Source: Eledone cirrhosa
Lineage: Eukaryota
Reading direction: 5' to 3'
Length of the DNA stretch: 64,000 bases
Assembly: GCA_964016885.1 (NCBI GenBank)
Contig: OZ024747.1
Span: forward strand, 65,224,001 to 65,288,000
In this document: piece after piece, positions 1 to 64,000 of the stretch
Layout of the letters: every line of letters begins with the position of its first letter
How positions within the stretch are numbered: the stretch's first letter is position 1
Notes under the pieces: generated by a model
Database searches by the model: none
What the model saw: only the letters and a program-made list of their open reading frames with translations
Told to the model about the DNA's origin: nothing
Made by a program: the position numbers and the translations under genes

Positions 1-669
1 TTGAATTACTGACAATGGTTCAGTCTCCACTATGTACTTTACAACTTCTGTTCCAGCATTGTATAGTTCATAGATCTGAAACATAGAAGAAACGATGTTG
101 ATTATTGAAATATTATTAAATAACTAGTAGCCCTCTGGTGGCCATTTCAAGAGAAATGTTGCAGTTCTTTAATCAACTGTAAAAACTAACAAAATAGATA
201 GAGTAAACTAAGGTTTCACTTCAAAGTCATCTAAAGCTCATATATACAACTGTTAACTTCAATAGCCAGTCCTTCTGTTAGCTAAGTTTACCATTCTATT
301 TCCTACAGCTATTCTAAGCTGGATAATTCTGTCACTTACTCTAACTACCTCTATCACCTTATCTATCCATTTCTCAAGGAGAATGCCTATACCACCTAAC
401 CCATCATCATTTCCTACCCAGTAGAGATTATATCTATGCTGTTTTCCTGGGAGTAGTCTTGCTAAGGCACCCTCCTCTATTTAACAGTTCCACAATTTCA
501 CCTGATTTACCTTTCAGGATACCAACATTAAGGGTGGCAGTCCTGAGATATGATTGAAACTAGAATCTCGGGGATGTGAAGTGAACTTCTCGGCCAATAA
601 GCCAATTAAACTTAAAACAGTTCCACTTAAGAGAAATAGAAATATATAGAAATATATATATATATATAT

Positions 670-1361
670 ATGGGTTTACTGTGTTTACTTCTACACATAT
701 TAATATTATAATGCTCAGTATTTATACTTTGACCTTGTTAATTGCAGGGTATCTATATGAATTAATAACTCTATATTTTATTTGTATTTCGGCTCCTTAT
801 CTGTTGAGCTTATAAAAATGAGTGTAAATAGGCTATTATTTATAGCATAACCACTCGCACCGCATATGACTTTCAACGCACGAGGTGTAAACTTTAGTGA
901 GTTTATCGTTATGGGTGTTATGTAACATTTAGTTTTATCTCTCGCTGACGAAATGCCTATGGATTACTTGTTACAAACACGATTCATTCAGGGCAAAACA
1001 GATTAAATCTTTAGTCTGGCCGGGAGATGAAATGGTTATTGATATGGTATGTATGAGAAATCTTGTAAGAAATCTTGTAACATCCCATATGATTCAGGTT
1101 GAATGATATATAACATTTGTGGTGTAATCTACCCTCGTAATTTTAGACATGGGTTTGCTGTGTTTACTTCTACACATATTAATATTATAATTGTTTCTAC
1201 TTTAGGCACAAGGCCAGCAATTACCCAGTGCATTACTGGTACTTTATTTTATCGACCCCGTAAGGATGAAAGGCAATTAATATTATAATGCTCAGTATTT
1301 ATACTTTGAGCTTGTTAATTGCAGGGTATCTATATGAGTTAATAACTCTATATTTTATTTG

Positions 1362-1364
<3 letters not shown>
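670..1364. repeat. Partial tandem duplication (~115 bp direct repeat, ~480 bp period) between (TA)n tracts
   Basis: ATGGGTTTRCTGTGTTTACTTCTACAC...TTTATTTGTAT occurs at 670-786 and again at 1149-1364, the second copy split by a SINE. Confidence 0.8.
1192..1275 (-). mobile_element. 5'-truncated Deu/Nin-domain SINE with 14-bp TSD
   Basis: Reverse complement GCCTTTCATCCTTACGGGGTCGATAAAATAAAGTACCAG; TSD ATTAATATTATAAT at 1178-1191 and 1276-1289; the empty site is visible in the upstream duplicate. Confidence 0.85.
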
Positions 1365-1422
<58 letters not shown>

Positions 1423-1805
1423 GCTATTCAATATATATATATAATATATATATACTTCCATATATATATCATATGTGTGTTTCTATGTATATAAAAATGT
1501 TACACCTGAGTTCTTTAGTAAGCCATTACACACATAACAATATTTATATTAGCAGAACTAATTAATATATGACACCACTCTCATCAGACAGACAGACATA
1601 GAATATTAAAAACAAACACTTGTTGATGGTAACTGTTAAACTTAAAATAATTAGATATACAAATATCTTAACTTTCTCATCATCATATTTCAATTTCTCT
1701 AAAACCAATGTTGGCAATTTATTTATACATATAACAATATATTTACACATATAACATATTTGTGTACATACAACAGTGTCATATATATATATATATATAT
1801 ATATA

Positions 1806-2091
1806 TATCATCATCATCATTTCATTTTACGTCCGCTTTTTCCCTGCTTGCAAGGGTGGGACGGGAACTGATACTGGCTTGGTTTCTACAGCTGGATGCC
1901 CTTCCTAACACCAACCTCATTTACAGTGAGTACTGGGTGTTTTTTTTTTTTTGCCATGGCACCTCAACGACCACTTTGTAGTGGAATGATAGGGACCTCG
2001 GTCCTTAGCATCTCATTTCTACAGCTGAGTAAACTGGAGCAATGTGAAATAAAGTGTCTTGCTCAAGGACACAACACATCACCCGGTCTGA

Positions 2092-2092
<1 letters not shown>
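1806..2092 (-). mobile_element. CORE-type SINE with RTE-like tail (truncated)
   Basis: (ATC)n tail, GGATGCCCTTCCTAACACCAAC motif, AAATAAAGTGTCTTGCTCAAGGACACAAC CORE-like block; matches 20770-21140. Confidence 0.8.
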
Positions 2093-2121
<29 letters not shown>

Positions 2122-2126
<5 letters not shown>

Positions 2127-2523
2127 TATGCAAGAAATGCTTAGGATTATCCTGAATGCAGTAATGGTTAATTACTACACTAGATAGAGTCGACATACGG
2201 TGAGGGATTACTCAACGAGTTACAAAAGAACAGTTAAAGAAACTTGGTTTCCGATTCTTCTATATTCCAGAGTGTAGATAAAGAATGATTAATAAATCAG
2301 GTAGACATCATAATAAGGTAATTTATTCCAAGTGTTTTCAAATGTTTATTTAGTAGTTACACAGCCTAGTCATGCTACATGCATGTTATTAATTTGAAGA
2401 TACTCAATTTTTAAATGCTGTTCGCACCACCAAATCTTCAGAACGAATGGCTGAATCAAGGTTCTTTTATATTTCTTAAAGGGAGTAATTGGGGGAGATA
2501 AATTAGAAAAAGAAGAGATAAAG

Positions 2524-2575
<52 letters not shown>

Positions 2576-3267
2576 AGAGAGAGTGATATGTAGGGATAGG
2601 AGAAATGGGAGAGAGTGGTTTGGAGAATACAGATAGCTTAATCTAAATGTTGTGATAGGGCTCCAACAAGTGGTTTTATTATACTGCTTACTCTCAAAGT
2701 GACAACTTAGGCATTGTGTTGATATTATCAAGTTTGGAATTATTTATTGCTACAGAGAGCAGGTTAATAGATGTAGAGGAGGGAGATAGACAGAGAGAGA
2801 GAGAGAGGGGACAGAAAAAAGTTAAGAGAAGGGGAAGGAAAGGCAATATACACCGAGTTGATAGTTGTAGTTTGCTGATCGTACTTAAGTATCCATTTAA
2901 TATGATAAGCAAGGTACTGGTTAGTAGTGTGTGGGGGGGGGGGGGGAGATATAGTTAGGAAGTAAGTGTTGAGTGAAATTAGTTAATGAGAAAGTGGTGT
3001 AATAGTCTCTGGTTCAAATTATGTTAAGTTACTTTTATAGTGAGAAATTTAGCCTTCAGTTTGTGGTTGCAGTATAATGATCGTTCGATTCTGTCATTTA
3101 GTAAATTCACTCTGAAGATTTGGTGATGCGAACAGCATTTGAAAATTGAGTATCTGCAAATAAATAACTACCAATTTGCATATAGTATGTCTAGGCTATG
3201 TAGAAACATTTGTAAACACTTGGAATAAATTACCTTTTTATGATGTCTACATGATTTATTAATCATT

Positions 3268-3270
<3 letters not shown>
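2122..3270. mobile_element. Fold-back Penelope-like remnant; diverged inverted arms ~2280-2458 and ~3085-3270 with degenerate hammerhead motifs
   Basis: Arms are reverse complements; CTGAAGA at 3112 ... GAAACATTTGTA at 3203-3214; same family as 11872-12250; (TA)n on both sides. Confidence 0.6.
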
Positions 3271-3309
<39 letters not shown>

Positions 3310-3371
3310 ATATATATATATGACATTGTTGTATGTACAGAAAAATGTTATATATATATATATATATATAT

Positions 3372-3510
3372 ACAGGGTGTCCCAAAAAATGTATACACAC
3401 TTTCCCAACATCATATTTCAATTTCTCTAAAACCAATGTTGGCAATTTATTTATACATATAACAATATATTTACACATTTAACATATTTGTGTACAAACA
3501 ACAAAGTCAT
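3372..3510. mobile_element. Tc1/mariner-like terminal fragment; internal part duplicated at ~1683-1780
   Basis: TA-CAGGGTGTCCCAAAAAATGTATACACACTTT resembles a Tc1-type TIR start; ~95 bp near-identical to 1683-1780. Confidence 0.5.
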
Positions 3511-3529
3511 ATATATATATATATATATA

Positions 3530-3772
3530 TTGTAGAAAACCCGCCAGACAGTCCACGCTGTAATGTGGCCGTGTAGGCAACACGGTAAAAACCTCCCAGC
3601 CCCACACTGTAAATGTGGTTGGTGTTAGGAAGGGCATCCAACTGTAGAAAACCCGCCAGACAGTCCTATGCGAGCAAGACAACCACTCTTGCCTCAAGTG
3701 GGAAAACTCCTGTCCAAACCCATGCAAGCGTGGAACGTGGACGTTAAACAATGATGATGATGATGATGATGA
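3530..3772 (+). mobile_element. RTE 3' UTR / SINE tail fragment
   Basis: GGAAGGGCATCCAACTGTAGAAAA motif, CCATGCAAGCGTGGAA hairpin, (GAT)n tail. Confidence 0.8.
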
Positions 3773-3838
3773 TATATATATAAAGCATTTTATCCGATTC
3801 AAAGCATTTCATCCGAATGAAATGCTTTGAAAGCGCAA

Positions 3839-3927
3839 AACATATCTGAGGAACTTGCGAATGCAGAGTCAGGTTCGATCTGTGACAGATCCTGCCTTGG
3901 GCTGATTGGAGAAACATGTAATATGTT
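3839..3927 (+). ncRNA. Type I hammerhead ribozyme motif, extended stem II
   Basis: Stem I AACATAT/ATATGTT, CTGAGGA 3846-3852, GAAAC 3911-3915, palindromic ACATGT then A (GUA site). Confidence 0.7.
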
Positions 3928-3971
3928 AATACATTGTGTTTTGATGCATCACTGATTCCTCATTATCTATA

Positions 3972-4002
<31 letters not shown>

Positions 4003-4086
4003 AAAGTAATAACAAAAATAACAAAACAAACGGCACAGTACATGGAAGAAATATATTAGTTTAACACTTGAAGTAGCAGGAAGAGA

Positions 4087-4124
4087 GTCTTAACGTTTCG
4101 GATACTAGTTCTTCATCAGAAGAC
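4087..4124 (-). ncRNA. Minimal hammerhead motif, degenerate stem II
   Basis: Minus strand GTCTT-CTGATGA-AGAACTAGTATCC-GAAACGTT-AAGAC; paralog of 38350-38385. Confidence 0.6.
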
Positions 4125-4424
4125 AGAGTTAGAAATAGAAGATAAATAGGAAGTAAAGAGTGATGAGAGGAAGGAACGGGGAAAATGAGAAAAAATTGGG
4201 GAGAAAAAAACTTACACATGCGTATTCACTCGGCCATCTTGGAGAACATATATATATATATATACAATTGATGGATAAAAAGTACTCAATACCAAAGTAG
4301 AGTAAAAATATTCATTTAATGGCTAAGTAATGAGCATAGTTACTCTATTGATTCATTGTCTGATGATCCTGCACAGGTAAAATGCCTGAATGACAAGGCT
4401 CACCACTAATACGTAAAATTATTA

Positions 4425-4459
<35 letters not shown>

Positions 4460-4869
4460 TTAGTACCTATTCTTACCATAACTTTACAGCCCAACTCTAC
4501 TCTATATGGGATCACTCCACTCTTCTTAAATCCCAACACTCCAGCCATAACTCGTTACTCTTTACCTCACACTACTATTAACTCTTAATGAGCCAGTCAT
4601 GACTACACACTAACCCCTAAGCTACACGGCTTAACAGTAATAATAATAGTCAACACTGAAACAATATTTGCACCTATTTTACAGGTAATGGCTTAAGTAG
4701 CAAGAGCATTAACGAGACCACATCAATTATTTGCAGAGTTAGAAATATAATTTATCACCATTATTGACAATATATAGACATATGTACGAACAATTTTGGA
4801 AACTATTTCAATAATAACATCCTTTCACTTCAAACTCTATTAACCACACAATCACAATGGTTTCCTTTC

Positions 4870-5610
4870 TTACTTGTACTTGTGTCAACATTCACCCTGG
4901 ACGGGTTGAGCTGGCTTCTTCCCTTGTCCTGACGGCATCCCAAACCATGGCAGCCCACGCATGACGGTCCCGGGCTAGTTCCTTGGAGATAGCGAGCCAG
5001 TCACGGTTCCATTGGCGCAGGCCGACCACCTGCGGACCTGAGAGTTCGGAGAGGTCCTCCTTGATCGTCGTTGATCAGGTCTTCAGCTGCCTGCCAACGC
5101 GCTTGCGCCAGTTAGGGAGTGGAGGTGGGAGGAGAACATCGCGGATCAGCTCACCCTCAGGGCACCGGGCTGCATGACCAAACCATCTCAAGCGCCGTTG
5201 TAGAAGCACTGAAGGAAGGGGTCGAAGATGCAGGCGAAGACGAAGACTGGGGGTAGGTACCCGATCAACGCATCGGCAGGGAAGAATGCGGTGGAGACAG
5301 TCATTGTCGAAGACCTCCAGCCCTCGTTGATCAACTACCCTCATAGGCCATGTTTCACAGCCATAGAGGAGGATAGTGCGCACGACGGCCTGGTAGATTC
5401 GCCCCTTTGTCACCGAGGTGATCCCTCTTCTGTCCCAGACACCGCTGGAGGCGCCCAAAAGCGGATCTGGCAGAACCTATGCGACGCTTAACCTCGGCTG
5501 TGCCCTGTCCCGTTGCAACCACTGTTGAGCCCAGGTAAACGGACTCCACATCCTCCAGGTCCACGCCCTCGAGAGATATTGGCTGCCAGGCATCAGGCGA
5601 GACCAGTGAT
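4870..5610 (-). mobile_element. RTE-clade LINE 3' fragment (frameshifted ORF2 C-terminus)
   Basis: YLGS, GRIYQAVVRTILLYGCETW, RRLRWFGHAAR motifs in ORFs 5355-5564 and 5075-5458. Confidence 0.9.
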
Positions 5611-5617
5611 GTCGTAT

Positions 5618-5870
5618 CATCATCATCATTTAACGTCCATTTTCCACATTAGCATGGGTTAGACGGGTTGCCTCATTGTGAGACAAACCAGGTCCGATGA
5701 CCATGACTTACTCATATAGGACTGGTTTGGGGTTGGTTTCTACAGCTGGATGCCCTTCCTAACAACAATCGGATTTACAGTCTGTGCTGGGCGCTTTTTG
5801 TTGTGACACCTACAAAACAACTTTACTGTGTGGGCTGGGTACTATTTGTCGTGACACCTATACAATGACA
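5618..5870 (-). mobile_element. SINE/RTE tail fragment
   Basis: (ATC)n, TTTAACGTCC, GGATGCCCTTCCTAAC motif, degenerate 48-bp units. Confidence 0.75.
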
Positions 5871-6219
5871 TAATCCAACAAGATGGTGTAGGACAGAACA
5901 AAGGAAAGACAAAAAATATAAAACCCAGTCACTGATGAGGTCACAGAATGTGTGACGAAGGAACTTTAACAATATATAAACAACCATCCAGTTATCAAAC
6001 CAACCAACCGGAAATTTATTATAATAAATTGAAGTGAAAACCAACAAGTGTGTGAGTTTTTATTTGCATCATGACCCTCACAAAGTATAAGAATATCTAT
6101 TACAACACATGTTTTCAGATAAGAAATCTTGCAAAACAAATTAAAAAACAAAGTATATACATATATATACATACATACATAATCATCATCATCATACATC
6201 CGCTCTTCCCTGCTTGCAA

Positions 6220-6256
<37 letters not shown>

Positions 6257-6600
6257 CCTCTGGGGGATACAGTTGAAACCAATGTGTCAGATTTAATTTA
6301 TAAAACAGTCTCACTATTGTTTTATATACTATAATATATGAGCTATTAAAAGAAATATAAACCAACTGAGATAAAATTGTGAATACTGTAAATACATGTC
6401 TGCACCTTTCTGCATATTTGCTCTACTGCTTTTATTGTATCTTTATTCTATTATATGTGATTATGTATTTTTTCCTATCTTTTGTTTGTTTGTTTGATTC
6501 TGCTGTTTTTATTCCATTCTATCTTGGCTTTTAAAAAAGACATTTTATAGTTAAACATGTTTCTACTAAATATTCATGTGACTATTAAAAAAAGGATATT

Positions 6601-6870
6601 TGTAGGTAAGTATGTAAGGAGGTAGGTAGATAGGTAGGGAGGTAGGTAGGTAGGTTGGGAGAGAGGTAGGTAGGTAGATAAGGAGGTATGTAAGAAGGTA
6701 TGTAGGAAGGTAGGTAGATAGGTAGGTAGGGTGGGAGGGAGGTTGGGAGAGAGGTAGGTAAGAAGAGAGGTAGATAAGGAGGTATGTAAGAAGATAGGTA
6801 GGTAGATAGGTAGGTAGGTAGGTAGATAGGTAGGTAGGTAGATAGATAGGTAGGTAAGTTGGTAGGTAGG
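6601..6870. repeat. (GTAG)n/(GATA)n compound microsatellite
   Basis: Direct reading. Confidence 0.9.
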
Positions 6871-7329
6871 TAATAATTGTTTCTACTTTTGGCACAAGGC
6901 CAGCAATTATCTCAGGGTATTACTGGTACTTTATTTTAGGTAGGTAATAATGAAAATAGTAATATTTTTTTTTAAATTTGAAATTCTATCATGTTTCATC
7001 TTTTAATGTAAAACTGAAGTAAATACAGCAAATTAATGAAAACTCTATTGTTCACCATTAGAAATATAAAATAAAGTCAATCAAAAATAGGCACACACAC
7101 ACACCCCCACACCCAATATAAACATAGGCCCCATTTCCACTGAACACTCTTATGTCACCATGTTTAAAATATCCTCTCTTCTCCACACCTGAACTCTATT
7201 ATTTTAATTCAAACCTGTGCCTGAATAAAATGTGGTACAGTAAATAAATATATACATATACACCAGGTCTGAACACAATGGAACCAAACTCCCACTGTTA
7301 CTGCCTGCATCTCTCCTGCGCTTCCCATC

Positions 7330-7412
7330 TCTCATTTACGGGGGTCGATAAAAAAAAGTACCAGTAATGTACTGGATAATTGCTGGCCTTGTGCCAAACG
7401 TAGAAACAATTA
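7330..7412 (+). mobile_element. Deu/Nin-domain SINE 3' fragment (opposite-strand fragment at ~6875-6937)
   Basis: GGGGTCGATAAAA...GTACCAGTAATG...GGCCTTGTGCCAAACGTAGAAACAATTATT. Confidence 0.75.
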
Positions 7413-7609
7413 TTATATACAAATGGGGGCCCACACACTGGCTACCCAGCGACCCCAAAGGGCAGAATAGAGAAAGTGTTTCCTGGAGGATGGTGAGGGA
7501 CGTGCATTGAAAGAGCCATTCCAGCTCACAAGGCTCTCACCTGTGGGTGATGATCATATAACAATAACTTGTCAAATTCCAACATTAGGAAGTTTCTAAC
7601 CTGATTGCA

Positions 7610-7955
7610 CCACCTCAGTCAATCAATAGGTCGCACTGCTTGCATGGATTCCCTTGACTTTCAGTCACCATCAAATTCTATTGTTTATCATATACGGCAG
7701 GTGAGAGGGATTGCAGTTCATGGTGTCACAAATCTGCTTGATATAGGCCTTGGCTTGTCGTCCCCTGCTAGCTCTTCCTTGTGCAGGACCCCACAAAAGA
7801 GAGATTACAGTTTATGTTGTCACAAATCTGCTTGACATAGATCTTGGATTGTTGTTCTCAGCTAGTTCTTCTTTGTATAAGCTCCCACAAAAGAACTTGA
7901 CTAACAATTTCGTCTTTTGCTGTCCAGCAATGCCCTGCCAATCTGATGATGTCAG
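7610..7955 (-). mobile_element. Degenerate RTE-X-like LINE 3' fragment with internal duplication
   Basis: Minus-strand translation AGHCWTAKDEIVSQVLLW...KIYVKQICD resembles RTE-X ORF2 C-termini. Confidence 0.6.
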
Positions 7956-8569
7956 ATACTGAACAAAGGTTCCTATATAGTCACTCATTGGTCAGACAAT
8001 CTCCCCACTTAGCATGCAAGAGTAGGCTCCATCTAATCTTCTTTCCAATAAAACAAAAAGTGTAAAACTTATACAACTTTGTTGCCATAAACAAAATACT
8101 AAAGCAAGTATTAATGAAGAAAGAGATAAAGAAACAATAAATTCTTAGAGACATATATAAATATTAGAATTGTCTAGGTCAACCATTTTTTTTTTTTATT
8201 TCCTGTTCATATATATTTCTAGATTCAAAGGTTTCAGAAATCTGTACTAATGATGAATAAAATGGAAATTATAAGAAAAGAAGTAAACTACGGCAACAAA
8301 AGGAATTCTATAGAAGAGATGTTGGTTTTATGGTTTAAAATATGATAATTTGATGAGTGGAGTTAAGAGAGCCAAATAATAATGGTAATAGAGAGAGCAA
8401 CAACAGCATAGTCAGGAAGTATAGAAACAATAGTGGTCTAGATCTTTTTAAACTGCCAGACAGAAATAAAATATGGAGAAAGCTAAGGTTTTATACAATG
8501 ATGAATGGATATATATATATATTATGTATGTATAATTATATATATATGTTTGTATATATAAATACTAAC

Positions 8570-8589
<20 letters not shown>

Positions 8590-8602
<13 letters not shown>

Positions 8603-9150
8603 TAAATACTCATATATGTATATATATACATATATAAATACTCATATATATATGTGTATATATGTATATATAAATACTCATATATATATATATATACATA
8701 TATACACATATATAAATACTCATATATATATATTTACATATATAAATACTCATATATATATATACACATATATAAATACTTATATATATATATATATACA
8801 TATATAAATACTTATATATATATATATACATATATAAATACTTATATATATATATATATACATATATAAATACTTATATATATATATATAATTATATATA
8901 TTTATGTATATATAATTATATATATATACATATGTATATATAAATATCTATACATATATAAATACATACATATATGTATGTATATATAATTATATACATA
9001 TATATATGTATATATAAATATCTATACATATATAAATACATACATATATGTATGTATATATAATTATATACATATATATGTATGTATATATAAATATCTA
9101 TACATATATAAATACATACATATATGTATATATATATATATATATGTATG
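8590..9150. repeat. AT-rich compound micro/minisatellite
   Basis: Repeated ATATATAAATACT(C/T)ATATAT and ATATATAAATATCTATAC units. Confidence 0.85.
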
Positions 9151-9553
9151 TAAAATATTAAACAAATAATGAATAAACAATTCCTTATATTAAACAAAAA
9201 AAGTTCATTATTTAACGATCGTTTCTAGGGTATATATGTGTTATAATTGGTATGCATATTCAACAGATCTATGTACAAAATTATACAAAATTATACAAAT
9301 TATCAAGATTAAATATACATACCTAACACATATATACGCCGTCTTCAGATTATTTCTGAAGACGGCGTATATATGTGTTAGGTATGTATATTTAATCTTG
9401 ATAATTTGTATAATTTTGTATAATTTTGTACATAGATCTGTTGAATATGCATACCAATTATAACACATATATACCCTAGAAACGATCGTTAAATAATGAA
9501 TTTTTTTTGTTTAATATAAGGAATTGTTTATTCATTATTTGTTTAATATTTTA
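9151..9553. repeat. Near-perfect ~400-bp palindrome (two ~199-bp arms, 5-nt loop TTATT)
   Basis: Centre TCAGA-TTATT-TCTGA at 9352; mirror ORFs 9236-9463(+) and 9241-9468(-); only one mismatch noticed. Confidence 0.95.
9349..9497 (+). ncRNA. Type I hammerhead ribozyme motif with ~115-nt stem II
   Basis: Stem I ATTATTT/AAATAAT, CTGAAGA 9356-9362, stem II GTATATATGTGTTA/TAACACATATATAC plus GGTATGTATATTTAA/TTGAATATGCATACC, GAAAC 9479-9483, palindromic ACGATCGT then T (GUU site). Confidence 0.75.
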
Positions 9554-9742
9554 TCTTGACTCTGTATACCGTTTATCTTTCACCGAAAGTGGTTTTTCAT
9601 TACATCTCTTCTTTCCATGATATCCGGAATACATTGAGTTCTTCATACGGATTGGACACTACCGTAAACTCTTGGTAGATTTATCTACATATATATGTAT
9701 GTATATATAAATATATATACATATATAAATACATATATAAAT

Positions 9743-9795
<53 letters not shown>

Positions 9796-9844
9796 CATAT
9801 ATACATACACACATATGCACATATACACACACATATGCACATAT

Positions 9845-9875
<31 letters not shown>

Positions 9876-11040
9876 ACAATTGATTTGAGCAAAGGAGTGG
9901 AAGGAATGGGGTGGTTTGAAGTGGTAAACAACAGTATATAACTAATTCAACTGAACAGATAGTTTGATTCAAGAATGAGAATAAAGAAAATTAAATAAAA
10001 CGACAACAACAACAACAACAAAACAACAACAACAATAATAATAATAATAATAATAAAATACAAATAGAATGAATATCAATTTGAATATGTAAAGAGAGAC
10101 GGTGTATAAGAATGGTATTCCAGTGATTTTGGATGGAATATCAAACACAATCTCAAACTGTTGGCAGACTTTCTATGAAGAGGAATTCTATTTAAGCCAT
10201 TCACGTGGCATGATTATCAATGAAAGTGGATTTCAAATTTCTAAAAACTGTCTAGAAAGTTATCCATTTGAAGGAAAATTACACAAAATCGTACAATATA
10301 ATATTACCGTCCATTATTTCTAAATAATTTCCTTTCCTAGCATCATTTTTTTTTTTTTTATCTTTTATTCGTTTATTTTTTTCCGTTCTTTAAATTCTCA
10401 AAATAATTCTTATTACAAAAGACTTTAATCAAATGTATTTTCTAGAGCTTTCAGACATTAGATAAAAAAAAGTTGTTGTTGCTATCGTTATTGTTGTTGT
10501 TGTCGTCGTCATTGTTGTTGTTGTTGTTTAGCCCCAGGCGAGCTACAGAAGTCTCCTCATTGGTTTTTTGGTGTTGTTGCTTTTGTTGTTGTCATCGTCA
10601 TTGTTGCTGCCATTTTTGTTGTCATTGTTGTTTAGCCCCAAGCAAGCGACAGAAGCCCCTTCACCCCCTCATTGGTTTGTTGGTGTTGTTTCTCTTGTTT
10701 TGTTGTCATTATTATTATTAGTTATTGCTGTATAGCCCCCCCCAGGAGGGCTAAAGAAATGTTCTCTTCTTGTCTCATTGACAGAGGTAATGATGCTAAT
10801 GTTATCAATTTTGTTGTTACTATTGGTGTTCTTTTGTTGTTACTATTGGTGTAGCTGTTATTATTGTTGTTTAGCCTCAGGTGTGCTATAGAGAGACCCC
10901 CCTTAGCCCATTAGTATTCCTGGCTAGCTAGTTTCTTCGCATCTACTGAAGTGCTCTTTGAAGAAAGGGTGAGAGGGAAGAAGCATCTACATCGTTGCTA
11001 GACATGCTAGAAATAGCAACCAAATCTCACTCAAATATAA

Positions 11041-11248
11041 CCCTTTAGCATTTAAACTGGATAAATGCGACCAGAATTCTCCCACTTCCTTCTGTTAAAA
11101 CCGGATGTAACCGGTCGCTAATACTGATGTTAAGGTATCGTTCTCAACATAAATAATATCAACATCTCATAGGTTCGATAATATGTGAGATAAAGCCTTT
11201 ACCATGAAAATATAATAGTAAATATAGAGTTATGTAAATGCTAAAGGG
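11041..11248. mobile_element. piggyBac-type MITE
   Basis: TIR CCCTTTAGCATTTA/TAAATGCTAAAGGG; TTAA on the right, ATAA on the left; second copy at 55848-56068. Confidence 0.8.
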
Positions 11249-11871
11249 TTAAAACACAATGAGACAATGTAGTCCCTGATATACAAAAATTAAAGGGATA
11301 ATGACAATTGAAACATTTTTATCATAGGTCTATTCAATACAGAACATTATTCTACACAGAATCCCATCTCTATGAAACAACATTTCATGAGCAAAAATGA
11401 AAATAAACAGAAGTAGAAAGTAATTAACTTTACACTGTATCAGGGAAACAGAGGACATATTAAAAACATGTAAATATAAATAAACGGAGAATTTGAATTT
11501 TAGACTGGCATAAACTAAGAGTTTAAAACACTGCTTATGTAGAAGACTACGGATAGAAGAAAAGACAAGTATTGCTTACATTCTCTCAAAATCGACAAAT
11601 CGCCTGTTGGATAGATAAATTCTGTCCTTGGGACTAGCAAGATTTATTTTATACTTGCGGGGGGGGGGGGGGGGTATGAGAGAAGGAGCAAGTATTTACA
11701 AGCAGGGAGCGAAATGCAGGAAGGTTCTAGAATAATTATTCAATAACAATACTAGAAGGTTAGTTTTTAGGAAGGGTCCAACAGCCAAACAGATTGAGAC
11801 ATATTAAAAACATGTAAATATAAATAAACGGAGAATTTGAATTTTAGACTGATATATATATATATATATAT

Positions 11872-12250
11872 TAGGTATAGGATTATCCAAGATGTAGTAA
11901 TGGTTAATTACTACACTGGATATGGTTGACGTACGGTAAGAGGTTACTCTATGAGTTATGGAAAAATTGTTCAAGAAACTTAGTTCCTGATCCTTCAGTA
12001 TTCCGGAGTGTATATAAAGAATGAATAATAACAGGTAGACATCATAAAAAGGTAATTTATTCCGTGTGCTTACAAGTGTTTCCACGGTGGTACTGCAGCC
12101 TAGTTATGCTACGTGCAAATTCACAAGTACTTGCAGAACTCGAATATCCAATGCTGTGACCACTGTTTCCTCAGAGTGGAAACACTTGTAAGCACACGGA
12201 ATAAATTTCCTTTTTATGATGTCTACCTGTTATTATTCATTCTTTATATA
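11872..12250 (-). mobile_element. Fold-back Penelope-like remnant with hammerhead motif (12069-12176, minus strand)
   Basis: Inverted arms ~12011-12085 / 12176-12250; minus strand CT-CTGAGGA-A-ACAGTGGT...ACCACCGT-G-GAAAC-ACTT-GTA-AG; flanked by (TA)n. Confidence 0.65.
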
Positions 12251-12471
12251 TATATAGGTATATTATAATAATACAAAAGACCAAAATGAACTCTGCTGGA
12301 CATCACCTGGTGGTGTTTTTGCATAGCTACGGCTTTCAAATTGTTTATTTATAAACATACCATATTCCGATAGAAATACGAAATTCCAATACATGTCTGT
12401 ATACAGCTATGTTCAAAGTTAAATTCTAATTCTATATATATAAGTTCATAAAAGTCTGATTTGGTCTTTTG

Positions 12472-12511
<40 letters not shown>

Positions 12512-12985
12512 CATATATGAATATACACAAACACATATATAATTTTATCGCAGATTAACAATGACAAAAATAAAATGTGAATCCAATCCACCTAAAATAG
12601 TGGGGAGGTTTCTCTGAAGATGTATGACAGTAACATCAAACAATATTAACTAGCTTCTATCTTTTCCAAAGAACTATATCTTCAGGCAGTAAATTGAAGG
12701 AAGGTTTCATGTTATATTTTCAGGTAGAATATCAGAATAAGTATTCTGTAGCTCTGAAGCCAGCTATCATTAATAATTCAACTGTCCTATGTATACTTTG
12801 TAAACTTCTGTTTTTATCTATTTATCTACCTATCTAGCCATCTGTCTATCTATCTATCAATCTATCTAACCATCCAACTATCCTTTATATATCACATACC
12901 TATACACCTATGCTTTGCCAGCATATATACTTTTATTCTTGCAATGGTTTTGGTCATTAGCATCCATCATCATCAATCACCTGTT

Positions 12986-13041
<56 letters not shown>

Positions 13042-13161
13042 AATATTCCAACCCTTAGTGCCAAGGAAAATGGTTGTTAAATGGTGATGATGTTTTATAT
13101 AATATATATCATCATCATCACCATTTTATATCCATTTTTCCATGCTAGCATGAGTTAGATG

Positions 13162-13217
<56 letters not shown>

Positions 13218-13247
13218 TTATGATTTAACATCCGATATCCCCTAAAT

Positions 13248-13990
13248 ATACAGTGTGGTGTAGATAAATCCGGAAAAAAATTAATGGATAATAAAAACAG
13301 CATCTTTTATATAACAAATAAATAAATTTCAATGAAACTTTATACACTGTTAGGCACATATATGAGGTACAAAAATCCTTCAATCTGGTCACTATCGGCC
13401 GCCACCACTTTCTGCAGGTAGGACCAGAAGCTGGAGCAGGCCTTGGTGACCACATCTCTGTCCATGTTGGCCTTGGCGTCCCTGATGGCTGCCTTGAGAG
13501 CTTCCTCGGTGTTGTAGGGTCTACTATTCACCTTCCTCTCCAAGACATCCTACCCAAAATAGTCAACAAGATTACAGTCAGGCAATGAGGGGGGGGGGGG
13601 CATAAGTCGAGTGACCAGTAGTACGACACATTGGCAAAGAGCCAGGCCTAGGTGTCCTGGCCTTGTGGGCAGGGGCAGAGTCCTGTTGAAAGATGCAGGA
13701 CCTCACATTAGCCACCCTGTCCATTCAGGGCTTGAGAGAGACTATCAGGGATGAACCTAGGCATCCTGGTGGCACCAGAGTGCTTCTTATGAGTCTTGCA
13801 TTCTGGCCTGAAATTGTCCTTGTTGTCTGAGGCCCCATATACTTTAGCAAAGTCTTAGCCCTTCGTTTTAGGATATTAAAACCATTCAATGATTTCCTTC
13901 ATTTTGATGCAAAAGCTCTCCACAACAGCAGCTTGACAATTGTATTCTGAAGACATGTCGATTACTATGCACCTTATGCATCAATTGCCA
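13248..13990 (-). mobile_element. Decayed Tc1/mariner-superfamily transposase (DD37D/maT-like) with one TIR
   Basis: Minus-strand IFQQDSAPAHKA, (S)PDCNLVDY, ERKVNSRPYNTEEALKAAI...KACSSF; TA-CAGTGTGGTG terminus at 13248. Confidence 0.8.
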
Positions 13991-14019
13991 GACAGCTACT
14001 GGGATTGGAAAAGTTTTAT

Positions 14020-14270
14020 ATTATTAACTCTATGATTGGCACTCTTATTATCAATTTACCCTCAACATCTACTACGTACAAAGTCTTCCATTCCTATCAG
14101 TTTGCCTGTTATCCCACTACACATCTTGTGTATCCAAGATTTGTATTGTGTACACAATATAGAGTTTATGCCTACAGTTTTTCTACATATCAAGCAAGGC
14201 CACTTCTCTGGGGAGATTGGTGCCTTGACTTCTTTCTTAAATTGATATTGTTTTTTACTAAAATTTACAC
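14020..14270 (-). mobile_element. RTE LINE internal fragment (Cys-rich region)
   Basis: KWPCLICRKTVGINSILCTQYKSWIHKMCSGI is homologous to the 17234 ORF. Confidence 0.8.
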
Positions 14271-14277
14271 ACATATA

Positions 14278-14333
<56 letters not shown>

Positions 14334-14334
14334 A

Positions 14335-15438
14335 TAGTTTCTTCCGATTTTTCCGTGGCAATACCATGTTTGTTTGTTTACTTGTCTCGCTCACTTTACG
14401 CTATATTACTTGTCCCAATAGCTTTATTTAGCTATTGCTCGCACCAACTGGAGGTATATGATTTTTAAAGCGATGAAATACCAATGAATGTTTGAAAATC
14501 ACTGATGAAGGACTAATTTTAATCACATGTAACCCATGTGCAACCACGCAGCACTCAATTCTTCTCATATTTATATATATATATTTTTCCTCAGCTGCGT
14601 TTGTCTGTTTCTTACTACTTCCCCCCTCTCTCTGTATCTCTCACCTTCTTTCGCCCCCTCTGTCAGTCACACTTTCTCTCGACTGGCCTCTTCTTCGCAC
14701 TTCCACTCACTCACTCTCTGCTTCTCCCCCTCTCACTTCCTCCCGTTTGGCCTGTGTGGGGTCCTTTCTCACTCAGACCTCACCCACGTCGGATGGTCTG
14801 TATATCTCTCTCGCCCATGAAATTCACCAAGCTTAAGCTGAATAGATATCATGTGCTTGTTTCTTCCTATCTTTCCGTGGCAATACCATGTTTGTTTGTT
14901 TATTTGTCTCGCTCGCTTTACGCTATATTACTTGTCCCAATAGCTTTATTTAGCTATTGCTCGCACCAACTAGAGGTATATGATTTTTAAAGCGATGAAA
15001 TACCAATGAAAGTTAGAAAATCACTGATGTAGGGCTAATTTTATTCATATGTAACCCATGTGCAACCACGCCGCACTCAATTCTTCTCATATTTATATAT
15101 ATATATTCACCGAATTCACAGACTAGATTCCTTCTTCCCCCCGTTAGACCTGTACAGAATTCCTTCCTTGCTCACATTCCAACCAGGTTTGATGGTCTTT
15201 ATTCTCTCTCGTTCACGATTTCACCGAACTTATATTCATGGAAATTTGGGACTTGACTCGTTCTTCCTCACTTTTCGTTGCTTCACCATTTTTGTTTGTT
15301 TACACTCTCGTATCCCCTTTATTTACGTGTCCCAACGACTTTTTTTAGCCGTTGCTCGCACCAACCGGAGGTATATGGTCTTTAAAGCAATGAAATACCA
15401 ATGATGGTTGGAAGATCACTGATGAAGGACTAACTTTA

Positions 15439-15445
<7 letters not shown>
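14335..15445. repeat. Three partial tandem copies of a ~240-bp unit containing a half hammerhead core
   Basis: Copies at ~14335-14575, ~14857-15097 and diverged ~15290-15445; CTGATGAAGGACTA at 14502 and 15418. Confidence 0.75.
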
Positions 15446-15478
<33 letters not shown>

Positions 15479-15481
15479 TAT

Positions 15482-15681
15482 ATTGTTAAACTTTGGAAGG
15501 GTGATGCTGCCAATAAAAACACATGCACCTGTGGGTTTTCACTTCAATTTATTATAAATTACAGGTTGGTTGGTTTTTATTGTTTTTTTTATTTGCAGCA
15601 TGACCCTCCCAAAGTATAACAATATCTGTTTCAGCACATGTTTTCAGATAAGAAATCTTGCAAAACAAATTCAAAGATGAA

Positions 15682-15685
<4 letters not shown>
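15482..15685. mobile_element. Short fold-back element in (TA)n; related pieces at ~5990-6155 and ~16365-16400
   Basis: TGTTAAACTTTGGAAGGGTGATGCTGCCAATAAAA versus TTTATTTGCAGCATGACCCTCCCAAAGTATAACA inverted arms plus tail. Confidence 0.55.
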
Positions 15686-15729
<44 letters not shown>

Positions 15730-15733
<4 letters not shown>

Positions 15734-16335
15734 TCATCATCATCATCATCATCAGGTTTAGCGTCCGTGTTCCACGCTTGCATGGGTTTGGACGGGGCTT
15801 TTCCCACTTGAGGCAAGAGTGGTTGTCTTGCTCGCATAGGACTGTCTGGCGGGTTTTCTACAGTTGGATGCCCTTCCTAACACCAACCACATTTACAGTG
15901 TGGGGCTGGGAGGTTTTTACCGTGTTGCCTACACAGCCACATTACAGCGTGGACTGTCTGGCGGGTTTTCTACAGCTGGATGCCCTTCCTAACACCAACC
16001 ACATTTACAGTGTGGGGCTGGGAGGTTTTTACCGTGTTGCCTACACGGCCACATTTACAGCGTGGACTGTGTGTTTTTTGTCGTGACACCTACACGATCT
16101 CATTTGTTTCGGCCTGGATGTTGTGGGACCAACATAACTTTACATTGAAAGGGGCGGTGTGGGTGGGGTGGAGGTGGTGGGACGGGGGTGTGTTTTGATA
16201 GAGATGCCTACTGACTGTAGTAGGTTTTTACTTTGTATTTAGGTAAGGCGGGTCTTCTCTATTACTGAGTACCGCCAAAGGTCTCGGTCCAGTGACATTG
16301 TCTTGGAGAGGTGTAAGCGTATGAGGTCGGAATTT
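15730..16335 (-). mobile_element. RTE LINE 3' end (last codons plus 3' UTR with internal duplication)
   Basis: Matches 51878-52370; encodes LHLSKTMSLDRDLWRYSVIEKT; (ATC)n tail. Confidence 0.85.
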
Positions 16336-16829
16336 ATATATATATATATATTTACTGAAATGATTTGGGAGAGTCATGCTGCTAATAAAAACACATGCAC
16401 AGTTGAAGCCAGCCACTTCAGTTATATTATTAATTAGGCAACTAATCGATTCCTTAGTTAGTTTAGTAACAAGATAATTATTCAATTCTCATATTTAATT
16501 GTTAAAACTCATTCATCACACATTCTGTGACTGTCATATCGACTATTTTTGCTCTTCTGTATCTCTTCTTTGTTTAGATTTTGTTCTATTTATTCCAATT
16601 TGTCTTTCAGAAAGACAAGCAATCTCACTAGCCATATGAAAATGTCAGACACTAGTGTCTCAGGATTCTCATCCATCATCAGTGATGTTTTTTCACTCAA
16701 TACTATGACAAGTAAAAGCTCTAGCTTAAATAATTTTTGTATATAAAACAGCTGATGGACATATTCATTTGTATATTGTGAGCTTGTATGTATGTTTGTG
16801 CGTATGTATGTGTGTGTGCATGGATGGAT

Positions 16830-16865
<36 letters not shown>

Positions 16866-17079
16866 GGAGGCTTAGTAAAATCGAATCTTTGGTGGTGTGC
16901 AAGCAAATTCGACCTACGATATGAATGAGTTAGCAAAGCACTCAACAAGGGTAGGTCCTTAGAGTAATAACATACGTTTAAATAACTTGACAAATTGAAC
17001 ATTGTAGCAGGCAAAATCTAACACACAATACCAAAGTAATGAAAGAACTAACAGGTTGAAAAAAAATATATATATATAT

Positions 17080-18475
17080 TTAGGAATTTAGCGTACAGGT
17101 TGGGGTCCACCAGGGCTCTGTTCTTAGCCCTCTCCTGTTCATCATAGTCCTGCAGGCAATAACGGAGGAGTTTAAGACCGGATTCCCATGGGAACTCCTG
17201 TATGCTGATGACCTCGCACTCATAGCTGAATCTATGGTAGAACTAGAGAATAAATTCCAAACCTGGAAGCAGGGACTAGAGAGAAAGGGTCTCAAAGTCA
17301 ACATGACAAAGACTAAGGTCCTTGTAAGTAGACGAGAAAACAGAACCCAGATCCCCTCAGGGAAATGGCCTTGCTCAGTATGTAGGAAAGGTGTAGGTAG
17401 GAACTCCATTCTCTGCCCCAAATGCAAACAATGGGTACACAAGAGATGTAGCGGGATCTCAGGAAGCTTAATTAAGAATGTAGGATTCACATGCAGCAGC
17501 TGTGCTGAAACAGCAAGCAGCAAACAGCCACAGGAAACAAGTACCACCAATCTCTGGGAGGGCCCTGTAGAAACAGTAGACAGCTTCTGCTACCTAGGTG
17601 ACCGAATTAGCAACGGAGGTGGGTGTTCAGAAAGTACAATAACTAGGGTAAGAACGGGATGGAAGAAGTTTAGGGAACTACTACCACTGCTAGCTGCAAA
17701 AGGCTTCTCCCTCAGAATGAAAGGCAGACTGTATGATGCGTGTATCCGAACAGCGATGTTGCATGGTAGTGAGACCTGGGCGCTGAAGGTGGAAGACTTA
17801 CGTAGATTAGAGAGAAACGAAGCCTGCATGCTCCGATGGATGTGTAACAGTAATATACGTGAACGACAAAGCATAAATGAATTGAGAGAGAGACTGAGCA
17901 TAAGAGGAATCAAATGCTGTGTGCAGGAGAGGCGGTTTCGCTGGTATGGACATGTGATGTGTATGAAGGATGACAGCTGCATAAAAAGGTGCAGAGCACT
18001 AGAAGTTGATGGAAACCACGGAGTGGGGAGACCCAAGATGACCTGGGATGAGGTGATAAAAGCCGACCTTACCCAACTACACCTCTCAAAGACAATGACA
18101 CACGACCGTGACTTCTGGCGTCACGCAGTAATACAGCGTACCCGACCTCCCATGGGTACATGCTGAAGCATATAAACAATATGTCCCCACACACCCCACC
18201 GCAAGGTGGTCGTGGAGGTGCCACGGCAAAAAAGCACCCAGCCCACACTGTAAAGTGGACGTGTAGGCGCCACGAAAAAGCACCCAGCACTCACTGTAAA
18301 TGAGGTTGGTGTTAGGAAGGGCATCCAGCTGTAGAAATCAAGCCAGATCAGTTCCTGTATGAGCAAGGCATGGTCAGCCGACCAGACACTGCACACAACA
18401 GGACAACCCGTCTAACCCATGCTAGCGTGGAAGAACGGACGTAAAACAGTGATGATGATGATGATGATGATGATA
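17080..18475 (+). mobile_element. 5'-truncated young RTE LINE: RT C-half (QGSVLSPLLF, YADD), Cys/His-rich insertion, C-terminal domain, 3' UTR, (GAT)n tail
   Basis: Open frame from ~17084 to the stop at 18166; YLGD, MLHGSETW, RRFRWYGHV motifs; both flanks read TATATATATTT. Confidence 0.95.
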
Positions 18476-18558
18476 TATATATTTTCTCTAATTTCCAATA
18501 GCCGAAATACGATTCTCACTAATTTATATTTGTATATATATATATATTTTCTTTTTAG

Positions 18559-18722
18559 ATATAGATGAGATTCTACAGGACTAGAACTGTTTCATTCTTT
18601 AGAAATCATCAGTTCTAGTCCTGTAGAATCTCATCTATATTATTAAAACTTTTATACTCTACTATGTATTGAGTACCTTACTTACTGTGGTTACCTCCTA
18701 TTCAACCCGGAATAACTTACCT
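18559..18722. mobile_element. Mini fold-back element with hammerhead-like core in the loop and ACTC..GAGT tail
   Basis: 31-bp perfect arms 18559-18589 / 18610-18640; minus strand CTGATGA-T-TTC-TAAA-GAA-T-GAAAC-AGTT. Confidence 0.6.
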
Positions 18723-18753
18723 ATATATATCATCATCATCATCATCATCATCG

Positions 18754-18796
<43 letters not shown>

Positions 18797-19061
18797 ATAT
18801 GTATATATGTATATATCTAGAAGTAACATTTGAACACCAACCAGATGCGAGAAAAACCACAAACCCTCCATCTCAATTCTACTTTTGTAAAGCATAAGAA
18901 CTGTGAAACCGGTAAAGGAAACAAATAAATATTCTTAAAAATACTCCAGTTGTATTTTCAATTTCTTTTCCTTATACTTTCACTTGTGTAGGACATCTCG
19001 GTATTTTTCATTTTAAAAAAAAATCATTTGCTTATATATATACATATGTGTGTGTGTGTAT

Positions 19062-19320
19062 ATCATCATCATCATCATCATCAACGTTTAACGTCCGTGT
19101 TCCACGCTTGCATGGGTTTGGACGGGGGTAGTCCCACTTGAGGCAAGAGTGATTGTCTTGCTCGCATAGGACTGTCTGGCAGGTTTTCTACAGTTGGATG
19201 CCCTTCCTAACACCAACCACATTTACAGTGTGGGTCTGGGAGGTTTTTACCGTGTTGCCTACACGGCCACATTACAGCGTGGACTGTGTGTTTTTTTGTC
19301 GTGACACCTACACGATCTCG
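19062..19320 (-). mobile_element. RTE 3' UTR fragment
   Basis: Same sequence as 15730-16100. Confidence 0.85.
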
Positions 19321-19329
19321 TTATATATA

Positions 19330-19398
<69 letters not shown>

Positions 19399-19407
19399 AT
19401 GTATATA

Positions 19408-19443
<36 letters not shown>

Positions 19444-19472
19444 ATGTATATATATATATGTATATATATATG

Positions 19473-19527
<55 letters not shown>

Positions 19528-19604
19528 TTATATATATGTAGATATATATATATGTATATATATGTATATATATGTGTATATATATATATGTATATATATA
19601 TATG

Positions 19605-19716
<112 letters not shown>

Positions 19717-19719
19717 TAT

Positions 19720-20283
<564 letters not shown>

Positions 20284-20302
20284 TATATATATATATACAT
20301 AT

Positions 20303-20762
20303 ACGAAAGGCCGGTTATATGATGCCTGTGTGAGATGCGCGACGCTGCATGGTAGTGAGACATGGGCAGCAACTACAGAGGATATGCGATGGCTGGAGAG
20401 AAATGAAGCAAGCATGCTCCGTTGGATTTGCAATGTCAATGTGCGTCAATGACCAAGCATAGATGAGTTGAGAGAGAAACTAGGTATAAGAGGGATAGGT
20501 TGTGGTGTGCAGGAGAGAAGACTGAGATGGTATGGACATGTGATGCACATGGATGACATATTGGGTAAAGGAGTGCCAAGAAATCCCAGTAGAAGTAAGA
20601 CCATGAAAAACATGGGTGGAGGTAGTAAGATCAGACCTCAGATCGCTGAAGCTCACAGAGGAGATGATGAAGAACCGTGACAAGTGGAGAGAGGCTGTGC
20701 TGAATAGGACCATCCCACCCTTGCAAGCAGGGAAAAGCGGACGTAAAATGATGATGATGATG
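20303..20762 (+). mobile_element. RTE LINE 3' fragment
   Basis: [29 protein letters not shown]; (GAT)n tail. Confidence 0.9.
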
Positions 20763-20769
20763 ATATATA

Positions 20770-21140
20770 ACCGTTTTACGTCCGTTCTTCCACTCTAGCA
20801 TGGATTAGATGGGTTGTCCTGTTGTGGGCAGTGTCCGGTCGGCTGACCTTGTCTTGCTCATACTGGCACAGATTCTGGCTTGATATCTACAGCTGGATGC
20901 CCTTCCTAACACCAACCTCATTTACAGTGAGTGATGGGTGCTTTTTTGCCGTGGCACCTCCACGACCACTTTGCAGTGGAATGATAGGGACCCCAGTCTC
21001 TATCATCTCATTTCTACAGCTGAGTAAACTGGAGCAATGTGAAATAAAGTGTCTTGCTCAAGGAAACAACACATCACCCGGTCTGAGAATTGAACTCACA
21101 ATCTTTCGATTGCAAGCCCAATGCTCCAACCACTAAGCCA
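20770..21140 (-). mobile_element. Near full-length tRNA-head CORE-type SINE with RTE-derived tail
   Basis: Minus strand: A-box-like TGGCTTAGTGG, B-box-like GAGTTCAATTCTC, CORE-like TGTGTTGTTTCCTTGAGCAAGACACTTTA; 3' half shared with RTE UTR 18200-18450. Confidence 0.8.
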
Positions 21141-23149
21141 TATAATATACTCTAACGCATATGTTGAGTACTCTTTTCCATGCTTGTTGACAAACTGCTA
21201 CATTTGAATATATACAATACACACACACATATGTCCACACAATATAATGTGGGTTACTTGAGTCTTTGTTTCTATTTGCTTTTCCTATTCCTGTCTTTCT
21301 CTCTATCTTTCCAAAGAACTTAACCTTCAAACGTCAAAGAACTTTCCATTTCCATTTCCAGAATGTCAACTTAATGAGTACGCGTTTACGTCGTCTTTTG
21401 TCTGCTTTCCTTGTTACACATTTTTACCTATATAAGCATGTATGTGCATGTGTGTATATTTACACACAGAGACACAAACACACACACAGACACACACCGA
21501 CACACAAATACACACACACTCACAAACACAGATACACACACACACACAGACACAAACAGAAACACACACACACAAAAAAACACACATACACACACACACG
21601 CGCACACACACACACACACACAAACCCAAACGATAGTCTTTCAAACACTATCTTCTCTAATTAGGTGGCATGAATCAGTTTTGCAATGAGTTTGAAAAGT
21701 CAGTTTAGAGTTGTTTCTTTAGAATAATTCTGTGTTTGGGTATTACTTGGTACAGAGAATTTCAAATCAAACAATTATATATTTGCCTCATTTTTCATCT
21801 AAAATTAAATGTCAGTTGAATCTTATTTCCTGCTTGGTGATATGATAAGTTAATTTTTTACTCCAGCTATTGTTCTTTCTATATTTTACTTATACAGAGT
21901 GAGTAATAAGTAAGTAGGAAGTCAATGTATTTTTATTGCAATGTATTTTTATTGCAAGAATCACAGATAATGTTTTGAACTTCTGCTTATTTCTGTGTGA
22001 TCAGCATATTTTTAACTACCTTTTTTTGATATATTTATAATTTCATTATATAAATATATGACCAGAATTTTAGTAAATATTATCATTTGGAATATAAATG
22101 TTGCACTTCCCTGTTACTTATGACTCATGTTACCTATAGATTCTCCTATAGTTTACATGATAGCTGCGACTCAATTTTGAGTAATGCTATCGCTTGATAC
22201 TTAAGCATGAACATCACAGACATAGCTTTATAGTGCTTCTAGGGACTTGCCTATGGCCAGCAATGTCATGCATCACAAAAAATGTCACATATCAAGCAAT
22301 GTCTGTGCTTGAAGCTTTTTTAAGTGAGGAAAGGCTTTGCACAGATTCAATCCCACTCTCTGAAGCTTGTTTGGTGAGGAGGGTGGTTTTCGACACACTG
22401 CAGGATGAAAAACAAGACCCATCAAAGGGCAGAGGAACTCAGGAGCGTCAACAGCCATCCAATAAAGACTTTACATATAAACTGTCATATCTTTTGACTA
22501 TCCTTTATCTATAAATTTTACATATATTTCACCTATAGATTCTCCTACATTTTACCCATTTTTACCAATATATTGTATATATAGACTGTCAAATATAATA
22601 CCTATATTTTTGCTATATATTTTATATAATAGAGTGACATATATTTTACCTATTTCCACTTAGTATATTTCACAAATGGAAATACCAAATTAAAAATATT
22701 GTTGTTACATTATTTTTGCTGGCTTAACATATGTGCCTGTGGTATTTGTAAGGAATTCTTCGGAAATATTGATGACCAACAAAGTTACATAAAACACAAA
22801 TGAAATAATGGTACGTGTTCTTGCATTTGATAAATTTGACCACCTTCATATAAAAATCAGAAATTTTATTTACTGACAATTTTATATACATGAACATTCA
22901 GTTGATATAAAACTGTGAAGCACAAAACTCAGAAGGCAAACGTCACGGACCAACAAATATAAATTCAGTTTTAAAGCCCACTCTTGGATCACCCCCACCC
23001 TCACTGAACAAGTTACATGTAAGCCAACTGTTGCTCTGTCTCTCTTCTTACACCCCTATGCTCAGCACAGCCTTCCTCCCCGACTAGCCAGTTCAAGGAC
23101 AAAATGAGTGCCCAAATATCATAATTAGGAAGTACTCATGACATAACAT

Positions 23150-25945
23150 GCAACCAGCCTATGTTGCAAAGTGGTAGTGTTGAGAGCACAACAAAAAGGA
23201 CCCAATCCACCCTGTAAAGTGGTAGTACTAGTACCACAACAAATAGCATGAAGTCCACCCTGTAAAGTGATAGTGCTGGTACCACAACAAATAGCATGAA
23301 GTCCACCCTGTAAAGTGGTAGTGCTGGTACCACAACAAATAGCATGAAGTCCACCCTTTAAAGTGATAGTGCTGGTACCACAACAAATAGCATGAAGTCC
23401 ACCCTGTAAAGTGGTAGTACTAGTACCACAACAAATAGCATGAAGTTCACCCTGTAAAGTGGTAGTACTAGTACCACAACAAATAGCATGAAGTCCACCC
23501 TGTAAAGTGATAGTGCTGGTACCACAACAAATAGCATGAAGTCCACCCTGTAAAGTGGTAGTGCTGGTACCACAACAAATAGCATGAAGTCCACCCTTTA
23601 AAGTGATAGTGCTGGTACCACAACAAATAGCATGAAGTCCACCCTGTAAATTGGTAGTACTAGTACCACAACAAATAGCATGAAGTTCACCCTGTAAAGT
23701 GGTAGTACTAGTACCACAACAAATAGCATGAAGTCCACCCTGTAAAGTGGTAGTGCTGGTACCACAACAAATAGCATGAAGTCCACCCTGTAAAGTGGTA
23801 GTACTAGTACCACAACAAATAGCATGAAGTCCACCCTGTAAAGTGATAGTGCTAGTACCACAACAAATAGCATGAAGTCCACCCTGTAAAGTGGTAGTAC
23901 TAGTACCACAACAAATAGCATGAAGTCCACCCTGTAAAGTGGTAGTACTAGTACCACAACAAATAGCATGAAGTCCACCCTTTAAAGTGATAGTGCTGGT
24001 ACCACAACAAATAGCATGAAGTCCACCCTGTAAAGTGGTAGTACTAGTACCACAACAAATAGCATGAAGTCCACCCTGTAAAGTGGTAGTACTAGTACCA
24101 CAACAAATAGCATGAAGTTCACCCTGTAAAGTGGTAGTACTAGTACCACAACAAATAGCATGAAGTCCACCCTTTAAAGTGATAGTGCTGGTACCACAAC
24201 AAATAGCATGAAGTCCACCCTGTAAAGTGGTAGTACTAGTACCACAACAAATAGCATGAAGTCCACCCTGTAAAGTGGTAGTACTAGTACCACAACAAAT
24301 AGCATGAAGTTCACCCTGTAAAGTGGTAGTACTAGTACCACAACAAATAGCATGAAGTCCACCCTGTAAAGTGGTAGTACTAGTAGCACAACAAATAGCA
24401 TGAAGTCCACCCTGTAAAGTGATAGTGCTGGTACCACAACAAATAGCATGAAGTCCACCCTGTAAAGTGGTAGTACTAGTACCACAACAAATAGCATGAA
24501 GTCCACCCTGTAAAGTGATAGTGCTGGTACCACAACAAATAGCATGAAGTCCACCCTGTAAAGTGGTAGTACTAGTACCACAACAAATAGCATGAAGTCC
24601 ACCCTGTAAAGTGATAGTGCTAGTACCACAACAAATAGCATGAAGTCCACCCTGTAAAGTGGTAGTACTAGTACCACAACAAATAGCATGAAGTCCACCC
24701 TGTAAAGTGGTAGTACTAGTACCACAACAAATAGCATGAAGTCCACCCTTTAAAGTGATAGTGCTGGTACCACAACAAATAGCATGAAGTCCACCCTGTA
24801 AAGTGGTAGTACTAGTACCACAACAAATAGCATGAAGTCCACCCTGTAAAGTGGTAGTACTAGTACCACAACAAATAGCATGAAGTTCACCCTGTAAAGT
24901 GGTAGTACTAGTACCACAACAAATAGCATGAAGTCCACCCTTTAAAGTGATAGTGCTGGTACCACAACAAATAGCATGAAGTCCACCCTGTAAAGTGGTA
25001 GTACTAATACCACAACAAATAGCATGAAGTCCACCCTGTAAAGTGGTAGTACTAGTACCACAACAAATAGCATGAAGTTCACCCTGTAAAGTGGTAGTAC
25101 TAGTACCACAACAAATAGCATGAAGTCCACCCTGTAAAGTGGTAGTACTAGTACCACAACAAATAGCATGAAGTCCACCCTGTAAAGTGGTAGTACTAGT
25201 ACCACAACAAATAGCATGAAGTCCACCCTTTAAAGTAATAGTGCTGGTACCACAACAAATAGCATGAAGTCCACCCTGTAAAGTGGTAGTACTAGTACCA
25301 CAACAAATAGCATGAAGTCCACCCTGTAAAGTGGTAGTACTAGTACCACAACAAATAGCATGAAGTCCACCCTTTAAAGTGATAGTGCTGGTACCACAAC
25401 AAATAGCATGAAGTTCACCCTGTAAAGTGATAGTGCTGGTACCACAACAAATAGCATGCAGTCCACCCTGTAAAGTGGTAGTACTGGTACCACAACAAAT
25501 AGCATGAAGTCCACCCTGTAAAGTGATAGTGCTGGTACCACAACAAATAGCATGAAGTTCACCCTGTAAAGTGATAGTGCTGGTACCACAACAAATAGCA
25601 TGAAGTCCACCCTGTAAAGTGGTAGTACTAGTACCACAACAAATAGCATGAAGTCCACCCTGTAAAGTGGTAGTACTGGTACCACAACAAATAGCATGAA
25701 GTCCACCCTGTAAAGTGGTAGTACTGGTACCACAACAAATAGCATGAAGTCCACCCTGTAAAGTGGTAGTACTGGTACCACAACAAATAGCATGAAGTCC
25801 ACCCTGTAAAGTGGTAGTACTGGTACCACAACAAATAGCATGAAGTCCACCCTGTAAAGTGGTAGTACTGGTACCACAACAAATAGCATGAAGTCCACCC
25901 TGTAAAGTGACAGTGCTGGTGCCATGAAAAAATCTACCAGTACTC
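23150..25945. repeat. 48-bp minisatellite (~58 units) grown inside a SINE/RTE 3' region
   Basis: Unit CCACCCTGTAAAGTGGTAGTACTAGTACCACAACAAATAGCATGAAGT; continues into GGAAGGGAATCC...GATGAT tail at 25945-26090. Confidence 0.95.
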
Positions 25946-27518
25946 ACTGTAAATTGATGATTTTAGGAAGGGAATCCAAATGCAGAAAACCAAGCCAAAA
26001 TTGGAACATATCAACAAGATGCGATTACTTGACCTTGTCTAACCAATGCAAGTATGGAAAATAAACATTAAACAGTGGTGATGATAATGATATTGTTGAT
26101 GTATGTTAGGACACAATATATATATATAATTAATCGTACATTCTATAAGATACATATAAATTTACTTTAAACAGATTTAGATTTTAGATTGTCTTTTAGT
26201 TTATCTGAAAATGATTAGTGAACTACTTGGTCTTATGAAGCTTGCTGATATGGACCCCTGTGGTCCACTTATACCCCTAGACCACTAGTGATAGACCTAG
26301 ATGACTTGTGATCCCTCTAGACCACCAGTGGTCCACCTAGACCACCAGTGGTCCACCTAGAACACAATGTACATTACTGATACAAGACACCTTATATGGA
26401 GATATAAGTTCAAAATGAGAACTGTTACTGCTTCTTTCCAGTCCTCTAACCGATAATGAGACCCAATGCTATGATTCATAGTTTAACTATCTCACCATAC
26501 ACACTTGAATCAATATAGTTGCTTGATATGTTAACAATAGCAACTAAATTTCCCTCAATCATACACACAACAAGCTTCCTAAATCTTTATCTTTTGTATT
26601 CATGTCTGACTGTAAGTGTTTTTTTTTAAAGGACGATGATGATGATGATGATGATAGTCATCATGATGACTATAATGTAGTTGCTTATGATGATGATGAG
26701 GATAATCATCATCATGGCAATGATGTAGTTGCTGATGATGATGATGATGATGATGGCAATAATTGAAATTGTTGCTCCTGTTTGGTGTCAACAATGATTT
26801 TTAGGACAATCCTAATACTAACACCTGCTACTTCAGTTGATATATATCATAACCCCCCCCCCCCCGCACGCTATTTATCCCCCACATCTACCAATACCAC
26901 CACCACCACCACCACCACCTTTCATATAGTGTTGTTAATGTTATACAGAATTGCTGGTTCCCACACCCACTCCCACTTCCCAACAACACTGACACCAACG
27001 CCATCTACATTGTTGTTAATGTCATACAGAAATTAGAATAGACTTCTACAAAATAATAATAATTAATTAGAAGAAGAAGAAGAAGAAGAAGAAGAAGGGG
27101 GGAGGAGGAGAAGAAGAAGAAGTATTTTCTTATTTTCTTCCTTTCTTTATCTTTAGTTGTCAAAGAGTTGACAACTTACACAACAGTGCAATGTATAAGG
27201 AATAAATGAAATGTTTCCTAAAATATATTCGCAATAATCTAAACTTTACACACAAAGAAAACATTAATTTATGACTGAAATTCAAAGAACTATCTGGAAG
27301 TATATTTTTATGTTCCATCATACAAAACAAAAAACATTCTAAGGCCATTTCCCCAGTAAAAATCAGAGGTTAGCTATGTGATGGAGGGATGCTGACGATG
27401 ACGTGAAACCTTGGAGAATGGACTAATTGTATTGTGTTGTTTATTACATAATTAAATAGCTCTGTACTATACATAGAGCACTCTTCTTTCGTATCCCTTC
27501 TCTATGGAAATACTTAAT

Positions 27519-27550
<32 letters not shown>

Positions 27551-27551
27551 T

Positions 27552-27695
27552 TTGAAAGGATAACAAGGACGATTGATTACTCGTCCTTGTTATCCTTTCA
27601 ATATATTACACTCTGTATAGCTCTACACCTCATCACAGAAGTGAACCTAAACATCGAGTGCCCTCCCTGGTGAACCTGCAGTAACTCCAAGTTAT
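27552..27695 (+). mobile_element. Mini fold-back element with ACTC..GAGT tail
   Basis: 21-bp perfect arms 27552-27572 / 27581-27601; TA flanks. Confidence 0.5.
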
Positions 27696-27840
27696 ATATT
27701 ATCTATAGTAACAAGGTTATAGAAAATGTATTCGCTATAATCTCAGTTGGTCCCATTACTCACTCAATGCGATATGGTTTGAACGTATAACCATGCAGGG
27801 CTGTCTCGGAGTACTAACTATGTATATTTGTAATGGGATG

Positions 27841-27871
<31 letters not shown>

Positions 27872-28194
27872 TCTATATCCTGAAAGCTTTTTAACAAAAG
27901 ACAAATGGAAATATAGAAAAAATAAAAATCATAATAAAACAAAACAATAGTCTTCATAGCTACAAATCATTTGTAGTTAAGTTTCGATATTTTTTTTTTT
28001 TTTTAAATTTGTCTACTGTAATATGTTTGGGAGATGTGCCAGCTGGCAAACTACACAACACAGCTAATATAGCTGTTGTGAGAGGACAAGGATAGATTTG
28101 ATATTGTGGAGATTCTAAAGTGAAGAGAGAAAAATGAGAGTGGTTGTATGTATATCTGTCTGAAAGTTGGAATGTGAATATATATATATGCGTG

Positions 28195-28330
28195 GATGTG
28201 TGTGAAGTCTCGGGGTTCAGTGATTAAGATGTTGGACTCACAATCATAATAAGACTATAGGTTTGATTCCTGGACTGGGCAGTGTTGTATTCTTGAACGT
28301 GATTTTCCATTTAAAGTTGAGCTTCATGAC
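28195..28330 (+). mobile_element. Degenerate tRNA-head CORE-type SINE
   Basis: GATGTTGGACTCACAATC...GGTTTGATTCCTGGACTGGGCAGTGTTGTATTCTTGAAC. Confidence 0.6.
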
Positions 28331-28447
28331 AACAGGACTGGGGCCATTACCATTAAAACATCCAAGAAAGATCCTAAAAGATGTAACTTTAAGTGGAGCT
28401 AGGTGTAAACAGTACTCATTCTCATGTCCGTCAACAATACACACATA

Positions 28448-28478
<31 letters not shown>

Positions 28479-28797
28479 ACATAAATATATATGAGCAGCA
28501 GTAGTATATAGGCATACCATACACCTATATAATATACTAGACCACCCGTGACTTGTCTGGTCACAGACACACACACATATCTTTCTCTCTATTTATGAAG
28601 GTACCCATGCTCCGATTTATGTGAAACTTGTTTTATTCTATTTGTATTCCCATTTCAAAGTTTTTTCCCATTATGCGCCACTTTGGCTGTATTAAATTAC
28701 AGACAAGCACACAATCACAGAGTTTTAGTACTATATAGATAGAAGTACATAGCACAACAAAACAACAACACAACAGCAAGTGATTTAATATCATTAT

Positions 28798-28982
28798 TGT
28801 GGATTGTATCAGTAGAGGGTCGGGCGCCATACTTTCCAGCATAGTTACGTCCCTTTACGATCCGAGTTCAAATCCTGCCGAAGTTGACTTTGCCTTTCAT
28901 CCTTACGGGGTCGATAAAATAAAGTACCAGTAATACACTGGGTAATTTGCTGGCCTTGTGCCAAAAGTAGAAACAATTATTT
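28798..28982 (+). mobile_element. Deu/Nin-domain SINE, near full length
   Basis: B-box GAGTTCAAATCC, GCCTTTCATCCTTACGGGGTCGATAAAATAAAGTACCAG, AGAAACAATTAT end. Confidence 0.85.
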
Positions 28983-31484
28983 CGGAGATTCTGGTCTCGC
29001 TGATGGCCACTACATCTATGTTTAGTGACCTGAGGTCGTTGAGCAGGTGGCCCTGCTTCCATGACGACCCCAAGCCACGTGCATTTATGCTGCCTATTCT
29101 GAGTGAGGTCATGTTGAAATGGAGTGCAAAAGATGGGAAAGACCACTTACCTTACTTCTCGTAGAGGAAGGATGGTTTCTCCATCCTTTTCACTGCTTGT
29201 GGCCTCCTCCGGAAGGATGTCCTTATAAATCCTGCTGGAGAGTGCTTGTCGGAAGTCACCGATGTCTTTGGGGAATTTTTGTTTTAGTGTATGTTTTCTG
29301 TGTGATGCGAGTGATTTGTATGTGTGGAGGTGGTGTGAACTTTTGGGGTATTGTGTAGTCTTTTTCTGTGATACTGATGTTGTGTTGTGTTGGATGTAGT
29401 GTAATAATTGGTTGTTGTTCAAATTTAATTGTGTCTACTTTAGGCACAAGGCCAGCAATTACCCAGTGCATTACTGGTACTTTATTTTATCGACCCCGTA
29501 AGGATGAAAGGCAAAGTCAACCTCGGCGGGATTTGAACTCAGATCATAAAGGGACGTAACTATGCTGGAAAGCATGGCGTCCAACCCTCTACCAATATTG
29601 CCAATCCAATGCTGTGTAGTGTGTATCGTTTTGGTTGTTTTGTTTTGTTTGCGTTTGTTGTGGGTTTGTTTCTGTTTCGCATTTTGGTGTCTTTTGTGGT
29701 TTTGGGGATGGTGGTGTTGGGGTTAATGATGGTGATGGGGTTGGTGATGTTGGTGTGGATGGTGGCATAGCTGTCCTAACTTTTTTGTTTAATAGTTTAT
29801 TTGTTTCCCTCTGTATTTTGTTTTTGGAGGGGGAAGGAAGAGGATTTTTTTCTTTTTTGGCTTCTTTTTCTTTTTTTTTTTTTCTTGATACCGTTTCCCA
29901 CTCCTCGTCATCACAATCTGTCTCTAGTTGCGATAGGTCGGGGAGTGGAAAATCCTCCACAGCCGTTGGTTTTGGTTGTGGCGTGGTGGATGGTGTAGGC
30001 ACCGGTGCTAGTTCTGGCACATTGGGTGGTGGTGGTGTTGGTTTTGCTACTGTTGCCGTGGTTGTTGCTGTTACAGTTGCTTCTGTTGTTGCTGCTACAG
30101 TTATTGGGGCCATTTCTGCTGCTGGTGGTGTTGATGGTTAAGTCACTGGGGTGGGTAAGAGAGGTGGCCTCAACCTTTTAGCCTGAGGGCAGAAAGCCCT
30201 TAGGTGGGTTCCTTCACCACAAACGACACACCTAGGCCTTCTGCCCTCGACGATTACCGTGAGGTGGCTGCCGTCAGTGAGGTCTATTACCTCTGGGATC
30301 TCCTCAATGCTTTTTTGGTCCACTTGAATCGGGAGCTCCATCCCAGATCCAGACCAGTTCTCCTGCTGTTCTTTTGCTATTTCGATTATCTTGGTGTTGG
30401 CCTCAATGCCGCCGAGGACGGCAGCCATTAGCCAGGAAATTTCGATGGCCGGTGGAACGTGGGTCACCCTGATCTTCCCGAGTCTCTGGCAACAATAGCT
30501 TTGGACGAGTGTGAAGTTGTCACTCCTTAATGGGGCCATGGAGTGTTCTCTGGCCTCCTGTGGTGTTCCAAAGAACACATCCACGGTTTCATATTTCTGC
30601 CCACGTCTGATGTGGGTTTTTTTCGCCCACACATGTCCCAAAGCTTTTTGGATTTGGGACTCGGATGCCCGTTCCACTTGGCACGATTTTATGTTAATCG
30701 TCCGATAAGACACGGTGCATAGGCGCCGATACCCCATTTTATTAGGTGGGCGGGGGGGGGGGGGGGCTGACCCTGTACCCATCTTTCTTTACCATTCTCT
30801 TGGCTTCATCTAATTCCTCCTGAGTTACCTGGATTGCTTCGCACTTTTTTGCTGCTTTGGGAAAACACACGGTGGTTTTTTAGTTAATCTCATTGTTGTT
30901 GTTGCTGTTGTTGTTATCGTTATTTTTGTTATTGTTATTTTTAGTTTCAGTTGTGGTGGTGGTGGCGTCAGTGGTGTTCGGTGTGGAAGAGTCCATTCTG
31001 GGTGAATCCATTTCGATGTCACAAGATAATTTATTTTTTTCTTTTGTTTCTGTTGTCGCTGTGGTGGTGGTGGGGGTGGCAGCTTCAACACCTGCAGTCA
31101 TTGGTAATGGCGGGAAATGAATGTCTGCATGTGACAAATTTAAATTATTGCTACTGCTTATATTTTTAGTGTTGGCAAACGTAGTAATATTTAAAATGGT
31201 GGTGTTGGTGTGAGGTGTTAGTTTGTGAGGAAGGCTCTCAGCTGCTTGGTGTAACTGTGAGTCGTCCATGATTTTTTCAAAGAAATTTTTTGTTTGATAA
31301 TTATAAAAGTTTAAATTTTGGGCTCAAGGCCCCAATCTTTTTGAGTGTCCTTTTCAGAAATCAATGTATGTGCACTTATAAACAGTTAACAATAAAAATT
31401 TTCCATAAATGGAATTTTAAACAACTGAAAACAACAAACCTTTGCGGAGCTCACGATAATACGATTTCCTACGTAGGTCGCCAG
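28983..31484 (-). mobile_element. Tx1/L1-clade LINE 5' half: 5' UTR, frameshifted gag-like ORF1 with CCHC knuckle, start of APE endonuclease
   Basis: CVVCGEGTHLRAFC (CX2CX4HX4C) in 30138-30782; MTSLRIGSINARGL...IDVVAISETR in 28983-29112; 5' end abuts (AAT)n at 31485. Confidence 0.8.
29427..29610 (-). mobile_element. Deu/Nin-domain SINE inserted in the Tx1-like element
   Basis: Reverse complement of 28798-28982. Confidence 0.85.
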
Positions 31485-31899
31485 TAATAATAATAATAAT
31501 AATAATAACAATAATAGTTCAAATATGGCAACTAAATTGTTTCAATATATGTTTTTAAACTGCATCTATTTTAAAATTAATATAAATAGAATGAGAAGAA
31601 AATTCTTCCATTTAGACAGAACTAAATGTAAATGATACAGAGGCAGCTGCTGTTATTTGTAAATAAAGCAATATATATGACTTCAGTGAGAGCTTGATGT
31701 AGTTGAGATCATTACTTGTAATAGATATAAAACATTTCTACAGTGTAGAAGACTTGTCCTCCCACATGCAGGAGCTGAAGTATACATCTTGTATGCATCA
31801 CCTTCCCTCCTATCACCCATCACATACACCTCTCTTGGTGAAATCACCTCCTCAATTCCCTAATCCACACCATAATATAGTCATCCTGGAGCCCCGACA

Positions 31900-32612
31900 A
31901 TAAGCGCCAAGTCCATAATGTAAAGTGGTTGTGCTGGTGACATGACAAAAAACACCCAGCCTACACTGTAAAGTGGTCGTGTAGGTGTCATCACAAAAAG
32001 CACCCAGCCTACACTGTAAAGTGGTCGTGTAGGTGTCATGACAAAAAGCACCCAGCCTACACTGTAAAGTGGTCATGCTGGTGACATGACAAAAAGCACC
32101 CAGCCTACACTGTAAAGTGGTCATGCTGGTGACATGACAAAAAGCACCCAGCCTACACTGTAAAGTGGTCATACTGGTGACATGACAAAAAGCACCCAGC
32201 CTACACTCTAAAGTGGTCGTGTAGGCGTCATGACAAAAAGCACCCAGCCTACACTGTAAAGTGGTCATGCTGGTGACATGACAAAAAGCACCCAGCCTAC
32301 ACTGTAAAGTGGTCATGCTGGTAACATGACAAAAAGCACCCAGCCTACACTGTAAAGTGGTCGTGCTGATGACATGACAAAAAGCACCCAGCCTACACTG
32401 TAAAGTGGTCATGTAGGTGTCATGACAAAAAGCACCCAGCACACACTGTAAATGTGGTCGGCATTAAGAAAGGGCATCCAGCCATAGAAACCAAGCCAAA
32501 ATCAGTTCTGTGGGAGAAAAAAACGTTCCTCCGACTTGGTTGCCTCACAATGGGACAGCACGTTCTACCCATGCTAGCATGGACAATAGATATTGAACAA
32601 TGATGATGATGA
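31900..32612 (+). repeat. 48-bp minisatellite (~11 units) followed by SINE/RTE tail
   Basis: Unit ACAAAAAGCACCCAGCCTACACTGTAAAGTGGTCATGCTGGTGACATG; then AAGGGCATCCAGCCATAGAAA and (GAT)n. Confidence 0.9.
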
Positions 32613-32849
32613 TGAAAATTACTTACAAACTGATACAAATATATCAAGTGCTGGAGTTAATCTTTCTACATCTAATCTTTCTTATAACCTCTCAATTAGA
32701 GATCAAAATCTGTGATGCTAGTTCAATCCCTACTGGTTACAGTTCACGAAATTATATATTCTTAGCAATTATGGCAAAAAGGCATACTTAATATCTTAGA
32801 AATATGCCTAACAACAGTGACAACTAAAACACTTAATATTTTAGTGATA

Positions 32850-33325
32850 TATCTAGTAACTATGACAACCTACCAAATAGCTTAGTAATATTTCTAGTAA
32901 CTATGACAACATACTTAAAATCTTAGTAATATACCTAGTAACTATGACAACCTAATACTTAATATAATAGAAATAACTCTAGCAACTACAGAGACATACT
33001 TAAAATCTTAGTAATATATGACAGCTGAACATACCTAGTAACTATGACAACTGAACATACTTAATATTTTATACCTAGTCACTATGACAACATATTTAAT
33101 ATTCTAATAATAGATTAAATTGACCCCAGTAGACTACTGTTGCTTTATTTTATTGACCCCTGTACGAATGAAAGACAAAGCTAACCTCGGCAGGGTTTGA
33201 ACTCAGAACGTAAAGAGACGTAACTCTATGCTGCGAAGCATGGTGTCCAACACTACTGATACTGCCAATCTACTGCCCTAATATACGTAGTAACTATGAC
33301 AACATACTTAATATCGTAGTAACAT
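32850..33325. repeat. Degenerate CTAGTAACTATGACAAC tandem repeat interrupted by a Deu/Nin SINE (~33115-33280, minus)
   Basis: Repeated motif; CCTCGGCAGGGTTTGAACTCAG B-box reverse complement. Confidence 0.7.
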
Positions 33326-33387
33326 ACCTTGGTAGAAAAAACCCCCCCAAAATGCACAAGTGCATTCAGTCAGCCATCATATATATA

Positions 33388-34140
33388 TATGGAATAGAAT
33401 GAAACGAAATTTCATTTTTCACTCTTAGTACGGCACTTACTTAAATGTAAGTATGTATGTATGTATACGTACATACATATATGTATACAGACGTACAGTA
33501 GTATGTATATATATACATGCACACATATATATACATGCACACATATATATACATGCACACATATATATACATGCACACATATATATATATGCACGTATCG
33601 GTTTACCGAACATTTATTATAATGCTCGGTTTGTTTGTTTGTAAACAAACAAACAGCAAAGAGTGAGAAATGAAATTTCGTTTCATTCTATTCCATTTAT
33701 CGTTTTCGGTGTGCCCGGCCGACTGAAATCCCTCGATATGCAAATTAGGCTGCTCAGCTGTTAATATGCATAAGGAAAGTATATATTTTCAGACGTTCAA
33801 CCATCTGGCAGGAACGTATATGATGCTGACGATAGCTAATAAGCTTGAAACTAGTACATTGTTCCTGTGTCAGTGTTGAACAAAAAGGTGACGTGGTTGC
33901 CTAAACACTGTACGGTGTAATTCGGGCTGTTTGTTTGTTTACAAACACACCGAGCATTATAATAAATGTTCGGTAAACCGATACATGCATATATATATGT
34001 GTGCATGTATGTATATATATATATACATACTACTGTACATCTGTATACATATATGTATGTACGTATACATACATACATACTTACATTTAAGTAACTGCCG
34101 TACTAAGAGTGAGAAATGAAATTTCGTTTCATTCTATTCC

Positions 34141-34142
<2 letters not shown>
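33388..34142. mobile_element. Fold-back element in (TA)n with internal hammerhead; related fragment at ~58125-58320
   Basis: Inverted arms ~33388-33657 / ~33926-34142; extra terminal copy at 33660-33696. Confidence 0.75.
33821..33861 (+). ncRNA. Minimal type I hammerhead ribozyme motif
   Basis: TGATG-CTGACGA-T-AGCT-AATA-AGCT-T-GAAAC-TA-GTA-CATTG; palindromic ACTAGT stem III, GUA site. Confidence 0.75.
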
Positions 34143-34172
<30 letters not shown>

Positions 34173-34701
34173 GTTTTGATACATCAATTTTGTTGGTGTA
34201 CGAATACTTGCTTAGAAATCTATTTGAACACCAATATGGAGATTTGCTGAATTGGTTTGAATTAAGATACATATTTTTATATGGCTTTAAGATGTTCATT
34301 TTTGGCAGTATGTCAACCATGGTTAACTGAACTATAAAGATATTTTTCAAATATTTAGAACTGTATCAATAAATCTATTAATGTCTGTTCAATAACTGTG
34401 TTGGTTAGATGTCTGGAGTTTCATTCGACAATATACATATTTAAACATAACATATTTTTAAACATAACATATAGATATAATTATGTATATGGCCATGTTT
34501 AAAATAGAAAGATACTTTCTATGTCATTTTACAAAGTAATGGGGGAGAGAGAGAGAGTATGAGGGAGAGGGAGGGAGAGAGCATGAGGGAGAGGGAGAGA
34601 GAGAGAGATAAAATACAATTATTATCATGTTCTGTATATATCTTTTAGCATGTCATTTTTTATTTTCACATGATCAATATAAATCTTGGAATCTTCTAAT
34701 A

Positions 34702-35233
34702 TGTTATCGCCACTTTAGCAGGGTGGTAGAATCAGTGGTCGTTAGTTGCCAGTGTGGTAAGTGATAGTATCCTCGTTGGATTATCTTGTTGACATAGACG
34801 TGAGGGAAGGTCCCTCGATCTATTTACCATCTATTTACAATATTCCTTTCGTCAGGTCGCCAATTCCAGCAGCATGGATTAAAGATGTTATTGAGACACG
34901 AGTAACATAATAACGATTTCAACCGCAGTAATTAGAGATGAAATGTCTGTTTATTTATATGGTTGAAGTTACAGATAAAAAGAGGTTACAAAAGGGAATG
35001 TGCCATTGCGCCGTTAAGCCGGTGAGGCTAGGGGTGCAATATCTCACTGTTACATTATGCGTGTTGCTGGCTTGAAGTTTCCGGTACCAGAGAGAGATTC
35101 TTCAAATCTTCGCGGGGAATTTCTTCCTCAGGGCGCGTAGGGATACATCCTCTTCTACTGGCGCTGATTGGCTGAACTGAGCCAAATCACGCACAGAGAA
35201 TGTATGTGAGCCCGCGGAATGTAGGTCACTACA
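34702..35233 (-). mobile_element. Probable solo LTR
   Basis: Minus strand begins TGTAGTGAC and ends GATAACA (TG...CA); internal AATAAA; CpG-richer than the flanks; TSD imperfect (TAATA/TAACT). Confidence 0.45.
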
Positions 35234-35894
35234 TAACTTTAGAATTTTTCATTATAACTTTCTCATTAACCCATACCTGATTTTCACTATAAAATTCTGT
35301 CTCCATCCTAAGGTTCTTTAGGCTAGGTCGTGGTTTCATAGGTGTTAAGCAATTGTAATTGTGTGTGTCTGAAACTCTCTACCTGGACAGGATGTCAGTC
35401 TGTCATATGGTTAAATCTTAGTGGCTGCTGACACTCATGTTATCAGCTGAGTAATCTGGAACAGTGTGAAATGAAGAGTCTTGTTCAAGCACTCAATATA
35501 TAACCCAGTTAAAGGGTTAAATTTTTCACCATTACCATTGAGTCCAACATTCTAATTACTAGGTTGTGCACCTTCACACACCCTAGATGTACAGCAAGTC
35601 TTATAATCCACAGTAGGGAGTCAGGTCACAGGAAAACATCTAAAGACTTCAAGAGGTTTTTTTAAAGAGAGTTTGATATAACTTGATTGTAACCAGTCTA
35701 GCTTCAGATTAAGGCATGTAAGTACGGAAAATAGATATTAAATTGTGATGAGGATGAAGTACAGCCTAACATAGAAAAAGTAAACACGACTGCCTACAGT
35801 GTGTGTATATGTGTGTAAACATGCATGTGTATGTATGTGTGTGTAAATATGTGTGTAAATATGTATGTATCAGTTAGTCAAGATATAAATGGAT

Positions 35895-36630
35895 GATAAG
35901 AGGACTCAGAAGTTTTGTGCAAGACTGTGTTGGTATGAACATGTGATTTACGTTGATGGTGATCGCTGGGTGAAGAAATGCCAAGAAATTCCAGTGGAAG
36001 GAAGCCACAGTTGACGGAGGCCAAGGAAGACCTGGACAGAGGTGGTGAGAGCTGATCTTAAATTGCTGAAACTCACAGTGAAGATGATGAATGATCATGA
36101 CATGTGGAGAGATACTCTGCTGAAAAGGACATGTCCAACCCATGCAAGCATGGAAAAACAAGCGTAAAAACAATGATGATAATGATGATACATACAATTT
36201 ATATAAATGAGAAATCAATAAATATAATCATACCTGTTTTGTTTTAGATTCACTCCCGATTGGCATAGGAGAAAATGTATGTTGCAGAGAGTTGAAATGT
36301 ATATATGGTCTGTTGACTTCTACTGTTACACCAATAAAATTCACCTGAATATAGAAAATATATACACACAATATAAAAACAGTTGTGGAAATGTGATGCG
36401 TATGGATGATGATGATTGAGTGCAGAAGTGCCAGAAGATATCAGTAGAAGGAAGCTGCAGAAATGAAAGACTGAAGGAGACCTGGGTAGAGGTGGTAAAA
36501 GCTGATCTAAAAACAATGAACCTCAGAGAAGATGACAAAAGAATGCAATGAGTAGAAGTAGGTTGTTCTGGAAAAGAGCCATCCAACCTATGCAACCAAG
36601 AAAAGATGAGAGCAAAATCATGATGATGAA
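35895..36630 (+). mobile_element. Two degenerate RTE 3' fragments
   Basis: GRPRKTWTEVVRADLK-like translation and CCATGCAAGCATGGAAAA...(GAT)n tails at ~36185 and ~36628. Confidence 0.75.
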
Positions 36631-36889
36631 ATATATATATATATAGTTTAATAGAAATGTTCATACACTAACATGTATGTATGAACTTAGAAAGAGCCAT
36701 TTCAAAACTGGACAAAATTAGACTCTAAAACTTAAGATCGTGCATACATGTTAAGTGTATGATTTTTTATAATACTAAATAAACTCTCTTGCAATAGATT
36801 GAGCATTGTTTTCCTTGACCTATTATCTACAAATATCTTGCACATAGACACACACACACACACACACATATATATAATTATAATAATAA

Positions 36890-36975
36890 TGTTTCTACTT
36901 TTGGCACAAGGCCAGCAATTACCCCAGTGCATTACTGGTACTTTATTTTATCGACCCTGTAAGGATGAAAGGCAA
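36890..36975 (-). mobile_element. Deu/Nin-domain SINE fragment
   Basis: Same motif as 1192-1275. Confidence 0.8.
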
Positions 36976-37167
36976 AAAAGAACAATTTGTTATGTCTTCA
37001 TTACATTTATTGAGTAGTGACGCGTATTTCGCTATTGATTGGCTCAAGGTTTGATCTGTATCGATCGGGCCTGACTCTGGAATCAAAAGGTTGTCGTACT
37101 TCTCTTGTGGTAATGACAGAATCCCTGAATATACATACATATATATATGTATATATATATATATATA

Positions 37168-38215
37168 TAGTATAAAAACGAAAAATCAGTGATGCATCTG
37201 GACTCAGTTTATTGCGTGGTACAATTGTTTCGCTGGTAGGTAGCTCGAGACACGGTCCCTGTATGGATCTGGCTGATTCTACGGCTGCAGGTTCCTTCGG
37301 ACACGGGTAGTTTGTTCAGAGCAAATTTTCTCACTGGGGTGTTATCGTCAAAAAAACACCTTCAAAAAACATCTTCCACTCCTGTCATGCTATTGGCTGT
37401 TGTTATTCTACGTCATCTTAAGTTCTGGTCACTATTTACTGCTACACTGGTCATCAGCCATTTTCCGCCCGACACACTTCAATGGAGTCATGCTGGGTTC
37501 AGTATCTCACATGTCTGTTCACACTCCAGAGTATGTACCCACACATACACACTCACACATATACACACACACGGGCAGGCACAGACACATGCACGCATAC
37601 ATGTGTAGACGCACATACCCCCATGCACATATATACACGCACATACTCTCCCTCTCTTCCACAAACCCAGGCATGAGGAAGAACTCAGGAAGAGAGGGAG
37701 AGTGTGTGCGTGTATATATGTGCATGGGCGTATGTGTATATGTGTGAGTGTGTATGTGTGGGTACATACTCTGGAGTGTGAACAGACGTGTGTGAGATAC
37801 TGAACCCAGCATGACTCCATTGAAGTGTGTCGGACAGAAAATGGCTGATGACCAGTGTAGCAGTAAATAATGACCAGAACTTAAGATGACGTAGAATAAC
37901 AACAGCCAATAGCATGACAGGAGTGGAAGATGTTTTTTTAAGGTGTTATTTTGACGATAACACCCCAGTGAGAAAATTTGCTCCGAACGAACTACCCGTG
38001 TCCGAAGGAACCTGCAGCCGTAGAATCAGCCAGATCCATACAGGGACCATGTCTCGAGCTACCTACCAGCGAAACAATTGTAACACGCAATAAACTGAGT
38101 ACAGATGCATCACTAATTTTTCGTTTTTATACTATCCACACTCTACTCTGTATGAATATTGAGTGCTAATTTTGGCATACTGCCTATGGAAGCACTATAG
38201 CTACCATTATACACA
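37168..38215. mobile_element. ~970-bp fold-back element with hammerhead-like core and ACTC..GAGT tail
   Basis: Arms ~37168-37660 / ~37688-38135; CTGATGA 37845-37851 ... GAAACAATTGTA 38071-38082; AATAAA; tail 38136-38215; (TA)n flanks. Confidence 0.75.
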
Positions 38216-38217
38216 AG

Positions 38218-38256
<39 letters not shown>

Positions 38257-38349
38257 ATGTATGTAAAAGGTAAACAGAAATAACAACACAATCGGTACAG
38301 TATATGGAAGGGATATATTAGGTTAACGCTTAATATAGCAGGAAAAGGG

Positions 38350-38385
38350 TCTTAACGTTTCGGACGCTAGTCCTTCATCAGAAGA
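38350..38385 (-). ncRNA. Minimal type I hammerhead motif
   Basis: Minus strand TCTT-CTGATGA-A-GGAC-TAGC-GTCC-GAAACGTT-AAGA; palindromic ACGT. Confidence 0.7.
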
Positions 38386-38606
38386 AAGAATGAGAAATAA
38401 GATCGATTGAGGGGGCGGGCAGGTTGGAATTGGAAAAAATGTCTTTAGATAAAAATAACAGGTCCATTCATGTTGACATCTCTTGTTTACAAGAAATCGT
38501 TTACGAATAAGAAAACAGATATGGGTTGGTGAAGAAGTTATTACAGCTCAAAACATGAGATTTATTACAGTTAACTACTCAGAAGGCTACATTTTCAATG
38601 TAATTC

Positions 38607-38653
<47 letters not shown>

Positions 38654-39729
38654 TTCTTCAGCAACAAGTCTTTTAAAGCAATTTTCTCCATGCTTAATTA
38701 TAATCATCTTGGGGTCTTTGTTTTACAGTTAAACACTGTTCCTGGTGCCAATGCTTTAATTTGCCTATTATTGCACATAAAAAATTGTTGTTAGAAAATT
38801 AAGGCATCAATTTCCAATGTTCTCCAGCTTACACCCACTGTTTCTCATTTTCTTTTACTTATTCTTTTTTCATTTTTATTTTTTTTACTTTTATTACTCC
38901 TTTGGTGTGATAATGATAACAAGGAAAATTTCTTGGAAAGTTTCTTTAAAAATAGATCTATTGTTGTATTATTTATGTCTTAGAATCCAAACAAAATAAA
39001 TAGTTAAAGTTAATGAAATATGATTTATAATGAAACAAAAACAACTTTGTTACAAGAGAAACACACAAAGGAAAGTAAAATGAAGTTTACAGTAAATATA
39101 ATCAACAGTAGATAAGAGAAGATAATGTACTTCTATTCCAGAATGTAATTTAATCCTGTGATCCATTATAGGAAATCACATGGAGCAGTATATAGAGGAG
39201 AACATTACAGTTTTAGTAATGAGACATGACAGCAGGCTTGCAGAAACCAAAGATAAGTCTTCACGTTAGAGATTCTAATTAAACAGACGAAAATGAAATC
39301 AGTTTTCAAGATATAAAATCAAATCTTCTATAATTTGCTGTTAGATACTTACCAAATGTTTAGTTAAATGAAAAAACAATGTTGTCTCTGATCAAGACGA
39401 AGCGAGAGTGTATTAATACATATAAAAATGAGAAAACTAATCACTAGAACAGCCATTAAAGCAGCTAGATGCTGTCAAAGACAGTGATGGGCAAAAATAC
39501 CTCAGAGGACAGAGACCAGCAGCCATGGTCAACAGAGAGACAATCCACAAGGTGGGTGACAGGCAGAAGAAATATTTTTAAAAAATTGAAAGAGGGGAGG
39601 ACAAGGAAAAGTGTGTTGGCACACAGAAGTGACTGGAAGAAGGAGATAAAGAAAGGTGATGTACAAGACAAGTTTACATACACACATGTTTAGTATTTTA
39701 TTTTATTTTCTGCTTTGTTTTGGATGTAG

Positions 39730-40100
39730 ATGTAGCATGAACAGATGGATAACAGGTTTCTTTCACAATCAAAAGGTACTAGGGTTGAATCCACTGTGTT
39801 GCCTCTTGAGCAATCAATACCTCATAAGGGAAATATTTGTTGAGCCAGTGCACAACAACATTTTACCCACTCCACCTTGTAATGTCATCATGTTGTTGAC
39901 ATGAAAAAAAAAATCAACCATTCTAACCTGTAAGTTAGTTGGCATTGGGAAGTGCATCCAGCCATAGAAAACCAGACTAAAATGGTTTGTATTAGCAGGA
40001 TATGCTCACCTAACAGGCTCTAGCCTCATAATGTGACAACCTGTTTAACCCATGCAAGCATAGAAAATAGACATTAAATGGTGATGATGATGATGATGAT
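39730..40100 (+). mobile_element. Old tRNA-head SINE with RTE tail
   Basis: GGGTTGAATCC B-box-like, GGAAGTGCATCCAGCCATAGAAAA, (GAT)n. Confidence 0.6.
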
Positions 40101-40654
40101 GATGTGTTATATATGTTCTGATATATATGTTCTGATATATATGTCTATATAGTCTAGTACAGGGGTCGATTCTTCCTCTCTCTGGAAGAAATCTTCTATA
40201 CTCAGGCATGGAGAGGGATGGGCTCCACCAGGCTTTAAAATGTCCAAGAAACACTGTATGTCAATACGGTGCCCCTACAACTCTAAGAAATTTCAGGACT
40301 ATACATACATTATATATATGCTCTGCTAAAGACAGAAATTGTACGGAAACCCAAAACTGTGGACTTTATTTGTAATTCAAAGAATTAGCTTTGTCCCACA
40401 CTATCATGCTGAATCTCCCTGAGAATTACATTAGAGGTACACATATCAGTGGAATGCTCAGTCACTGCCTTGTTAATTTCATGAGCAGGTTGTTCTGTTG
40501 ATCAAACAACAAGAACACACAGTTGAAATCAATAGAGGTCTACTCCATTCCACTGGCAGCTATAATGTAATAAAGATATTCTTTCAAATGTCTTCTCTTT
40601 CTATAACGACTGCCATAAAAATGACAACTAAATCATCATCATCATTTTATGAAC

Positions 40655-41350
40655 TGAGTACACTGCATTATGACACCAGCACTATCAATTTACAGAATGT
40701 ACTAGGTGTATTTTATGATGGCACTAACACTACCACTTTACAGAGTGTATTGGGTGCATTTTATCATGACACCAGCACTATCAATTTACAGTGTGTATTA
40801 GGTGTATTTTATCATGACATAAACACTGCCTCTCAACATAATGCACTGGGCGAATCTTATTGTGATACTAGCACTACCAATATACAGAGTTGACCGAGTG
40901 TATTTTATGATGGCACCAACACTGCCACTTTCAAAGTCTACTGGTTTTATTTTATGAAGCGTTAACACTACTATTTTACTGCATGTACTGAGTGCACTTT
41001 ATCATGGCACCAACACAACCACTATACAGAGTATATTGAGTGCATGTTATCATGGCACCAGCACTACCACTTCACAGAGTGAACTGGGTGCATTTTATCA
41101 TGACACCAGCACTACCACTTCACAGAGTGTACTGGGTGCATTTTATCATGACACCAACATTACCTCTTTACAGAGTGTACTGGGTACATTTTATCATGAC
41201 ACTAGCATCATTACTTTACAGATTATACTAGGTAAATTTTATCAAGGCACTAGCACTACCACTTTACAGAGTGTACTGAGTGCATTTTATCATGGCACTA
41301 GCACAACCACTTTACAGAGTGTACTGAGTGCATTTTATCATGGTGCCAAC
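40655..41350 (-). repeat. Older degenerate 48-bp minisatellite of the same SINE-unit family
   Basis: CACCAGCACTACCACTTTACAGAGTGTACTGGGTGCATTTTATCATGA units, reverse orientation relative to 23150 and 31900. Confidence 0.85.
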
Positions 41351-41820
41351 AATAAAACAACAATACAGTTATACCAATGAAGATATGAACCATCATCCTC
41401 TCAGTTTGGAATCTAACATTTTCTTCAATCAGTGACTTCATAAAACCAGGAAAATAACTTAATAGGAACAAAAAATGTTTGTTTGTTTGTTTAATTCTTT
41501 CTTCTTTTTTTTTGTTTATTATGTTTTATTTTTTATTTTGTGAGATTTTAATACACAATAAGTATATCATTAAATCTTCCATTTAGATTAATAGATATAA
41601 CTTTGACACTAAATCATAGTTGTTTACTAAAACTAATACAGAAATATATTTAAAAAAGACACTAAACTAAGCAAGTAATAAATAGAAAGATAGTAAAGAG
41701 AGAAAGAAAGGAGTAATGACTACCCAAATTACACTTCTAAATGAAATATTGTCCTCATTTCAGTGATGCCACAAGGGAAATAATAAAATCTATGAATAAG
41801 GCGAATAAATAAATAATTCA

Positions 41821-41872
<52 letters not shown>

Positions 41873-42109
41873 GATGATGATGATGATGATGATGATGATG
41901 ATAACAATAATAACAATAATAATTAGACATATATGAAAAATATAAAATAAAAATAACCTCTTGGTTTATATATGCAAAAGGATTAGTTGTTTAAAGGAAC
42001 CAATCATAAATACTGAAATATAATCAAAATATATAATAAAAATGGAATTTCCATTATTCTAGATGTTTCTTTGTCTTTACTACGAAAATATCTGATTTTT
42101 ATTTTATTT

Positions 42110-43200
42110 ATAATAATGATTCCTACTATAGACACAAAGCCAACAATTTAGGTGGGGGTGAAGTCGATTAAATTTACCCCAGTGCATTACTGGTACTTTA
42201 TTTTATGTAAGGATGAACTTAGAACATAAATGCTGGGAGAAGGGTGTTTCTGTGCATGTATGTTGGACCTCGTCAGTTTCATGGATGAGTGTTACTGTTG
42301 TTCCAACAATGGAACGGCCTGCTCGTGGATTCAACATGCAAGTCACTGAGCATTCCAATGACACATTTACCATTTATGTAATCCTCAGAGAGATATAAGA
42401 CAGACTGTGACAAGGCTGGCCTTTTGAATTTTAGATACAACTCACTTTTTTTCCAGCTGAGTGAACTGGAGAAATGTAAAATAAAGTGTTTTTCTTAAGG
42501 GCACAATATGCCACCAAGAATCGAACTCATGACCTTATATTCATGAGTTCGATTCTTGAATGTGGTTATACATAAACACCCTAACAACTAGGCCATATGA
42601 TTCATGCTGGAAGGATACACACTCGATCACTCACTCTTTATCTATCTCTATCGCTATCTCAATGATACTAAAACGAATTCATTGTATAGGACCAAAAATC
42701 CTTCAATCGTTTTCCCACTCACTCAATGCTTTAATTAAGCCAGTATGCTTCTCAATGCTTTAATTAAGCCAGTATGCTTCTCAATGCTTTAATTAAGATA
42801 CCAACCAAAAGGAAAGCAGAGTGCACACTAATATGTTAAATAGTAAGAAAAGCGATTTTGTGTGGGCAGAGAGTTTATGTATAACCACATTCATGGCTGT
42901 TTGATGAAGGAGCTTTCTAAAAACCCATGAGGTTTCAGATTCAGTCCCACAACATGGCACCTTGCATCAGAATCTTCTACTATAGCCTTTGGTTGACCAA
43001 TAACTTATAAGGGAAATTTGGTAGATGGAAGCTATGCAGAAGTCTGTTGTATGCATGTATATGTATCTATATTTACTGTTTGTATCATGTAACACAGCAG
43101 TTTGACAAACAGAAATCATGAAAATAAGTACTAAACTTTAAAAAAACAATGGGATTAATATGATTGACTAAACCGTCCTGAAGGCAATGCTCCAGCAAGT
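42110..43200. mobile_element. Cluster of degenerate SINEs (Deu/Nin-type, CORE-type)
   Basis: CCAGTGCATTACTGGTACTTTATTT; AAATAAAGTGTTTTTCTTAAGGGCACAA; related to 63150-63440 and 40390-40520. Confidence 0.55.
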
Positions 43201-44134
43201 CTAATTAATGAAACCAGTATAAGAATACAAATAAAAGAATAAAATATAGCCACCCAACACCTGTTGTCTTTCTATTTCTCAGTAACAAACAAGTAGCTTC
43301 CATTACTTCCCTCAATACTATTTCTCTTTGGTACTTTCCCTCCATAGGTCTTCTTCTCACACTTCTATTAATTCTGTTTCCCTTCCTTTCAATGCTTCCA
43401 TACTCCAATTCAGTCAAACTCTACTTTCACATTCTTGTACCCCCCCCCCCCTCACTATTGTTCTTTTCTGTCACTGTTTTCTCTTCTATTCCCCCCACCC
43501 CCTGGGCATGCTGCCTTGAATTAATGGGGATAACTTTAGATAGTGAGTACCCTCTAGGTCTCAAGGGATTTGAAACAAAATCCCTAGTGTTGGTATTACG
43601 ATAAAATAAAGTGCATCCAGTACATACTGTAAATAGTAATGCTTGTGTCATGATAAACTGCACCCACTACACTCTGTAACCTGATTGGCATGAAGCATGG
43701 TATCCAGCTATAAAAAACTGTTGACAGTAAGATGTAATTTGAAGAAACTTTAGCTGTTGTTTCAGGTGAATTTTACAGTCATTTCATTGTTTGTTTTGCA
43801 TGTGACAAATTATCTACTGCACCTAAATTTCTTTATGGTATCAGTAACTAGAACCTCTGCTACCATTAACTGTAATGGACATGTGTCCTTTCCATGAGGT
43901 AGCATATCTCACATATATTGGGATTGTGGTTTTGTTAAATTAAAATGTTAAATTAATAAATTGAAGATGGTCAGACATCATGAAGTAGATGTTATATGAA
44001 GAACTAATATGATGGAAGATAATAATAATAATAATAATAATAATGATAATAATAATGAAATTATTGTGTAAAGTGCTCAGGTGCACTACAACTTGTCAAA
44101 GGTGCATGTATTGTACATAGAATAATATACAAAT

Positions 44135-46325
44135 GTCAGACATCACAAGGTACATGTTTATATGAAGAAGGAGAACATATATAGGTGGTTAGACATCAAA
44201 AGGAACATGTGTATATGAATAACTAATATGGCTGAAGATGGTCAGACATGATGTGGTACATGTGTATATGAAGGAGAACATACAAAGGTGGTCAGACATC
44301 ACAAGGTACATGTTTATATGAATAAGGAGAACACAAGTGGGTGGTCAGACACAATGAGGTACATGTTTATATGAAGAAGGAGAACACATGTAGGTGGTCA
44401 GACATCACAAGGTACATGTTTATATAAAGGAGAACATATGTATGTGGTCAGACATGATGAGGTACAACTTTATATGAAGAAGGGGAACACATGTAGGTGG
44501 TCAGACATGATGAGGTACATGTTTATATGAAGGAGGAGAACATGTGTAGGTGGTCAGACATGATGAGGTACATGTTTATATGAAGAAGGGGAACATATGT
44601 AGGTGGTCAGACATGATGAGCTACATGTTTATATGAAGAAGGGGAACACATGTAGGTGGTCAGATATCACAAGGTACATGTTTATATAAAGGAGAACATA
44701 TGTATGTGGTCAGACATGATGAGGTACATGTTTATATGAAGAAGGGGAACACATGTAGGTGGTCAGACATGATGAGGTACATGTTTATATGAAGGAGGAG
44801 AACATGTGTAGGTGGTCAGACATGATGAGGTACATGTTTATATGAAGGAGGAGAACATGTGTAGGTGGTCAGACATGATGAGGTACATGTTTATATGAAG
44901 GAGGAGAACATGTGTAGGTGGTCAGACATGATGAGGTACATGTTTATATGAAGAAGGGGAACATATGTAGGTGGTCAGACATGATGAGGTACATGTTTAT
45001 ATGAAGAAGGGGAACACATGTAGGTGGTCAGATATCACAAGGTACATGTTTATATAAAGGAGAACATATGTATGTGGTCAGACATGATGAGGTACATCTT
45101 TATATGAAGAAGGGGAACACATGTAGGTGGTCAGACATGATGAGGTACATGTTTATATGAAGGAGGAGAACATGTGTAGGTGGTCAGACATGATGAGGTA
45201 CATGTTTATATGAAGAAGGGGAACATATGTAGGTGGTCAGACATGATGATGTACATGTTTATATGAAGAAGGGGAACATATGTAGGTGGTCAGACATGAT
45301 GAGCTACATGTTTATATGAAGAAGGGGAACATATGTAGGTGGTCAGACATGATGAGGTACATGTTTATATGAAGAAGGGGAACATATGTAGGTGGTCAGA
45401 CATGATGAGGTACATGTTTATATGAAGAAGGGGAACATATGTAGGTGGTCAGACATGATGAGGTACATGTTTATATGAAGAAGGGGAACATATGTAGGTG
45501 GTCAGACATGATGAGGTACATGTTTATATGAAGAAGGGGAACACATGTAGGTGGTCAGACATAATGAGGTACATGTTTATATGAAGAAGGGGAACATATG
45601 TAGGTGGTCAGACATGATGAGGTACATGTTTATATGAAGAAGGGGAACATATGTAGGTGGTCAGACATGATGAGGTACATCTTTATATGAAGAAGGGGAA
45701 CACATGTAGGTGGTCAGACATGATGAGGTACATGTTTATATGAAGGAGGAGAACATATGTAGGTGGTCAGACATGATGAGGTACATGTTTATATGAAGAA
45801 GGGGAACATATGTAGGTGGTCAGACATGATGAGGTACATCTTTATATGAAGAAGGGGAACACATGTAGGTGGTCAGACATGATGAGGTACATGTTTATAT
45901 GAAGGAGGAGAACATGTGTAGGTGGTCAGACATGATGAGGTACATGTTTATATGAAGAAGGGGAACATATGTAGGTGGTCAGACATGATGAAGTACATGT
46001 TTATATGAAGAAGGGGAACACATGTAGGTCGTCAGAGATCACAAGGTACATGTTTATATAAAGGAGAACATATGTAGGTGGTCAGACATGATGAGGTACT
46101 TGTTTATATGAAGGAGGAGAACATGTGTAGGTGGTCAGACATGATGAGGTACATGTTTATATGAAGAAGGGGAACATATGTAGGTGGTCAGACATGATGA
46201 GGTACATGTTTATATGAAGAAGGGGAACATATGTAGGTGGTCAGACATGATGAGGTACATGTTTATATGAAGAAGGGGAACATATGTAGGTGATCAGACA
46301 TGATGAGGTACATGTTTATATGAAG
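44135..46325. repeat. 53-bp minisatellite (~41 units)
   Basis: Unit GTAGGTGGTCAGACATGATGAGGTACATGTTTATATGAAGAAGGGGAACATAT. Confidence 0.95.
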
Positions 46326-46331
46326 AAATAA

Positions 46332-46520
46332 CTGTTTCTACTTTTGGCACAAGGCCAGCAATTACCCAGTGTATTACTGGTACTTTATTTTATCGACCCC
46401 CCGTAAGGATGAAAGGCAAAATTAACCTCGGCGGGATTTGAACTCAGAATGGAAAGGGACGTAACTCTTTGCATCAAAGCATGGCGTCCGACCCTCTACT
46501 GATACTGCCAATCCACCGCC
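46332..46520 (-). mobile_element. Deu/Nin-domain SINE with 17-bp TSD
   Basis: TSD TTTATATGAAGAAATAA at 46315-46331 and 46521-46537. Confidence 0.9.
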
Positions 46521-47967
46521 TTTATATGAAGAAATAATATGACTAAAGAAGGCCAGACAAGTTAGAACATCATAAGCTAGATGTTTATATAAATAACCCG
46601 TGAGTCTAAAGATGGGCAAACTAAGAATTGATTGAAATCCGAGTCTCAGACAAAGACAAATGCTGAAGTTAATAATAAAAAAATGTTTTAAACCATTTTG
46701 GCAAAATCTTATCTCCTTAATTTAATTCAGATACATATAATTAGAAAATTAAATATAACTGTTAAAATTATTTACTTTACATCCCCCATACAATGGAAAT
46801 GTGAATATCAATGATGTTATGTTTTACTTAGAAAACTTTTTGTCTCACATCACCACCAACCCAGCCAGGCCCACCCTCTACCAAAACAGAGTTCAAATAT
46901 TTGTTTGTTTGTCCTTGATCACTGTGTAACTTTAAATCTATTTCTAGCTGTACCAGCCAATCAAATCAGTTACATTTGCATTCTTTTATGTGGTGTTTGA
47001 CATAATAGTATTAGGGGAAGGGAAAGAAAGAATGAGAGAGAGAAGGGAGAGAGAAAGAAAGAAAAAGTGAGAGAGAAAAGGGGAGAGAGGAAGAGAGAGA
47101 AAGAGAAAAGGGAGAGAAAAAGAGAAAAACATAGAGAGAAATAGAGAGAAAGAGAGAAAAAGTGAGAGAGAGAAAGAGAAAAAAGGGAGAGAGAATGTAT
47201 ATGATTTTAAATATTGTCTAAGAGAGAAGCTTCTTTCTTTTTTGTTCTTTCTTCCGCATGTATAAGTTAAATGATAGCAGACAATTGATGCAGAGAGGAG
47301 ATGGGACAAAGACTGTTCTCTCAGATTGTAGTTGAAATATCTCAAATTCCACCATTCTTTATTATTGGGTTATTTCAACACAAGCCAAAATTGCCTTTAT
47401 GCAAAGCAATTTTTAGAGTAAAAATGAAAAAAAAATAAAAATTAAAAATAAAAAAATAATAAAAATAAATAAAAAAATTAAGAATTGAAAAATAAAACAA
47501 AACAAAACTAAATAAAGAGATCAATAAAACATGGCTTATTGAAACTTTTCTTTAGTTGGTTCTTTCAAGAGAGGAAAACAAAATATAGAGAAAAATAAAC
47601 AAACAAAATAAGAGTATAAATAAATAAATAAAAATTGAAAGAAGGGGGAAAATGGAAAAAAAAGTGGGAAATTTACAAACAAAAAAAAACACAAACATAC
47701 AACAAATTTTTTTTATTCAAATAAAAAAAAAAACTATATTGTCGACACACCGAAAATACACAAGTATTCCATAAACCAAATCCAATTAGTTATATAGCTT
47801 AATGGTCTGATAGGAGAAGATATTGGAAAGGCACCATGAAATACTCTTTTGAAGCTGTGGAGCACTAAAGAATTCAACATTCACCATAAACAATGGCAGC
47901 AAACACTGATTAAGAAATGTGGGTTTGAAAAGTATACAAATACACAAGAGAGTGAGTGAGAGAGACT

Positions 47968-48000
<33 letters not shown>

Positions 48001-48186
48001 AGAAGAAGAAGAAGAAGAAGAAGAAGAAGAAGAAGAAGAAGAAACAGCAAACTCCAGGATGGAATGGAATAAGAGTAATATATATATATATATGTGTGTA
48101 TGTGTGTGTGTATATATATATATATGAGTGTGTATGTGCATACTTACACACACAGACACATATATATCTACACACACACATACACA

Positions 48187-48218
<32 letters not shown>

Positions 48219-48534
48219 TACATGCACATTAATATATCAGTAACATGCCTTTGCTCCTAACATTTAAGGGATCTAAATGGAATGAGAATGTACAATATCA
48301 AACAAATCATGAACCAATTGGAAAAATAACGTTTGTAGCCAAGTCTTTCTAATACATCCATTTAATACTTAACTTTCTTGCTTCCTTACAGTAAACTTTA
48401 TATATAAACCAGAAAAGCTATAATCTATAAAGTCAACAGTAGTCAATTTCCTGTTCTCCATCAACAGCAGATCTCTTTATCATTTCTGTAGGAGCTTTTT
48501 TTATAGAGTTGCTTTGATGAAAGAGGATCAGTTT

Positions 48535-49170
48535 AGTCACTAACATCATTGTAGGCTTTCATCGTTTAGTAAACAATACAATCATAGGTTTCTATAGTAT
48601 AGTCACTAACATCATGGTAGGTTTCCATAGTATAGTTACTAACATCATGGTAGGTTTCCATAGTGTAGTCACTAACATCATGGTAGGTTTCCATAGTGTA
48701 GTCACTAACATCATGGTAGGTTTCCATAGTATAGTAAACAACATTATGGTAGGTTCCCATAGTATAGTCACTGACATCATGGTAGATTTCCATAGTATAG
48801 TAACCAATATTATGGTAAGTCTCCATAGCATAGTAAACAACATTATGATAGATTTCCATAGTATAGTAATCAACATCATGATAGGTTTCCATAGTATAGT
48901 AAACAACATTATGGTAGGTTTCCATAGTATAGTAAACAACATTATGGTAGGCTTCTATAGTATAGTAAACAACATTATGGTAGGTCTCCATAGTATCATA
49001 AACAACATCATGATAGGTTTCCATAGTATAGTAAACAACAGTGGTAGGTTTCCATAGTATAGTAAACAACATCATGATAGGTTTCCATAGTATAGTCACC
49101 AATATTATGGTAGGTTTCCATAGTATAGTAAACAACACTATGGTAGGTTTACACAGTATAGTAAACAGCA
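48535..49170. repeat. 33-bp minisatellite (~19 units)
   Basis: Unit TAGTATAGTAAACAACATTATGGTAGGTTTCCA. Confidence 0.9.
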
Positions 49171-49404
49171 GCTACTCAGAATCCAACTTCTGCAACTATG
49201 ATTCAAAAATTCCATTTCAGTTCTTGCAATTGGACAATTCTCAATCATATTTCTAATAATAACTTTATCTGTTCTCCCATCACTGAAGATCTTAAGATAT
49301 TTTTCCACCAAAAATCAATAAAATCCTGGTGGAACTTGTCAAACCAGACCAAGGAAGCTATGTTTCCATTGGTTTTCCATTGCTGATACTATCTACCAGT
49401 TGCA

Positions 49405-49540
49405 TCTCCTGGCAGAAAGAGCAATGTGAAATAAAGTGCCTGGTTCAAGGACATAACACATTGTCCGGTCTGGGAATCAAACTCACAACCTCACAATTTT
49501 GTGTCCAATTCTCTAACCACTAAGCCACAAGCCTTCACAT
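49405..49540 (-). mobile_element. tRNA-head CORE-type SINE fragment
   Basis: GAAATAAAGTGCCTGGTTCAAGGACATAAC...GGAATCAAACTCAC...CTAACCACTAAGCCAC. Confidence 0.75.
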
Positions 49541-50034
49541 GGTTCTTAATATAACCAAATAGATTTTAATAGTTTGTCTAACTTAAATGGAGTATATCAA
49601 ACATTAAAACTAAAATATATATTTTTTTTATTTTTCTAAATTAAGTAATGCTTGTTTTTGTGGCTTCATTAATACTGCCTATAATTGTATTATGCTAATT
49701 AAAATATTTGGAATTAAACTTTCACCATTTAGAAGCATAAAAAATTATCTATTATTCCATTAGAGCTTGAACCATGATTAAATAAATGGAAATATTTAAT
49801 GTGTAATCATCAATATACACCAATACAAGTGATGTCATCATGTGTGTATATATATATATGTATGTATGCATGAAATTATAAGTTTGAAGAACAGACAGAT
49901 AAAATTTACCTAATTTTTCTTCTTAGTCCAGAGAAATTAACAAAATAAATAATCAATTGAACAGAGCTAAGTTTAAAATGTAAGTTTGAAGAAATAATAG
50001 ATAAATGTTTACTGATACTCCTCTAGCCCTGACT

Positions 50035-51700
50035 GTATCATCACCATTTTACGTCTGCTTTTCCCTGCTTGCAAGGGTGGGATGGGAACTGATTCTGGCT
50101 TGATTTCTACAGCTGGATGCCCTACCTAACACCAACCTCATTTACAGTGAGTGCTGGGTGCTTTTTTTCTGTGGTGCCTACATGTCCACTTTACAGTGTG
50201 GGTTGGGTGCTTTTTTGCCGTGGCATCTCCACGACCACTTTGCAGTGGGAGGGTGTGGGGGCATATTGTCTATATGCTTCAGCTTGTACCCATGAGAGGT
50301 TGGGTACTCTGTATTACTGCGTGACACCAGAGGTCACGGTCATGTCATCGCCTTTGAGAGGTGTAATTGGGTAAGGTCGGCTTTTAACACCTCATCCCAG
50401 GTCTTCTTGGGTCTCCCCACTCCGCGGTTTCCATTGACTTCTAGTGCTCTGCACCTTTTTATGCAGCTGTCATCCTTCATACACATCACATGTCCATACC
50501 AACGCAACCACCTCTCCTGCACACAGCATTTGATTCCTCTTATGCTCAGTCTCTCTCTTAATTCCTTTATGCTTTACCGTTTGCGTATATTACTATTACA
50601 CATCCATCGGACCATGCAGGCTTCGTTTCTTTCTAATCTACGTAAGTCTTCCACCTTCAGTGCCCAGGTCTCATTGCTGTTCGTATACACACATCATACA
50701 GACTGCCTTTCATTTTGAGGGAAAAGCCTTTTGCAGCTAGCAGTGGCAGTAGTTCCCTGAACTTCTTCCATCCCGTTCTTACCCTAGTTATTGTACTTTC
50801 TGAACACCCACCTCCGCTGCTAATTCGGTCACCTAGGTACTGTTTCTACAGAGCCCTCCCAGAGATTGGTGGTACTTGTTTCCTGTGGCTGTTTGCTGCT
50901 TGCTGTCCCAGCACAGCTGCTACATGTGAAGCCTACATTCTTAATTAAGCTTCCTGAGATCTCTTGTGTACCCATTGTTTGCATTTGGGGCAGAGAATTG
51001 AGTTCCTACCTACACCTTTCCTACATACTGAGCAAGGCCATTTCCCTGAGGGGATCTTGGTTCTGTTTTCTAGTCTACTTACAAGGACCTTAGTCTTTGT
51101 CAGGTTAAATTTGAGAACATTTATTTCTAGTCCCTGCTTCCAAGTTTGGAATTTCTTCTCTAGTTCTATCATAGATTCAGCTATAAGTGCGATGTCATCT
51201 GCATACAGGAGTTCCCATGGGCATCCGGGCTTAAACTGCTCCGTTATTGCCTGCAGGACTATGATGAAAGGAGAGGGCTAAGAACAGAGCCCTAGTGGAC
51301 ACCAACCTGTACGTTAAATTCCTCGCTATACTCATTGCTAATCCTAACTTTGCTGACTGCTCCCCTATACATGGCTTGTACAGCTTTCAAAAGCCATTCA
51401 TCTACTCCTAGTTTTCTAAGAGCCCACCAGATTACAGCACGTGGAACTCTGTCAAAGGCTTTCTCGAGATCGACAAATGCCAGGTAGAGTGGCTTACTTT
51501 TAGATAGGTACTTTTCCTGTAACTGCCCACAAGGAAGAGGGTATCAGTGGTGCCTCTTCCTGGTACAAACCCAAATTGCATCTCATCTAGTTTCACCCAG
51601 TCCTAATCAACTGTGCTATAACTCTTTCTGTTATTTTCATGACCTGGTCCATCAGCTTTATACCTCTATAGTTTCCTCTATCTAGTGCACATCACCTTTA
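50035..51700 (-). mobile_element. Frameshifted RTE LINE (RT to 3' UTR), same family as 17080-18475
   Basis: QFGFVPGRGTTD, FVDLEKAFDRV, YADD, WPCSVCRKGVGRNSILC, LRWYGHV. Confidence 0.95.
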
Positions 51701-51761
51701 CCTTTATAGCAGTTGACAATGATGCTACTGCAATGATGCTACTGCACCAATCTTTTGGTTT

Positions 51762-51797
<36 letters not shown>

Positions 51798-51807
51798 CTT
51801 TTGATAT

Positions 51808-51841
<34 letters not shown>

Positions 51842-51877
51842 CTTTTGGTATGGTATATATATATATATATATATATA

Positions 51878-52370
51878 TCATCATCATCATCATCATCATC
51901 GTTTAACGTCCATGTTCCACGCTTGCATGGGTTTGGACGGGAGTTTTCCCACTTGAGGCAAGAGTGGTTGTCTTGCTCGCATAGGACTGTCTGGCGGGTT
52001 TTCTACAGCTGGATGCCCTTCCTAACACCAACCACATTTACAGCGTGGACTGTGTGTTTTTTTTGTCGTGACACCTACACGATTTCATTTGTTTCGGCCT
52101 GGATGTTGTGGCACCAACATAACTTTACATTGAAAGGGGCGGTGTGGATGGGGTGGGGGTGTATTTTGTTAGAGATGCCTATTGACTGGAGTAGGTTTTA
52201 CTTTGTATTTAGGTAAGGCAGGTCTTCTCTATTACTGAGTACCGCCAAAGATCTCGGTCCAGTGACATTGTCTTGGAGAGGTGTAAGTGTGTGAGGTTGG
52301 AATTTATCAGGTCGTCCCAGGTTTTTCTGGGTCTGCCTACTCCATGGCTACCGTCTATCTTTATTGCCCT
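51878..52370 (-). mobile_element. RTE 3' end
   Basis: GRPRKTWDDLINSNLTHLHLSKTM; UTR as at 15730-16335. Confidence 0.85.
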
Positions 52371-52714
52371 ATATATATATATATAATATATATATATATA
52401 ATATAATATATATACACATATATATATAATATATATACACACATTATATATATATATATATATATACTGTAAACGTGGTTGGTGTTAGGAATGGCATCCA
52501 GCCGTAGAAAACCTGCCAGACAGTCCTATACGAGCAAGACAACCAATCTTACCTCAAGTGGGAAAATTCACGTCCAAACCCATACAAGCGTGGAAGATGG
52601 ACGTTAAACGATGATGATGATGATGATATATATATATATATATATATATATATCATCATCATTTTACATCCGTTTTCCCACACTTGCATATATATATATA
52701 TATATACATACATA

Positions 52715-53975
52715 TCATCATCATTTTATGTGCACTTTTCCTTGCTTGCAAGGTTGGGACAGGTCCCCTTCAGCATCTCTCCATTTGTCACAGTCCTTCG
52801 TCATCACCACTGTGAGCCTCAGCGATCTGAGGTCAGCTCTCACCACCTCCACCCATGTTTTTCGTGGTCTTCCTCTACTGCATCTTCCTTCCACTGGGAT
52901 TTCTCCTGCACACTACAGTTTATTCCTCTTATACACAGTTTCACTCCCAACTCATCCATGCTTGGTCGTTCATGCACATTGACATTGCACATCCATTGGA
53001 GCATGCTTGCTTCATTTCTCTTCATCCTTCGCATATCCTCCGTAGTTGCTACCCATGTCTCACTACCATCTCTCACAGGCCTCATACAACCGACCTTTCG
53101 TAGGGAGAAACCCTTCGTTGTTAACAGAGGAACCAGCTCCCTAAACTTCTTCCATCCTGTCCTTATTATAGATACTATGGCCTTGGTGCACCCTCCTCCC
53201 TTGCTAATCTGATCACCTAGATATCAACCACCTCTATAGATCCTACCTGCATTTGAAAAATGTGCCTATCACTGACACTTCTACTATCAATTTTTGCTGA
53301 ACATCTACTATAATTTTCCTTTCCTGTTAGTTTGCCTGCTATCCCACTACACCTCTTGTGTACCCAAGATCTGCATTGTGTACATTCTATAGAGTTTATG
53401 CCAACTCCTTTTCTACATATCGAATGGAATCAGAGTCTTGACCTCTTTCCTACTTATCAATATTTTAGTCTTTGCTAGGTTCATTCTCAGTCCCCTTGAT
53501 TCCAACTGCTGTTTCCGCTGGAATTTATTCTCTAGCTCTTCTACTGATTCTGCTATAAGTACCAGATCATCATCATAGAGAAGTTCCCATGGGCAGCCCA
53601 TCTTAAACTCCTCTGTTATGGCTTGGAGAACTATAATGAACAAGAGCGGGCTAAGGACCAAACCCTGATGAACGCCTACTTGTATCTGGAATTCCTCACT
53701 AAACTCCATTTCTACTCATTTTACTGACAGCTCCTCTGTACATAGCTTGCACTGTCATCACAAGCCATTCCTCTACACCTAGTTTCCTTAGTGACTACTA
53801 GATGACAGATCAGGGTACTCTATCAAAGGCCTTCGCTTGGTCAACAAAAGCTAAATATAGTGGCTTATTCTTCTCTAAGAACCTCTCTTGTAGTTGTCTC
53901 ACTAGAAGAGGGTATCTATTGTACTTTTTCCAGGCACAAACCAAACTGCATCTCATGTATTCTATTATTCTATTG
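52715..53975 (-). mobile_element. Older RTE LINE fragment (RT to 3' end)
   Basis: LVRQLQERFLEKNKPLYLAFVDQAKAFDRVP, GVHQGLVLSPLLF, LLYDDD, GSETW. Confidence 0.9.
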
Positions 53976-54049
53976 AGATCCATCAGTCTCGAAAGACCAT
54001 GGACCTGCACCTAGAGAATTTTGTGTCAGCACATTGCCCTGCTGAAGCA

Positions 54050-54365
54050 CGAACACCAACCCACTAGGGCAATGCTGCAAGCATTGGGATCAGCTAGGAA
54101 CAACACAAAAAAGAATGTGAGATGCTGTGCAACTGACTATTGATTACAACTATGCAAAGATATCCAACAGTCATTTGACACAGGTAAGATCCACAGAATT
54201 CATGAAGACATCAAGAAAGCCATCGGTCCAGCCCAGAGCAAGATAGCTCCACTCAAATCCAGAACAGGTGAGGTCATCAAAGGTGAAAGAGAGCAGTTGG
54301 AGAGATGGGTAGAACATTACTGTGACCTCTATGCCAAGGAACACAGCATCTCAGACAATGTGCTG
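54050..54365 (+). mobile_element. RTE-clade LINE fragment (EN-RT linker), different family
   Basis: IKKAIGPAQSKIAPLKSRTGEVIKGEREQLERWVEHYCDLY. Confidence 0.7.
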
Positions 54366-55847
54366 CTAGACACTATGGAATACACACACACATATAGATA
54401 TATATATACACACACAAAAGAATTAAAATACTATAACACAAATACACACATTTCATTACTGTGTTACGGTCTAGATTTTTTCTATGATCCTCCATCTTAT
54501 GGAAACATCCATACCATTACCATTGGGATTCCACACATGGCTTGCAAGTTTTGTGATATACCTCTTGTCTGGGTGTCTAAAAGGTTGTTTTGTAGTTGAG
54601 GAAACAGCTTTTGAAGCAGCTCACCAACATGCCTACATATGTCCAGGTGAATGTCACTTCTTCATATATTACTGATGGAGCGTTGCATTGTTGGTCAAAT
54701 GGGCATGTTTCTGGCTTTCTGCAATAGCATCCGGGTGTTAGAGGGCTCTTGTGTTTATTTTTGATCCAGGAATGTGTTTTTTTTTGTCACAGCAGTACCT
54801 TATTTTCACCATGTGATGGTTAAATATCTGACAGTATTTGTGACTTATAAGGAAATGTGTATCAAATGAGTGTTAGGAATATTTTACCTACATTATTTTT
54901 GATGTTGAGAGAGAAAGGTGGTGAGAACCAAATAATGGAATTATGTCTACATTTCTTCTTTCTGCTAGTTTTTGGGTGGTTATCTGGAGAGTAAGAAATG
55001 TTTTCAAAGAAACCACTGTTACTTAGAGCTGTTTTATGGTAAGGGGATGCCCTGTTAAGATTACTTTCTTAGAAAAGAGGTAGATATCATTTGACTGATG
55101 TTCATAATAAAGATTTTGAAACTTATAAGCGGGTGGTATGAGTTTTTGTGTATATATCAGAGTCTTTTGCTTGGTTTGTGATAAGGTTTATATGTGAGTG
55201 CACATAGATCTACATTTATGACTCAGGAGATACATTGTGAATTAGTTGACATTAACAATGACATCAAGCTAAAGATATCCTGCCAAAATAGAATGTATGA
55301 GCAAGACACTGCCAGGTGGCCTGCCTGTCTAGTTTCAGAGCATGACAATCCTTCTAAACCGTGCAAGCATGGATAATTCATGTAAAATAGTGATGATGAT
55401 GATGGTGATATATACAAACACATTAAACAATATATTTATAAACAATACAATATATATTACAAATTATAGTGATACCTACATTAATATATAAATTCAATGT
55501 AGGAACCACTATATTTTCTAATTCTATGCCTTGCTGTGAAAACATAGACAAATACAAAAAGATTCTGTTGTCATCTTTCTTCACAGAAAATTCAACAGAG
55601 TGATTGTGTCTTTACATATTTCAAAGTTAGTTAGGTTTTCATCAAAAGACAAAGTACATTTATTCTTCTGTTTACAAAAATAAGCTCATAGCTAATCACT
55701 ATTTTATCAAGCCTGAATCAAAATTCTATATATTAAAAGATCTAAGATAAAAACAATATATTGCTACAGTATTTCTCTTCTGATAAACAACTAACTAACA
55801 GGAAATCCTCTATATCAGTGATTTTTAACCCTTCTAATGTTGTTTAA

Positions 55848-56068
55848 CTCTTTAGCATTTACATTACTCTATATTTACTATTGTATTTTCGTGGTGAAGG
55901 CTTTACCTCACATAATTATCTCACATAATACTGAATCTATGAGATTTTGATATTATTTATTTTAAGAACAATACCTTAACATCAGTATGAGTGGCCAGTT
56001 ATGACCGGTTTGAATAGAAAGAGGTGAGATAATTCTGGCCAGATACAGCTGGTTTAAATGCTAAAGGA
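55848..56068. mobile_element. piggyBac-type MITE, inverted copy of 11041-11248
   Basis: TTAA on both sides; TIR CTCTTTAGCATTTA/TAAATGCTAAAGGA. Confidence 0.8.
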
Positions 56069-56157
56069 TTAAATCATTGCCTTCGTGTATTTTTAGATAT
56101 GCCTAAAACCAAGGGGATACTAATGGCTGGAATAGCTTTTATTATTGGTCTGTTTAA

Positions 56158-56828
56158 CCCTTTCATTACCATATTTCTAATAATAATAATAATAATAATA
56201 ATAATTTTGACTGGTACTGCACACATATTGAGAAGAGCACAATCTACGTAAGATTGATATCCCTCCTTGTATTTACATATGCATATGTACATGTGTATGT
56301 ATGTATACTGTTTTTTTTTTAAATTATAATCAATGTGCTGTATTAACTGGCTTACCAATGCACACTGTGAATTTATTTGCCCTAGGTGTCAGGAAGACAC
56401 TCAGCATATATCTCAGAAACAATAATGAAAGAAAATAAAAATAGTAATAATAATAATAAAACACTGATTATGATTTTCAAATAACTTTGAAAAATAAACA
56501 AGAATTTGCAGGGATTTTAATAATATAATAATGCATGGTGTTTAATAAAATTTTGATGGAAGAACTTTACACAAATATAAAAAATTTAACAGTTTTATTA
56601 AATTTTTTCTAATAAAAGACGTTGTAGCTTTCAAATAATTTTTTAAATAATCAAAAATTTGGGGGAATTTAATGATACATCTAACATTATTATTATTAAG
56701 ATGAAATTTGGAACAGAACAAAAGTGAAATTATAATTGAAGATTTTTAGATTAATAGAACCATTTTTACCATTTCAGTCTTGTATCATAAAACAAGTGAT
56801 GGTTTCAGGCAGTTTGGAATCAAAAGGG
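56158..56828. mobile_element. Second piggyBac-like non-autonomous element
   Basis: TTAA-CCCTTTCATTACC ... GGAATCAAAAGGG-TTAA. Confidence 0.55.
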
Positions 56829-57459
56829 TTAACCAGCATTTCCTGAACCAGAAACACTACCCACTACAAACACCACAACTACGATCACAAATACAACACA
56901 AATACCACCACCATATACATCACCACTACTACAAATACCACAAACACCACAACTCTCAACACAACCAGCCCTACCACCACTACAACCACTGTTATTATCG
57001 CAACCACCACCAACACCAACACAACTATAACTACCACCTCCACCACCACCAACATCAATAACTTGCTGTAATTCTTCCTCCTCTTATGGAAAACAATTGA
57101 AGTTTTGCCAGAATACTTCCTAAAACCTGACAACCAGACAATATTTTATAATAACTAACAAAATATGAGTTAAAATTTAAAGAAATTATAAATAAAATAA
57201 AATTATAGTTTCTTAAACAATGAACACAATTTTGAACCCCTGCCTCAAAAGACATCAACAAGATACAATTATGGAAGATATTTTACAGAGAATTAAGTGA
57301 CTTTTGATTCCACAAATGATGTGGGAAATAATAATTAATAGAAACTCAGGGGGAAACAGTTTGTATGACCTTGAAGGAACTTTAAATATAGATTACATTG
57401 GATTTCAATTGTGGAGCATACATTTGTGTGTATGTGTGTGTATATGTATACATATATAC

Positions 57460-57820
57460 GCAGTAATACAGAAGATCCGACCCCCCCCCCCACGGGTACA
57501 AGCCGAAGCTGAAGCATATAGACAATATGCCCCCACACCCTCCCACTGTAAAGTGGTCGTGGAGGTGCCACAGCAAAAAAGCACCCAGCCCACACTGTAA
57601 AGTGGACGTGTAGGTGCCATGGAAAAGAGCATCCAGTGCTCACTATAAATGAGGTTGGTGTTAGGAAGGGCATTCAGCTGTAGAAATCAAGCCACAATCA
57701 GTTCCTATATGAGCAAGGCATGGTCAGCCGACCGGACACTGCCCACAACAGGACAATCCGTCTAACCCATGCTAGCGTGGAAGAACGGACGTAAAACGGT
57801 GATGATGATGATGATGATAT
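57460..57820 (+). mobile_element. RTE 3' end and UTR
   Basis: Near-identical to 18125-18475. Confidence 0.9.
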
Positions 57821-58315
57821 ACACAGACACACACACACACACATATATATATGCATATAGACATACATAATGGTGCTTTTCATTATGTCACCAACACGGC
57901 TATTTTACAGGGTGTACTTGATGCTTTTTGTCATGTCACCAACAGGACCACCTTGCAGAATGGAATGGGTGCTTATCTGTTGTGCCAACAATATGACCAC
58001 TTTACAGAGTAGACTGGGTGTTCTTTTGTCATATCATCAGCATGAGAACCTTACATGGAGAATTAGGGGCTTTTTTATTGCCACCATATATATCATATAT
58101 ACCATATATACGCCATATATATATACAAACACACCGATCATTATAATAAATGTTCGGTGAATCCATACGTACATATATATATATGTGTGGATGTATGTAT
58201 ATATATATACATACTACTGTACGTCTGTATACATATATGTATGTACGTATACATACTTATATTTAAGTAACAGCCGTACTAAGAGTGAGAAATGAAATTT
58301 GTTTCATTTTTTCCG

Positions 58316-58367
<52 letters not shown>

Positions 58368-58479
58368 CATACATATATATATATATAAAGGAACGATCGA
58401 CTTTCGTCAAATCGGACCGAGGGAACAATGTTTCCGTTGGTCTTTCCTATTGCTAATACTATCTATCGGTCGCAACTCC

Positions 58480-58610
58480 AGGTAGAAGGAGCAACGTGAA
58501 ATAAAGTGTCTTGCTCAAGGACATAACGCATCGCCTGGTCCAGGAATCAAACTCACAACCTTACGATTGCGAATCCATTTCTCTAACCACTCAGCCACAC
58601 GCCTTCACTT
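58480..58610 (-). mobile_element. tRNA-head CORE-type SINE fragment
   Basis: GAAATAAAGTGTCTTGCTCAAGGACATAAC...GGAATCAAACTCAC...CTAACCACTCAGCCAC. Confidence 0.8.
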
Positions 58611-58834
58611 CATATATATATATATATATATATATACACACTACACACATTTATATATAAATACATATATATATGGAATGTACAAGAAAGCAAGGGTCTT
58701 AAAATCCCTCCATTCTCAAACTGTGATAACATGTCCAGCCCATCATTTTAAGATAAGGGGACATAAGAAAAATGATATACCTATATCTCTCTCTTCTCTC
58801 TCTCTTTCTCTCTCTCTCTCACTATATATATATA

Positions 58835-59181
<347 letters not shown>

Positions 59182-59624
59182 TGTGTGTGTGTGTAAGAAG
59201 TATGCATTTGTCTTCTATATACAAATTAAGAGATATATATCAATGTGTAAAAATAAATACATCTTTACCAATATTTTTGAACTTAACAAACACTTTTAGC
59301 TTGTAATCTATCAATCTATCAATTATAACCTTAACATAACATTTTAGCAAGAAATATAACACAAAAATGAAAACTAGGAGCCAAATAAGATGTAACCTTC
59401 GTTTGTACACAACAAATATCAAAGTAAACATTTAATAATGTTTACATTGAATACATGTTGTATTTTGGTTTTGAAACTTTTAAATAGAATTTAATCATAT
59501 CAGACTCACATAAGGTCAAATGTGTGTTTTGTTGAATATATGGCTTACACATACATGAAAGGATCTGGAGGTAGGAAAATCTACATATATATATGTGTGT
59601 GTATGTGTGTGTGAATGTATATAA

Positions 59625-59657
<33 letters not shown>

Positions 59658-59954
59658 GAGGTAATTTTCGCCTATAAACATTGATTATATAAAAATGTTG
59701 CTCTATTACAGCCCAACACTCTACAAACAAATAAGAAGAGTCTACACCTTAACAACATACAGATGAATACATCATGACATGGTACTTAAGAACAATCACA
59801 TTTAACACAGACTTGACATTTGTTTTTTTATGTATATATTATATTGTATATTTTTACACTTGTAAAGCCATATTTAAATGAGTAGGAATATGTATTACGA
59901 TATACAGCCTACCATTACACCTTATTTATGAAATATTTGCCCAATTAGTATTTA

Positions 59955-60110
59955 ACCATGCTTTGCAGCATAGAGTTATGGCCCTTTGTGTTTTGAGTTC
60001 AAATCCGCCAAGGTCAACTTTTCCTTTCATCCTTACGGGGTCGATAAAATAAAGTACCAGTGATGCACTGGGGTAATCGCTGGCCTTGTGCCAAAAGTAG
60101 AAACCCTGAT
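59955..60110 (+). mobile_element. Deu/Nin-domain SINE
   Basis: GAGTTCAAATCC, CCTTTCATCCTTACGGGGTCGATAAAATAAAGTACCAG. Confidence 0.85.
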
Positions 60111-60447
60111 TATCATTTAACCTTCAGCATGCTGAAAATGTTTCATGAATTGCTTTCCATGACACTGTGTATTAAGGGGAGATTACTCCATTGTCACAAT
60201 TTGTTTCTGCCAGCATGTTGAAAACTGATAATCCTTTCACTGTAACCCTTATCAGTCCAGTTCCCTATTGTCATTCTTATTTCTTATTTTTCATTTTATC
60301 TCCAGTCTATTCCTTGTCTCAACATCCATTACTTGTATTCTAACATACACCAATATACATATATATATCTTCAAAATAGGAATTCTTGTTCATTGTTTCT
60401 GATGAGAATAGTGAGATGGCTCTACTGTGCATACACACGCACACACT

Positions 60448-60497
<50 letters not shown>

Positions 60498-60541
60498 AAG
60501 ATCGAAATTAAGAGTATTCCGCAGTTCACTGTAATAATAAT

Positions 60542-60733
60542 TGTTTCTACGTTAGGCACAAGGCCAGCAATTACTCCAGTGTATTACTGGTACTTTATTT
60601 TATCGACCCCCGTAAGGATGAAAGGTAAAGTGAACCTCGGCGGGATTTGAACTCAGACCGTAAAGAGTCGTAACTCTATGCCGTAAAGCATGGCGTCCGA
60701 CCCTCTACCGATACTACCAATCCACCGCCCTTA
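60542..60733 (-). mobile_element. Full-length Deu/Nin-domain SINE with 20-bp TSD
   Basis: TSD CAGTTCACTGTAATAATAAT at 60522-60541 and 60734-60753. Confidence 0.9.
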
Positions 60734-60808
60734 CAGTTCACTGTAATAATAATAATAGTATTAGATCAAAGAAGAATAGAGAATTTTCTTCTGAGCTCAA
60801 ATGCAAAT

Positions 60809-61277
60809 ATATTACACAAAGAGAAGTGTGTTACTTAACGAGCTCCAAATTGTTGAGCTAATAAATTCGAATGGTTGGGCTGCCCTCTCTAGCATTTTCC
60901 CCAATCCACGAGAGCCGTTATTTGATGCAAATAACACGTGATTTCGCCCTACTCTGGGCAGTGTGTATATTAGCTTTCTCTCTATCCATGAGGTTAGATG
61001 TGTCATGAACAGTGTCCACATTTGCTGACTGAGGATCCTGTGACCTGTTATACTGCACATATCGGTGGTGAAACGAAGCGAGATTCGTATCAGCAAACTT
61101 ATAGTTATAAGCTTGGTAATTTAAAACTCTAATTCAGAGATTTGATTCTGACTTAGTTTTTTTCTATTTAATTGCTAAACCTGTAGATATTGTTCTCTAT
61201 ACAGTAACGGTAAAACTCATTTGTAATAATTCTTTACACACCTCTCACTGTGTAACACACTTCTCTTTGTGTAATAT
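60809..61277 (+). mobile_element. ~470-bp element with 26-bp terminal inverted repeats and an internal hammerhead
   Basis: ATATTACACAAAGAGAAGTGTGTTAC / GTAACACACTTCTCTTTGTGTAATAT. Confidence 0.75.
61021..61097 (+). ncRNA. Complete type I hammerhead ribozyme motif
   Basis: Stem I TTTGCTGA/TCAGCAAA (8 bp), CTGAGGA 61029-61035, stem II CC-TGTG/CACA-GG with U.U closure, GAAAC 61070-61074, stem III ACGAA/TTCGT, GUA site at 61087-61089. Confidence 0.8.
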
Positions 61278-61287
61278 ATATATATAT

Positions 61288-61800
61288 AGGTGTCATGACA
61301 AAAAGCACCCACCCCACATTATTATAAATGTGGTTGGTGTTAAGAAGGGCATCCAACCATAAATACCAAGCCAGAAACAGTTCTGTATGAGCAAGACATG
61401 GTCACTTGACCTGACTTGCCTCAACGAAACAACCCATTTAGCCCATGGTAGTGTGGAAAAATAGATGTTAAACGATGATGATGATGATGATGGAATATAT
61501 ATATATATATATATATATATATCTTTTTTCTTTTTTAAGCCAGAAGGCTCATTTGGTCAGTGCTTATCCTGGTTTCATGGCGTGAAGTGACTGAGAGTAC
61601 AAGATTTCGCCCTGGACAGGATGCCAGTCCATCACAGGGTTAAACCCCCAGCTATTGCTGGTACTCATTTTCAGCTGAGTGTACTGGAGCAACATGAAAT
61701 GAAGTGTTTTCCTCAAGAACACGACACGCAACCCAGAAATCAAACCCACGACATTATGATCATAAGTCCAACACCCTTACCACTAGGCTATGTGCCTCCA
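61288..61800. mobile_element. SINE tail (+, 61288-61492) and CORE-type SINE (-, ~61560-61800)
   Basis: AAGGGCATCCAACCATA...(GAT)n; GAAATGAAGTGTTTTCCTCAAGAACACGAC. Confidence 0.7.
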
Positions 61801-62764
61801 CACACACACACATATATATATATATATGCTAGCGTGGAAGATGGACGTTAAACGATGACGATGATGATATACACACAGAGTGGAACCTCAGTTACTGAAC
61901 ACATCCATTATTTCATGTCTCAGTATTTGTGCACTTTTGGGAGTGAAAATATGTCTTGGAAATCATACATCTCCTCGGTTATTGCCGCTGCGTAACTTCC
62001 CCAGGCCAAGTTCCCACATGAAGCATCAGACGTGTGCATGGCCCAGTCTGCCTCTGTCTCTCTCACTAAGTGAGCAACTCTCCTAGCACTAGTCCAAAAA
62101 TGTTTGCTTTAAATAGAGTTTTTGTGGGGTTAGGGGAAGTTATGTACATACATAGATATATACATATATATATACACACATACATATATAGACACATATA
62201 TATGCATATATACGCATGCTGTATTGATACTTGAGTTATTTTATTATAAAAAAATTGTGTCAAGAATAAAACAAGAGGCTACATCATTGTAAGTTTTACA
62301 TTTTAGAGGGAATTATGTTTGATTCCAAATAAATCTTGAAAGATACAGAAACAGTTAAGTGGTTTTTGTTGATGTATTTTTGTTTTGTCTAATATTTCAT
62401 GTCTAATTTAACCTATTTCATCTGATTCTTCATTGTTTACTGCTTGAAAGATAAAGAAGAAGTAAAACAACTACAGACTGTTTTTTAACCATATTTTACA
62501 TCATGATTTACAAAGCAATATTCTATGATTTGTGATTAATTGCATCTAAAAATAATGATGTATTTTATTACAGCAACAATTTCTCCAAAACATAATAAAA
62601 TATACACAACTTGACAGGAAAATTGCTGACTCCGGTATTATAGTTTCTTTGTCATTTAGTTTCAATTTGGTTTTCTGTATCTCACATTAAATTTCTTCTG
62701 ATGTACTGAAGGAAGATTTGTCAGACATTGTGTCTGCTAGAGAGAAGGAGTCACTGAGTAAAAC

Positions 62765-63140
62765 ATTGCTAGGTCATATGTCCCTGCTAGGTCATATGTC
62801 ACCGTGAGGTCATGTGTCAGTGCTAGATCATATGTCACTGCTAGGTCATATGTCACTGCTAGGTTATATGTTATTGCTAGGTCATATGTCATTGCTAGGT
62901 CATATGTTACCATTAGGTCATATGTCACCATTAGGTCATATGTTACTGCTAGGTCATATGTCACTGCTAGGTCATATGTTACCAGTAGGGGGGGGGGGGG
63001 GGGGGCATATACCACTGCTAGGTCATATGTCATTGCTAGGTCATATGTCACTAGGTCATATGTCACTGCTAGTCACATGTTATCACATGGGTTCATGTCA
63101 TTGCTAGGTCATATGGCATTACTAGGTCATATGCACTAGG
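62765..63140. repeat. 18-bp minisatellite
   Basis: Unit TGCTAGGTCATATGTCAC, interrupted by poly-G. Confidence 0.9.
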
Positions 63141-63479
63141 CCATATACCACTGTTGGACATCCATCAGCTTCAACAAGTGTTCCAGTCGTCTGATCAATG
63201 CTGCAGCTTGCTTGTGCAAGTGGCTGAGCATTCCTCACACATGCGTTCTCAGGGAGATTCAGTGTGACACAGTGTGTGACATGGCTGTTTCTTTGAATCA
63301 CAGACACAACTCATTTTGACCAACTGAATGAACTGACTCAATATGAAATAAATTGTCTTACATGCCACTCATAATTGAACTCATTACCTTATGATTGTGA
63401 GTGAAACACACTAAACCTAAGCCACATATATCTTCACTGTTAGGTTATACATCACTGTAAAGTCATGTTTTACAATGAG

Positions 63480-63625
63480 GTTCAAGTCTCTGGTGACTTT
63501 GATTCTTCTGTATGGGTGTGAGAGCTTGACTCTTACATCTGATACAGAATGAAGAATCAAGGTTTAAATTGTACAAGTCTCTAGTGACTATGATTCTTCT
63601 GTATGTGTGTGAGCACGACTGTAGG
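63480..63625 (+). mobile_element. Short degenerate RTE fragment with local duplication
   Basis: KSLVTLILLYGCESLTL. Confidence 0.6.
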
Positions 63626-64000
63626 CCAGAAGACGGAGTGTGTCTGTGATTGGCTTTATAACAGTTAGTCTGTATTCTATATTCTGTATTCTACAACAGA
63701 TTGTAAAAACAAGGCCATATTGTCAAAGAATGAAATATTTAGATTATATTCTAGTTTCGAACCCAAACACAATTCAATACTGGAATACAATGTCTGGGTT
63801 GATTTCGACTTTTAGTACTAAAATGTAAAAGAAAAAAACTATTAAAATGTATAGCTAGGAATATTCTTTGTCCTGGCACTATAATTGTAATGGCTAAAAG
63901 TCAGAACAATTCATAAGATAATGGAATGTAATGACATTATAACATTCTCTTGGAAATATACTTCTGTCAGGTAATAGATTGTCGTAAAGAAGATTTAATT

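Follow-up and report, generated by a model that had tools for sequence, protein, structure and literature searches.

The locus described here holds two copies of one sequence arranged head to head as a near-perfect palindrome, with the centre of symmetry inside a hammerhead ribozyme motif. It raises the question of how the mirror arm was formed and what fixed the point of inversion. The locus lies in a 64,000-nt stretch of the Eledone cirrhosa assembly (GCA_964016885.1, contig OZ024747.1, positions 65,224,001 to 65,288,000), and this whole analysed stretch is referred to as the window.

The insertion at 9138-9703

The arms at 9151-9349 and 9355-9553 pair at 198/199 positions, with one mismatch (9203/9501) and a 5-nt loop at 9350-9354, confirming the palindrome of ~199-bp arms in the original prediction. 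Outside 9151 and 9553 pairing ends. The palindrome sits within (TA)n-rich arrays of the window and is bounded by a 15-bp direct duplication. Family positions (q) are numbered from q1 at window 9349. The inversion point falls within stem I, with the junction at 9349, and the left arm covers q7-205 only and lacks the 5' strand of stem I, both as predicted. The features of the insertion are as follows.

9138-9152, forward strand: left half of the 15-bp target-site duplication, set in (TA)n-rich DNA and identical to 9689-9703; its last 2 bases overlap the arm end
9151-9349, reverse strand: inverted tail-less pseudo-LTR copy (q7-205), ending at the family's inner fixed 3' site
9349-9355, forward strand: family 5' boundary (q1-7) and 5' strand of hammerhead stem I; likely RNA start
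9349: head-to-head junction, with a 1-nt overlap
9349-9688, forward strand: tailed pseudo-LTR copy in direct orientation (q1-340), from a Hydra-clade Penelope-like element, 99-100% identical to 40/40 scored copies
9356-9362, forward strand: hammerhead core CUGAAGA by sequence, found in 21/21 aligned copies of two subfamilies (19 of them found by a pattern containing the core)
9363-9478, forward strand: 116-nt stem II hairpin of two long helices with a C.A mismatch at its base (z -7.9; 92.5% of cells paired)
9479-9490, forward strand: GAAA box, self-complementary stem III (9482-9489, dimer type) and GUU triplet; predicted cut after 9490
9491-9540, forward strand: 3' strand of stem I (9491-9497) and its alternative local hairpin with 9530-9540 (z -1.4, not significant alone)
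9554-9688, forward strand: 135-nt tail between two fixed 3' ends, the putative reverse-transcription start sites
9689-9703, forward strand: right copy of the 15-bp target-site duplication

The direct copy carries one private change, at 9501, and the window copy itself has no ORF. We conclude that the locus is a real, recent and minimal insertion of a Hydra-clade Penelope-like element, consisting of two back-to-back hammerhead-bearing ends. By itself, a single locus of this kind is ordinary transposon debris.

Perfect palindromes are a known read artefact. However, the arms end at element-defined sites, the flanks are not mirrored, one arm has its private change, and the direct duplication encloses the whole. 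Raw DNA reads of another study also carry the same family ends: counted at the level of the family rather than the locus, 520 continue into native upstream DNA at 9349, 398 exit into (TA)n after 9554, and 3 switch strand at 9349. An assembly or fold-back read artefact is thus very unlikely, with a chance close to nil.

Element family and clade

A search of the animal's own genome (3.0 Gb) with 9349-9690 returned 1475 candidates, and 40/40 scored were full length and 99-100% identical, in keeping with the very recent origin first proposed. Another 12 matches were inverted partial copies adjoining scored ones, and 9/12 ended at q205-209. The tail at 9554-9688 had been regarded as unique, which proved incorrect: it recurs in 942 candidates (40/40 scored 100% identical) and in 4577 pattern matches. 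The family was also present in contigs under two other organism labels.

At L031 and L032, direct repeats (pseudo-LTRs) 6.6 kb apart flank an ORF. The L031 ORF encodes 813 aa and begins 495 nt after q1; the full 830-codon frame was kept in ~112/150 scored ORF copies by hand count. It joins an RT with an endonuclease of GIY-YIG type in a single frame, with RWR at 37, DKT at 115, YRDD at 346, a CxCX5C linker at 673, VY..YIG at 693, and C-terminal CxxC at 771 and CxH at 799. A CxxC between the GIY and YIG boxes was absent in this protein (P0001) and in the 85 long homologues counted. Homologues of the ORF numbered 118, mostly unnamed. Pfam gave no match at cut-off for P0001, and the homologue P0002 had a weak GIY-YIG match below cut-off (E 0.012).

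The motif set that characterizes the Hydra clade in the accessible text of PMC8557442 is present in this protein. The family resembles that clade, including Hydra-1_Obim, in RW[K/R], DKT and the CxCX5C linker, and in a GIY-YIG core without an inner CxxC but with C-terminal CxxC and CxH. It is further alike in its (TA)n target, its type I hammerhead with palindromic stem III, the mismatch at the base of stem II and the inverted 5'-truncated copy. Pseudo-LTRs from partial tandem insertion, an inverted 5'-truncated copy and a tail at one end were all found here, and the insertions target (TA)n as in the Hydra clade. On these motifs and a by-eye comparison with published Hydra proteins, the family is classed as a Hydra-clade Penelope-like retrotransposon that is very young and present in many copies. 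A first reading as Neptune was rejected: the ORF protein has neither the CX2-5CxxC linker nor the CCHH motif.

The family also departs from the Hydra elements covered in that text. Stem II with its loop measures 116 nt here, compared with at most 24 nt in 26 Hydra rows; the unit is 6.6 kb where Hydra units are generally <3 kb; and the tail is 135 nt, compared with 30-40 published. The hammerhead sequence differs from that of Hydra-1_Obim given there, so this is another family. Recently active Penelope families have been described in an octopus, with hammerheads not among the accessible content of that source (PMC13282606). New here are the length of stem II and of the tail and the size of the unit, together with counts relevant to mechanism; the architecture is known, and examples of a long stem II may exist in print.

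Two further observations concern the element. L031 contains a microsatellite-like 3' UTR of ~3.7 kb (4295-7970), and the element 3' UTR ends with AATAAA 8-9 nt before the next q1, a motif kept in several subfamilies while upstream DNA otherwise differs. Elsewhere in the window, the minus strand of 54580-55288 gave weak tblastn matches to the Hydra ORF (E about 6e-5 to 8e-5), and is likely a decayed relative.

Formation of the mirror arm

The palindrome had been read as a fold-back event. It is not confined to this locus: two cores head to head within 25 nt were found at no fewer than 407 loci by a pattern search that detects only subfamilies with the exact core context of the query (reversed control, 0). 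Nor does a simple fold-back account for relatives in which the tail-less arm is kilobases longer than its partner. We examined 57 junction loci, comprising the first 50 among those listed and 7 from the similarity search. The tail was on one arm only in 53/57, on both in 0/57, and 4/57 had no tail marker; the tail-less end lay at q205/206 and ran into (TA)n in 52/57. Arms started at q1 in 61/114 cases at these 57 loci, the pattern itself restricting starts to near q1, and a 1-2 nt overlap at the junction was seen in 34/57 loci. Among 60 loci selected by the tail instead, 16 start at q0-q3, another 13 have starts spread between q20 and q183, and 23/60 have an inverted arm <900 bp away. Target duplication was informative in 5/49 loci with both ends located (56 given); four were 15 bp (the window copy, L068, L071 and L079) and one was 36 bp. 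The family thus has two fixed 3' ends 135 nt apart and one tail per palindrome. Both 3' ends are retained in an older subfamily (2688 matches, 30 examined).

This layout of insertion ends is published: the tail is a feature of the family, and an inverted pseudo-LTR plus tail is standard for a Penelope-like element. Head-to-head pseudo-LTRs, a one-sided tail and target duplication match the Penelope insertions in the accessible parts of PMC3846280 and PMC8557442 (Fig. 2), and hammerheads on both strands recall those of Schistosoma mansoni, which lie 100-700 bp apart (PMC4209133, as available). Unlike those cases, the whole insertion here consists of the two ends only, and hundreds of near-identical copies make the junctions countable.

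The hundreds of loci of similar size could also be read as whole copies of a master palindrome moving as a non-autonomous unit of retrozyme or MITE type, and a preprint derives animal retrozymes from pseudo-LTRs in its accessible text (10.64898/2026.07.22.740005). Yet junction sequences vary widely among loci while both arms of a locus share subfamily variants, which implies that the junction is remade at each insertion. Tandem monomers are also absent here: non-LTR retrozymes are defined by tandem head-to-tail monomers each with a hammerhead, and only a head-to-head pair was found. Junction diversity already largely refutes copying from a master palindrome, which we regard as very doubtful.

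The second variable is the position of the junction. Among the first 100 listed of 2695 copies containing q1-22, 17 began exactly at q1, while none of the first 100 listed of 7652 copies began at the predicted cut site, q143. In the older subfamily (30 of 2688 matches examined), the q1 boundary is kept behind several different upstream sequences. A G precedes q1 in 541 copies where the element has C or A. By hand count of 100 listed, this G was unexplained by partner sequence in 57, ambiguous in 25 and templated in 18. A or T precedes q1 in 1972 copies, about 41/100 listed being native to other subfamilies, and a control count of G before q3 gave 2/100 listed. The unexplained G accounts for roughly one fifth of non-native q1 starts, a figure from hand counts of listed rows from the first contigs only, and it occurs on either arm. 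Other retrotransposons are known to gain an extra G when the cap is copied. Penelope transcripts start in the pseudo-LTR according to the available text of PMC2377424 and PMC6765202. From the DNA we infer that q1 is likely the capped RNA start of the element. A search of the open-access literature found no paper joining Penelope, non-templated G, cap and retrotransposon.

In hundreds of loci the junction sits at the 5' edge of stem I, which might suggest that the ribozyme sets the inversion point, through cleavage or through a polymerase stalling at the folded hammerhead. Cleavage is predicted at q142/143, however, where 0/100 listed copies start; a polymerase reading 3' to 5' would presumably meet the structure at its 3' side; and the extra G before q1 fits a cap. 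We consider this explanation scarcely credible. The palindrome centre would lie in stem I because this is the likely start of the RNA, and ribozyme cleavage would play no part in placing it.

The two arms of one locus were identical in 38/56 loci and differed once in 9, larger differences being mostly in rearranged or cut-off loci, while loci differed from one another by subfamily variant sets. Because arms share variants while loci carry different sets, both arms derive from one source. The arms need not be equal in length. Of 20 long head-to-head pairs from the q1-22 listing, 14 joined one tail arm to one tail-less arm, and in 5/20 the tail-less arm was 2.8-5.6 kb longer. A tail-less arm kilobases longer cannot simply be a copy of the tail arm. 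The tail-less arm also reaches further 5' in L046, L065 and L220 among the tail-selected loci.

These arm data bear on self-priming, in which a cDNA spanning q340 to q1 would turn back at its AT-rich 3' end and serve as its own template, the endonuclease then cutting it at q205 ahead of its joining to the target; unequal arms would then reflect later deletion at the hairpin tip. Self-priming accounts for the shared variants, for the short junction overlaps and for symmetric breaks away from q1 on both arms, seen in 3/60 tail-selected loci (L061, L221 and L223), and it has already been proposed for such palindromes in the accessible text of PMC3846280. The symmetric breaks, though, are predicted equally well by fold-back and by one broken RNA. 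Self-priming sits poorly with the tail-less arms that are kilobases longer in 5/20 pairs, with the extra G before q1 on either arm, and with both outer ends meeting target (TA)n with a 15-bp duplication. It is a less likely explanation, although one that deserves some weight.

The locus is instead probably a minimal insertion of the young Hydra-clade element made by priming reverse transcription from both cut target strands. In vitro, the Poseidon element PAc of Anolis carolinensis has both strands nicked and then extended, the tail lies between two internal start sites, and hammerhead cleavage is not needed; formation of the inverted arm is not demonstrated in the accessible text (PMC11167929). 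The present family shares with PAc two fixed ends bounding a tail, an AT-rich target and the lack of copies ending at the hammerhead cut. It differs from PAc, which belongs to a different clade, in that its two ends fall within the 5' UTR, 154 and 289 nt upstream of the start codon, and not in the ORF (PMC11167929, as available). Two-strand priming is the best model because of the arm-length disparity, the shared variants and the PAc results in vitro.

Under two-strand priming, the element endonuclease would nick both target strands ~15 bp apart. One target end would prime at q340 and the other at q205, in the first pseudo-LTR of the element RNA, and each cDNA would extend to the capped RNA 5' end at q1. 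The two AT-rich cDNA ends would then be joined with 0-2 nt of overlap or a few added bases. The hammerhead, predicted to need a dimer or the element protein, would leave no mark on inserted copies.

In L1 twin priming, two target strands prime on the element RNA and yield a 5' inversion, with each cDNA covering its own stretch of the RNA next to the other. Here, in contrast, the cDNAs would overlap fully and begin at two fixed internal sites. Twin priming without displacement, in which tail arms would stop at q207, was rejected because 0/100 listed tail arms start there, and either strand displacement on one RNA or two sister RNAs from one locus would be required. Among the papers listed by a search of the open-access literature, none linked 'twin priming' with pLTR.

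The model makes exact predictions: the RNA should start at q1, cDNA synthesis should be primed at q205 and q340, the nicks should lie ~15 bp apart, and cleaved RNA should go unused. The origin of Penelope-like inverted ends is still open in the accessible text of PMC8557442 and PMC11167929, and this family, which is young and has >100 apparently intact ORFs and thousands of ends, offers a good in vitro substrate. A more specific version, which we advance tentatively, is that a dimeric protein carries out the priming of both strands, using two fixed sites of a single capped RNA, and the cap is copied as the extra G. The hammerhead with its 116-nt stem II, its stem I strand taken by the downstream hairpin, might then be switched off during copying and act more as a protein handle than as scissors. 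If so, the unsolved step in Penelope integration would be recorded naturally in this family, and the genome would at present be receiving long dsRNA and cruciform DNA from the hundreds of fresh 400-bp palindromes.

The hammerhead and other features of the window

A hammerhead-shaped right arm with a long stem II had been predicted, and its parts were found in place: stem I at 9349-9355/9491-9497, the core at 9356-9362, stem II at 9363-9478 and GAAA at 9479-9482. These supply the type I elements CUGANGA, GAAA, NUH and stems I-III. The 116-nt stem II has a folding energy of -44.1 kcal/mol, and its z of -7.9 is relative to 300 dinucleotide shuffles. A C.A mismatch at 9363/9478 replaces the usual G10.1-C11.1 pair closing stem II; in the available rows of File S2 of PMC8557442, 15/26 Hydra hammerheads have a mismatch at this foot, and U or A at the cut is common. 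The triplet is GUU here and GUA in the older subfamily.

Conservation of core and stems in other genomic copies, on which the original prediction depended, was observed. The core was invariant in the aligned copies, and across two subfamilies (11 sequences) 92.5% of stem II cells were paired, compared with 20-56% when the pairing was slid. Between subfamilies stem II changes from G-C to A-U at 9367/9474 and from G.U to A-U at 9364/9477; the single two-sided change was reached by 137/500 shuffles and so does not stand out from them.

Folding of 9349-9497 (q1-149) had been expected to give a complete hammerhead. All the parts are present, but the monomer fold lies +4.9 kcal/mol above the predicted ground state. 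Adding the next 57 bases (q150-206), where the local hairpin would compete for 9491-9497, raises its predicted cost to +10.4 kcal/mol. Stem III is palindromic, which suggests that the motif acts as a dimer, as discussed in the available text of PMC4209133. In a read-through RNA of the whole palindrome, a 199-bp hairpin of -301.8 kcal/mol is predicted, so both hammerheads would be excluded. We conclude that the hammerhead is a Hydra-type dimer motif by prediction. There was no genomic footprint at the predicted cut site among 100 listed copies. The family makes it possible to ask if cleavage survives a stem II of 116 nt.

Rfam gave no match at gathering score anywhere in the window, and no hammerhead model was among the 51 weak matches in 9100-9750; the weak microRNA matches reflect the palindrome. 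None of the papers listed by a search of the open-access literature combined Penelope-like, Hydra, hammerhead and long stem. Stem II contains a GT..AG stretch, from GT at 9382 to AG at 9436 or 9479. Some families of endonuclease-positive Penelope-like elements carry an intron in the pseudo-LTR or 5' UTR, but one at this place gained no support, as none of the 7 genomic matches to its junction pattern was a spliced copy: six were inverted or fold-back stem pieces and one was unrelated DNA. Small inversions or repeated fold-backs were seen inside stem II in L179 and L182-L184, which suggests template switching within the long hairpin.

Several other features occur in the window. A second, smaller palindrome at 18560-18642 has arms of ~30 bp and, on the minus strand, a compact core resembling a hammerhead; it is possibly an older mini insertion of another Penelope-like family. 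An inverted repeat at 33379-34152 (79% over 279 bp) flanks a Hydra-style hammerhead core at 33826, which has T.T in place of a pair at the base of its stem II. On the minus strand, 4095-4119 and 38357-38381 hold two compact motifs that resemble hammerheads, are related to each other and belong to another family. Large tandem arrays, of 48 bp and 53 bp, and an RT-like frame of 360 codons were found at 23206-25909, 44135-46327 and 17084-18163; the frame presumably resembles RTE LINEs.

Follow-up and report, generated by a model that had tools for sequence, protein, structure and literature searches.

The locus and its components

The window is the whole stretch of 64,000 nucleotides of Eledone cirrhosa DNA analyzed here (contig OZ024747.1), an AT-rich animal sequence with many (TA)n tracts and retroelement fragments, whose repeats appear similar to those of octopus. 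One composite insertion in it lies between two microsatellites (Table 1), and its order is (TA)n-[C,B inverted]-A-B-(TA)n; that is, a body (A) is followed by a short segment (B), and is preceded by a second, inverted copy of B which is prolonged outward by a tail (C). The inverted repeat formed by the two copies of B is perfect over 28 bp, its outer five bases being ATATA. With the SINE-like insert set aside, C comprises 99 bp and adjoins the left (TA)n tract, and the inverted arm as a whole amounts to 127 bp of family sequence, split by the insert. The tail is found at one end only (C on the left arm, none on the right), both ends of the insertion lie in (TA)n, both end points carry TATA-like bases, and the junction of the arms shows no palindrome beyond their 3-base overlap.

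An earlier reading of this DNA (the sequence-only reading) had delimited the element at 60809-61277 and described it as bounded by 26-bp perfect terminal inverted repeats. The repeat is indeed perfect; it is, however, 28 bp long and not terminal, as the element reaches about 310 bp further left, to ~60496, and the proposed bounds were too narrow to hold the whole inverted arm with its SINE-like insert. The latter (192 bp) recurs in the window as three further, nearly complete copies (87-90% alike) and landed in the tail after the insertion of the element; from a B-box-like motif we take it to be a putative SINE, probably lying on the strand given in Table 1.

The proximal tail (60734-60806, minus strand) also contains a pyrimidine-rich stretch, CTAAT at 60764 and CAG at 60743, candidate features that resemble the 3' end of an intron, and six GT(A/G)A words occur upstream of them in A and B; Penelope-like elements (PLEs) are described as keeping introns near their repeats. 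At the B/C border (60806), two-base insertions (AT or GT) are present in 11-24 reads per run, i.e., a TA-like run within the unit varies in length.

Table 1. Features of the insertion (positions are those of the window).
Feature	Position	Strand	Basis
(TA)n microsatellite, left side of target	60451-60495		sequence
Distal part of segment C (tail); outer end = site 2, second 3' end point	60496-60541	-	loose ends of raw reads and contigs
SINE-like repeat, ~190 bp, later insert into C	60542-60733	-	window copies; flanking 20-bp repeat
Perfect 20-bp target duplication flanking the SINE-like insert	60522-60541 and 60734-60753		sequence
Proximal part of segment C (tail), found after B in many copies	60754-60806	-	raw-read depth
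Inverted copy of segment B (left terminal repeat of the sequence-only reading)	60807-60834	-	sequence, reads
3-base overlap TAC joining inverted and direct arms	60832-60834		attachment points of loose ends from other copies (60832, 60835)
Segment A, unit body, 418 bp, no recognisable ORF	60834-61251	+	family depth, ORF searches
Type I hammerhead motif	61021-61097	+	sequence; variants in contigs
Segment B (right terminal repeat of the sequence-only reading); end = site 1, first 3' end point	61252-61279	+	sequence, reads
(TA)n microsatellite on the right of the target, sharing bases with the ATATAT end of B	61274-61288		sequence

Other copies in public reads

Eight of nine public runs (X1-X9, X4 being left out) were used for other copies; the search for runs containing the sequence listed none of RNA. 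X1 and X2 provide contigs of one sample and X7-X9 raw DNA reads, the X1 and X2 contigs being compared over 60745-61320 and the raw reads over 60745-60915. X1 and X2 gave 1189 and 1224 contigs on the former interval, and the family is high-copy, bearing in mind that summed contig depths do not equal copy numbers; X5 and X6, from other organisms, gave 1 and 6 contigs, enough only for the presence of related sequence.

Raw-read depth in X7, X8 and X9 falls from 194, 154 and 139 at 60829-60834 to 9, 7 and 4 at 60835-60840, so that 95-97% of the depth is lost on crossing the inner edge of the left repeat. In X3 the contig depth at the body start is 10%, and at the left flank 41%, of that over the repeat. 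Past 60834, 180 of 323, 143 of 230 and 131 of 218 reads continue as the reverse complement of 61222-61251 and not as the body; these are the ordinary right ends of other copies. Outward, reads run through 60806-60750 at 80-85% of the repeat depth (125-185 versus 149-218 over B), proportions in these reads being biased by a reduced-representation library whose reads end at AATT in C. The left flank is conserved family sequence up to AATT at 60506, loose ends of 27, 19 and 18 raw reads beyond 60747 match 60506-60531, and 21, 19 and 19 reads (X7-X9) pass from B into (TA)n. Because the depth collapses at its inner edge and its outer flank is conserved family sequence, the left repeat is not a terminus.

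The length of the inverted arm also varies, since in another copy, seen in X1 and X2, the inverted arm measures at least 110 bp and has its joint at 60993/61157, compared with 28 bp plus the tail here. Variable repeat length had been put forward as the mark of a Penelope-type inversion, and the same sequence-only reading had considered the left repeat a possible inverted copy of the 3' end made during such an integration; the longer arm in the other copy, together with a left flank made of family sequence, supports that idea. Contig depth climbs toward the 3' end: it is 1,800-3,300 over the hammerhead, 12,000-18,000 at 61105-61224 and 40,000-77,000 at 61225-61284.

Three further signals were set aside. 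A step in contig depth near 61085 might have been taken for 5' ends set by cleavage, but the loose ends there belong to divergent hammerhead-bearing subfamilies; read ends at 60782/60785 are not an end of the element, as they fall on an AATT word with a loose-end agreement of ~0.4, i.e., a library cut site; and a joint 60839/61221 in one X2 contig, readable in two ways, was not counted as a second inversion.

Repeat unit and coding capacity

Loose ends before the body start (60832 or 60835) occur in 2 X1 contigs, 3 X2 contigs and two sets of X3 contigs (2 and 3). The sets that agree best, that of X2 and the larger one of X3, correspond to 60490-60521 in reverse complement, the end of C. In one X3 contig of 196 nt, 60772-60834 is read on one strand and the 49 letters that begin at 60835 on the opposite one; the 63 letters separating C-B from A are unaligned, where this locus would predict 64-65. 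C leads into A in other copies, and the unit is therefore a head-to-tail A-B-C of 545 bp (418 + 28 + 99), with a GC content of 36% and one hammerhead; the link from C to A comes from some ten short contigs, all of the one sample S1. Over C, the contigs are deeper (7,300-14,700) than at the start of A (2,600-6,900), and part of the C copies may continue with something else, for example an ORF. Arrays of two complete units did not appear, the locus holding one hammerhead and the contigs being too short for arrays. Folded as a circle, the unit has a predicted energy of -125.9 kcal/mol, compared with -106.3 ± 5.8 for its shuffles, none of which (0/100) was as low.

The open frame in A, at 60834-60938, has 35 residues, and the family majority has a stop at 60909. 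It matched no Pfam family; as a possible end of a GIY-YIG domain it was rejected, its two matches among 1.84 billion (E 2e-4 and 6e-4) being internally repeated proteins and attributable to chance, and none of eight candidates among longer proteins proved a relative. ORF, Pfam and protein searches of the element revealed no reverse transcriptase plus GIY-YIG ORF. The element shows no protein-coding capacity and is not an autonomous PLE.

The hammerhead motif

The motif has the order of a type I hammerhead (CUGANGA, GAAA, NUH). Stem I (61021-61028/61090-61097) consists of eight Watson-Crick pairs, the core of CTGAGGA (61029-61035) and GAAA (61070-61073), and stem III (61073-61077/61084-61088) of five pairs closed by a 6-nt loop; the GUA site occupies 61087-61089, with cutting predicted after A61089. 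All of these had been described in the sequence-only reading and are found in the sequence. The same reading called the motif the best-formed hammerhead, which holds in that this is the single site in the whole window, on both strands, with a stem I of at least 8 and a stem III of at least 5 pairs (none of 100 dinucleotide shuffles gives one), but which omitted a weak stem II and a favoured inactive fold. The stem II region (61036-61069) lacks the 10.1-11.1 pair of helix II, usually G-C, and has instead U61036·U61069 in this copy and in most of the contig depth; beyond it come two C-G pairs and internal loops, for a total of -2.9 kcal/mol. Rfam gave no hammerhead match at the gathering score (0 matches in the whole window), and at E≤10 over 60400-61500 it gave 16 matches, 15 of them on the TA tract and none to a hammerhead. 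In metagenome scans the inverted repeat had no matches, and the only match to the stem III pattern (L001) was dismissed as chance, consisting of 25 bases with neither the upstream core nor further similarity.

In the X1/X2 contigs (one sample), 9 of the 77 positions of the motif vary at ≥5%, none of them among the 13 core positions (P=0.17, not significant by itself). Core plus stems I and III contain 2 variable positions of 37, and the rest 7 of 40 (P=0.10), a comparison that reaches P=0.009 only when the terminal pair of stem I is set aside post hoc; T>C at 61021 and A>G at 61097 would preserve that outer pair if carried by the same molecule. Divergent copies, seen as loose ends before 61081, retain both strands of stem III with an altered loop. 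The majority base at 61036 is U, while an A, which would pair with U61069, makes up ~15% (X1) and 11% (X2) of the contig depth and is also present in the one X6 contig. One X2 contig skips 71 bases within 61011-61083, i.e., most of the hammerhead, and is thus a family copy without the ribozyme.

Unconstrained, the motif is predicted to fold as a rod with both core strands buried in it (-23.4 kcal/mol), against -14.0 for the fold constrained to the hammerhead, the inactive fold being thus predicted 9.4 kcal/mol more stable. Stem I is predicted to form in all four sequence contexts, with pair probabilities of 0.00-0.16 for stem III, and an A at 61036 would shrink the gap from 9.4 to 2.6 kcal/mol. 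Because stem II opens with U·U and the inactive fold is the more stable one, cleavage of the monomer by this copy, which the sequence-only reading had thought possible, is doubtful, and its cutting activity is predicted to be weak; these folding models score neither the non-canonical contacts of the core nor co-transcriptional folding, and their results are to be read as a caution, not as a disproof. In the published accounts, an axolotl retrozyme hammerhead with U·U at the same place cleaved 22% as a monomer in one hour (PMC7229834), and eight of nine Xenopus retrozyme dimers did not cleave (bioRxiv 10.64898/2026.07.22.740005).

Whatever the family does, the hammerhead of this copy might be a dead or silenced relic, a reading to which we would give even weight for and against. 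The U·U at the base of stem II with a proximal helix of 2 bp, the favoured inactive fold, the low probability of stem III in the four contexts, and the relief that the A of other copies brings to the predicted gap are all in its favor. On the other hand, U is the majority base at 61036, the axolotl hammerhead cleaved in spite of its U·U, and the models are blind to the contacts mentioned above.

Origin of the insertion

The locus is probably one insertion of a non-coding, hammerhead-bearing 545-bp repeat, likely a non-autonomous element of retrozyme type moved by a Penelope-like enzyme. The anatomy, the high copy number, the order of the unit, its two end points and the variable inversion are observed in the sequence and the reads. 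Against it, the tail (99 bp) is longer than the published 30-40 bp, there is one hammerhead at the locus, with no two-unit array in the contigs, and no autonomous PLE sharing its ends was found in the sequence and reads covered.

As to the events themselves, we infer a PLE reverse transcriptase-endonuclease, an RNA template, priming on one template and cleavage, which would have acted as follows. The enzyme, provided in trans, would cut the (TA)n tract and extend both DNA ends on an RNA of more than unit length or on a circle. A first cDNA would start at the end of B (site 1) and copy B and A, and a second one at the end of C (site 2) and copy C and B, giving the inverted arm with its tail; the long cDNA would stop where the second had begun, both would join at the 3-base overlap, and the SINE-like repeat would land later in the tail. 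Multimeric transcripts would be processed to unit length by the hammerhead, with the cut after A61089, but for this copy an inactive fold is predicted to prevail.

The arms sum to 573 bases, i.e., one unit of 545 plus 28, and the direct arm starts within 3 bases of site 2, where the inverted arm begins. That the direct arm stops so close to the start of the inverted one suggests two primings on one RNA, and we put the chance that the arms were made in this way at near one half. Since the stretch that was copied spans the predicted cut site and includes B two times, its template would have been either a circle or a multimer left uncut; these two forms are indistinguishable from this locus. Some points speak against a single template: one locus is concerned, the family need not stop at site 2 (its other clear junction, 60993, lies ~158 bases away), and in a second, unrelated element of the window (33390-34141, described below) both arms end at the same site, unlike sites 1 and 2 here.

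Several properties of PLEs agree with these steps in the published descriptions. PLE insertions often contain an inverted 5'-truncated copy beside a direct one, favour (TA)n targets and have their tail on a single side (PMC8557442, PMC3846280); in Anolis, both strands of the target are cut and extended by the PLE protein, and two internal start sites of reverse transcription bound the tail (PMC11167929); and retrozymes have been proposed as non-autonomous PLE derivatives (bioRxiv 10.64898/2026.07.22.740005). On the other side, insertion by the Anolis PLE in vitro did not require hammerhead cleavage (PMC11167929), and the Xenopus dimers mentioned above mostly failed to cleave.

Other explanations differ in what they predict for the ends. 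A true DNA-transposon MITE with fixed terminal inverted repeats of 26-28 bp and a TA target duplication, carrying the hammerhead by chance, would account for the perfect 28-bp repeat, the TA at both ends, the length of ~470 bp, the lack of an ORF and the high copy number. It predicts about equal read continuation into the body from both ends, while at the left at most 9 of ~194 reads enter it; it predicts unrelated outer flanks, while on the left some 100 bp of conserved family sequence adjoin the repeat; the body start is preceded in other copies by C, and not by the inverted repeat; and the arm of at least 110 bp in another copy indicates that the repeats are not fixed. The MITE is refuted as far as these reads go and is extremely improbable; the MITE carrying a ribozyme considered in the sequence-only reading is not supported. 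The fragment of an autonomous PLE, 5'-truncated to pseudo-LTR and tail and with the short tandem unit as a minority deletion form, would agree with the published PLE layout (PMC8557442), with a contig depth rising toward the 3' end and with the intron-end-like motifs in C. We regard it as improbable: among the loose ends listed before the body start, the well-agreeing ones are C, which closes the unit at 545 bp, and the 35-residue frame is without a credible relative and interrupted by a stop in the family majority.

More serious is the case in which the element is the same and the inversion arose otherwise, by self-priming or template jumping on an antisense template, or from two cDNAs made on two RNAs; we find this quite possible, with chances somewhat short of even. 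An origin of head-to-head PLE inversions by antisense self-priming was suggested in PMC3846280, the common end site of both arms in 33390-34141 fits it, as does the distance of the other family junction from site 2. It would leave to coincidence that the direct arm begins at most 3 bases from the start of the inverted one, with a chance of ~1 in 100 for a 545-bp unit (an estimate made post hoc on one locus), and the junction has no palindrome beyond the overlap. Returning to the retrozyme-type insertion, a more specific, joint version of it would make the locus the smallest trace left by twin priming on a single, circular retrozyme RNA, and its hammerhead a conserved one whose 5-bp helix III allows it to cut as a monomer, silenced by the rod fold, with one U/A difference at 10.1 separating silent from active lineages; all of this together seems to us rather unlikely.

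The case bears on the way in which inverted copies of PLEs arise and on the mobility of animal retrozymes. Insertions such as this one resemble MITEs and would be filed as DNA transposons; a conserved flank outside the repeat, a variable arm length and a one-ended tail separate the PLE type from them. A locus of near-unit length with its direct arm ending at the second start site would be a compact data point for one-template twin priming, and the natural U/A variants at the base of stem II offer a cheap basis for a comparison of cleavage.

Comparison with known systems

The closest likeness is with metazoan non-LTR retrozymes, described as short, non-coding, head-to-tail units of high copy number with one type I hammerhead, features shared here together with the GC content of 36% (PMC7229834; 10.64898/2026.07.22.740005). 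The predicted circle, self-paired, would be another shared feature. The 545-bp unit lies within the range of 51-972 bp of Li, Clavereau and Pollet 2026 (10.64898/2026.07.22.740005) and exceeds the 150-450 bp given by Cervera and de la Peña 2020 (PMC7229834). The locus differs in holding 1.05 units with an inverted arm, the word "inverted" being absent from the main text of PMC7229834.

With the endonuclease-bearing PLEs of (TA)n targets, Neptune, Hydra and Naiad, as described by Craig et al. 2021 (PMC8557442) and Arkhipova et al. 2013 (PMC3846280), the locus shares the inverted 5'-truncated copy, the tail at one end, a (TA)n target without readable duplication, a hammerhead near the 3' end and an overlap at the head-to-head junction, whereas it has no reverse transcriptase or GIY-YIG ORF and a tail of 99 instead of 30-40 bp. 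Poseidon PAc of Anolis (Frangieh et al. 2024, PMC11167929) similarly has two internal 3' end points bounding the tail and an AT-rich target, and its extension of both strands in vitro would fit, by analogy, the two-arm extension proposed here; PAc is autonomous and primes without homology to the target, while both end points of the present unit carry TATA-like bases able to pair with (TA)n. The hammerheads with a large helix III in fungal and protist PLEs (Cervera and de la Peña 2014, PMC4209133) share the type I topology, no obvious contact between loops I and II, and a stable helix III allowing a monomer fold; the animal host, the weak helix II and the dominant predicted inactive fold distinguish the present motif. 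Its stem III of 5 bp compares with the 1-2 bp usual in metazoan hammerheads (PMC4209133), and a 5-bp helix III in an animal host is the one mildly unusual trait; the hammerhead catalogues of PMC8557442 and PMC4209133 may hold similar animal motifs.

Searches for hammerheads with MITEs, for Penelope twin priming and for cephalopod or octopus retrozymes, covering titles and the starts of abstracts with most subscription papers and supplements outside their scope, returned no report of this family or of one-template twin priming by PLEs; the family is new, while the kind of element is known and constitutes no new class. In LINE-1 twin priming, the 5' part is inverted, the junction lies at the second priming site and a short overlap is found. 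The present case would differ in the class of the enzyme, in its fixed start sites and in its tandem or circular template.

Other features of the window

A second, unrelated hammerhead element occupies 33390-34141, with its core at 33826 (+), U·U at the base of stem II as well and a palindromic stem III. Its architecture is the same as that of the 60496-61279 locus: an inverted arm (33390-33657) is followed by a direct arm from 33659 which opens with a 37-42-bp repeat of its own 3' end, the unit being ~446 bp and both ends lying in (TA)n. A 3'-only copy of this family, 88% alike over 194 bases, is found at 58126-58317 and also ends in (TA)n. Two minus-strand copies of a family with minimal hammerheads (3993-4137 and 38256-38399, 84% over 145 bp) have their cores at 4119 and 38381 and a palindromic ACGT stem III, each running into a TA-type microsatellite. 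Hammerhead-like motifs are also present at 3846-3930 (+), with a CTGAGGA core, a stem II region of 58 nt, a palindromic stem III and a 7-bp stem I, just downstream of a 34-bp palindrome (3798-3831), and at 55645 (-), a minimal form with a TTGATGA core and a 6-bp stem I. Besides, three open frames (17084-18166, 50945-51277 and 52840-53715) are presumably fragments of non-LTR reverse transcriptases, judging by their general likeness, and tandem minisatellites occur at 23125-25962 (48 bases) and 62729-63150 (18 bases), the former reading as a 945-residue open frame of repeats.
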